From Phyllosticta citribraziliensis (Eukaryota), in the NCBI RefSeq assembly GCF_038025025.1, contig NW_027117342.1, forward strand, positions 1,364,001 through 1,428,000: a stretch of DNA of 64,000 bases, in the 5' to 3' direction. Below the pieces are notes generated by a model. The model worked only from the letters and a program-made list of their open reading frames with translations, was not told the origin of the DNA and did not search any database. Both the position numbers and the translations under genes were made by a program. Of this stretch, positions 1-64,000 are shown piece after piece (position 1 is the first letter of the stretch; the number at the start of each line of letters is the position of its first letter).

Positions 1-2806
1 AATGGTAGGCAGACTGTACTCTACCATCTTGTGCTTGGTGATGCGAGTCTGCGGTCTTCCGTTCTTGCTGCGTACTTCCTCGAATCTGGCCTTGTAAATG
101 GACAAGAGACCTCCGGCGACGAGCGCGATGCGCGGGTCTCTGTGCTTGTGGCTGTAGAGCCACCGGACCGAGCTCGAGCTGACACCGTTGGCGAGAGATG
201 GCAATTGGAGCTTGTTGTCCCCTGCGTGCTTGAGATTGCTTGCGGCGCCTCCAATCGACTTGCCAATACCGGCAGCAACGGCCTTGCCACCCTTTGCGCC
301 GGCCGCAGGTGTCATGGCGAAGCCACCCAGGCTGAAGCCAGTGCCCCCGCTAGCGCTGCGGTTGCGCACAGAGGTGAAGAAAGGCTTGGCTTTGCCCGTG
401 ATATTTTGCGCCGCCGATCCAATGATGCCAGCTCCCTTTGCGCTGACGTTTTCAGAAACAGTCTCGGCTGCCTTGGGCGGCTCTGGCTTGCGAGCTCTCC
501 TCGGAGGCGGCCACTGGAAGGCTGATGCGGGCATGGGATACATGTGAACTGTTCCCTTGTCCGTAAGAATCGCAAGCCGCCTGGCGCTCGGTGCTGACCA
601 CGCAACGTCGATGATGTTGGCGACAGTCATGCGCGTAAACTTGGCCACCTGCCGGACATGAGACTGAGCGGATCGGTTTCCTCGAGTACTGCGGGAGCTA
701 GTGTGGTGCATGCAGTTGAGATCCCAAACAAACTGATTGTCGCCCTTTTTGCTAAACGTCATGAGCATCAGGCCACTGGGTGAGAATGAAAGAAAGCTAC
801 ACCCAAGAGGAGCGGCAAAGGTGGTGAGAGGCTGCAGCGCAGACCTGTTTCGCGACGTCTCCGCATCTGCCAACTTCTGCAAGTCAAAGATTGACACCAC
901 AGACGGCTCGTTCGAAGCCTGGACGGAGTTTTGATTGTGACCATGCGTGGGAGGAAAGTACGGTTGACCTTGGCTATCGGTCTGAAGAATGTCATTGGGT
1001 GCCTGGTCCGGGGTTGGCTTGGTCCAATAGTTTTTCCAGGCCTGCATTCCAGTGTTTGCCGCCCACTGCACGCCTTTCATGGCCTGCTGGGTTAACTCGC
1101 GGGAAGCATTCTTGAAGAAGCCGTCTTCGGGAGCGTCCACCTGGCAGTTTGGAGACGGCGGAGGAGGCGGAGCGTGAGTGGTAATCCCGGGGGGCTTTGG
1201 ATACGTTGGCGACAGCAAAGGAGCGCCATTGAGCGAGTAGAGATTCGAAGACGCTGGAGGAACGACAGCGATCCAACGCTCGCTCAAGGAAAAGAGCGGA
1301 TATCCGTATTGAGCCGGGCTCTCGACTTCAAGGCTGTTGATTTCGGTCGAACTCGACGTACTTGATACAGGCGTGTGGTCGCGGATCTGTACGGTAGTCC
1401 AAACCTTCCCAATGCATCTGAATGCTTCGGGTTGGGCTTCGTCCCTCTTCGGAGTGAACAAGAAGACTTCTCCGCTGCAGCCAGACGCCACAACGACGAA
1501 TTTTCCATTCGCGTCGATGCGGAGGTCTCCCGAAGGCGGAGGGGCGCGGAACATTGGGCTTTGCAGAGAACTCGAGCAGGCTACGGGCGGCGCTCGAAAT
1601 AGCGTGGCGATGTGTTGGCCTTTTTTCAGAGACCACACTTCTACCGTAGTTTGGTAGTGCGTCACATCAGCAATCAAGGTGTCTCCAGCAACCGAAGCAG
1701 GCCGGGTTGGAGGACTGGACGAGCCGTCATTCTCGTCAGTGCCACCTCCAGAAGAAGAGCCGCTAGAGTGACGGGCATCCTTGATACCATCCACTACTGG
1801 ACCGTGAACGATGAGAGCCACCAAGGGCCGGTCTTCAGCACACGGATCTGAGCCGCGACCCCAAGGGAGAATCTTTGCGCCAATGACTGAACCTCTCAGT
1901 CCCTCGACCCTTCCCAACACGTTCATGTGTTGTGCTCCGACATCAAAGACGTCTAGACCTCCCTCGTATCCAACAAGGAGAGCATTCTGTCCAACACGCA
2001 GAGACGGCTTGTCTCCAGCGGCATCCAAAGAGTCGAAGCCACAAAAGTAGCCGTTGCTCCCCGGCGCCAGCTCGCCCTGTGGCGCGTCCAATCCAAAATC
2101 GATGTCCGGGAGACCGTAGTAGTGCGTCTGCGGCTGGTGGGGCAGCGGCGGTTGTTGATTGTGGTGGGAGAACATGGAAGCGCGTCGATCCCGCGGCGGG
2201 GACTGCTGCGGCGACCCCTGCAACCTGCCGCCAAAGCTTGGGTAGTGGTTTGGGTGACTCATGGGGCGACCGCCAAGACTGGGTGGGGAGTTGGAGATGG
2301 CAAAGTTTTGACCCGGGGAGCCGCTCACGCTTCTCCCATTGGAATGAGGGGGTTGGCCGGCGAAGAATGGAAGCGACTTTGTCCACTCGCTGGTATAGTG
2401 AGCAGCAGTTGACGTTGTGGTTCCAAAGGCTTGCAAGATGGGGGACGTGGCCGGATTGGGGGACGCTGGGTAGCGAGCAATGTTCTGAGGTGATTTTGTT
2501 CTGGCAGCAGTGTAAGCGACGTGTACGGAGCAAGAGCTTGAGGCTGTGAAGATTGCGGAAAGGGAGGGTGAAGATTAGGAATGGCGATCTTCCACGTTCA
2601 GCCACGCGCTTGTCCGGTCCTTGGAGGCGCCAACGGCCCCTGACCTAGCAGCTTGATCATGGCAAACACAAACAACACGCAAAGAAGTGGCATTTTGAAG
2701 ACGGCAAAGGGACCGAAGAGGCAAACAGGACTGGTATGGAGCTTGTGGCCGTTGGGCGGCAGGGCGACTCACTGTCTGGGATATATTCGCGTAACTCTCT
2801 CCCCAT
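1..2806 (-). CDS. BCAS3/Atg18-like WD40 beta-propeller protein (autophagy-associated family), 3'-partial (runs off the left edge)
   Basis: Minus-strand frame open from 2543 to base 1; absent from the ORF track because there is no stop in the window. Manual translation gives LLVGYEGGLDVFDV, PLFSLSERWIAVV, CSFLSFSPSGLMLMTFSKKGDNQFVWDL and FTRMTVANIIDVAWSAPSARRLAILTDKGTVHMYP, which resemble BCAS3-family blades. Probable exon 1 is 2806-2773 (MGRELREYIPD). The intron 2772-2544 (GTGAGT...CTAAT...CAG) has matching phase 1. The start codon is uncertain. Confidence 0.8.
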
Positions 2807-3268
2807 AGCGATCCTTTCGCCCAAATTCATACTTGGATATGTTCCGCCCGCGCACCTGCAAGTTGTTGTCCACAGCTCTTGACCGGTTCCGCTGATGCTG
2901 GTACAGGTATCCAATGCTTATAGGAGGGGGGTTCGTCAGGGCAGCCGCGTTCTCGGGCGATGAGGGCATGAAATGGGCTTGGAGGGACGGAGACGAGGAG
3001 AGAGCTGATGGGCCGAGCAGACGAGGTACCGAGATGAAGAGAGGAGGGACTGTCGGCACAGGGTGGGCGAGGGGGAGGGGGTTGTGGCTCCGGTTGGAGG
3101 CGGGGTGGACGTGGCGGAGAGGACGTCACAGCGCTTCGACCGGAGAGGTCACTCGGCCCGTGATGTGAGCGTGTGTCGCTTGCCGCGCGTGCCGACGGGC
3201 TGTGGCGGCAGGTGGACAGCGAGTGTCTCTCAGGCGTCCGGTGGTGATGGCTGTCGCGATAGGGTGCT

Positions 3269-3746
3269 GTAGGGTAGGGTAGGGTAGGGCGCGGGAGACA
3301 GGACGTCAGGTCAGGTCAGGTCGCGGGGCAGCAAGAGGGTGGGTCGCAGGCGATTGGGAGAGGCTGTCGAGGAATCGGACAGCGGAGGTTTGAAGGCTAT
3401 GCGGAGGGCATAGGCGATGGATGCAAAGTGTTGGGCGCGGTGCAGATGTTGTTGAGAGGAGGTACCTCTGGTGGCAGGGAGAGGAGCGAGTTGATAGGCA
3501 ATCGGATGGACTTGGACTTGGACTTGGACTTGCAAGATGCCCCGCGGCAGCGGCAGCTGCAGCAAAGAAGTCCAGGCCGGTCATTTGTCCGCTTTCGTCG
3601 CGCCCACGGCACTCGCGCGGCGTGCAGCCACAGGGGCCGCCGTCGCCGGCCACGACTTTGCCCTCCCTCTTATCGCAGGTCGCGACCTTCATTCCGCTCT
3701 TCACATCCGTCGTCTCCATCTTCACGACCTGGACCTGGACCTGGAC
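3269..3746. repeat. Cluster of short microsatellites: (GTAGG)n ~3269, (GTCAG)n ~3305, (GGACTT)n ~3507, (ACCTGG)n ~3727
   Basis: Tandem 5-6-mers of 3-4 copies each, read directly in the intergenic region. Confidence 0.8.
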
Positions 3747-4796
3747 CGTCTTCATGACCGCCAGTCTCTCCTTCATTGCGCCAACTTCATCGTCACGCGC
3801 TCGCCCACCCCACCGCCACCCCGCCGCCACACTCTTCGTCGTTGTTCGCTGCCTTCACTTCACCAAAGGATGACCCCTGGGCATGCCTCGAGTCCCGCCT
3901 GACTGCTCCTCTCACGACGAACATGACCACCGACGCGACCTGTCTCTTTGTCTCTCTCATCTTGCCCACCCCGCCAGCCAGCACGCAATCCAAAGACACT
4001 AGCTGCCACACGTTGCGCCATCTATCCCGTCATTTCCAGCTCGCTCTATTTCCACGGCGCGTCCGTTTCAGGAACCATTTGGCCTCAAGTCGTGGCCAGC
4101 GCCTCTGGTGCCCTTCTATTCCTGGACCGGCCCTTCCGTCCCGCGTGCATCCACTCACTCGCTGAGCCCTGTCCCGTGCTGCTAATGTTTGGTCGTCGTC
4201 TTCAAACAAGACACGCCAATGGGCATTTTGGCCGTACAAACTACATGTGACCCTTGTTCCAGCTGTCCAACGTTGACGCCACGCCCGCTGCATAGTCGCA
4301 TCACAACTCTTGTGCCCGTATGGTTTCACCGCAATCCTATTTCATAACGAGAAACACGCGCCCAGTGCCGCTGATCTCGTTCGGCTTGGTAAATTGCACA
4401 AATCAAGACGCCCTCCGTGTGTCCCTTGGATCTTCAAGTTTCTGCCTGCTGATTTAGGCTGTCACGATTTCTTCTGGTCGTTATACTTGCCTGCTGGGCA
4501 TTGAAGCGTGCGCCCTGTGCAAACACGCACTGCCTACTCAATGGCCACGGGGAGAAAAACACCAAAGCTGCATGGCAAAATTATAAACTTTCGTTGGGTG
4601 ACACTACTGACAGCTCAAGCGCTGAAGATGCTTGACGAACGCCGTACCACACAAAATGTTACCTGAACCATAACCCTAACACACGCCTCATGTCCAACAC
4701 ATGCAGCCACCACCTCAACTAAACGCTATCCAATCCATACCCATGTCCCTCCTAATCCGCATCCAAGCCCGTCCATCACCGCGTACGCGCCGCCAC

Positions 4797-5995
4797 TCAG
4801 GCTGCACCTTCGCCCTTGCCCGCAGCACCCCCACAGATGCTCCCCACAAACTCCCTATATCTGAACACCTCCCCGCGTACCAATCCACCCTTGCCACCCT
4901 TGGCCAATGCCCTGCGGCCCCTGAATCCTTCAACCACCCTCTCCACCTCCCGACCGCTTAACCGTTCCGCCTCGCCTCCCTCTAGTCCAGAAACACTGGA
5001 CAGTGCCTCGGTCAACTCGCCCACGTCAATCTGCCCGTCGTCGCCATCATCAAACGCCTCGAAAGCTGCCATGAGCTCCTGCTCGCGGCTCATGGGTGCC
5101 AACAGACCGGCCAGCATGTTCAAGTAGGACGCAAGATTGAGGGATTGCGGCCCAGAGGGTGGAAAGAAGGACGACAGTAGCGCCGGCGTCGGATCTAGGC
5201 CGACCTGCGACAGCGCTTCGGTAATGGCGGCGGGCGTGATGACGCCGGCATTGTTGGCGTCGAGGACGGAGAAGGATTCGCGCATCGAGTGGAGGAGCGA
5301 CGGGGGAAGGCGGGTCAGGGGGTCCGAGGTCGTGGTCGAGTTGGCGCGGGGTTTGTTGGAAGCTTTGGATGTGGTGTTGAAAAAGTCGATTGTGGCAGTC
5401 GTTGTGGGGGGCGGGTTGTTGTTATTGCGCCGGGCCATGGGTGGGGAAGAAGGTGCTTTGACAGTGCTGCCGCCGTCGGTCGTGACAGTTTGCGATGTCA
5501 TGTTCCGCTGTATAGGAGGTCGCGTGGGCGAGGCTGGCGGCGTATTGTTTGTGGATTTGAGCGCCGTGAAGAATGGGCTGCTCGATACTGGGCCAGCGGG
5601 AGACTTTGTTCTTTCTGAAGCCATGGGTTCGGCGGCGTCTGGAGAGGCATTTGGGGCTGCAATTGGCTCCTCACTGTTGCTCCGTAGAGATGAAGTCGAG
5701 CGACGGAAGGGGCTCTCTCTGTCCTTGGTGGGCGACAGTCGCGATGGAGTCCCTGGACGACTGGAGTCGGCGGCGGGCTTTGTGGGAGAGGCTGGTGAAC
5801 TGCGCAAGGCCGAAGGCGAGTGTGGGTTCAAAGTGGATCCTGAACGGCGAAAAGGCGAGGCACGCGAGCCATTCGAGGGGTTGAAGGAGAGGCCGCCGGG
5901 TCTGAATGGGGGGGGTTGGGCTGGTGTTGGCGACTGTTTACATGTATCAGAATGGAAGACGAGGGAAGAGCGCGAGACGGGCGGCCGCTTACCAT
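4797..5995 (-). CDS. EF-hand protein, myosin regulatory light chain (Rlc1/Mlc2)-like, with a long Ser/Pro-rich N-terminal extension (~379 aa)
   Basis: C-terminus reads MRESFSVLDANNAGVIT...ELMAAFEAFDDGDDGQIDVGELTEAL...FRYREFV. Gene model: ATG at 5995-5993, intron 5992-5934 (GTAAGC...CTGAT...CAG, phase 0), exon 2 5933-4797. Confidence 0.85.
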
Positions 5996-6467
5996 GGTGC
6001 AAAACGGAGGCAGGCAAGGTCAGGAAACGGGCAGGACGGGCGACGGTGGCAGTTCTGTAAGTGTTTGAAGCCCACTAAGTGAGGGCGGTACATGTGCTGC
6101 AGTCAGGTCAGAGTGTTGTGGTGGTCGTGGTCGTGGTCGGTGGAGCAACCAACGGACGTCAAAACCACATGCAAGCCGCCAGCCGGGCCATGGAGCCATC
6201 TATGTCCCTCAGGTCAGGGTCGCGGAAACCAAGGGGCCGCCGTCTCGCTCCACTCCACCAGTGCGCCAGCTTCCAATCCTCTCATATACCTAGGTCCCGT
6301 CGTCGCATCGCCAGTGAATCATCGCCCTCGCAGTCCATGCCTTTGTTGGAGAGCAACCCCGCGCTGCGCGTCGCCAACCCCACAGGGAACTCGCGAGCTC
6401 TGAGCACCAGCATCCCCTGCCTCTGCCTCTGCCCGGCACTGCCCATCCTCTGGTCCTCGCGGCAACC
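5996..6467. promoter_or_regulatory. Short divergent (probably bidirectional) promoter region between the RLC-like gene and mesA
   Basis: 472 bp between head-to-head start codons at 5995 (-) and 6468 (+). No specific sites identified. Confidence 0.5.
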
Positions 6468-9262
6468 ATGGCCTCTGTCGGTGTCCACGTCCAGCGCCCT
6501 GCGCTTCACTCGTCGTCCTCTGCCTCCACAACCCACCGGAAACGCCCTCGCCAGTCGTCCGGCTCGCTGTCGAGCTTCCCCCCGCGCTCTCCCTCGGTCG
6601 TCTCGCGTCCCCCGCGCTCCCCCGTCCCGCCTCCGTTCAGAGACTCCAATTCGCTGCTCTCCCCCAAAAAGTCCTACGGCTACAGCTCCGACGACGCGCG
6701 AATGCACCGCCCATTGCGCTCCCAGTACCCCCGCAACTCCCCCGATAACCATGTCGAGTACATCTTGGTCGCCAGCTTCGACATTGATAGGGGGAGTACC
6801 ATGGAACACCAGTACCCTGGGCCCATCAGCGGCGACGAGCACATGCTGGCCGATCTGATGTTGCCCGACCAAGCCCACATGCGCAGCCAGGACTGGACCG
6901 TCTTTTTCTTGCACAAGGACACCGAGGCCGAGGAGGAGGCCAAGGAGGAGCGCCGCGAGCAGAGGAGACAGCGCCGCGAGAGAAAGAAGCGCGCCCAAGA
7001 ATCAGGGGTCGCCGAACCCCACGGGGAATCCGACCTTGGCGATGATACCGAGGACGAGTCGACCGACGACGAGGGTTTCGAGGGACCTCCATTAATTTAC
7101 GTACTGAACCTGGTCAACACCAAGCAAGATCAGACTGTGAGGAGGTGAGACAGCCCGTCGCATGGCTTGAGACTGTTACTGACCGTGCTCAGAGGCGCCG
7201 TCTGTAAGGCAATGGCGATATGTACTCGACACAGCTTCTTGCACATCTACAAGGTATGTCTCAATGAATGCCAACATTGCATCGACCTAACGTGTCTCAG
7301 CCAATACTGCTCCTGGCGCTTGAAGAGTACTTTCGTGCCCCGGTACCGGAGACTCTCGCCTCGCTGTATGATTCTCTGAATGCCATGGACCTATCACTCA
7401 TGCCAAAGCTTTCTTTTCTCGAGCGCAACATACTGCAGGCCTCTACTGTGCCAGACATGTTTATCGAAAAGTTTGAGCAAATGATAGCCCAGCGTCAGGC
7501 CGAAGACGCCAACAAGTCTCGCCTTGCTCTCGCAGAGGGCGAGCCACAAGAATCACCCATGGAGCAACATCAACCTACGCGATACACTCTGCCTAGAGAT
7601 ACCCATGAATTTGAGAGCCGCGTTCTTTACAATGGCATACCAGTCCCAATCAAGGTCCCATCGGCCATTAGCCCCGAGACAGTGGGGGATTTCTCACTGA
7701 TAAAACTCATCCAAACGTTTTCTACGCCTCACACAGCATCTCCGCAACCCTTTACTCTCCATCCACACCTCACCACGTCTGGTGCCTACACCCACCCCAT
7801 AATTGTCCTCGTCAATGCTCTTCTAACACAAAAGCGCATCGTCTTCCTTGGACACAATCGGCCATCAGGCGAGGTCGCGGAAGCGGTGCTGGCCGCATGT
7901 GCTCTGGCATCCGGAGGTCTATTACGAGGCTTCACTCGGCACGCCTTTCCGTATACTGACCTAACAAAGATTGACGATCTGATCAAAGTTCCGGGCTTCA
8001 TTGCGGGGGTTACGAATCCTGCATTCGCCCACAAGCCAGAATGGTGGGATCTCCTCTGCGATCTTCCGTCCGGCCGCATGAAAATTTCACACAAGATTGA
8101 AGGCGCTGGTGTCACCGAAGGCCTTTTGTACTTTCAACAGCAACAGCAGTCACATCTTCCTCCGCCGGTTTCCAGCGCTCTGAAGCAGGGGCTCGACGCA
8201 AACTTGAATATGAACATGCCCAGTACAAGCAGCAAGGACACCAAGGATCAGGACCCCACTGGAGATACTCAATTCATGGAGTCCCTTCTCGCCGCCATTG
8301 CTAACCGCCTGGGCGAAGGAGCGATTCGATCTCGATGGCGCGACTGGGTCTTGAAATTCACGCGGATTGCGGCAGTGTTCGAGGAGACTGTCTATGGGGC
8401 ATCAGCCCTGCACATTGGCGCCACGACCTCGACACTCTCTCCGACCTCCTCTCCCGCTGCCGAAATCGAGCGCAATGCAGGCGGAACCTTCTTCCCCCTC
8501 CTCGACCCGAGCGTCAAAGGTCACGGCTACGTGTGGGCTACCGAGGCCGAGAGGATGAAGGAAATGGCCGCCAACGTGCACCGTGTTGAAGGATGGCGCA
8601 ACACGCGGTCCTATTACTCGTATGTGCAAGACTTGGCCCGGATTTGGGAACGCCAGCCAATACGCAACCTCGACCTTCTCTGGCTGCATGACCAGCTGCG
8701 CGAGACTCGAGTAAGCCACGACCAAAGCGCCAGTATCTACCTCGCTCTGGCGCGTTCAGTTGAGGACGCTGCCAAACCCACACCGGAGGAGGCACGCATG
8801 CTCGCCAGAGCGACGGCCAACGGCGACTCTGGCGGGCCTGGTTCTCCCTCGACCATGGTGTCGCCGCGCAGTGCGCCGCGCGGCGGCAACAACAACAACA
8901 ACCACAACAACTCGCAGACACCCAACGGAGGTAGCAACTCGCCAAACAGCCAGGCCGTCAACCGCATGATTGCGCAAGCTGGCTCGCAGCGGCAATACGA
9001 CACGATTCTGCAGTTGCTCAGCGTGACGCCCGAGAGCAACTCGGGGCTTTTCTATCTTTCGCTCGGCCTCTTCCACCCCCGCGCCGACGTGCGCAACGCC
9101 GTCGTTGCCTTGCTAGACAAAGTCATGGAGCATCCGGCCGGCCGCCACTTTTGGGCTGGCCTGGGCCGCTTTGCGAAATTGGCGTTCTTTCGCATCAAGA
9201 GGGAAGAGGTGGGTGGATTGGGGTCGATTGGCGCAGGGGCCGCCTCGAGTGGGGAGTGGTAG
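6468..9262 (+). CDS. mesA: MesA / Afi1 (Arf3-interacting, DENN-related) polarity-axis protein, 899 aa
   Basis: Afi1-type N-terminus [23 protein letters not shown]...[19 protein letters not shown], and [20 protein letters not shown]...[23 protein letters not shown]. Exons 6468-7144, 7193-7253 and 7301-9262. Introns 7145-7192 and 7254-7300 are GT..AG with CTGAC/CTAAC branch sites, and the phases join to 2700 nt. Confidence 0.92.
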
Positions 9263-9786
9263 AGGAAGTAATCGCTGGTGATGGACAGTTGACTGAGAGA
9301 GGGTGGGAGTGAGCGATTGGAGGCGAGGCGAGTGACTGATACCCGTTTGGCTTTGCTGGCTTTTGGTTTTCTCTCTTCTGGATCATTTCGAGGTCAGGCC
9401 GTCCGTCCTGAATTGCGCTTCGCCGTGTTTGCACAATGGAGCGTGCCTGTACGTTATAGCGCTGTGGGTATGGGTTGATGAATGGGTATACCGCTGGAGT
9501 ATTGGTAGTAGTGGACGATGGCAGCTGTCGCAGCAGTCAGTCAGTATACATGCATGGCATTCTGCATCTCCTCCTCTTCCAATCCTCCGCCTGTGCTGCT
9601 CAAACAAGGAGGTCTGGACAGACTTTGTGCCTTCATCTAATCTCGATCAGATAGAGGCAAGCAATCAAGACTGCAGCGGCAGCGCAGCAGCAATGGCAGA
9701 GCACGCCGCACCCCAGGATCGCCCTAAGAGCCGTCCAGCCGCGATGCCGCCCGTCAGGATTCGACCTGACTGACTGACTGACCCGC

Positions 9787-9922
9787 TGACACTCAAATAA
9801 TCGGGGTATGGTGGTTTCAGTAACTTATATGATTGATGCTAAGTCTAAGGTCTATTAGGCTAGGATAACTAACTAAAGTACTACTCCTAATATTCTACTA
9901 TATATATAACTTCTACCCTATA
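9787..9922 (-). repeat. Family A 3' LTR (136 bp)
   Basis: Aligns without gaps to 61818-61953; the differences are C>T/G>A transitions. Confidence 0.93.
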
Positions 9923-12320
9923 GCTTACCTCCCTTTTTCTTAAAGTTAATACTAGTAGATTAGCTTTATTAAGCCTAGATCTTAAAAGTAAATCTCTAAT
10001 CTATTAGAATATACTTAAAGTACCTTTTCTACTATATAAATTACCTTATACTAGTAAATAAAATAAAAGTAATATTAAGTAAGTTACCTCCCCTATTACT
10101 ATTTTAATAAAAGTATACTACTATCCTTTTAATATTAGACTATTATTAGGTCTATTAAATAAAAGAGTAATACTTAGAATACTATTTATAAATAAGTAGC
10201 TAGTAAAGGAAATACTTTTATTATTATCTTATTATTATTATAATAGTAGTTATAAATAAAAGGAAACTAATTATACTAAATATAAAGTAATAGGGATAGA
10301 TATCTTTAGTCTATATCCTTTATATTATTAGTATTAATAATTATCTAGGAATCCTTAGTCTACTTAGTAGCTATAGTTAATTTATTATAACCCTTAGTAG
10401 TCTTTATATACTTCCTAGTAGTTACCTACTTAGTACCCTTCTTAGTACTACTAGAGTTAACCTTATTAGTATTAGACTTATCTACTATTATATTAACTTT
10501 TATACTCTTAACTAGCTACTTAGGAGTCTTCTTCTTAGGACTATTAGATTTAGCTAGCTTTAATAGCTTAGGGTTAGTAAGGTTTACTATAGTAGAGTTA
10601 TATTAATTCTCTTTATTAGCTACCTTTATAAGATTATTATAAATAGCTATATATTTACTATACTCCTAAAGAAGCTCTAGAGTTAAAGTAATATCCTTAG
10701 GGATATCTATAATTAGAGTAACTAGAGATATTAGTAAGTAAATAACCTTAATATTAAGGCCCTTAACTAGTATTAATCTATTTTTCTTAAGTTAGTAGTT
10801 AGTAGTATTAAGTATATTTTTAAGGTCTATTACTTATTACTCCCTTAGGTTAAATATAGTCTTTAGTAGACTAATATATTTCTTATAAGGGTTAAGGTAT
10901 AACTTAATCTTAGCCTATATACTCTTAATATACTTTTTATACTTAATATCTTAATAAGCCTTTATTTTTACTAATTTAATTAGCTACTTAATATTTATAC
11001 TAAGATACTTAAGACTTAAAATATCTATAATAATAGGTTAGTCTAATATATAGGAGATTACCTTAAGGAATATTATATCCTTTATTACTACTTCTTCTTT
11101 AACTAATAGTTCTATAGCTCTAAACTTACTACTTATTAAATAATGTACTTAGGTAATAACTAAGATCTTATACTAATATAGATTACTATTAGTCTTATAA
11201 TATAGTAGATTTAATTAGTATAGAATATAATAACCTCCCTTAAAGAGATATTTATATATATAATCTATTAATCCTAAGTTATCCTAAGTAAAGTAGTATA
11301 AGACTAAGTTAACTTTTAAACTTCCTTCCTTAGTAGTATTATCTAGGAAGTTCTTAATAAGCTATACTATACTAATAAATATCTTCTTATTATAGGTTAA
11401 TATCTTAGCCTTTTAGAGAAGTAGCTTCTTCTTTATAAGCTCCTTCCTTTATTCTAATATTAGGCTAGAGATATAGTAGGATAACTATTATCTAGGTATA
11501 TATACTAGTATAGTATTAGTACTATTACTAAACTTAGGTAGCTCTATTAGAGTAACCCTTATAGCCTTAAGAGGGATATTATTACTATCTATATTATTAT
11601 TTATCTTAAGATTATACTTCCTTTTCTTATTAATACTAAAATACTATATATTATCTTCTATTCCTAAAGTTAGGGCTATTAGAGAAGTACTTAATTATAT
11701 AGCTTTAAGACTACTACTAGTATAGTCTTTATCCTTTTATACTCTAGATCTATTAATACCTTTATCTTTCTTACTAATATACTTAGAGACTCTTACTACC
11801 TAAAGGTAGAGATTATTAATAGTAAACTATAGGTCTACCTTATTATCTAGTATAACTAGTCTATTACCTATATATATAAAACCCTAGTAGTAAAGATTTA
11901 TCACGACTTACAGATTTCTCATTATGTAGGTGAGGGCTAAAGGCAAACTACTAAAGAATATATATATATCTTAATTAAATCTAATAAGTTAAAAGAATAA
12001 AATATAAAAGATATTTACTACCTATATATTTCCTAGTCCTTCTTTTATACTATTCTACCTCTTATCCTTTGTATAAGGGTCCTTGGTTATTATTAGGTGA
12101 GTTATAAAGGTAAGGTATTAATGGGCTATTATATAGTATCTGCCTAGGGCTATAGTAGCTGGTACTAGGCTGTAGTAGCTAGTACTAGCCTGTAGGTTTT
12201 AGCCTAAGCTATAGTAGGCTACTACCTGAGGTAAGGCTTGTGCTTCTTATAACTATATAATGCTAGGTTTATCTATGCTGGCCCTAGTACTTATATAGGT
12301 ATGTATATACCTATTATAAT

Positions 12321-14011
12321 ATGCCCCCCCTAAAGAGAAGCTGAAATTATAGGAATTAGTAGCTGTAGGCGCTTGCGTAGGTATAGACTTATAATGTATA
12401 ATAGTGGTAATTTAGTAATTTAAGTATTTTATATAGTTATAAAGTATAATTATTAGTCTAGGGCTACTACTATACTATCTCTTTTTCTATTACCATCTCT
12501 TTTACTATATAACCTATAGAAGGTTACTATTTTACTTAGCTATATTTAAAGCTCCCTATTAAAGTATATTATTACCCTAGTCTAATTTAGCTATGATCTA
12601 GTAAACTGACTATTATATATAAAGGTTCTAATAATTTAAATAATTTATACCTTACTAATAGTAAAGTAGATATTCCTAGCTGCTATGTACTTGATATATC
12701 TGCTGCTTATTATAGTCTAGTCTGTTAGGACTTATTGCTATTATATAAGAGTTATAGTGTTAAGTTATTATTGTGTGGTATTATTTGTAATCTATTATAG
12801 TTACTGCTTACTTAGAGAGCTGTTTTAGCTAGTAGTATCTATAAGGACTATTATATAGAGTCCTAAGGTAAGTAAACTTTAATTCTATCTCTAACTATTA
12901 CTAATTATTATCTAGGCTATTAAGTAGTATTATATATCTAGGTTTTACTGCTTTATTATCCCATCTTGCCAACTAATATAATTATAGAGGAGGATACTTA
13001 TATAAAGACTTAGTTAGGCCAGGCTTTACTTATTTAGCTAGGAATAGCTATAGGCTTATTACTTTACCTATAGTATACTATAGTATTAGGTTCTGCTTAA
13101 TTAGTATTATTAGTTATTATGCAAGGTTTATTATCTATAGCTATATAGCCTGCTACTAACTAGCCTATTATGCTATATTGCTGCTAGTTTACTATCGCGC
13201 AGCCTGTTTTAGAGGAAGAAGGTAAAGAGCCTACTTATATATACTATTATTATAATCCTGCAGCTTATTAGGTTCTAGTAGCTGAGTACTTACTACCTGC
13301 TACTTTATATAATAGTAGTAATAGTGAGATTTATATTATAGTATCACCAGTTAGCTCTAATAAGGTGCCTATTAAGTAGGACTTTAAGTTGATACTTTAT
13401 ATCCCTTATAAGAATATAGAGAATATTATATAAGTAAGTTTATCTTACTAATATAAGGGATTCTTATCTAACTAACTATATAGGTATACCTTAGTGGTTC
13501 TAAAGTATAAGAGCGCACTAAGTGTATCTTAGCCTTAGGTAATAGTATACCTTACTTATATATTATAGTTTCTACTTAGCAATTTAACTACTTATTAGTT
13601 AAAACTTAAGCTAGCTTGTGCGATACTTTTCTTATCTAGTATACTAGAATTAATAACTCTATTAGCTATACTAAGTATTATAATAATACTAATACTTGCG
13701 CATTTATTAGTTATTACTACCTACCTAGTTTCTTATAGGGCTGCTGCGCTAACTACCTTTAGGGTATAGGTAACTTAGACTATACTATTAGTAACTTAAA
13801 GGGTGCCAAGCCGCCTACTTATTATAAGAGGTATAAAGATAAAATTTATATAGAGGAGTTCTAGAACTTATACTACTAAGCTAGGGTAGAGGATTAAACT
13901 AATTAGGCTTTAGCTAAGTAGGATATCCTACCTAATAAGCTAGAGGATCTAGAAGAGACTATCTTATATAATAATAGTTATAATAAGAAGAAGGGAAAAG
14001 GAAGGAAGTAA
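12321..14011 (+). pseudogene. Family B antisense accessory gene (copy B1)
   Basis: Collinear with 50771-52462. Introns at 12868-12915 and 13434-13483; GGCTGCTGCGCTAAC (GCCAN) at ~13739. Confidence 0.7.
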
Positions 14012-15764
14012 AGAGTAGAAAGTAAAGAAGAGGGAAGTAGGGGATAAGTAGTAAAAAGAAGAGACTAGAGAGTAGAAGTTAAGATTAATAGTATTTATAT
14101 AAGGGTAGATAGTAAACTAATTAGTCTACTTTCTATATCTTTATAATATTTACTATAGGCCTAAGTAACTTATTTTATTATTACTTTCTATTTTAATCTA
14201 TAGTTCTTCTTAGAGGAAGGTAGTCTTCTATTTTTCTAGATTTTTTAGTGGTCCTGCTATAGTAGGGTATAATAAGTAGAATTCTTTAATTTTCTATAGT
14301 ATACTACTAAAAAAACTTATATTATACTACTAGTTATCTTAGTTATATTTAGTCTATTTAACTTAATATTAAAGCTTCCTATATAAGACTTAACTAGCTT
14401 AAATATAGTCTACTTCCTACTTAGGCTTATCTTAAATAATCTTAGGTTCTAGTTTAGTATATTCCTAACTAGGAAGCTGTTCTAGTTTAGCCTTATATAG
14501 CCTATTAGTATAGAAAAGGTTAACTATCTTTATATATAAGGGAAGATTAAGGATATAGGAGGATCCTTCTATTCCTATAATCTTAAAAGGTCTAGTATTA
14601 GGGAAGTCTAATTTAAGGTTTAGCTAATTAGTAGACTATTCTATTTTCTTAATATAGATATAATCTCTAACTATAAAGTCTAGTGCGCGATGGTATTTAT
14701 TAGCTTATTAGTATATATACTCTTAGGATTTAAGAATAAGTTTCTTTATAAATTTAAAAGCTTCTTATCTTCTTTTTTATAGTATTTATACTACTATATG
14801 AGCTATCTTTTCTAGTTACTAGGGGGTCTTAGTTTATTATTACTAGTTATAGTATATTTAAGGGGAATATCCTAACTTAATCTTAAAGGGTAAAAGTCTA
14901 GTAGCTTTATAGGGAAGTATTACTTGTATAAGGTCTATTAATAGTAGAAGATTAGACTAATCATTCTAAAAGTAATTAATAAAAGGTCTTAATCTTTATA
15001 TAAGATACTAATTAATAATCTCTATAATACTATTAGTCTAAGAGTAGTAGGATAAGTTAAAATACTGCTCTATACTAGTTAGCTTATATAGTTTATTTAT
15101 AAATACTAAGATGAACTAAGGGCCTTAGTTAGATAGGATAGACTTAGGGTTTCTATAAATATAGTAGATATATTTATAAAAGAGCCTAGAGACTCCTTTA
15201 GTATTAATCTTCTTTATATAAGGTAAGCTAAAGGTTCTTTAACTTAACTAGTCTATAATAACTAGGATTATATTATAGCCTTTTTAGTCTTTAGGCATCT
15301 CTTTAAAATCTATAGCTAGGTATTACCAGGGTTAAGTGGGAATCTCTAGGGGTTATAAAAGGCCTAGGTCTTTATTATAAAACTCTTTTATTTAGCAGTA
15401 AATATAGTATCCTCACCTATAAATATTAATTATATAATTTATAGCTAGCTAGTAGTAATATTACTTAAGGAGTTTTTACATCTTTATAATACCAGGATAG
15501 GCAGTTATATAGGTAGTATATAAAGTATTAAGCATTTTTACGCAGAGGTTATTATAATCTAGTATAAAGAGGGTACTATATTATAGTAAAAGACTATCCT
15601 TTAGTTCCTAACTATTTCTTTATTTAAGGTCTTTTAAGAGGGCTTTCTATCTCTAGAATTCTAATTTAGAATCTTCTTAGTTTATATAGAGAAGTTTATC
15701 TAAAAATAATACTAGAGGAGGAAGTTCTTATTCTAAAATAGAAAGAGGGATAATAGTCTCTAGT

Positions 15765-18700
15765 TATTATAACTTGCAGATTTCTTATTATACAGGTAAG
15801 GGCTAAAGGCAAACTACTAGAGAATATATATATATCTTAATTAAATATAATAAGTTAAAAGAATAAAATATAAAAGATACTTACTACCTATATATTTCCT
15901 AGTCCTTCCTTTATACTATTCTACCTCTTATCCTTTATATAAGGGTCCTTAGTTATTATTAGGTAAGTTATAAAGGTGAGGTGTTAATAGGCTATTATAT
16001 GGTATCTGCCTAGGGCTATAGTGGCTGGTGCCAGGCTGTAGTGGCTGGTGCTAGGCTGTAGTGACTAGTACTAGCCTATAGTGGCTAGTGCTAGCCTGCG
16101 GGTTTTAGCCTAAGCTGTAGTAGGTAGGCTGCTACCTAAGGTGAGGCTCGTGCTTCCTATAACTACGCGATACTAGGTTTATCTATGCTGGCCCTAGTGC
16201 TTATATAGGCGCATATATGCCTATTATAACATGCCCCCCCTAAAGAGAAGCTAAAATTATAGGAATTAGTAGCTATAGGCGCTTATATAGGTGCAGACTT
16301 ATAATATATAGTAGTAGTAATTTAGTAATTTAAGCATTCTATATAGTTATAAAGTATAATTATTAGTCTAGGTCTACTACTATACTATCTCTTTCTATTA
16401 CTATCTCTTTTACCGCGCGACCTATAGAAGGTTACTATCTTACTTAGCTATATCTAAAGCTCCCTATTAAAGTATATTATTATCCTAGTCTAATTTAGCT
16501 ATAATCTAGTAAACTAACTATCGCGCGTAAAGGTTCTAATAATTTAAATAATTTATACCCTACTAATAGTAAAGCAGATATTCCTAGCTACTGCACGCTT
16601 AATATATCTACTACTTATTATAGTCTAGTCTATCAGGACTTATTACTATTATATAAAGGTTATAGTATTAAGTCATCATTATACAGCATCATTTATAATC
16701 TATTATAGTTACTACTTACTTAGAGAGCTGTTTTAGCTAGTAGTATCTATAAGGACTATTATATAGAGTCCTAAGATAAGTAAACTTTAATTCTATCTCT
16801 AACTATTACTAATTATTATCTAGGCCATTAAGTAGTATTATATATCTAGGTTTTACTACTTTATCATCCTATCTTACTAACTAATATAATTATGGAGGAG
16901 GACACTTATATAAAGACTTAGTTAGGCTAGGCTTTACTTATTTAGCCAGGAATAGCTATAGGCTTATTACTTTACCTATAGCATACTATAGTGTTAGGTT
17001 CTACTTAATCAGTATTATTAGTTATTATATAAGGTTTGTTATCTGTAGCTATACAGCCTGCTACTAACCAGCCTATTATGCTGCATTACTACTAGTTTAC
17101 TATCGCGCAGCCTATTTCAGAGGAAGAAGGTAAAGAGCCTACTTATACGTACTATTATTATAATCCTACAGCTTATTAGGTTCTAGTAGCTAAGTACTTA
17201 CTACCTACTACTTTATATAACAGCAGTAATAGTGAGATTTACATTATAGTATTACTAGTTAGCTCTAATAAGGCGCCTATTAAGTGGGACTTTAAGTTAA
17301 TACTTTATATCCCTTATAAGAATATAGAGAGTATTATACAAGTAAGTTTATCTTACTAATATAAGGGATTCTTATCTGACTAACTATATAGGCGCACCTT
17401 AGTAGTTCTAAAGTATAAGAGCGCGCTAAGTATATCTTAGCCTTAGGTAATAGTATGCCTTACTTATATATTATAGTTTCTACTCAGCAATTTAACTACT
17501 TATTAGTTAAAACTTAAGCTAGCTCGCGCGATGCTTTTCTTATCTAGTATACTAGAATTAATAACCCTATTAGCTATACTAAGTATTATAATAATACTAA
17601 TACTTACGCGTTTATTAGTTATTACTACCTGCCTAGTTTCTTATAGGGCTGCTGCGCTAACTGCCTTTAAGGTATAGGTAACTTAGACTGTACTATTAGT
17701 AACTTAAAGGGTACCAAGCCGCCTACTTATTATAAGAGGTATAAAGATAAAATTTATATAAAGGAGTTCTAGAACTTATACTACTAAGCTAGGGTAGAGG
17801 ATTAAACTAATTAGGCTTTAGCTAAGTAGGATATCCTACCTAATAAGCTAGAGGATCTAGAGGAGACTATCTTATATAATAATAGTTATAATAAGAAGAA
17901 GGGAAAAGGAAGGAAGTAAAGGGTAGAAAGTAAAGAAGAGGGAAGTAGGGGATAAGTAGTAAAAAGGAGAGACTAGAGAGTAGAAGTTAAGGTTAATAGT
18001 ATTTATATAAGGGTAGATAGTAAACTAATTAGTCTACTTTCTATATCTTTATAATATTTACTATAGGCCTAAGTAACTTATTTTATTATTACTTTCTATT
18101 TTAATCTATAGTTCTTCTTAGAGGAAGGCAGTCTTCTATTTTTCTAGATTTTTTAGTAGTCCTACTATAGTAGGGTATAATAAGTAGAATTCTTTAATTT
18201 TCTATAGTATACTACTAAAAGAACTTATATTATACTACTAGTTATCTTAGTTATATCTAGTCTATTTAACTTAATATTAAAGCTTCCTATATAAGACTTA
18301 ACTAGCTTAAATATAGTCTACTTCCCACTTAGGCTCGTCTTAAATAATCTTAGGTTCTAGTTTAGTATATTCCTAACTAGGAAGCTATTCTAGTTTAGCC
18401 TTATATAGCCTATTAGTATAGAAAAGGTTAACTATCTTTATATATAAGGGAAGATTAAGGATATAGGAGGATCCTTCTATTCCTATAATCTTAAAAGGTC
18501 TAGTATTAGGGAAGTCTAATTTAAGGTTTAGCTAATTAGTAGACCATCCTATTTTCTTAATATAGATATAATCTCTAACTGTAAAGTCTAGTATATGATG
18601 GTATTTATTAGCTTATTAGCGCATATACTCTTAGGATTTAAGAATGAGTTTCTTTATAAATTTAAAAGCTTCTTATCTTCTTTTTTATAGTGTTTATACT

Positions 18701-21700
18701 ACTGTGCGAGCCATCTTTTCTAGTTACTAGGGGGTCTTGGTTTATTATTACTAGTTATAGTATATTTAAGGGGAATATCCTAACTTAATCTTAAAGGGTA
18801 AAAGTCTAGTAGCTTTATAGGGAAGTATTACTTATACAAGGTCTATTAATAGTAGAAGATTAGACTAATCATTCTAAAAGTAATTAATAAAAGGTCTTAA
18901 TCTTTATATAAGATACTAATTAATAATCTCCATAATACTATTAGTCTAAGAGTAGTAGGATAAGTTAAAATACTACTCTATACTAGTTAGCTTATATAGT
19001 TTATTTATAAATGCTGAGATGAACTGAGGGCCTTAGTTAGATAGGATAGACTTAGGGTTTCTATAAATATAGTAGATATATTTATAAAAGAGCCTAGAGA
19101 CTCCTTTAGTATTAATCTTCTTTATATAAGGTAAGCTAAAGGTTCTTTAACTTAACTGGTCTATAATAACTAGGATTGTATTATAGCCTTTTTAGTCTTT
19201 AGGTATCTCTTTAAAATCTATAGCTAGGTATTACTAGGGTTAAGTGGGAATCTCTAGGGGTTATAGAAGGCCTAGGTCTTTATTATAAAACTCTTTTATT
19301 TAGTGGTAAATATGGCATCCTTACCTATAAATATTAATTATATAATTTATAGCTAGCTAGTAGTAATATTACTTAAGGAGTTTTCGCATCTTTATAATAC
19401 TAGGATGGGCAGTTATATAGGTAGTATATAAAGTATTAAGTATTCTTGCGCGGAGGTTATTATAATCTAGTATAAAGAGGGTACTATATTATAGTAAAAG
19501 ACCATCCTTTAGTTCCTAACTATTTCTTTATTTAAGGTCTTTTAAGAGGGCTTTCTATCTCTAGAATTCTAATTTAGAATCTTCTCAGTTCGCGTAGAGG
19601 AGTTTATCTAAAAATAATACTAGAGGAGGAAGTTTATATTCTAAAATAGAAAGAGGGATAATAGTCTCTAGTAGGATAAGGCATATCTCTTATATAGCCT
19701 TTACTTTTTCTTTCTAAGTCTTTAAATCTTCTTATTTTTAAGTAAGGTAATTAGTAATGATATTTTCCTTTCCTGGTTAATAGGAGAATTATATATAGAA
19801 CTCTATAAAAAACTTAGACTATCTAGCTTATTATTAATTAAGTTATTATTTAGTAGAGTAGTACTCTAATACCTAATAGTCTATAATTATAAGAAAAGGT
19901 TTTTTAAGGCTAATAAGCATTAGTCTCTATTCTTCTAGTCTATTCTTAATAGCCAGCAGTTCTTTATCTAAAATTCTATAATAAAGTTCTATATCTACCA
20001 TTACCTTAGAGTAGAATACTACTAGTTTCTAATTATATAAAGGTTGCTAGAGCTATATTAAGATGCTAGTAGTAACTCTATTACTTATGTTAGTCTCTAT
20101 GCGAGTATTAAGAGTAGGGTTATAGTTGGCTAGGAGTATATTACTACATATTAGCTTCTTAAGTTACTAAATTACCTCTTCTTCTAGGGGTCCTAGTTAT
20201 CACTATTTTACCTTAGAGTATAGTTTCTCTAATAGTTAGCTAATTTATCTATAGTTAGGGAGAAATTATTAGTAGAAATTATAGAAACCTAGGAAGGATT
20301 AAAGAGCTTTAAGGGTTTTTAGTATTAGCTAGTTTTATATAGGTTCTACTTTATCCAGGTCCATCTAAATGCCTTCTATAGAAACGATGTATCTAAGGAA
20401 CTTTATATAAGTAACTAAAAACTCACTCTTCTTTAAATCTACCTATAGTCCCACTTTTTATAGTCTTACTAGTACTTTTTTTACTTATTCCTTATACTCT
20501 ATAGGGTCTTTAGAGATAATAAGCATATTATCTATAAAAGCTATAATAAAATTATCTAAATACTTAAAGAGAACCTGGTTAATAAAATGTTAAAAGGCTG
20601 CAGGTCTATTACTTAATCTAAATAGTAAGATATAGTATTTAAATAACCTATATCTTATATAGAAAGTAGTTTTGTCTTCAGAATCCTTAGTAAGATAAAT
20701 ATAGTGGAAAGCTTATTAAATATTAAGCTTAGTGTAAATCTTACCCCTTCTAATATACTAAAGTAACTCTATAATAAGAGGGAGGGGGTGTAAATCCTTA
20801 GTAGTTTATTTATTAAGCTATTAGTAGTCTATGTAAAATCTCCATCCCCTACCAGGCTTTTTTACTATAAGAATAGGAGAAGTATAGGTAGTAAAGCTCT
20901 TAGTAATAAAGCCTTTCTAAAGGTTCTTAATAATATACTCTTTTACAGCCTTAAGCTGCTCTAGAGATATTCTATAGAGAGGACTAGGTAGAAGCTCTAG
21001 TAGACCATTATATATAAGAGATATTTTATAATTAACTCCTATATAATAGGGTGGTAGCTTATTAGACTCTATTTTAGAAAATACATCTTAAAATTCCTTA
21101 TAAGCGGCTAGTAGCTTAGAAGCTAGTAATTCCTTAGTTTCCTTATCTTTAATAGCTACTTAGACTTATATAAGGTTAATAGCATAGATCTCTATTAGCG
21201 CAACTTATATTTTATAAATAGAAAGCTTAAATATATCTTAAGTTTAGAATTTAATTCCCTTAATAACCTATATAGAGGGAAGAAGGCGTTTATTAAATTT
21301 TTTATCTCTATAGTCTATATCTACTTAGTATTCTTTCTATAGTTCTTTACTTTATATAGAGATTTTTAGTAGTTATAAAAGATGCTAAAAAGACTAGTTA
21401 ACTAGTAGCTATCTCTAGACTAGTTTATATTATTTATAGTCTAGAAGGATATTGTACTGGTTAAAAAACTATTACCTAAGAATTATATTATTATAGCTAA
21501 TATTATAAATAAAAGTATAAGTAGAAACCATTTAATCTTAGAAATAGAGTTAAAGATAAAAGTAAAAATTAACTTTCTCATTTATATATTAGTTAAACCT
21601 AGTAATATTAAGCCCTTTACCTATTATTCTCTTTTTTATAGCACCTATAGACTAGAGAGTTAGTAGTAGCTTAGGGTAAATAAAACTTATACTACTAGTA

Positions 21701-24096
21701 CTAGTATTAGCTAGGGCATGAATTTCTAAGGCGCGGCTGTTAGATATAATTAAGGTTTATATAGTAAAGGGTACACCTCTAATAAAGTGACTAAGATTTA
21801 TATAAGAACCCTTAATATATATTACTCTAAGTTTAGACCTATAGCTAGAGACTTTACCTAGGTCTTATTATTTTCTAATAAAGACTAATCTCCTTTATTT
21901 ATATAGATATCTTTAGTACTTTCTTCTTTAACTAACTCTATTACCTTTATCTCTGGTTATAGGTATTATCTCTATAAATAGCTAAACTAGCTATAGTAAT
22001 TATATAGTCTAATCTCTATATAGACTTCTACTTTACCTTTATAGGTTATATCATATAAGGGAGCCCTAGATATAGATCACACCTAAGTATAACTAGAAGA
22101 TAAAGTACTTATACTACCTAAGATAGTTATCTTTACTCTTTCTTATTATCTCTTCTTTACTTATTCCTTATATAATATAAGTATTAGTTTTCTATAGTTA
22201 GAATAGTAGTTACTAAGACTTCAAGTAATAGGGTAGGCTTATTAGAGGTACTTATAAAAGTTAACATCCTCATCTTACTCTACAGTAACTATATAGGTTT
22301 AAAGGAGAGGATCTATTATATTATAAAAGTCCTCTTTCTACTATTCCTAGAGAAGATCTATATCTAAGGCTAATTATATAAAGTTTAATTAAAACTTCTA
22401 AAGGTCTATAGGAATATAGTATATAAGAGAGCGTAACTACTTCTTTATATCCTTATATTTATATAGACTCTAGAGGAGGTTATCTAGGAATTTAAAGATA
22501 TCCTTATCTAGAGTAACTTTATTAGCCTTTATATAAGAAGTAAGGAAAGGAGTTAGGTAATATAAGACTTCTCTACTAATATAGGAAATAATATAACCTA
22601 TAATATTTTATTTAGTCTCCTTTACTATATCTTTAGTAAAGTAATCGTGGTTTTATTTAATTTTATTTTATATAAGGAGGGTCTAGTATTTATATAAGGG
22701 GTCTTCTCTATTAGTAAGAAGAGGAGGATTAGGAACCTTACTACTTTAGTATTTCTTACTACTTAAAGATAAAGTAGAGGTTTTAGTAGTAGTTTCCCTT
22801 ATATAGGTTAGAGGAGGTCTAAGAGTCCTTATTACTCTACTAGTAGAAGGATCTTAAGAGAGGGTAATAGGTCTTAGGTACTAAGCTAATAGAGAGGGCC
22901 TAATATATCCTTCCCTTAAGGCTTCCCTTAGTCTATTAGTATAGTTTAAGAGTATTTACTTAAGAGCCCAGTTCTGCCTTTATGCGCAGTTCAGTTACTG
23001 CTGCACTTAAGACTTGTTTAAGGATGTAATCTCAGATTTAAATTAATTAATATCTAAGCGCGGTACCTTTATAAATGCCTCTATAACTAGAGCTTAAATA
23101 GTATAAGTTAACCCTAGGTCTTAGGTATATTCTTTCACCTCTGCTACTAGGACTAAGTAGAAATTATATAGGAGAATAGGGGTAGGTCCTCTCTTATTAT
23201 TATTTAATAAGTGTCTAGTGTTGCATGAATCTTTAGTGCCTTTATATAAATCTTATTAAGTTAATTAACTAGTACTAATACCTTTAGTAGTACTAGATAC
23301 ATCAGCTTTATTCTTAGCTATACTATCTTTATAGTCTTCTACTTAGAATGTCCCTTAAGTAGGTTATAGATAGGATGCCTCCTAGATATTTATATACTGC
23401 CCTATAGCCTTAACTAAAGACTTCTATAGTTAATATATACTTAATACTCCTTAGTCCTTAGATAATACTAATGCACCTAATAAAGATAACTTAGATTTGC
23501 TAGGGAAAAGTAATAAGCAGTCTTATATAAGACTATAGCTGTATATGATGTTACTTAGGTTGAATATTATAATACCTTTATAGGTAAAGAAGTAGGATAG
23601 AGCTAAAACTTAGAATAATCTTTTATATCTATTATAACTTGTAGATTTCTTATTATATAGGTGAGGGCTAAAGGTAAACTACTAGAGAATGTATATATAT
23701 CTTAATTAAATATAATAAGTTAAAAGAATAAAATATAAAAGATACTTACTACCTATATATTTCCTAGTCCTTCCTTTATACTATTCTACCTCTTATCCTT
23801 TATATAAGGGTCCTTAGTCATCATTAGGTAAGTTATAAAGGTGAGGTATTAATGGGCTATTGTATGGTATCTGCCTAGGGCTGTAGTAGCTAGTGCCAGG
23901 CTGTAGTAGCTGGTACCAGGCTGTAGTAGCTGGTGCCAGCCTGTAGTGGCTAGTGCCAGCCTATAGGTTTTAGCCTAAGCTGTAGTGGGCAGGCTGCTAC
24001 CTAAGGCGAGGCTCGTGCTTCCTATAACCACGTGACGCCAGGTTTATCCGTGCTGGCCCTAGTACTCGCGTAGGCGCGTATACGCCTATTATAATA
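15765..24096 (-). mobile_element. Family B chromovirus copy B2 (8332 bp), nested in B1 between RNase H and integrase
   Basis: 467-bp LTRs at 15765-16231 and 23630-24096. TSD CTAGT at 15760-15764 and 24097-24101; the same site appears uninterrupted in B2 at ~19668. RT LPFGLSNGPAAFQHFINQVL..YLDDF..AFVDDML at ~20520-20690; protease ALADTGAS at ~21695-21717. Confidence 0.95.
16231..17919 (+). pseudogene. Family B antisense accessory gene (copy B2)
   Basis: Collinear with the other copies; GGCTGCTGCGCTAACTGC (GCCANC) at ~17647; stop TAA at 17917-17919. Confidence 0.7.
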
Positions 24097-27000
24097 CTAG
24101 TAGGATAAGGTATATCTCTTATATAGCCTTTACTTTTTCTTTCTAAGTCTTTAGATCTTCTTATTTTTAAGTAAGGTAATTAGTAATGATATTTTCCTTT
24201 CCTAGTTAATAGGAGAATTGTATATAGAATTCTATAAAAAACTTAGACTATCTAGCTTATTATTAATTAAGTTGTTATTTAGTAGAGTAGTACTCTAATG
24301 CCTAATAGTCTATAATTATAAGAAAAGGTTTTTTAAGGCTAATAAGTATTAGTCTCTATTCTTCTAGTCTATTCTTAATAGCCAGCAGTTCTTTATCTAA
24401 AATTCCATAATAAAGTTCTGTATTAGCCATTACCTTAGAGTAGAAGGCTACTAGTTTCTAATTATATAAAGGTTATTAGAGCTACATTAAAATACCTATA
24501 GTAACTCTATTACTTATATTAGTCTCTATATAAGTATTAAGAGTAGGGTTATAGTTAGCTAGGAGTGTATTACTATATATTAGCTTCTTAAGTTACTAAA
24601 TTACCTCTTCTTCTAGGGGTCCTAGTTATTACTATTTTACCTTAGAGTATAGTTTCTCTAATAGTTAGCTAATTTGTCTATAGTTAGGGAGAAATTATTA
24701 GTAGAAATTATAGAAACCTAGGAAGGATTAAAGAGCTTTAAGGGTTTTTAGTATTAGCTAGTTTTATATAGGTTCTACTTTATCTAGGTCTATCTAAATG
24801 CCTTCTATAGAAATAATATATCTAAGGAACTTTATATAAGTAACTAAAAACTTACTCTTCTTTAAATCTACCTATAGTCCTGCTTTTTATAGTCTTACTA
24901 GTACTTTTTTTACTTATTCCTTATACTCTATAGGGTCTTTAGAGATAATGAGTATGTTATCTATAAAAGCTATAATAAAATTGTCTAAATACTTAAAGAG
25001 AACCTAGTTAATAAAATATTAAAAGGCTACTAGTCTGTTACTTAATCTAAAAGGTAAGATATAGTATTTAAATAACCTATATCTTATATAGAAAGTGGTT
25101 TTATCTTTAGAATCCTTAGTAAGATAAATGTAGTAGAAAGCTTATTAAATATTAAGCTTAGTGTAAATCTTGCCCCTTCTAATGTGCTAAAGTAACTCTA
25201 TAATAAGAGGGAGGGGGTATAAATCCTTAGTAGTTTATTTATTAAGCTATTAGTAGTTTATATAAAATCTCTATCCCCTACTAGGCTTTTTTACTATAAG
25301 AATGGGAGAAGTATAGGTAGTAAAGCTCTTAGTAATAAAGCCTTTCTAAAAGTTCTTAATAATATACTCTTTTATAGCCTTAAGCTGCTCTAGAGATATT
25401 CTATAGAGAGGACTAGGTAGAAGCTCTAGTAGACTATTATATATAAGAGATATTTTATAATTAACTCCTATATAATAGGGTAGTAGCTTATTAGACTCTA
25501 TTTTAGAAAATACATCTTGAAATTCCTTATAAGTAGCTAGTAGCTTAGAAGCTAGTAATTCCTTAGTTTCCTTATCTTTAATAGCTACTTAGACTTATAT
25601 AAGGTTAATAGTATAGATCTCTATTAGCACAACTTGTATTTTATAAATAGAAAGCTTAAATATATCTTAAGTTTAGAATTTAATTCCCTTAATAACCTAT
25701 ATAGAGGGAAGAAGGTATTTATTAAATTTTTTATCTCTATAGTCTATATCTACTTAGTGTTCTTTCTACAGTTCTTTACTTTATATAGAGATTTTTAGTA
25801 GTTATAAAAGATGCTAAAAAGACTAGTTAACTAGTAGCTATCTCTAGACTAGTTTATATTATTTATAGTCTAGAAGGACGTCGTGCTAGTTAAAAAACTA
25901 TTACCTAAGAATTATATTATTATAGCTAATATTATAAATAAAAGTATAAGTAGAAACCATTTAATCTTAGAAATAGAGTTAAAGATAAAAGTAAAAATTA
26001 ACCTTCTTATTTATATATTAGTTAAACCTAGTAATATTAAGCCCTTTACCTATTATTCTCTTTTTTATAGCACCTATAGACTAGAGAGTTAGTAGTAGCT
26101 TAGGGTAAATAAAACTTATACCTCTAGTACTAGTATTAGCTAGGGCATAAATTTCTAAGGTATAGCTATTAGATATAATTAAGGTTTATATAGTAAAGGG
26201 TACACCTCTAATAAAGTAACTAAGATTTATATAAGAACCCTTAATATATATTACTCTAAGTTTAGACCTATAGCTAGAGACTTTACCTAGGTCTTATTAT
26301 TTTCTAATAAAGACTAATCTCCTTTATTTATATAGATATCTTTAGCGCTTTCTTCTTTAACTAACTCTATTACCTTTATCTCTAGTTATAGGTATTATCT
26401 CTATAAATAGCTAAACTAGCTACAGTAATTATATAGTCTAATCTCTATATAGACTTCTACTTTACCTTTATAGGTTATATTATATAAGGGAGCCCTAGAT
26501 ATAGATCATACCTAAGTATAACTAGAAGATAAAGTACTTATACTACCTAAGGTAGTTATCTTTACTCTTTCTTATTATCTCTTCTTTACTTATTCCTCAC
26601 GCGACGTGAGTATTAGTTTTCTATAGTTAGAATAGTAGTTACTAAGACTTTAAGTAATGGGGTAGGCTTATTAGAGGTACTTATAAAAGTTAATATCCTT
26701 ATCTTACTCTATAGTAACTATATAGGTTTAAAGGAGAGGATCTATTATATTATAAAAGTCCTCTTTCTACTATTCTTAGGGAAGATCTATATCTAAGGCT
26801 AATTATATAAAGTTTAATTAAAACTTCTAAAGGTCTATAGGAATATAGTATATAAGAGAGTATAACTACTTCTTTATATCCTTATATTTATATAGACTCT
26901 AGAGGAGGTTATCTAGGAATTTAAAGATATCCTTATCTAGAGTAACTTTATTAGCCTTTATATAAGAAGTAAGGAAAGGAGTTAGATAATATAAGACTTC

Positions 27001-29779
27001 TCTACTAATATAGGAAATAATATAACCTATAATATTCTATTTAGTCTCCTCTACTATATCTTTAGTAAAGTGATTATAGTTTTATTTAATTTTATTTTAT
27101 ATAAGGAGGGTCTAGTATTTATATAAGGGGTCTTCTCTATTAGTAAGAAGAGGAGGATTAGGAACCTTACTACTTTAGTATTTCTTACTACTTAAAGATA
27201 AAGTAGAGGTTTTAGTAGTAGTTTCTCTTATATAGGTAGAAGGATCTTAAGAGAGGGTAATAGGTCTTAGGTACTAAACTAATAAAGAGGGCCTAATATA
27301 TCCTTCCCTTAGAACTTCCCTAAGTCTATTAGTATAGTTTAAGAGTATTTACTTAAGAGCCCAGTTCTACCTTCATATATAGTTTAGTTACTACTATACT
27401 TAAGACTTATTTAAGGATATAATCTTAGATTTAAATTAATTAATATCTAAGTATAGTACCTTTACAAACACCTCTATAACTAGAGCTTAAACTATATAAG
27501 TTAACCCTAGGTCTTAGGTATATTCTTTTACCTCTACTACTAGGACTAAGTAGAAATTATATAGGAGAATAGGGGTAGGTCCCCTCTTATTATTATTTAA
27601 TAAGTATCTAGTATTATATAAATCTTTAGTCCCTTTACACAAATCTTATTAAGTTGATTAACTAGTACTAATACCTTTAGTAGTACTAGATATATTAGCT
27701 TTATTCTTAGCCATACTATCTTTATAGTCTTCTACTTAGAATATCCCTTAAGTAGGTTATAGATAGGACACCTCCTAGATATTTATATACTACCCTATAG
27801 CCTTAACTAAAGACTTCTATAGTTAATATATACTTAATACTCCTTAGTCCTTAGATAACACTAATGCGCCTAATAAAGATAACTTAGGTTTACCAGGGAA
27901 AAGTAATAAGCAGTCTTATATAAGACTATAGCTATATATAACATTACTTAGGTTAAATATTATAATACCTTTATAGGTAAAGAAGTAGGATAGAGCTAAA
28001 ACTTAGAATAATCTTTTATATCTATTATAACTTATAGATTTCTTATTATATAGGTAAGGGCTAAAGGTAAACTACTAGAGAATATATATATATCTTAATT
28101 AAATCTAATAAGTTAAAAGAATAAAATATAAAAGATACTTACTACCTATATATTTCCTAGTCCTTCCTTTATACTATTCTACCTCTTATCCTTTATATAA
28201 GGGTCCTTGGTTATTATTAGGTAAGTTATAAAGGTAAGGTATTAATGGGCTATTATATAGTATCTACCTAGGGCTATAGTGGCTAATACCAGGCTATAGT
28301 AGCTAGTACCAGCCTATAGGTTTTGGCCTAAGCTATAGCAGGCTGCTGCCTGAGGTGAGGCTTGTACTTCTTATAACCGCGCAATGCTAGGTTTGTCCAT
28401 ACTGGCCCTAGTACTTATATAGGCGCGTATACGCCTATCGTAACAAGATTCTTATAGCTATTATTATCTAAAAAGGTAGTAGTATTATAATCTACTAATT
28501 TATTAGTAGTACCTAATATTTAATTATTATCTCCTAGGACTTACTATTCTTTACTAGTATCTAAGTTATACTATTTATTATTAATATTATAGTTAGATTT
28601 AGGTTCTAAGTTATAACTATTAATACTATCCTTATAAGTAGATAAGGCAGTTATATTCTTAGTTACCTTTATAAAACCTGGCTATATATTAAGTAGCAAT
28701 ATAGATCTTATTAAGAGTTTATTATTAGAAGGACTAAAGTTATTAGAACTATTAAGGTAAAGTAGGTTATAATCTAGTATTTCCTTATATAGTTTACTAC
28801 CTTTAATACTAATCTACTAGTTAATTAGGTCTATATACTCCTATAGACCCTCCTACTCTTTACTCTTACTAGTAGTATTATAATACTAATTATCCTCTTC
28901 CTTAATACTACTATTTATAGGAGACTTCTCTCTAGTATCTAGTATTATACCTTTCTATACTAGTAGTAATAGAATTATAGGAATACTAGATAGCTGAGGA
29001 TATAGGTCTAGTAGTAGAGGGAGTATAGTATTAAGATGCTAAGGTTATATAGTAGTAGAATTATAGGTTAATAGGCTGATAAAGAGGATAGAGGTAGCTA
29101 TTATAGAAGGTAATAAGTCTTAATACTAATAGGGAATTATCTACTAGGTCTAATAGGGCTAATTCTTAGTTATATAGTATCTATCTCTTAAGGTGTATAG
29201 TCCTGCCCTACTTAATTATTATAAAGGTAGAGGGTTAGTAGTATTATAGTAGTAGAAGGTAAGGTAGTAGTTTTTATAACTAGCTAATTATCCTCCTTTA
29301 TAGTCCTTAATATTTTATCTTCTAATACTTACTATCTACTAAATTATCTTCCCTCTCTTATTCTTTATACCTTACTAAAAGTCTATCTCTTAAGAAATAC
29401 CTCTCTTACTAATTAATAAATATACCCCCTTACTAGGAAATTACCTAGTATCCTACTCCTATTCCTTAATACTCCTATAGTTTACTCTCTTACTAAAATT
29501 AATAACTTTAAGCTAACTACCTATTAACTCCCTTTTTCTGGCCTATTACTTAGTATATATTAAAATTAAAATACCTAAATGCCTAGAATATATAAATATA
29601 ACTCTACTTAGTAGAGAAAGAGGGTAGCACCTAATCTATAGGCTAGAGGTTTATTAAGTCTAAGCTATAAGGCTCCTAATATTTAGGATATACCTTATTA
29701 TAGACTTTATTAGGAAACTCTATAATATCTTATAACTATTCCTTAGTAGATAGTCCTACCTATTATATTTTTAGTCTAT

Positions 29780-32700
29780 CTGCTTTATACTAGGTCTCCT
29801 TTTATAATTACTCTATTAATTTAGCCTGAGCTTTATTATTATTAGCTGGTATTACTTATTACTATATTTAATTCTTAGTAGTGGTATCTGTTATAGCCTT
29901 CTATCCTAGTAGTTAGTTATACTACTTATAAGTAATAAAGACCTTAATATTATTAATATAGTATGTGCTAATAGGTAATCCTAAATAAAGGTTAGTTAAT
30001 ATAATAGACTAGCCTCTAAAGTATACCTATAATACCTAGTATAGTCCTACCTATTATAGTTTAAGTTTCTTCCCCCTTTAATTATTAAGAGTATAGTATC
30101 TTAGTAATACTAAGTTGCCTTATAGTAGAGGTAGCTACTATATTATATCTTCTACTTATTAGGCTATCTTCTATTACTATACTAAGTACTTATTAAGTGC
30201 CTATTCCTAAATCTTATTAAGCTATATAAGCTATACTTTAAAATTAATAGCTACTATAGTCTTATCTACCTTGATATTATAGCTGCTAGCTTTAAATATA
30301 GCTTAGATAGAGTCTATAATAATTATAGATATTATATTAGGTTACTTATATTATTAAGGTTAAAATCTATAAAGAAGCTTATTAGGTAAGAATCTATATA
30401 TATAGGAAACTTATAAATTTAGTATATATATAATGTCCTTAAGGAGCGTGTCCTACTTATATATTTATTCTAATAATTCTTAAATATATTTAATAATAGT
30501 ATACTATACTATCTTAATATAGGATTCTATAAGGCCTATAGATTATAGATATTCTATATTACTATAAAGGTACTTAATCTTCCTTATATCTAGTAGACCT
30601 ATAAAGTCCTTTCTATAGAAATGTGAGCTATTATCTATATAGGTTACCTATATCTAATTAATAGGCTTAATAATAATATCTTCTAGATTCTTAATTATCT
30701 CCTTTACTATTACTCCTAATAATGCATAAATCTAGACCTTCTTAGTAAAATAGTTAACTATTATAAGGATATAGTAATTACCTTATACTATAATAGGAGT
30801 TAGGGGTCCTAGGTAATCTAGAGTAACTAAGTTAAGGGGTTATAGTTATATAACTAGAATAGTTCCTACTAATAGTTAGAGAGGTCTAGTTAGTTAATAT
30901 AAAGGATATAACTAAGTATAGTCCTAGGTATCCTTTAAGTAAGTTAGCTAGTAGTAGTATCTAATTAACTTTACTAGTATAGGGTTACTTCTAAAATAGC
31001 TATAAGAGTTATAGTATTTATATAATACCCTTAGTATATCTAGCTCCTTAATATACTAACTGAGTTTTCCCTTTTACTCTTTAAATATTAAGTAGGGTGG
31101 ACTGGTCCTAGGCTTAATAAGGGTAAAATACCTTACCTAGTAGTAGATTTTCCTTATATATATAGAATTTAAAGATATCCCCTCCTCTAACTTAGGTACT
31201 ATACCTATTAGCTTATATTAGATAATATCTCTATACTAGTAGTCTAATATTTAGGGGTCCTAATAGTCTAGTCTTCTAGTAATAGTATTATTAATAGTAC
31301 CCCTATTAATAGTAAATACTTAATGCTTAAAGCTATTATTAAAATTAAGCTTATTATATAGTTAGCTAATTTATAAGAGTCTATTAGCTATAATATTAAC
31401 TTATCCTAGGATATACTAAATATCTATATAGAATTTAAAGAGCCTATACTCCTATTATAAAATCCTACCTATTATGTCTAGTAAGTTAATTATATTAATT
31501 AAGGTAATATAATTAGTATATACCTTAATAGGGAATTTTAAGCCTATAATAAGCTAATATACTTCCTTAAGGTATTAAACTAATACTAGTACTTCTAATT
31601 TAGTAGTCTTATATTATATTTTAGTATCTAATAGGCTATAACTTATAAATATTACTACCTCCTATTACTCTAGTGGTATAGCTAGTATAGATGTGCTAAT
31701 AGGAACTATAGGAATCTAGAAGAATATGCCCCCTAATCTAGTCTTTAAGGTATTAATAGATAGGTAGTACTAGTATCTCTTATCCCTACCTACTAATATA
31801 ATATACTAGATTACTTCTTAGATCTTCTTAAATACCTATTAGTATGGCTTATACTATATAAATTCTTTAATAATCTACTTCTTCTTATACTTCTTCCCCT
31901 TTTCTAACTTATTAACTAGGACTATCTCTATAATAAGAGTGGTTTTAAGGATTTTAATAAGGTTGGCTCTTCTTAGAATATAATAGTATAAGAAAGGTAG
32001 AATATCTATAAATTACTTTAATTTAACTTTATTATATAGAGGTACCTAGTTATAGAAGGCTTTAACCTTATTAATAGAAGGCTAGTAACCCTTAGGTATC
32101 TTCTAAAATCCTAGAACCTTAATAGTACTATAGAAAAATCTTAACTTTTTAGGGTTTAGGGTTAGTTTAGCCTATACTATATAAGGGAAGTAAGCTTTAT
32201 ATAGAAAGTTATATAAGAAGTTAAAAGTTACTACTCCTCTAAAAATATTATTAATAAAGTAATAAAATACTAGGAATCTAGGTAACTACTAATTAAGAGG
32301 AGCTTTACTATATAGTCCTAGAATAAAACTAGTAACTAAGTCTATTAGCTTAGTATATATTACTAGAGTACTAGTTAGGCCTTAACCTATATATATATAG
32401 GTAAGTTAATTAAGAGTTTATTACGACTTGCAGATTTCTTATTATACAGGTAAGGGCTAAAGGCAAACTGCTAGAGAATATATATATATCTTAATTAAAT
32501 CTAATAAGTTAAAAGAATAAAATATAAAAGATACTTACTACCTATATATTTCCTAGTTCTTCCTTTATACTATTCTACCTCTTATCCTTTATATAAGGGT
32601 CCTTGGTTATTATTAGGTAAGTTATAAAGGTGAGGTGTTGATGGGCTATTATATAGTATCTGCCTAGGGCTATAGTAGCTGGTGCCAGGCTATAGTGGCT

Positions 32701-34655
32701 GGTGCTAGCCTGTGGGTTTTAGCCTGAGCTATAGTAGGCTACTGCCTGAGGTGAGGCTTGTACTTCTTGTAACTGCGCAACGCCGGGTTTGTCTATACTG
32801 GCCCTGGTACTCGCGTAGGCGCGTGTACGCCTATCGTGATAGAGTTAAGGTAAATATAGTCTTATATATATTACTTAGAATAATAGGGACTGCCTAATAT
32901 CTATTAGAATAATCTATAGTAAATATATACTTATACTATAACTAGCTAAGCTTATTAAGTATTAGCTTAATTTACTTTATAGGATAAGTAGACTTCCTAG
33001 TTATATTATTAAGGGTATAAAAGGTATAGACTATCTATAAATCTCTAGACTTCTTATATAGGAACTAGGTTTTAGTAGACTATTCTAATACTATATATTT
33101 TAATACTCTAGCCTTTACTAACTTAATAAGGTTATTAGTCTGCTAATACTCTTCTTTTAGAGTATATAGAGGTAGCTTTATAGTATAGGGCTTTACCTAA
33201 GTATATATTAGGATATAATATTTAATGAGGTTAGTATATAGTATATCCCTAATCTTCTATATAAATATATCCTACTAAGTCTATAATATTATCCCTACCT
33301 TCTTTAATTACTATATATCTAGGATTAGATCTCCTAAGATACTAGGGTATTTATCTAGCTATTCTTATAATACTATATTACTAGGAGGTTATTAGATTTT
33401 ATATTAGAATTTATATAGGTATTAGCTAATAGGAAACTAATTCTAGATTATAAATATTAAAGTATCTTTATTATTCTCTACCTCTATATAGAAAACTATA
33501 ATAGTATTATTATACTATAAAAGTACTCTATTATAAATCTTATTAAAACTAATATCCTTTAATAGTAATACTAGGGGAAGCCTATATTAGAATACCCTTA
33601 TCTTTCCCTTAATATTAAGGTTAGGGAAGTAACCTTCTTAGAACCTCTTATTAGGTTTCTCCCTATTATAGACCTTAGTAGTATAAGTATACTCTATTAG
33701 CTCCTAGTACTTAATATATACTTATTTAGTTAGGTATTTAGAATTAAGGTACTTATATTTTCTAATTTATATAATTTTATAATATTAAAGTCTCTTCTAA
33801 TAGTACTACCTATAGGCTGGCTAATAGTTATTCTATAATTTATTAAGAGGTTAACTATTATACTATTTCTCTTTTACTATATATAAGTATAGGTCTAGGT
33901 AGTTTTCCTATAGGGTAATATTAATTAGGTATTTTAATAGTAATAGTAACTCTCTATCCTAATCTATCTTTAAGAGATACTACTAGGTTAGAACTAAGGC
34001 TACTACTACTATATATACTACTATTATTAGGTTATCTTACTTATATATAGGAAGTCTAACTAGTAGGAGATTCCTACTTACTATAACTATAGTAGATGTA
34101 TTAGTTACTTTAATCTCTATATCTAATATAGGCTATTAAGTCTTAATAATATTATCTAGGGAATAGTAATAGATAATATCCTTCTTATTAATTCCTACTA
34201 TACTAATTATAGTAGCTAGGGGTTCTTTACTCTCTATAGAGTTTACTTTTATAGTTATAAATCTTACTAACTTAAGGGATGCTACTATAGATAGGCTAGT
34301 AAATTTATAGTACTTAACTAGAAAGGGCTATTATATAGGGGGTGGTTAAGATGCCTTAGGGTATAATATTATTAATTTAGTATTACTTACTAGGTCTTAC
34401 TCCTTAATACTAACTACTCCTAGCTTAGTAGTTAGTAATATATATTTCCTAAATATTTAAAATAGTAAGTATCCTCTAGATTACTATTACTTAAGTTATA
34501 GTTTTTAGTATCCTTACTTATATTATAGCTAAAACTATTAGGACTAAAGCCTAACTTAAGGAGTAACTTTAATAAATATATCTCTACTTCTTCTAGGGTA
34601 ATATTATTATTATCTCCCTCCTCCTTATTACTACTATCCTCCTTAAGTAGGTCTA
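29780..34655 (-). pseudogene. Family A pol (RT-RNase H-integrase), RIP-degraded, interrupted by a solo LTR
   Basis: RT, RNase H and integrase motifs in Gypsy order on minus; GPY/F-like KLEPRWAGLYQV near 30040-30070. Boundaries approximate. Confidence 0.85.
32419..32841 (-). mobile_element. Family B solo LTR (423 bp) inside the RT domain of element A
   Basis: Full LTR with no internal sequence, flanked by TSD GAGTT at 32414-32418 and 32842-32846. This is the signature of LTR-LTR recombination. Confidence 0.95.
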
Positions 34656-35582
34656 GTAGTGTCAGCCTAGGGCAGGACCTTAGGAAAACAACTCTACTAG
34701 TAAAGACTCCTTAATAAAAACTATCTCCTAGAAAATTATCTAGTTTAGTAGGGGGAGATTAATTATATAACTAATTATATAATTTTATATAAATACCTAG
34801 TTTTTCTAAAGTACTCTATTTAGTAATTCTAAATTTATAGCTCTATTCTTTATTCTATAATAACCTTCTATAAATAGCTCTTTTAATCTTTCTATTATTT
34901 ATATTTCCTAGTAGGGACTAAGATTTATTTTCTCTAAAATAGTATAGAGTTTTTAGATAGGGTTTTTAAGTTTAAATAAGTAGAAAAAGGTATTAAATAA
35001 AGGAGAGAAAATCTATACCTTAGGTAGGAACTTTTAGTATAGAAAGAGTATATTTATTTTTTACTCTCCTCTCTCTAGACTAAGTCTATAAGGCTAGACT
35101 ATATACTTCTTCCTTAATCCTTATATATTATATAATATTAGTGAGCCTAAGGTAGTCTCTAAGCTAAGTCTACTCTACTATCTTATATCTTACTATAGGT
35201 CTATCTAGCTATCCCTTAGCTATCTCTTATATAGGTTAAATTAAGAAGAATAAAATATAGAAGTATAGGTTATTATAGAAAAGAAGTTTATAAAATTAAA
35301 TTATTAGTACTAAAGTTTAAAAACTATATATAAAGTACCTATTAACTATTCTTAGCCTATTTCCTAATCTTATATAGAAGGGAAGAAAAATAAGATAAGC
35401 TAAAAGTCTATACTATAAGTAGGGGTATTAAGAAATAAAAATAAGTAAAGAGAAAGTAGAGACTTATAAATTCCCCTAGGATAATACCTATTAATAGGGT
35501 TTACTATTATTAATAAAAAGAAAAACTCTAAACTAGTTCTAAGTTTTTAACTACTAAGACTAGTAAGTACTAAAATAAAGTA

Positions 35583-38090
35583 CTAATACTCTATATCTAT
35601 AACTTTATTACCCTTAGGCTAGGGAGTAGTAGATTAAGTCTAGAGCTCTATATTATACTCTTTCTTAAGCCTCTTATACTATATATAGGTATTAAGGGTA
35701 TTAGCTATTAGGTATAACTTAATAATAGTAATATAGGTATTCTACTTAGTCTAATCTTCTATAAATACTATCTTAACTATAGATTAGACTTTAACTAAGT
35801 CCTAAGATACTCTTCTAACTAAAGTATTATAGATAGGGCTTATACCTTCTAAGGTAATAGTTAAAGGGTCTATTTCTTAAGGAATAGGCTACTTTTATCT
35901 AGCTAAATTCTATATAGATAGGATCTAAGCCTAAAGATATCTTTTTAAGTCTTAAGTATTATAGGAGAAGATACTATACTTAAGGAAATTAAGGGTACTA
36001 TCCTATTCTATAATATAGGCTATATAGATTATATATACCTTTAGGTTCTCTTTCTTATCCTTATTATAGATTACTAGGTATTAGAAACTACTAAGACTAG
36101 TATAAGAGATAAAGCTACCTTTTAAAGGCTCTTCTCTATAGACCTTAGCCTCTATATTACTTAGAAAGGCTATACTATAACTATTAGACTTCTCTAGCTC
36201 TTTATAATACTTTATCTAGTTATTAAATATATAATAATAGGTAACCTAGATTTTATATATCTCTTAGTATAAAGGTAATATAACTTAGATAATACTTTCT
36301 ATAGCTTCTTTTTAAGTAGTTATACCTTTAAAACTAGTAATATAGTATAGTTACTAAATAGTAGAAGTTTAAAGAGGTTAAGGGTAAATAAGTAATATAT
36401 ACTTACTATTACTATATATAATAACTACCTACTTCTATATTTAAAGAGATATAGTAGCTACTTACTATATAATAGTAAAGAAGGTTCTAAAAAGAAGGCT
36501 ATTATAGCTTTTTATAGAGGATATATCTTATCTAATAAAGTTAATTCCCTCTTAAATTATCTTTATTATTAGGTTATTATAACTAACCTATAGCTATTTA
36601 CTACTAAAGATACTATTAGCTATATTTATAATAATCCTTATTTTAAGCTATACTTTATTACACTTCTCCTTAACTATATCCTAGAAGTAGGTAGCATTAG
36701 TTAATATAAAAGGCTTCTAGAATCCTATTTTAGTATAGAGAGTAAGTAGGGTAGGGTAAGGATTACTATAAGTAATTAAGAGGAACTAGTTAAAATTCTA
36801 ATAGACTACTATAATAAAAGTATCTTTATTAATAAACTCCTTAACTTCTTCTTAAATATCTTTAGTATCCTTTTTAAAGTCCTAGATCTAAAGGTAGAGG
36901 AAATATTAAAGCTAGAAAAGATACTCTTTATAAGTTAGTATCTTATCTTAGTTAATATATTCTTTAATAATTACTATATAAGTTACTACCTTAGCCTTAC
37001 CCTTATTAAGTAGAGAGAAGTAGTCTAGGTGACTATTCTCTATACTATATTTATAAGACTCCTTAATCTTACCTATATAGAGTTAGTAATAGTTCTATTA
37101 CTCCTACTCCTAGTACTATACCTTAGATATATAGACTAGATTAGCTAAGCTAAGATAGGTAAGTATATTAACTAGGGTCTTTAACTTTTTTATAACTAGC
37201 TAATTAGTAATAGGGGGAAGGCTATAATAATTTTAGTAGGCTTATAGAGTACCTAAGATATTATTATTAGGTAGCTCCTCTTTATTAAAAAGCTCCTAAA
37301 TTTACTTAGTCCTTAATACTAGATTATTAGATTTATTATAGTAATAATAATCTAACTATTTTATAATAGGGTTAATATCTACTTTAACTCTTTTTATATT
37401 ATAGATATTAAGTTATCCCCTATTAGGAGCCTAGTAGGTAGTAGTATACTATCTAGTTTTAATCTAGTTATTAATAGCCTTTTTAGTAAGGGCTATATTA
37501 TTAGGGGTAGGGAAGGGAGTCTTTAACTTATTACTATAGCCTTAGTAAGTAGAGTAGATAAGGACTAAGTACTTAAGAGCTAGCTAGTTAAGAAGTACTA
37601 TAAGCTTAATAAGAGGTATAAACTTATAGGCTATATAGATAATAGTCTTAGTATAGCCTTCTTCTAGTATACTAAACTACTCTTCTTAAAACTCCCCTTT
37701 CTAAGTATTATTAATACTATTAAAGTTATCCTTAATCCTCTTTTCCTTAGGCCTTATTATAGTATAGATAGCTAACTATTACTAGTAGAAATCTTTAATA
37801 AATTTCTTAAAATAGCCTTTAAAGATCTTCTTATAGTCTTCCCTTATCTTAATACTATTAAAAATATAGTTAAATAGATAGTATATAATATTAAGGCCCT
37901 CCTTAACCTTAGTAGTAAAGCTTTTAAGAACTATTTCCTAATCTATCTTAGAGCTAGTTATAATAACTAAGAGGAAATAATTATAGTAGTTACTAGTATT
38001 CTTTATTTTAGTTAAGTTATACTTAACTAAATCCTAAATAACCTTATTCTTATTTTAGCCTTTAGGCTTAGTATTATTAGGAGCTATAGT
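35583..38090 (-). pseudogene. Family C accessory ORF downstream of pol (~830 codons), unknown product
   Basis: A single minus-strand frame reads as globular/helical protein over 2.5 kb (e.g. YFLYLxIxDFKKDxKDIxEEVKE, YKELEKS, EAKVxREEPL, KRLKKEY). Stops seen are RIP-type TAA/TAG. Ends approximate. Confidence 0.6.
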
Positions 38091-39735
38091 TATAATAAAA
38101 ATCTTTCTCTAAATATGTATAGAGTATTCTTTAAAGAGAGTAGAGAATGTGTATTTATAGGAGGTATAAATTATTTATAGAAACTAAGTATAATAAAGTA
38201 GGTAATAGACTAATAGGAAATAAGGTTTAGAAAGGTAGTAGTAGGTAGTTATTATTTATTATCTAGGTAGTATATAGGCCTTACTAGTAATACTTACTTA
38301 TAGTATTAAGTTATAGGTAAGTTGTAAGCTTTTAACCTAACTATATAGGTAGTATCTAGGTAGGAGTAGCAGGTACTAGTAATATAAAGGTATAATAATA
38401 GGTATACCTAATTAAAGATATATAGGTGAAAATAAGGCTATAAGCTTAAGCTAAGAGTTAATTAAGTAAGTAAAAGTAACTAAAATAGGGTAATAGGAGT
38501 GAGTTAGTAAGGTTCTAACCTTTACTAGTAAGCTAAAGCTTACTAAATAGTATAATCTAGTAAAAATAGACTTAAGATAAGCTATAGAGAGATAAAGTAA
38601 AGGTATAAAGGATAAATAATAGGTATAGAGGGAGGATAGGTAGATATAGTAGAGGTAGGGAGGGTTGGTTATTTAGAGGAGGATAAGTATATTTTATAGT
38701 AGGTAGTAGTATTAGGTTAGTACCTACTAAAGCTAAAAAGAGTAGTTATAATTATACTCCTTTTATATATAGTTATTAGGCTAGATCTAGCTTAGGATAA
38801 AAGATCTACTTTATCTAGGTAAGGCCTCTTTATCTCCTTAACTCTATTCTATCCTTCTCTTATAATCTGTCCTTATGGCTGCCTCTCTAGAATTAAGTAA
38901 GTTATCTATTTACTAAATACTATTTTTAGTCTTTTATTAATTCTTAAAGTAATTATCTCTACTCTAGGTCCTAATACCTAGCTAAACTATAAGTAGCTTA
39001 ACTTCCTGCCTTTATCCTTTATTAAGAAGTCTATAGGTACTCCCTTTTATTTACTCCTATAGTCTAGGGGTAAAGATAGGCCTTTTACCTTTAATCTTAT
39101 AAAGGATATCTATTAAGACTTTTATAATAGTACTAGTGTCTTTATGCCTTCTAAGAAGTAGGGCCTAGGCCTAGTACTTTTAGTTAGTATTTTAAGCTGG
39201 TATTAGGGTAACTAATATAAGGGTTTATTACTAAAATCCTACTATAATCTAAGTTTCTAGCCTGATTTTTATATATAAAGATATATAATAATAAGGTTGT
39301 TAAGTTTGATGTTAGGTAGTATAATATTAGACTAGGTGCCTAGGTTATTATATTACTAGATAGGATAAAGAGGGAACTAAGGAGTAAGGTTTTTCTAGGT
39401 TCTTTTTATACTTAATAAATAAGTAGGAGACCTCCTAGGAATTTATAGGGAAAATAAAAAATACTAGATTTCTAGTTTTTTAACTAGGGATTTTAAAATA
39501 AGGGTAATAGGGATCTTAATAAGATCTAATTTTTTAGTTTTCTTAGTTTTTTAAGTTAAGGGTAGTAATAGAGAGGGCCTTAGGGACTATTTATTATTAC
39601 TTTCCTAGTTATTTTTCTAGGGCTATAATAAGGGGATCCCTAGGATTTTAGCTAGTAGGGAATAGGGATTCTAGTATATTTACTTTAAAAATTAGAGTAG
39701 TAACTATAGTTACTAGTAGGTAGGGTAGGTATATA

Positions 39736-39890
39736 GTCCTAGGTATATTAGGGACTATAGCTATAGACTAGGTAGGGTGTCCTAGGGGCTTTAGAGACTA
39801 TAGCTATAGACTATATAGAGTGTCCTAGGGGCTTTAGAGACTATAGCTATAGACTATATAAGGTGTCCTAGGTGCTTTAGGGACTATAAT
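39736..39890. repeat. 43-bp tandem repeat (~3.5 copies) just downstream of family C pol
   Basis: GTCCTAGG recurs at 39736, 39779, 39822 and 39865; unit approximately GTCCTAGGGGCTTTAGAGACTATAGCTATAGACTATATAGAGT. Confidence 0.9.
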
Positions 39891-42800
39891 TTTAGGGTGG
39901 ATATAGTCTATAGTATAGGTAGGAATACTACTAATAAAACTAGATAAGGGAAATTAGGTATAGAAATAAAAAACTAAGCTAGACTATAGTATTTTCTAAG
40001 TATCTAAGGATATTAATTTAGGGGGTATTCCTATAAATTTAGGTTATAGAATTAGGGATCCTATATATTTTAAAGAGAAATAGCTAGTACTAGAGGGCTA
40101 ATAGTAGGTAATATAGTAGAATAATAACCTTTAAGAAAGGAGGTCTAGGGTATAGTAGTACCTTATAGTAGTCCTTAAGGGGGTCTTTAGAGTTAGAGTC
40201 TAATTCTATAACTTAGTTAAGTTTATAACTAGAGTAAAGCCTCTCCTTAAGTAGGGGTATAGGAGTCTAGATATTATATTCCTTTTATTATAGAGAAGGG
40301 TACCTTTTATAGATTAGTATTAGAGGTACCTTAGCTATAGGTTACTCTTTTAGAATTAGGTCTTTTATAGGTATAATAGGTTCTTCTTAAAGGTTATCCT
40401 CTTATTATAGAAATCTTTTAAGCTATTATCCTAGATAGGTACTTTAAAGCTAAGCCCCTCTCCTTCCTAGCTCCTTAAGGTAATAGGTATCTATATAATA
40501 GTTAACTTAAAAGATCTTATAGGGGCCTTACTATTAAAACTATATCTTTTTATTATAGGCTATTTCTAATATAGAGTTTTTTAAGAGTACTATATCTCCT
40601 TTATTTAGGATATTAGTATTAGGATAGATATTATAAATATTATCCTAGTATTTTATAGCTATAATTCTTTATTAATAGGTATATAAGGTAACCTTAGATA
40701 GTTACTAGTCTTATTATTTAATCTATTAGATCTAAAGGGTAAGGAGGTTAGTATTATTCTATACTAAAGACTAAGGTAGAGCCTACTAAGAAAGGATTTC
40801 TAGCTTAATTAGAAGAATTATATTATACCTATATACTAGTTCTACTAGTATTAGACTAGTAGTTCTTTAAGTAGTAGTATAGTCTATCTAAGTAATAGTT
40901 AGTAGATAGAATATCTAATATCTACTACTATCCTAGATAAGTTTTAAAAGGGTATTAAGGATAGGCTAATAACCCTATTTAATAAAACTATTAGCTATTA
41001 GGTAGTAAGTACTTATTAAGTAGATATTAATACTATATTTAATTTAAAGGGCTTCTACTATAGCTTTATTTTTAGGGCCTCTATCTTAGGTAATCTAGGT
41101 TAGGTATCTATATTAGTAGATAATATCTTTATAGATAAATCTTACTATTTTTAAAGAGTTAGCTATTTTTATAGTAGCTACCTTAACCTATCCTAAGACT
41201 TTTTCCTAAGTAATAGTATATTTTAATTTTCTATTACTTTTAGTAATATAGGTTATATTAATTACCTATTAAGATATTAAAGTAGTTATATAGGAGACTT
41301 TAAGAGATTCTTTAATATAATAGGATACTTATTACTAATATTCTAGATAGGACTTAATAAATTAATAGATATCTTTATAAAGAGTATCTTAAAAGTAGAG
41401 TTTTAAGACCTTAGCTAAAGTAGCTTCTAGGCCTTAGTAACTATTTTTATTATAAATATTTTCCTAAATAGCTTATTATTAATTAGGGCTATTAACTACC
41501 CTATAGAGTAGTAAGTTTTAGGTTACCTTTTTAAATAATATCTAGTTATAAATAATAAATTTAAGGGCCTACTTCTTAAAGGATTTAAATTCTGCTTAAT
41601 CTAAATAAGGAGGATACTAAAGTATAGTAAGCTATTTAGTAATTATAAGATATTTTTTAGTTAAGTATAACTTATTAAGTAGGGATTAAATTAGAGGAAT
41701 TTCTAGTAATATTACTCTAAATTAGTTTAGAGTATTATTTAATATATCCCTATTTTCTTTATTATTATTATTAAGCTAGATAGGGTATACTTTAATATTA
41801 TATATAAATAATTAATTCTATATCTAGTTATCTATATTTTATAAAGGTATAGGCTCCTCCTCTTTATCTAGTAGTTACTTAAAAGTTAGATTTTAAGAGA
41901 GTCTATCTACTACTAGGTTCTTTCTTCTAGGGATATAATAAATATTAAAGTCTATTAATTAGATCTAGATAAGCTAATAGGTTATAAGTACTCTAGGAAG
42001 ATCTATTACTATTTTATTAATTTAGGCTATTAAGATAGTATAATTAGTCTTAATAGTAAATTTTATTATATATAGCTAAGACTTAAATTTCTTTAGGCTA
42101 TTAAGAAGAGCCTTATATTTAAGTTTTCTAGAGTTATAGTTTTATTCTATAGAATTCTATATTCTACTCTTATAATAATAAGGGTATCTTTTATTATTAT
42201 CTCTAATCTAGAGGAGGTAGCCTCCCTAGCTAATATTAGAAGTATTAACTATTAAAATAATTTCTCTAGCTCCTTTACTATAGTTAATTAATCTAAGTAC
42301 TAGGGCCCTTATTAGGCTTCTCTTTAAAGAATCTATTAAGTCTTATTCTTTAAGGCCCTAAGTAAATTCTACTAATTATTAAAGGAGATTAAATAATAGA
42401 GTAGCTACTATAGTATAGTTTTTAATCTAAATATAATAGTAGGTATATATTCCTAAAAATATTCTAATATAGTATTTATTTTTATATTTTAGCTAGTCTA
42501 TAATAGTAGTAATTTTTAATTAGTAGGGCTCCCTTCTATTTTCTCTATAGATATATCTAATAATTATGACCTTAAGGTAATAGAACTAATACTTTAGTAC
42601 TAAGATAGTATATCTAGTAAGTTTAAGTTCTAGTAGTATAGTATCTAGGTTTAGTAGGTATTTAAGAATATATTATTAAACCCTAGGGACTACTATCTTA
42701 TTATTATACTTAGTCTTTAGTCTAGCTACTCTAATATTATTAAGATAAGGTCTAGCTACTTTCCTAAGGATCTAATAAAGAATAAATTCTATAACCCTTT

Positions 42801-45800
42801 AAAATTAACCTAGTAAGTTAGTTACTCCTTAAGGAAGGGTTATTTATTAGAAAAGGCTAAGGCTTATCTAGAAAGTTATTAAGTCTTAGGAGTTAATATA
42901 GAGACCTATTTAATTATAGCTAGAGAGGAAGTTAAGGATATTAAGTAGTTATATACCTATAAACCATTTAGAATATTTATCTATTATTAGGGGTTAGTAT
43001 ATATTATAGATAGTTTAGGTATTAACTTATTATATATTATTAATTATCCTATAGATCCTTAAAGATTTCTTTTCTACTAGGAAAACCCTATTTTAGTAGC
43101 TTACTTAGCTATATTTAAGTATTCCTTTTATATAATATTTACATACTATTTCTTTAAAAATACTTTAAAGAGCTCAGGGAATATAGTATCCCTTAATTTA
43201 TTAAGCTTTATAAGGAATTATCTTAATCTTCTATAGAGGTACTACTACTTTATTAACTTTACCTATTTCTTAAAAGGTCTAGGCTAGGGTTTCTTCTTAA
43301 TTAAATAGGATTTTAAGTAGGATTACTTTTTCTTATTCCTATAGACCATCCTATATATATAGTTTATATAGTTGTTCTTTAGTAAGACAAGATCTGGTCT
43401 AAATAGTTATAAATTAGGGGATAAAGCTAAGATAGCTATAAGGACTTAATTCTATAGGTATTATTATAAGTACTTTTTTCTATACTTTTACCCTCTATTC
43501 TAAATTAACTTCTAGTACTTAGGTAGAAGATCTAGTATTATTAACTAGTTTTATTTTATTTACTTTATTTTTATAGGTAGTATTAACTCCCTAATCTTAA
43601 GGGATAAAAGGTTTATAAATCTTATTAGGTAGCTATTATTCTACCCTAAATTCTTTATTTTCCTCTTATTATCTAGTAGATAATAGGGTACTAAAAGGCT
43701 ATTCTTAATTATCTTTAGCTTCTTTTTATTTAATTTTAAAATAATTCTTTTCTATAATAAGAGAGTTAGGTATAACTATAAAAATTCTATCCTATTCTTT
43801 AGGTAATAAGCTAAATTTTTTAAACTTAGAATTAAGGAAGGAAGGTAGTTTATTTTAGTCTAGTAAAGGGATTATTAATATAGGAAAAGATAAGAAAGGT
43901 ATAGACTCTAGACTCTAGGTTAAACTTTTAAATAATAGCTTAAGCTATACTTAATTCCTTAAGTTAATTATTTATTAGGGAAGGAGAGATAGAAATTAAT
44001 ATAGCTCTTATTATTAGGGTAGGTAAATTATCCTTTAGTAAGTCTATTTAGGAAAAGATTTAATATAAAACCTACTTAGTAGAGCTATAGTAATTTAAGA
44101 AGAATTAGCTAAGTTATCTCCTAGCTAATAAAGAATACTCCTTTAAAGGGTACTCCTTAGATTAAAATAGCTAAATCTGGTATCTACTATTTAAAAGATT
44201 CTCCCTTTTACCTACTTATACTAACTATTATATTATCCTAAAGTTTATTAGGTATATCTATAGTTATAATACTACTTATTTCTATAATATCTTATTAAAT
44301 TATGTTAATCTTAGCTCTAGTATCTAGAAGAGCTTTTATATTATAAAGTATCCTAATACTAATTAGAATATGTAGAAGATTATAATAGAATAGAATGTAA
44401 CTAGTACTCTACTCTTCTTTAAAGACCTTAGTACTTATTAGGCTAGGAGTATAGTTATAGTAGATTTTACCTAGGTACTATTCTGGCCTATAGGTAAAGG
44501 TATTAATATAGAACTTTTATTTCTTTTTCTTTAGTTTTATAGGAGTAGAACTCTTACTATAAATCTTTCTAAATCTAATTAGTAAGGTAGTTAGGATGGG
44601 TTCTAGAAGTAGTTATTAGTCTTAATTAAATTCCTAGATCCTTAGTTCTATACTTAATACTAGGTAGTTAAAATCTAGACCTTTTAGATAGAGCTAAATA
44701 TAGTTATACTTAGTAACTTATATAAGAACTTATCCTAGCTACCTAACTTCTACTACCTAACCTCTTTCTTAGTATATAATTTCTAAGGGTTTATCTAAGT
44801 TAATAATATAACCTATCTATTTCTTTTTATAAATAATATTTACTTCTTTATAGACTCCTCTATTAAAGATAAAGCTATTTAGCCTCTTTTAGAACTCTTT
44901 CTTTATATAGGAGTATTAATAACCCTATTCCTTTATAAGCTATAAGAGAGCTTCTAGACTAGCTTTTTCTTCTTTTATCTAATTACTCTAAACTAGTTTA
45001 GAGTTTTTAGGCTATAGTATTACTTTAGGTAGTCTAGTTAATATTAAGGGTAGATTTAATTTAAAATACCTATATATATTTTTATTAATCTAGTTAGAGG
45101 ATTCTTAAATCTACTTTTAAGTATAATTAAGCTAATATTTAAGATATTAAATAATTCTTTCTAGTATATAAAGCCTAATCTATCTATCCTTAATAATTTT
45201 TCTTTTATACTAGTATTACCTTATTCCTAACTATTCTATATAGCTTAGGACTTCTTATATATCATTATTATCTAATAAATCTTCCCCTTTTTAGTAGTAT
45301 CTTAGGATAATTTTTAGAAAGATTAGATAGAATAGTCTTCCTAGACCTTATAGGTATAATTTTATAGTATTAAATTCCTTTTCTAGTTTACTAAAAATCT
45401 TATTCTAGTAGGTAGCTTATTCTTTTTCTTTTACTTAATCATTTATAATCCTTTCTATAAATATAATAAAGTACTTAGCTATAGAGATTATATAGTCATC
45501 ATAAAGTCTACTCTTTTTATCTAATTTAGTTCTTCTATTATTAACTAGAGTTATTACCTTAATACCAACTTTTTCTTTATTAATTAGGATAGTATATATT
45601 TTAATTAGGTCTATATCTATTTTAATAGGGGTTTTATTCCTTCTTAGGCTAATTTAAATAGTATTAATAGTATTCCTAATAGTCCTTATTAGGATTCCTT
45701 TAATATTAAATCTTAAATATAGAAGCTTATTTATAATAGGTTTAAGTTTATTCTATTCTAAGAAGCTTTTAGGTTAATTAAAGAAGTTAATTACTATCTC

Positions 45801-48800
45801 CCTCTATAATAGTTAGAAGAGAGAGTTAATAAGAAGTAGAGGGTAGGTATTAGGCTAAGTATCCTTATTATTAGAGGGTCCCTTTTTAGGGGCTGCTTTT
45901 ATATCTTATATATCTATATTATTACCTTATATCTAGGGTAGGGTAACTCTAAAAGTCTAGTAAAAGGTTAGTTAGTTTATTTAGTCTATTATTAGTAGTT
46001 TATTTTATAGTTAGAAAGCTAGAACTACCTCCTATTCTTCTTTAAGCTCTTTAAAATAAGGATTTCTATATATTTTAGCTCTCTTAAAGGCTAATTTAAT
46101 ACCTATCTTTAAATTTAAAGCCTTTATTAGTTATTTAATTCTTCCCTTCTAGATCTTATTAGGCTAAAGATATTAGGGGCTATAAATATTTCTATCTATA
46201 CCTATAGTATTTACCTTAAAGTAGTTAACTTTAAAGTCTCTTATAATTCTTAGGTTACTTAAGAAGAAGATATCTATTTCTTAGTCTAGCCTATAGTAGA
46301 GGTTATAGAAGTAGGTAATATTACTTTAAATATTCTTTATAGGTAGCTTTTAGTACTTATAAATTAGATAGCTATATTATTTTAATTCCTACCTAATAGC
46401 TTCTAGCTTTTTTATACTAAATTCTCTTAAAATAATAATTAAGGGTATTAATAGAGTATAGTCCTTAGCTTTTCTAATAAAGAAGTAGTTATTCTTATAT
46501 TTATATATCTAGCCTTAATCTTTATAAAATTTAATTTCTAGATAGTCCTAAATAAGATATCTACCCTTTCTATATATAAAATAAGTAGGTTATCTATTCT
46601 ACCTATTAGGTAGTACCTCTATATAATTATTTACTAGATATTATTAATTATTTAGAGGAGCTAAGAAGTTCTAATTATTTTAATAAGGCCTGGTTAAAGG
46701 ATTATATTTATATAATTAAGGGTATATATAAGTGAGGTAATAGTAATAAAGATCCTTATTAGTATATATATAAGTAAAGTAAGGATTAAATTTAAGAGTA
46801 TATTAGGCTTTAATTTTATTAATATTAAGATAGGAAAACTATTTATAGAGTTCTTCTATATCCTTTATACTAGGGTTTAATTCTTAGTATAATAAGTTTC
46901 TAAAACTATTAATAATTACCTTACTAGGGGGTCCTTCTTTAAAGGCTATAAGTTTTATAAAGATAGAAGATTTAATATATTTATTTAATTTAGGATTTAA
47001 GATAATCTTTTTATATAGTTTAAGGTCTAGCTTAAGATATTATAAGAGTAAATACTTAGACTAATAAGTTAAGTTATTAGCCTAGACTTATTTTAATATT
47101 TTAGTAATTTCTTTAGCTCTATTTATATTCTTAACTAGTTTATCCTAGGACTAATTATCTCTTTTACTTTATATAAAATTATATTTCTTAAGAATCTATA
47201 TTATATCTTTATCTAAATAGCCCTTAAAGAATAATTTAATCTATTAGGTTTCTATTATAAATCCCTTTTTTTTAACTAGTTTAGAGTCTATTTTATATAC
47301 TTACTAGTATTAATAAAAGTACTTCTAGTTATTCTAAAGATTCTTCTTTTCCTTTATAAGGTAGTAAAGCTACTTTAGAGTTCCTTTATCTTTTTCTAGA
47401 TCTCCTTTAGAGTAGTTAGTAAGGAATTATTCTTTAAAGGCTTTTTAATTCCCCTCCTTCCCTATCTTTTTAGTTTTAACTACTTAGTAGTTATCCCTTC
47501 CTTTAAAATACTAAACTAATTCTATATATTTAGCCTAGTTATTATATCTATAAGAGTTAAGAAGATATTTAAAGTTATATATCTACTCTATAGCTTATTT
47601 CTTAATAAAGAGTAGGTAGGTAGTAGTTCTATACTTTAAGAGTAGTTATTTAATTATAATAACTTATTATAGTAGGGATATTTCTCTACTAGAGGTTAGG
47701 GTTTAATAGATATTAATATAGCTAAGAAGTACCTAGAACTAGTTAGGGGTAAAGATATAGCTAATAACTAGGGGGGATCCTATAGTTCTAGTATTATATT
47801 ATAGAGTCTTAGCTCTTCCTATCTAATCTCTTAATAATAAGTTATATTATATCCTATTATTATTAAAAAGTAGTAATGATATTCTTTAGAGAGAGGGTAG
47901 AAGATAAGTTTAAAGTTAATTTTAAGGTTTTAAAGGGTCTATTTAAGAGTAATCTTTTTAAGGGATAATTTAACTTATCTAATTTAGGTACTTTTAGTAA
48001 TCTTCTTAAGTTCCTATAAGTTTTAGTTAAATTTAAGTATTAGTAAAAGATCTTTAGTTTCTTAAGGTTAAATAATAAGGGTTTAACTAGGTAGGATTTA
48101 AATAAGGTAATATAAAGATATTATTTAGAACTAGTTCTAAGTAAATAAGATTTATTTTTAGTAATTTTATCTAAGATTTAAAGAACTTAATAGAATATAA
48201 TAACCTAACTAAAGATATAATATAGTAGGTACTCTAGCTAGAAATAATAATAAGGTCTTAGAAATTAAAGGTAAGGTTACTCTAAACCTTAAAAGCTTCT
48301 TACTTTACTCTAAGTTTTCTTTAATAAAAGATAAAAGAACTAAAAGATAAGGATAGTTAACTAAAGTAGATTAAACTAAATTTACCTTATAGGTATTATT
48401 TAATTAATCTTTTTATATCTTATATCTTACTTACTATTTAATATCTCTTTTCCTAATTATTACTTACTCTTATCTCTTATATATTTACTTCTATTATATA
48501 TAGCTACTATAACCTTATATACTTTACTTATCCCTTCTATATATAGTTATTTCTTTCTCTTCCTTTAGTGCTCCTTCTTTTTATATGACTGCTCTAGATT
48601 ATGACCTTCTTAGTTAAAGTCTATCTTAGACTACTAGTAGTTTCCTTATAACTAGTCTAGATTAAGTCTATCTTAGATATTTTTCTACTTATATTAATTA
48701 TTAATATAGCTAATCCCTTTTCTCCTTCTTAAAGAAAGGGTTAAGCTTAGTTATAAAGGTCTTATTATATACTTAGTTTTTATTAAGAGGGTCCTAATAT

Positions 48801-50348
48801 TTAAAGTTACCCTTAATCTTTATTATACTTCTATTTTTATAGTAAAGATTACTATTTATAGTATTTTTAAAAAGGATATTATTAAGATTATAAGTAAGGC
48901 TAAAATTCCTTAATATTTTTAGTATAGTTTTCTAGTCTAGATTTGCCCCTTTAAATATACTAAGTAGGGTACCTAGTATACTATTCCCCTAGTATAGTTA
49001 CTAATTTTATCAGCCTAGGGTAGGACCTTAGGAAAATAACTCTACTAGTAAAGACTCCTTAATAAAAACTATCTCCTAGAAAATTATCTAGTTTAGTAGG
49101 GGGAGATTAATTATATAACTAATTATATAATTTTATATAAATACCTAGTTTTTCTAAAGTACTCTATTTAGTAATTCTAAATTTATAGCTCTATTCTTTA
49201 TTCTATAATAACCTTCTATAAATAGCTCTTTTAATCTTTCTATTATTTATATTTCCTAATAGGGACTAAGATTTATTTTCTCTAAAATAGTATAGAGTTT
49301 TTAAATAGGGTTTTTAAATTTAAATAAGTAGAAAAAGGTATTAAATAAAGGAGAGAAAATCTATACCTTAGGTAGGAACTTTTAGTATAGAAAGAGTATA
49401 TTTATTTTTTACTCTCCTCTCTCTAGACTAAATCTATAAGGCTAGATTATATACTTCTTCCTTAATCCCTATATATTATATAATATTAGTAAGCCTGAGG
49501 CAGTCTCTAAGCTAAGTCTACTCTACTATCTTATAGTAGTTTATATAGGGGTAGGAATATTAGTATATTATCTAACTTATTACTACTAAAAAAGAATAGC
49601 TTAATATTTATCTTCTCCTTAATAATTATCTCTAGTAGGTTCTAGGGAAATATGGTATAGTTTCTAGGAATATTAACTAGATAACTATCTAGTCCCTTAA
49701 TAGTTAATATTTATACCTTATAATTCTTATTTACTATAGTATAGTATAGCTAAGGTTAACTAAGTAAAATGCTCTATAGGTTAGCTTAATTAGTAACCTA
49801 TACCTAGACTAAGAAGTCTGTATTTATAACTATAATAATAAAGTAAATAAAGTAATATAGGTAATTAGGGCCCTTAGTAGTATATATCTAATAGGGTATA
49901 TATACTATATAGACTAGTAACTATATTATCTAGACTATCTTTCTAAGGATAAGGTTTACTATAGTACCTATATTAATAAGGACTTCTCTTATTTACTAGA
50001 GATAAGAATCTAGGCTATTACTTAGTTAGTATATAATAATAGTAATATAGAAGTTCTTAATATATAGGTTACTAATACTATTATTATAGAATAATATAGT
50101 CTCCTTATAGAACTAAATATCTATAGCCTTATCTAGGACCTTCTTCTTCTTCCTAGTCCTCTTAATAGCTAGGCCCTTTACTAATAAGGTATATACCTTA
50201 GGTAATAATTAGAAGAGGTACTTTATATAGAAGTCTAGGGATAATTATATCTTATTAATTACCTTTATAAAGTTATAAGTAGGCTAGTTTAGTATTATCT
50301 AGATAATTAGTAGTTCTATAGCCTTCTTCTTCTTCTTAAGCTTACTTA

Positions 50349-53300
50349 TATTACGACTTGTAGATTTCTCGTTATATAGGTAAGGGCTAAAGGTAAACTG
50401 CTAGAGAATGTGTATGTGTCTTAATTAAATCTAATAAGTTAAAAGAATAAAATATAAAAGATACTTACTGCCTATATATTTCCTAGTCCTTCCTTTATAC
50501 TGTTCTACCTCTTGTCCTTTATATAAGGGTCCTTAGTTATTATTAGGTGAGTTGTGAAGGTGAGGTGTTAATGGGCTATTATGTAGTATCTGCCTAGGGC
50601 TATAGTGGCTGGTGCTAGGCTATAGTGGCTGGTGCTAGCCTGTGGGTTTTAGCCTGAGCTGTAGTGGGCTACTGCCTGAGGTAAGGCTTATGCTTCCTAT
50701 AACTGTATAATACTGGGTTTATCTATACTGGCCCTAGTGCTTATATAGGTGTGTATATGCCTATTATGACATGCCCCCCCTAAAGAGAAGCTGAAATTGT
50801 AGGAATTAGTAGCTGTAGGTGCTTATATAGGTGTAGACTTATAATATATAATAGTAGTAATTTGGTGATTTAAGCATTCTGTGTAGTTATAAAGTATAAT
50901 TATTAGTCTAGGTCTACTACTATACTATCTCTTTCTATTACTATCTCTTTTACTGCATAACCTGTAGAAGGTTGCCATCTTGCTTAGCTATATCTAAAGC
51001 TCCCTATTAAAGTATATTGTTGCCCTGGTCTAATTTGGCCATGATCTAGTAAACTGACTATTATATATAAAGGTTCTAATAATTTGAATGATTTATACCC
51101 TACTAATAGTAAAGTAGATATTCCTGGCTGCTATGTACTTAATATATCTGCTGCTTATTATGGTCTAGTCTATTAGGACTCATTACTATTATATAAGAGT
51201 TATAGTATTAAGTTATTATTATATAGTGTTGTTTGCGATCCATTATAGTTACTGCTTACTTAGAGAGCTGTTTTAGCTAGTAGTATCTATAAGGACTATT
51301 ATATAGAGTTCTAAGGTGAGTAAACTTTAATTCTATCTCTTTAGACTATTACTAATTGTTATCTAGGCTGTTAAGTGGTATTATATATCTAGGTTTTACT
51401 GCTTTATCATCCTGTCTTGCCGACTAATATAATTGTAGAGGAGGATACTTATATAAAGACTTAGTTAGGCCAGGCTTTACTTACTTAGCTAGGAATAGCT
51501 ACAGGCTTGTTACTTTATCTATAGCATACTATAGTGTCAGGTTCTACTTAATTAGTATTATTAGTTATTACGTAAGGTTCATCATCTATAGCTGTATAGC
51601 CTGCTACTAACTAGTATATTACGCTGTATTGCTACTAGTTTACTGTCGCACAGCCTGTTTTAGAGGAAGAAGGTAAAGAGCCTATTTATACGTGCTATTA
51701 TTATAATCCTGTGGCTTGTTAGGTTCTAGCAGCTAAGTACTTACTGCCTACTACTTTGCATGATAGCAGTAATAGTGAGATTTATATTATAGTATTACTA
51801 GTTAGCTCTAATAAGGCGCCTATTAAGTAGGACTTTAAGTTGATACTTTATATTCCTTATAAGAATATAGAGAGTATCACGCAAGTAAGTTTATCTTACT
51901 AATATAAGGGATTCTTATCTGACTAACTATATAGGCACACCTTAGTAGTTCTAAAGTATAAGAGCGCGCTAAATACATCTTGGCCTTAGGTAATAGTATG
52001 CCTTACTTGTATATTATAGTTTCTGCTTAGTAATTTAACTACTTATTAGTTAAAACTTAAGCCAGCTTGCGTGATGCTTTTCTTATCTAGTATACTAGAA
52101 TTAATAACCCTATTAGCTGTACTAAGTATTATAATAATACTAATACTTGCGCGTTTATTAGTTATTACTACCTGCCTAGTTTCTTATAGGGCTGCTGCGC
52201 CAACTGCCTTTAGGGTATAGGTAACTTAAACTATACTATTAGTAACTTAAAGGGTGCCAAGCCGCCTGCTTATTATAAGAGGCGTAAAGATAAAATTCGC
52301 ACAGAGGAGTTCTAGAACTTATACTATTAAGCTAGGGTAGAGGATTAAACTAATTAGGCTTTAGCTAAGTAGGACATCCTGCCTAATAAGCTAGAGGATC
52401 TAGAGGAGACTGTCTTATATAATAATAGTTATAATAAGAAGAAGGGAAAAGGAAGGAAGTAAAGGAAGGGATAGTAGGGAATAAGTAATAAAAAGGAAAG
52501 ACTAGAGAGTAGAAGTCAAGATTAATAGTATTTATATAAGGGTAGATAGTAAACTAATTAGTCTACTTTCTATATCTTTATAATATTTACTATAGGCCTA
52601 AGTGACTTGTTTTATTATTACTTTCTCTTTTAATCTAGGGTTCTTCTTAAAGGAAGGTAGTTTTCTATTTTTCTAGATTTTTTAGTAGTCCTACTATAGT
52701 AGGGTGTAATAAATAGAATTCTTCAATTTTCTATAGTGCGCTGCTAAAAGAACTTATATTATACTACTAGTCATCTTAGTTATATCTAGTCTATTTAACT
52801 TAGTATTAAAGCTTCCTATATAAGACTTAACTAGCTTAAATATAGTCCACTTCCTACTTAGGCTTATCTTAAATAATCTTAGGTTTAGGTTTAGTATATT
52901 CCTAACTAGGAAGCTATTCTATTTCAGCCTTATATAGCCTATTAGTATAGAAAAGGTTGACTATCTTTATATATAAGGGAAGATTAAGGATATAGGAGGG
53001 TCCTTCTATTCCTATAATCTTAAAAGGTCTAGTATTAGGAAAGTCTAATTTGAGGTTTAGCCAATTAGTAGACCATCCTGTTTTCTTAATATAGATGTAA
53101 TCTCTAACTATAAAGTCTAGCGCGCGACGGTATTTATTGGCTTGTTAGTATATATACTCTTAGGATTTAAGAATAAGATTCTTTATAAATTTAAAAGCTT
53201 CTTATCTTCTCTTTTATAGTATTTATACTACTATACAAGCCATTTTCTCTAGTTGCTAGGGGGTTTCAGTTCTTTATTACTAGTTATAGTGTAATTAAGG

Positions 53301-56300
53301 GGAATATCCTAACTTAATCTTAAAAGGTAAAAGTCTAGTAGCTTTATAGGGAAGTGTTACTTGTGCAAGGTCTATTAATAGTAGAAGATTAGACTAATCA
53401 TTCTAAAAGTAATTAATAAAAGGTCTTAATCTTTATATAAGATGCTGATTAATAATCTCCATAATACTATTAGTCTAAGAGTAGTAGGATAAGTTAAAAT
53501 GCTACTCTATACCAGTCAGCTTATACAGTTTATTTATAAACGCTAAGATAAACTGAGGGCCTTAGTTAGATAGGATAGACTTAGGGTTTCTATAAATATA
53601 GTAGATATATTTATAAAAGAGCCTAGAGACTCCTTTAGTATTAATCTTCTTTATATAAGGCAAGCTGAAGGTTCTTTAACTTAACTAGTCTATAATAACT
53701 AGGATTGTATTATAGCCTTTTTAGTCTTTAGGCATCTCTTTAAAATCTATAGCTAGGTATTACTAGGGTTAAGTAGGAATCTCTAGGGGTTATAAAAGGC
53801 CTAGGTCTTTATTATAAAACTCTTTTATTTAGTAGCAAATATAGCATCCTTACCTGTAAATATCAATCATATAATTTATAGCTAGCTAATAGTAATGTTA
53901 CTTAAGGAGTTTTCACATCTTTATAATACTAGAATAGGCAGTTATATAGGTGGTATATAAAGCATCAAGCATTTTTATATAGAGGTTATTGTGATCTAGT
54001 ATAAAGAGGGTGCTATATTATAGTAAAAGACCATCTTTTAGTTCCTAACTATTTCTTTATTTAAGGTCTTTTAAGAGGGCTTTCTATCTCTAGAGTTCTA
54101 ATTTAGAATCTTCCTAGTTTATATAGAGGAGTTTATCTAAAAATAATACTAGAGAAGAAAGTTCTTATTCTAAAATAGAAAGAGGGATAATAGTCTCTAG
54201 TAGAATAAGGCATATCTCTTATACAGCCCTTGCTTTTTCTTTTTAAGTCTTTAGGTCTTCTTATTTTTAAGTAAGGTAATTAGTAATGATATTTTCCTTT
54301 CCTAGTTAATAGGAGAATTATACGTGGAATTCTATAAAAAACTTAGACCATCTAGCTTGTTATTAATTAAGTTGTTATTTAGTAGAGTAGTACTCTAATA
54401 CCTAATAGTCTATAATTGCGAGAAAAGGTTTTTTAAGGCTAATAAGTATTAGTCTCTATTCTTCTAGTCTATTCTTAATAGCCAGCAGTTCTTTATTTAA
54501 AATTCTATAATAAAGTTCTGCATCTACTATTGCCTTAAAGTAGAAGGCTACTAGTTTCTAATTATATAAAGGTTATTAGAGCTGCGTTAAAACGCCTATA
54601 GTAACTCTATTACTTATATTAGTCTCTATGTGAGTGTTAAGAGTAGGGTTATAGTTAGCTAGGAGTGTATTACTATATATTAGCTTCTTAAGTTGCTAAA
54701 TTGCCTCTTCTTTTAGGGGTCCTAGTTGTTGCCATTTTGCCTTAGAGTATAGTTTCTCTAATAGTTAGCTAATTTATCTATAGTTAGGGAGAAATCGTTA
54801 GTAGAAATTATAGAAACCTAGGAAGGATTAAAGAGCTTTAAGGGTTTTTAGTATTAGCTAGTTTTATATAGGTTCTACCTTATCTGGGTCTATTTAAATG
54901 CCTTCTATAGAAATGATATATCTAAGAAACTTTATATAAGTAACTAAAAACTCACTCTTCTTTAAATCTACCTATAGTCCTACTTTTTATAGTCTTACTA
55001 GTACTTTTTTTACTTGTTCCTTATACTCTGCAGGGTTTTTAGAGATAATAAGTATATCATCTATAAAAGCCATAATAAAGTTGTCTAAATACTTAAAGAG
55101 AACCTGGTTAATAAAATATTAAAAGGCTGCTGGTCTGTTACTTAATCTAAAAGGTAAGATATAGTATTTAAATAACCTATATCTTATATAGAAAGTGGTT
55201 TTATCTTCAGAATCCTTAGTAAGATAGATGTAGTAGAAAGCTTATTAAATATCAAGCTTAGTATAAATCTTGCCCTTTCTAATATACTAAAGCAACTCTA
55301 TAATAAGAGGGAGGGGGTGTAAATCCTTAGTAGTTTATTTATTAAGCTATTAGTAGTCTATGTAAAATCTCCATCCCCTACTAGGCTTTTTTACTACCAG
55401 AATAGGAGAAGTATAGGTAGTAAAGCTTTTAGTAATAAAGCCTTTCTAAATATTCTTAATAATATACTCTTTTATAGCCTTAAGCTGTTCTAGAGACATT
55501 CTATAGAGAGGGCTAGGTGGAAGCTCTAGTAGACTATTATATATAAGAGATATTTTATGATCAACTCCTATATAATATGGTAGTAGCTTGTTAGACTCTA
55601 TTTTAGAAAACACATCTTGAAATTCCTTATAAGCAGCTAGTAGCTTAGAAGCTAATAATTCCTTAGTTTCTTTATCTTTAAGAGCCACTTAAACTTATAT
55701 AAGGTTAATAGTATAGATCTCTATTAGCGCAACTTGTATTTTATAGATAGAAAGCTTAAAAGCATCTTAAGTTTAAAATTCAATTCCCTTAATAACCTAT
55801 ACTAAAGGAAGAAGGCGTTTATTAAAGTTTTTATCTCTATAGTCTATATCTACTTAATATTCTTTCTGCAGTTTATTGCTTTATATAGAGACTTTTAGTA
55901 GGTATAAAAGATGCTAAAAGGACTAGTTAACTAGTAGCTATCTCTAGACTAGTTTGTATTATTTATAGTCTAGGAGGACATCGTGCTAGTTAAAAAACTA
56001 TCACCTAAGAATCATGTTGTTACGGCTAATATTATAAATAAAAGTATAAGTAGAAACTATTTAATCTTAGAAATAGAGTTAAAGATAAAAGTAAAAATTA
56101 ACTTTCTTATTTATATATTAGTTAAACCTAGTAATATCGAGCCCTTTACCTATTATTCTCTTTTTTACAGCACCTATAGACTAGAGAGTCAGTAGTAGCT
56201 TAGGGTGAATAAAACTTATACTACTAGTACTAGTATTAGCTAGGGCATAAATTTTTAAGGCACGGCTATTAGATATAATTAAGGTTCGTATAGTAAAGGG

Positions 56301-58581
56301 TACACCTCTAATAAAGTAACTAAGATTTATATAAGAACCTTTAATATGTATTACTCTAAGTTTAGACCTAAGGCAGGAGACTTTACCTAGGCCTTATTAT
56401 TTTCTAATAAAGACTAATCTCCTTTATTTATATAGATATCTTTAGTACTTTCTTCTTCTACTAACTCTATTACCTTTATCTCTAGTTATAGGCATTGCCT
56501 CTATAAATAGCTAAACTAGCTGCAGTAATTATATAGTCTAATCTCTATACAGACTTCTACTTTACCTTTACAGGTTATATCATATAAGGGAGCCCTAGAT
56601 ATAGATTATGCCTAGGTATAACTAGAAGATAAAGCACTTATACCACCTAAGGTAGTTATCTTTACTTATTCTTATTATCTCTTCTTTACTCTTTCCTTAT
56701 ATAATATAAGTATTAGTTTTCTATAGTTAAAATAGTAGTCACTAAGACTTCAAGCAATAGGGTAGGCTTATTAGAGGTACTTATAAAAGTTAATATCCTT
56801 ATCTTACTCTATAGTAACTATATAGGTTTAAAGGAGAGGATCTATTATATTATAAAAGTCCTCTTTCTACTATTCTTAGGGAAGATCTACATCTAAGGCT
56901 AATTATATAAAGTTTAATTAAAACTTCTAAAGGTCTATAGGAATATAGTATATAAGAGAGTATAACTACTTCTTTATATCCTTATATTTATATAGACTCT
57001 AAAGGAGGTTATCTAGGAATTTAAAGATATCCTTATCTAGAGTGACTTTATTAGCCTTTATATAAGAAGTAAGGAAAGGAGTTAGGTGATATAAGACTTC
57101 TCTACTAATATAGGAAATAATATAACCTATAATGTTCTATTTAGTCTCCTCTACTGTATCTTTAGTAAAGTGATCGTGGTTTTATTTAATTTTATTTTAT
57201 ATAAGGAGGGTCTAGTATTTATATAAGGGGTCTTCTCTATTAGTAAGAAGAGGAGGATTAGGAACCTTACTACTTTAGTATTTCTTACTACTTAAAGATA
57301 AAGTAGAGGTTTTAGTAGTGGTTTCCCTTATATAGGTTAGAGGAGGTCTAAGAGTCCTTATTACTCTACTAGTAGAAGGATCTTAAGAGAGGGTAATAGG
57401 TCTTAGGTGCTAAGCTAATAAAGAGGGCCTAATATATCCTTCCCTTAAGGCTTCCCTTAGTCTATTAGTATAGTTTAAGAGTGTTTACTTAAGAGCCTAG
57501 TTCTGCCTTTGCGCGCGGTTTAGTTGCTGCTATACTTAAGACTTGTTTAAAGATGTAATCTTAGATTTAAATTAATTAATATCTAAGTGTGGTACCTTTA
57601 TAAACACCTCTATAACTAGAGCTTAAATAGTATAAGTTGACCCTAGGTCTTAGGTATGTTCTTTTACCTCTACTACTAGGACTAAGTAGAAATTATATAG
57701 GAGAATAGGGGTAGGTCCTCTCTTATTATTATTTAATAAGTATCTAGTATTGCGTGAATCTTTAGTTCCTTCGCGCGAATCTTATTAGGTTAATTAACTA
57801 GTACTAATACCTTTAGTAGTGCTAGATATATTAGCTTTATTCTTAGCTATACTGTCTTTATAGTCTTCTACTTAGAATGTCCCTTAAGTAGGTTATAGAT
57901 AGGACGCCTCCTAGATGTTTATATACTGCCCTATAGCCTTAACTAAAGACTTCTATAGTTAATACGTGCTTAATACTCCTTAGTCCTTAGATGATACTAA
58001 TGCGCCTAATAAAGATGACTTAGATTTACTAGGGAAAAGTAATAAGTAGTCTTATATAAGACTATAGCTGCGCATGACATTACTTAGGTTAAATATTATA
58101 ACACCTTTATAGGTAAAGAAGTAGGATGGAGCTAAAACTTAGAATAATCTTTTATATCTATTATAACTTATAGATTTCTCATTATATAGGTAAGGGCTAA
58201 AGGTAAACTGCTAGAGAATATATATATATCTTAATTAAATCTAATAAGTTAAAAGAATAAAATATAAAAGATACTTGCTATCTATATATTTCCTAGTCCT
58301 TCCTTTATACTATTCTACCTCTTATCCTTTATATAAGGGTCCTTAGTTATTATTAGGTAAGTTATAAAGGTAAGGTGTTAATAGGCTGTTGCGTAGTATC
58401 TGCCTAGGGCTGTAGTAGCTGGTGCCAGGCTATAGTGGCTAGTACTAGCCTGTAGGTTTTGGCCTAAGCTGTAGCAGGCTGCTACCTAAGGTGAGGCTCG
58501 TGCTTCCTGTAACTGTATAATACTAGGTTTATCTATACTGGCCCTAGTACTTATATAGGCGCGTGTACGCCTATTATAATA
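50349..58581 (-). mobile_element. Family B chromovirus copy B4 (8233 bp), appears the least RIP-mutated full copy
   Basis: 423-bp LTRs at 50349-50771 and 58159-58581. TSD ACTTA at 50344-50348 and 58582-58586. gag-pol spans ~58080-52598. ORF-track entry 55446-55688 is a surviving pol fragment. Confidence 0.95.
50771..52462 (+). pseudogene. Family B antisense accessory gene (copy B4): two introns, low-complexity Arg/Ser-rich N-part, C-terminal DUF3716-like Cys cluster
   Basis: Introns 51316-51366 (GTGAGT..ACTAAT..TAG) and 51885-51934 (GTAAGT..GACTAAC..TAG). The last exon, 51935-52462, reads DAFLIQxTG...CTKC...F..C..LPGF..GCCANCLWG....CT...KKKGKGRK*. 5' end unresolved. Confidence 0.75.
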
Positions 58582-60523
58582 ACTTATATCTACTAGCTTA
58601 TCTTTATTAAGCTATATAGGACTTAAATAGCTAGGACTAGTAGTAGGTTAGAATAGTATCTCTAGAGGGTTAGTAAATTATATATACTTAGCTAGTATAG
58701 GTTAAGGTATCTAGTTCTACTACTAGCTAGCTAGCTACTAGATAGTACTATAGCCTAGAGGTTAGAATCTTAGTAGTAATAATAGGTCTAAGTTACTCTA
58801 GAATATTAACTTCCTATTAGCTAATAAGAAGGGTAGCTAGTCTTATAGGTAGGACTTCTATATAGATAGGATAGGTAGAGTACCTATTTAGGCCCTTATA
58901 AAGGGGTTACTAGTAGCTAACTATTAAGGCTTCTAAGGAGCCTGGCTATTTAATACCTACTATAGAAATGGGTTATATTACTTAGATTAGGGAACTTTAT
59001 TATTAATATTACTTATATTATTAACCCTAGCTCTCTTTATAGTATAGACTTCCTCTTTAGTTAATTCTCTTTAAGCCTCTATAGTAAAACTCTCTTTATT
59101 AAGTAGCTCTCCCTAGACTATATTAACTCCTAACTACTATACTTTATAAAAGTAGTAGTTTAAAATATTATAGATCTTAGGTAATACTACTCTACCTTAT
59201 ATTCTATATAGGGAGTACTCCTCTATAAAATAGGTATTACTAGTATTAGGATTCTACTAGCTATTATAGGTTTCTAGAAATTTATATAATAGTTAGTTAT
59301 TATTCTAATACTATTTAGCTTTATACCTATACCTCTCTTTATATATCTTCCTAGTATATAGATACTTATTACTATAGTAGTAGTTAGGTTTATCTTCCTA
59401 GTAATTAAAGTATAGTAGCTCTAAATAAGCTTCTTAGGGTTATATAAACTAATTTAGGTACTATTACTATTAAGTTAACTAAGTATCTTAGGCTAAGAAC
59501 TATTTCCTTAGGTACTACTATTAAGTACTTAGTTAATAGGAGTTAGTCTACTAACTACTTAGCTAGAAAGAATTAGGTTACTAGTATAAATTACTCTACT
59601 AAGGATTTAAGCCTAGTTACTAGCCTCTACTACCTTAGAATTATAATTCTAGAGGTAGTTAATTATTCTACTAAAAACCTAAAGAAGCCTGGTTAGTCCT
59701 ATTATTTATTCTCTAAATATAAGGGTATACTTACTAGGTATTATTACTAGTTATATTTATTATAATAACTTACTTAAGAGCCTTATATATTAGACTAAGT
59801 TAAGCTCTAATAGTACTACCTATTACCTAAGCCTATTATTTATCCTTAATTATATACTATATCTTTTAAGTTTATTCTAAGGCTAGGCCTCTAGATATAG
59901 GGTAAATAATATCCCTAATAATTATAACTATATTATTAAATATTACTAGGCCTCCCTATCTAGTACCTCTCTTCTACCTAGAATTACTTTAAACCTATAT
60001 TAATACTAGTCTACTTATAGTATAGTCTTTAAGATTTTTTATAAAGTATTTAATAACTACCTCTAATATACTAGTACCTATAAGCTTAATAATCTTCTTA
60101 GACTTAGTAATATATTCCTCTAGAGGTATTCTACCTTAATAAAGTATAGTAAAATCTTAGTATACTTATTTTACCTTATACTAGTTCTAGGATAGGAAAT
60201 ACTTATATAGATAATTATAAGTAGTCTTAATATTATTATAGATACTATTATCTAGGCTATAGAAATACTCCTTAGCTATACCTTTAAGGTAATTCTCTAA
60301 GAATAGTACTTATATAATATCTTATTCTTTAGTTAGGAGATATTAGTAAATAATTTAGGATATAATTATATATTATTAAGTCTATTATTTAGTATCTTCT
60401 CTATAATAGCCTAAGAAAACTATTACTATAATAGGTATAGGAGTAGATACTACTATTCTAGCTAAATATTTAATAAGTTTATACTATTCCTTTTTCTTAT
60501 ATACCTTCTCTTCTTCTCTCTAG

Positions 60524-60595
60524 TATTAAGCCTCTTCTACTAGATATTAAGCCTCTTCTACTTCCTAGTATTAAGCCTCTTCTACTAGATATTAG
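60524..60595. repeat. Three imperfect ~21-24-bp repeats (TATTAAGCCTCTTCTAC) near the start of family A gag
   Basis: Seen directly; the spacings are multiples of 3, consistent with a coding repeat. Confidence 0.7.
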
Positions 60596-61817
60596 AGTTC
60601 CTTTTCTATATTATTTATTATTTTAAGTTAATAAATTTATTTAGACCCTATAGTACTTACTAACTCCCCTAATATAGATAAATCTAACTATAATAGACTA
60701 TAAGTTACTAAAGTCCTATTAGTAGTATTATAAGTATAACTAGTCTAAGTACTCTATATATATTAGTCTATATAAGTATAGTAGGTAGCTATATATAGAC
60801 TATATCTTAGGATATAGGAAACTTACTAGGTATAAGTAAATATTAGGCTTATAGGGGATAAGATAGAGGAGGATAAATAACTAAAAGTAGTAAATAGTTT
60901 AGAGGATTATATTCTAAGTAGCTAACCCTATAGAGGCTATAATAGAATCCTTAGATAGGTAAGCTTATTAGTAAGTAAATTAAGGGAGCTCTAGATTAGG
61001 GTAGGGAGATAGGTAATAATAGGATTAATAATAGTTAATATAAAGGAGATAACTCTCTAGGTTAATAATAGTAAATCTTAAGGTTAGTATTAGGGAGTAT
61101 AAGAGGTATTTAGTACTTCTAATTTACTATTTAAATCTAATAGTACTAGGTTAGTTATTAATATAGTATATTAATAGGAATAATTTCTCTTAAAGTAGTT
61201 AGAATTTAGATCTAAACTAGTACTTTTCCTAGTAGTAGTTAAGATAAAGAACTGATACTATAATAGGTAGGAGTTTATTAGTAGAGAGGGGTATTATAAA
61301 TAATAAGTAGTATATTAATAGGAGTATAAAGTTTAGTATAGAGGGTAGGGTAATAAAGAGACTAAAGGTTAAGAGAAAATAAGATACTAGAGTAATTAAA
61401 AGCCCTAGTTACTTAGCTCTCTCTCTTAGGTAACTACTATCTCTATAGTAGCTACTATTATTATAAGGAAACTACCTTATAATAGTAATACCTTTCTACT
61501 TTAGGACTATACTAAGCTATACTCTAAATTAAAAGTCCTAATTATTATTATAACTAGAGATATATAAGATAAGTAATTATTTCCTTAAAGTAATAGTATA
61601 ATATCTACCTAATAGTCTTTACTTAATTCCTATAGTTATTTCCTAGTACTACTAGTAACCTACTTAGTATTATATAGTTTACTTAGTATATTATTTACTT
61701 AATAAAACTATTTCTACTAGCTTAATATATACTCCTACTACTTAAAATCTAGGTTACTTAATATACTAAAGTCTATACTATTAACTTACTACTAATTCCC
61801 TTATAGTAACTACTAGC

Positions 61818-61953
61818 TGATACTTAAATAATTAGGGTATGGTAGTTTTAGTAACTTATATGATTAATGCTAAGTCTAAGGTCTGTTAGGCTAGGATGAC
61901 TAACTAAAGTGCTGCTCCTGATGTTCTACTGTACATGTGACTTCTGCCCCACA
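61818..61953 (-). repeat. Family A 5' LTR (136 bp)
   Basis: Partner of 9787-9922; TG...CA termini intact; followed by the TSD CCGC. Confidence 0.93.
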
Positions 61954-62426
61954 CCGCTCCGCCCGCCATCACACTACCTTACCTGCCACATGATGCAGCT
62001 AGAAGTCTTGCGACAGCTCGCAGCAGCAAGCTTGTCGTCTCGCCACCTAAGGTGGTCCAACTCGGAATTCCCGTGCCTGGTAGGCGGCACATTACATGCC
62101 TACGCATGTGGCCCGCCCGGCCCTCCGACCGTTGAAGGTACGGTTACATAGGCGGCGCCATGTACCTGCCTCGTTCACCGCTTCTGCGGCGTCTGCCTTG
62201 CCTTGGTTCAACTTTCTCGCCGAGCTGGCTAATGTAGCTGCTCCGGCTTGCTTGCTTGCTTGCTTGCCGTCGATGACGCAGCGCGGGCGCATGGCGTGGA
62301 CGAAAAGGAACAGAACCGAACGGCCGCTTGCCCGTGGTTCGTTCTAGGCGAATCCGGAAACTGCACGCGTAGAGACGAGGTTTTCGTATGACTGGAGTCG
62401 TGTGTCCGGTCCCGCTCCTTCTCCAT

Positions 62427-62457
62427 CTTGCCTTGCCTTGCCTTGCCTTGCCTTGCC
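62427..62457. repeat. (CTTGC)6 microsatellite; also (GCTT)5 at ~62247-62266 and (CTGA)4 at ~9765-9781
   Basis: Seen directly. Confidence 0.9.
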
Positions 62458-63463
62458 GTGGCCTTTGGCGAAGCTGCTACATGCCGTATCGATCACTTCA
62501 CGCTGGCTGAGTACGGTACGGTACAGTAGCTTTCTCTCGTAGCGAACAGGATTTCTGTGGACAGTTCGCCAACATTGATCTTCTGCTCGTACGAGTTTAT
62601 ACGGGACTGACTGCTAGGCAAGGCCTCCTTCGGCCGATGATATATGAGTGCGGATTTGAGCTCCGGCGACCAAGTGTTCGTTCGGAGCTGGAAATGGTTG
62701 GCATCACGTTTGATCCTTTCGTCTATTTTTCGGTTGTGTCGTCTTTGGTATTTCGCGAGGTGCGTCGCTTCTCATCAAAGTCAGCGTGACGTAAGGGCCG
62801 AATATGCCGCATGATTTTGCGCGGTAGCTTGGAGGGTCTGTCGATGGTAGATATGCAGATAAACTTGCGGATGAGGGGTATGTACAGTGCCTCTGAGACT
62901 AGAAGGCAAGAAACCCCCAAGTCCCGCGGAGAAGCATCTCCAAAACTCCGTACTATCCAAGAGCAGGCGTGACGGACTATTTGCATAAACAAGCGAGCAA
63001 TCGTCGTTTCTCCTTTGAGGGACCGGCGTGTTCATCCAAGCTCTTCTAAGAACAATTCAGTAGGAAGACTGGGGACTTTGTTTACCTGATTCAAGTGCCT
63101 GTGCCAGTGTGGCAGGTGATTCGCCAGTCGCGTCAGGGGAGCTCTAGTGCGGCTGAAAGACAAAGTTTCCGCATGTTTATCGCAACGACAGATCGCTTTG
63201 CAAAAAGTGCTCGACGAAGAGCATGCTGAGGACATGCGCGAGAATGACTTCTTGTCGATTTCTGCTGTTCATTGAAGACTAACTACGGCCGATGATGTTG
63301 ACCTCGAAGTTGATTCGGGATATCGTAAACATTGAAAAGTCGTTGAAACTTTTGCTGGCCGCTGGGTATATATGTTGAACTCTCGTTCGTGCATCTCATC
63401 ACTCCCCAAAACTCCTTTTTTCGAACCGCTTTTTTGGAAACCCATTTGAACCGGGTGGATGAT

Positions 63464-64000
63464 TTACTGCGAAAGATCCTCGCCCCACACCTGCTTTGCG
63501 ATTTCGACTTCGAGGCGAATCTTGGCCCACTGGTCCTCCTCGGAAAGCATGTTGCCCTCCATGGTGGAGCTGAAGCCGCACTGGTGGCTCAGGCAGAGCT
63601 GTTCAAGGCCACGGGGGCAGTACTGGGCAGCTTCGTTGAGACGCTTGATGATGGTCTCCTTGTCATCGAGTTGGCCGGCTTTGGACGACATGGCGCCAAG
63701 AACGACGACCTTGTTCTCTGGCAGGAAGCGGAGCGGCGAAAAGTCGCCCGAGCGGGCATCGTCATACTCCAGGAAGTAAGCGTCGACGTTGAGGTCTTTG
63801 AAGAGGACCTCGGCGACGGGCTCGTAACCACCCGAAGCGAACCACTGAGATTGGTAGTTGCCACGGCACAGATGGATACCAATGGTCATGTCGGCAGGGC
63901 GCTTGGAGATGGCGGCGTTGATCAGCTCAGCGTACTTCTTGGGAAGAGCATTCACGTCCTCGTTGCGCTGAGCAGCCTGCTCCCTCATCTGGGGATCGCA
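63464..64000 (-). CDS. Cobalamin-independent methionine synthase II family protein (catalytic-domain type), 5'-partial
   Basis: Zn-ligand motifs HLCRGN, FLEYD and QCGFSS, plus SGGYEPVAE and QWAKIRL. The frame stays open to the window edge. Confidence 0.92.
   Translation of the reverse strand, partial: CDPQMREQAAQRNEDVNALPKKYAELINAAISKRPADMTIGIHLCRGNYQSQWFASGGYEPVAEVLFKDLNVDAYFLEYDDARSGDFSPLRFLPENKVVVLGAMSSKAGQLDDKETIIKRLNEAAQYCPRGLEQLCLSHQCGFSSTMEGNMLSEEDQWAKIRLEVEIAKQVWGEDLSQ

Follow-up and report, generated by a model that had tools for sequence, protein, structure and literature searches.

The 64-kb window of Phyllosticta citribraziliensis DNA analysed here holds three occurrences of an 8.2-kb Ty3/gypsy-type LTR retrotransposon, with gag-pol on the minus strand (Table 1). 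An earlier note on this DNA had counted three full copies; these are indeed three copies of one element, but copy A is split by copy B. The membership of the element in the Ty3/gypsy group follows from its two LTRs, the target duplication, the polypurine tract and the order reverse transcriptase - RNase H - integrase in pol. On the minus strand, the 3' LTR of copy C begins TGTCATAATAGG, immediately past the polypurine tract. The RVT_1 match (residues 923-1081 of the frame starting at 58160), the RT_RNaseH match and the sub-threshold rve match all fall in one frame of the minus strand, the last of them appearing only when a 551-residue sub-segment was scanned. The C-terminus of pol resembles a chromodomain to the eye; Pfam reported neither a Chromo match across the C-terminal 551 residues of pol nor any family for the 66-residue segment itself, so that the label 'chromovirus' rests on judgement by eye. 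Between the end of pol, near 52650, and the polypurine tract there are about 1.9 kb, more than such elements need. The flanks have 57-61% GC, the host being one with GC-rich genes.

Table 1. Features of the retrotransposon copies and of the stretch antisense to gag-pol, in window coordinates
Feature	Position	Strand	Basis or detail
Copy C, full length, 8.2 kb	50349..58581	-	self-comparison and junction sequences
Copy C, 5-bp target duplication ACTTA	50344-50348 and 58582-58586		junction sequences
Copy B	15765-24096		self-comparison; 5-bp target duplication CTAGT
Copy A	11898-15788 plus 24097-28438		self-comparison; interrupted by copy B
3' LTR of copy C	50349..50771	-	89.5% identity to 58159-58577
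5' LTR of copy C	58159..58581	-	self-comparison and junction sequences
Polypurine tract, copy C	50772..50785	-	minus strand CTTTAGGGGGGGCA, read directly
Reverse transcriptase domain, pol	54918..55394	-	Pfam RVT_1, E 1e-19, 71.5 bits
RNase H domain, pol	54327..54713	-	Pfam RT_RNaseH_2, E 9.7e-11; RT_RNaseH, E 1e-10
Integrase core, sub-threshold	53496..53771	-	Pfam rve, E 0.0042, 17.8 bits (cut-off 32.6)
Chromodomain-like C-terminus of pol	52689..52886	-	by eye only
Accessory stretch (copy C), putative relic of a three-exon gene	50772..52462	+	antisense to gag-pol
Accessory stretch, copy A	12321-14011	+	91.6% identity to the 1692 bases of copy C at 50771-52462; 12 stops in last exon
Accessory stretch, copy B	16231-17919	+	90.8% identity to the 1692 bases of copy C at 50771-52462; 11 stops in last exon
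Intron-like unit 1	51316..51366	+	AAG/GTGAGT ... ACTAAT ... CTAG/G, 51 nt in copy C
Intron-like unit 2	51885..51934	+	GTAAGT ... ACTAAC ... TATAG, 50 nt, intact in 3/3 copies
DUF3716-like Cys cluster	52061..52234	+	C-x2-Y-x11-Y-x8-GCCANCL*G-x5-C/Y; GCCANC at 52190-52207
KKKGKGRK tail and TAA stop	52436..52462	+	TAA at 52460-52462

Most of this interval is taken up by an element-borne stretch of about 1.7 kb which had been described as carrying features opposite gag-pol, and all three copies bear this out, each having the motif and both intron-like units discussed below on the plus strand. Because gag-pol is on the minus strand, the plus strand is the antisense one, and the stretch is bounded by the end of pol on one side and by the polypurine tract and 3' LTR on the other. 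The putative coding region thus has the place and orientation of an aORF-3R, an antisense aORF between pol and the 3' LTR. Neither a start codon in the stretch nor a promoter for the antisense gene could be placed. Toward its end, an acidic patch is followed by a KKKGKGRK tail before the TAA, both as previously read; since this tail lies within a purine-rich low-complexity tract that extends beyond the stop codon, to about 52510, it argues only weakly for a nuclear signal. When the rest of the window was searched by tblastn with the six frames of the stretch, low-complexity noise was all that emerged (best E 0.006), so that no second family in the window carries the gene. Short RIP-type variants of the stretch are present in three other DNA runs (146, 168 and 8 pieces); their contigs are all short and of RIP type, and neither a spliced nor an intact form is among them. 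Two joints look like repeat artefacts: one links 52280 with 52407 (one contig, side 21), and the other is a strand switch.

The differences between the copies are overwhelmingly those of RIP. Their alignment of 1694 columns has 204 C/T or G/A columns as against two other substitutions and two indels, with 68 of the 86 C/T columns standing before A and 104 of the 118 G/A columns after T; copy A has a 2-nt insertion at 50931, absent from the earlier note. Before RIP the three copies were identical, and their comparison therefore gives no information on selection. This applies also to the 3-nt length difference to which the earlier note had drawn attention: the alignment places it within unit 1 (51 nt in copy C, 48 nt in copies A and B), as claimed, but between copies that were identical before RIP it is uninformative on selection. 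The putative gene is dead in all three copies and nothing could be expressed from them. Its last exon (176 codons) has 13, 12 and 11 stops in copies C, A and B, respectively; no open frame is conserved among them and no intact copy was found, the damage being accounted for by RIP. Stop density, considered as a test of frame, fails on pol itself, whose known frame has 79 stops in 898 codons against 70 in one frame of the opposite strand; since it does not identify frames here, the spliced frame and the phase-0 joining at unit 2 are not verifiable. The frame next to the claimed last-exon frame has fewer stops (10 in 175 codons), and a de-RIP consensus from the three copies still has 37% GC and many stops.

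Two canonical introns of about 50 nt had been claimed for every copy. For unit 2 this stands, whereas unit 1 has a mutated donor in copy B: from the ancestral GTGAGT, kept in copy C, it has become GTAAGT in copy A and ATAAGT in copy B, the last by a G>A loss through RIP. At least two strict intron-like units on one strand were obtained in 33 of 5000 Markov-2 simulations of the 1692 bases (0.7%). The same pattern is found four times elsewhere in the 52-kb AT-rich block, and RIP can create GTAAGT and CTAAC strings, both of which speak for such units having arisen by chance.

The exon after unit 2 had been read as DAFLIQxTG, CTKC, F-x2-C and GCCANCLWG-x5-C in succession. Copies C and B retain an undamaged GCCANC core (copy A reads GCCANYL*G there), but elsewhere the copies actually read DAFLI*YTR, CTKY or YTKY, FISY and GCCANCL*G; the Q, G and W, and the two Cys of CTKC and FxxC, are back-inferred reversals of RIP rather than observed residues. 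In all copies Tyr stands in place of those two Cys, as a TG>TA change in a Cys codon could produce. Copy C shows the first Cys; copy B retains the one at x5 past the motif. The unique RIPed sequence comprises 67,120 positions, with TGY codons at a share of just 0.49%; among them GCCANC would be expected by chance 2.4e-7 times and GxCANC 4.9e-5 times, figures that overstate the rarity of the motif through the assumed independence of positions, the CTGCTGC core being a simple repeat. A RIP-tolerant pattern of the skeleton occurs once in all six frames, at this locus.

Direct searches with the sequence of the stretch returned no family. The DUF3716 model of Pfam (PF12511), to which the earlier note would have the exon belong, matches neither the exon (two proteins) nor the six frames nor the 68-residue segments, which for all three copies gave 0 Pfam families at E up to 10. 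In DNA so affected by RIP this is a test of low power: the chromodomain-like segment likewise gives 0 families and rve reaches only 17.8 bits, with RVT_1 at 71.5. A word-indexed protein search with the exon produced 11 candidates, none at E<=10. From the PDB, a sequence search brought up nothing but a TetR regulator (E 0.091). When 1.84 billion representatives were searched with phmmer, there were two hits, both to unrelated repeat proteins, which were rejected as GEANCLKSLGDL-type repeats mimic CANCL.G.GNL. Among viral contigs, the motif pattern marked four loci, all out of frame, the spacing pattern 28 loci, none of them DUF3716-like, and the pol fragment seven pattern matches, of which none was confirmed.

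The link to DUF3716 that the earlier note drew from the pattern CxxC...GxCANC holds. A metagenome scan with the nine-residue motif of the window marked 46 loci, of which the only two to pass Pfam, L014 and L017, carry the same natural gene; it matches PF12511 at 36.4-36.7 bits (E 4e-9 at 36.7 bits; cut-off 22 bits), and ESM Atlas places its protein in DUF3716 clusters of Ascomycota. Word-indexed protein searches with this natural exon (514 and 49 candidates) returned no match, and its AlphaFold2 model, computed without an alignment, has a mean pLDDT of 45.4 and is unusable. The motif by itself draws the PF12511 model, for a stop-filled chance locus, L046, obtains 17.6 bits from the motif region alone; the window version stays below the reporting filter.

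The Cys skeleton of L017 around the motif is C-x2-C-x9-C-x8-GCCANCLQG-x4-C, and in full, as the reference for comparison, C-x2-C-x9-C-x8-G-x-C-x-N-C-x7-C-x2-C. Measured against it, the window lacks the last Cys and has loops two residues and one residue longer; counting a Cys or a Tyr derivable from Cys, it scores 4 of 5, a score reached by 584 of 66,544 null positions (0.9%) in a test devised, like the RIP-aware scores below, after the alignment had been seen and with one family member. BLASTP aligns the two with 11 identities in 16, of which eight are so by construction, with an extra agreement, H/Y-L-P-x-F, before the motif. We further made an anchored, RIP-aware alignment of the 45 upstream codons of the window with the 39 upstream residues of the L017 gene. 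The score of the three-copy consensus is reached by 137, 46 and 19 of 5000 nulls at penalties 0, 1 and 2, and that of copy C alone by 194 and 54 of 4000 null positions, these tests and that of the skeleton overlapping mutually. With plain BLOSUM62 the similarity of the upstream flank to L017 is not significant, the score being attained at 259 null positions out of 4000 and at 533 out of 5000. Shuffled seeds gave 175, 69 and 46 of 1000, counts that also weigh against the similarity. The L017 gene is an ordinary three-exon cellular gene beside a kinase-like gene rather than part of a retroelement, and its introns are at positions other than those of the intron-like units of the window.

Taken together, the 1.7 kb is probably the RIP-destroyed relic of a real antisense gene of this Ty3/gypsy-type family, one with introns and a DUF3716-type cluster. 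We favour this reading because the stretch is present in every copy, the motif is rare, the skeleton and the intron-like units stand on the same strand, the motif has a relative in a verified DUF3716 gene, and there is precedent for such antisense genes; the chance tests for skeleton, introns and motif are moderately favourable. It is weakened by the lack of a Pfam match, of an open frame and of a start codon, and by the location of L017 outside retroelements.

Three other explanations have to be weighed. In the first, a DUF3716 gene of the host, whole or in part, was taken up in antisense by an ancestor of the element and then spread as neutral cargo. We regard this as unlikely, though it fits the cellular character of the sole verified relative, the identity of the copies before RIP, which leaves selection on the stretch without visible sign, and the failure to place either a start codon or a promoter. 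Against it stand the conserved antisense aORFs reported, in passages of PMC7264820, at exactly the same position in several plant families and in Boty, and the RIP-type variants in the three other DNA runs, from which it follows that the stretch is not private to one insertion; both of these are, however, compatible with neutral cargo as well. Second, the region might be a non-coding 3' end, with chance alone having produced the GC-rich island GGCTGCTGCGCCAACTGC and two strings resembling introns in RIPed, TA-rich DNA. The stretch itself has no Pfam or database match, the flank similarity is not significant with a plain matrix, the claimed frame gains nothing from the stop counts, the simple-repeat core lessens the rarity of the motif, and features of a familiar look were, after all, picked out by a reader combing 64 kb. 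However, three lines on the same strand (the motif, the skeleton and the intron-like units) are each near or below 1%, and the motif leads to a true DUF3716 gene with a common flanking LP-F, which makes this account quite improbable in our judgement. Third, a DUF3716-carrying mobile element (e.g. of the IS3EU type, like the REP9 DNA transposon of Zymoseptoria, which bears DUF3716 genes according to a passage of PMC8232023) could have inserted into the ancestral 3' end and been amplified as part of a composite, an origin we think very improbable given that the six frames of the stretch showed no transposase and no other family and that the rest of the window has no similarity to it. RIP would blur terminal inverted repeats or internal target duplications around the stretch.

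If the stretch is indeed the relic of an antisense gene, this gene would have had at least two short spliceosomal introns, with a last exon that encoded a DUF3716-type cluster of six-Cys spacing, presumably zinc-binding. Introns antisense to the genomic RNA of an LTR element would be expected to escape its splicing as a consequence of the way such elements replicate. Here the gene would lie opposite the genomic RNA of the element, in which its splice signals would go unread, and the introns would be copied into each new insertion. Transcription may have started at a promoter within the 3' LTR or next to it and run into the element, and the product may have been a small DNA- or chromatin-binding protein acting on the element or its surroundings. 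We infer that the gene was translated, that its product bound zinc or DNA, and that it was of service to the element; this proposed role parallels those put forward for brtn of Boty and for the antisense aORFs of plants.

DUF3716 has been met on mobile elements before. According to a passage of PMC8232023, Zymoseptoria tritici has an IS3EU DNA transposon that carries two DUF3716 genes, REP9-1 and REP9-2. A DNA-binding role is suggested by Neurospora crassa NCU05718, reported in part of PMC4650311 to bind TTAGGG duplex DNA directly, and by a passage of PMC10776026 (on the PSC58/NCU05718 pair) in which its Fusarium graminearum orthologue is said to carry DUF3716; the binding was observed for the whole protein rather than for the DUF3716 domain. 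DUF3716 proteins have a GxCxNC core in a Cys skeleton, and to the GCCANCLQG of L017 corresponds GCCANCL*G in the window, which differs from the family in that no Pfam score was reached and that its carrier is a retrotransposon with the gene in antisense. A doubtful but more far-reaching proposal is that DUF3716 might be a transposon-associated, Zn-cluster-like DNA-binding module, repeatedly recruited by fungal elements of both classes. In the present element it would have been kept as an intron-bearing antisense gene driven from the 3' end. Its protein would bind the LTR of its own element, or chromatin close by, so as to adjust transcription or weaken genome defence, and numerous 'cellular' DUF3716 genes in Pezizomycotina would descend from such element genes by domestication or escape. 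A real relic would mean that an antisense accessory gene in an LTR retrotransposon of fungi had a domain with a name, DUF3716, and that this uncharacterised family, spread across the Ascomycetes, is associated with mobile elements of a second class besides the REP9 DNA transposon; whether the protein binds the LTR and influences transposition and silencing would become testable in species with intact copies.

In terms of layout, several antisense genes invite comparison. HTLV-1, a retrovirus of people, has an antisense gene, HBZ, at its 3' end, which is thought to be driven by the 3' LTR, exists in a spliced form and encodes a bZIP protein; the resemblance to the gene of the window is in layout only. 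In plants, antisense aORFs of unknown function lie between pol and the 3' LTR of Grande1, RIRE2, Retand and PvRetro13, according to passages of PMC7264820. They are like the gene of the window in position and orientation, but their hosts are plants and Retand is assigned there to a non-chromovirus lineage. Among fungi, chromoviruses with an 'additional ORF of unknown function' have been drawn by Novikova et al. (2010, PMC2864245), where the figure legend mentions extra ORFs in chromodomain-bearing gypsy elements and gives neither their orientation nor their family. Closest are the chromodomain elements of the Boty type in Botrytis cinerea and Sclerotinia sclerotiorum, in which the interval from pol to the 3' LTR is reported to hold an antisense gene, brtn (Zhao et al., 2011, Virology 417:248, as related in parts of PMC7264820, PMC8365987 and PMC4227169). 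The antisense-gene layout is therefore not new for fungi, having been published for Boty, and the import for this genome is small, its three copies being dead and extending a known theme. Passages of two DUF3716 papers make no mention of Boty or brtn. Boty (BcGypsy1) is, like the element of the window, a fungal Ty3/gypsy element with one additional antisense gene between pol and the 3' LTR, and its gag-pol is reported to have a chromodomain, the likeness being one of layout by description rather than of compared sequence; the element of the window is set apart from it by a host with GC-rich genes and by copies that have all been killed by RIP.

Self-comparison of the window revealed three copies (A, B and C) of one 8.2-kb element with LTRs of ~420-465 bp. 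The copies lie in 52 kb of AT-rich sequence (GC 23-33%), bordered on both sides by GC-rich DNA (54-61%). When stops are translated as X, one frame of this element on the minus strand matches the Pfam families RVT_1 (E 1e-19) and RT_RNaseH (E 1e-10), while a sub-segment of pol matches rve below threshold (17.8 bits; cut-off 32.6). Along the minus strand, the LTR start TGTCATAATAGG comes immediately after the tract CTTTAGGGGGGGCA. Based on the frame of the pol domains and this order of polypurine tract and LTR, gag-pol is placed on the minus strand, with the terminal repeat preceding the 1.7-kb stretch of copy C as the 3' LTR; hence, the plus-strand 'gene' of the earlier note is indeed antisense to the element. 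The stretch occupies the 1.7 kb from the end of pol to the polypurine tract. The label chromovirus is tentative: the chromodomain finds no Pfam support in the C-terminal part of pol, and we therefore name the element gypsy-type. The left GC-rich flank carries ordinary genes.

Coordinates of features in the window
Feature	Position	Strand	Remarks
Open frame, 812 residues	1-2436	-	no Pfam family
ORF with EF-hand	4797-6017	-	E 1.7e-7
ORF with SPA ('stabilization of polarity axis') domain	7268-9262	+	E 1.4e-40
Copy A	11898-15788 plus 24097-28438		interrupted by copy B
Copy B	15765-24096		clean target duplication CTAGT, 5 bp (15760-15764, 24097-24101)
Nested insertion	11898-28438		copy B within copy A
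Solo LTR, same element family	32419-32834		89-91% identical to other LTRs
526-bp direct repeat	34662-35187 and 49010-49535		97.9% identical
Copy C	50349-58581	-	5-bp duplication ACTTA at flanks
3' LTR of copy C	50349-50771	-	
1.7-kb stretch	50771-52462	+	putative gene relic
Intron-like unit 1	51316-51366	+	
Intron-like unit 2	51885-51934	+	
Purine-rich tract	52433-52510	+	AAG/GGA-rich
End of pol	near 52650	-	

The 1.7-kb stretches of the three copies align over 1694 columns, with 1483 identical, 86 C/T, 118 G/A and 2 other substitutions; the 5 gap columns represent two indels, one of 2 nt at 50931 (copy A) and one of 3 nt at 51341-51343. As many as 68 of the 86 C/T columns lie before A and 104 of the 118 G/A columns after T, the context bias that marks repeat-induced point mutation (RIP). 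The TT inserted at 50931 in copy A also occurs in one contig of a sequencing run (X5), making it a variant common to another data set. Other RIPed DNA between the copies includes the 526-bp direct repeat, which is far less diverged than the retrotransposon family. Every copy in the window is dead, and the de-RIP consensus of the three restores few residues, with GC still at 37%. Stops cannot reveal reading frames in such copies: of 898 codons each, the true pol frame contains 79 stops and one frame on the opposite strand 70, and the claimed frame of the last exon, which follows unit 2, has 13 in 176 against 10 in 175 in a neighboring frame. All 13 are TAA or TAG, which RIP is always able to explain.

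The two intron-like units of the earlier note are indeed present and of canonical form. Unit 1 reads AAG|GTGAGT...ACTAAT...CTAG|G; copies A and B begin it with GTAAGT and ATAAGT, respectively. In unit 2, the signals GTAAGT...ACTAAC...TATAG are shared by the three copies. The strict donor-branch-acceptor pattern occurs nine times in the 52-kb block, five being the units themselves and four elsewhere; of 5000 Markov-2 simulations of the 1692 bases, 33 placed at least two on a single strand. With respect to the putative peptide, the GCCANC core proposed earlier stands, while the remaining motif as written does not, several residues being different: the copies read DAFLI*YTR, C/Y-T-K-Y, F-I-S-Y and GCCANCL*G (GCCANYL*G in copy A), with the subsequent x5-C present only in copy B. 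The core motif itself is very unlikely in this RIPed DNA: with TGY codons at 0.49% of trinucleotides, the expected counts over 67,120 positions are 2.4e-7 for GCCANC and 4.9e-5 for GxCANC. The underlying CTGCTGC is a simple repeat, however, which makes true independence doubtful. We regard chance as a distinctly unlikely source of the stretch's features. The KKKGKGRK tail is not counted as a nuclear signal, since the purine-rich tract spanning it continues past the stop codon; this tract sits between two convergent gene ends.

The anticipated DUF3716 (PF12511) match was not obtained: Pfam recognized no family in the last exon, in six frames, or in the 68-residue segments of any of the three copies, and a word-indexed protein search with the exon found no match. 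A phmmer search of 1.84 billion representatives yielded two hits, both of them repeat proteins that merely mimic CANCL.G.GNL. Little weight attaches to these negative outcomes, as the element's own domains fade under RIP too: its chromodomain-like segment gives no match, and rve and RVT_1 fall to 17.8 and 71.5 bits.

Metagenome contigs searched with a degenerate DNA pattern encoding G-C-C-A-N-C-[LF]-x-G yielded 46 loci, and 64-100 residues around each were scanned against Pfam; 43 had no match at E<=0.01. Two loci, L014 and L017, represent one gene on two contigs (PF12511, 36.4 bits), and the clean L017 exon scores 36.7 bits (E 4e-9), bearing out the link that the earlier note drew between the pattern and DUF3716. 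The Atlas places its protein among DUF3716 clusters of Ascomycota. This natural gene (1385-2476, +) has three exons, with introns of 46 and 53 nt, and adjoins a kinase-like gene; it is an ordinary gene outside any retroelement. Its spacing, C-x2-C-x9-C-x9-C-x3-C-x7-C (where the CC pair is counted from its first Cys and another Cys comes after x2), is reminiscent of the six-Cys Zn(2)-C6 cluster but with longer loops. As a lead only, its weak structural neighbors in the Atlas are Zn(2)-C6 proteins (TM 0.49-0.51), and the family may represent a diverged form of the binuclear zinc cluster. In a third locus, L046, a stop-riddled frame (1547-1846, +) scores 17.6 bits (E 0.0036) on PF12511 from HGCCANCLHGSRH alone, showing that a large share of the short model's score lies in the core motif and advising caution on weak DUF3716 calls.

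BLASTP aligned the window's YLPSFLXGCCANCLXG with HLPDFFSGCCANCLQG of the L017 gene at 11 of 16 identities, 8 of them by construction; the H>Y and Q>stop differences are RIP-type changes. Upstream of the motif, 45 codons of the window were then set against the 39 residues at the corresponding place in the L017 exon by local alignment permitting C>T and G>A reversal, counting null positions that reached the observed score. For copy C and the three-copy consensus, respectively, these numbered 259/4000 and 533/5000 with plain BLOSUM62, 194/4000 and 137/5000 at RIP-aware penalty 0, and 54/4000 and 46/5000 at penalty 1; at penalty 2 the consensus gave 19/5000. Shuffled seeds attained the score in 175, 69 and 46 of 1000 cases (plain BLOSUM62, penalties 0 and 1). 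Further, the five skeleton positions beyond the core were checked for Cys or Cys-derivable Tyr, allowing a shift of <=2 residues: each copy had four of the five, as did 584 of 66,544 null positions. Both tests lend moderate support to a DUF3716 resemblance at the sequence level; they overlap, were designed after the alignment was seen and rest on one family member.

Three lines, namely the rare DUF3716 core motif, the Cys/Tyr skeleton with a matching flank and the two canonical introns, share one strand of one otherwise unexplained 1.7 kb, and we accordingly favor a former antisense gene. Against it count the lack of a family score, an intact relative, RNA, and a verifiable frame or start for the window's copies. 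On balance, the stretch is likely a gene relic, be it an accessory gene or neutral cargo, and somewhat more tentatively, probably an accessory gene of the retrotransposon family. The copies were practically identical before RIP, and their agreement is therefore uninformative on selection, as is the 3-nt indel inside an intron pointed out in the earlier note. Neutral captured cargo appears unlikely. A nested relic of another element is the least plausible reading, and we consider it highly improbable. Overall, the original observation is partly confirmed and its interpretation partly supported.

As an accessory gene antisense to the genomic RNA, it would retain its introns, which would not be spliced from that RNA, and pass them to new copies. 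Transcription would start in or beside the 3' LTR, run inward and end tail-to-tail with pol, ~190 nt apart, the product being a small protein with a Cys cluster. DNA binding by such a protein is hinted at only indirectly: recombinant NCU05718 is described as binding TTAGGG duplex DNA directly while having no annotated DNA-binding domain (PMC4650311), and PSC58, its orthologue in Fusarium, is called a DUF3716 protein (PMC10776026).

A review (PMC7264820) covers Grande1, RIRE2, Retand and PvRetro13, plant elements in which an additional ORF lies in antisense between pol and the 3' LTR. In fungi, a Boty-like element is described with gag, RT, IN and CHROMO domains plus the antisense gene brtn (PMC4227169), BcGypsy1 is drawn with brtn (PMC8365987), and a figure legend of a 2010 chromovirus survey mentions an 'additional ORF of unknown function' (PMC2864245). 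In the portions of the DUF3716/PF12511 literature covered, no link of the family to an LTR retrotransposon was found, and two DUF3716 genes are reported on the REP9 IS3EU DNA transposon of Zymoseptoria (PMC8232023). Likened by description only, the element in the window resembles Boty with brtn in its antisense-gene layout; as this layout is already known, it represents a further case of a known kind of element, with the domain identity of its passenger gene as a possibly new, if modest, addition.
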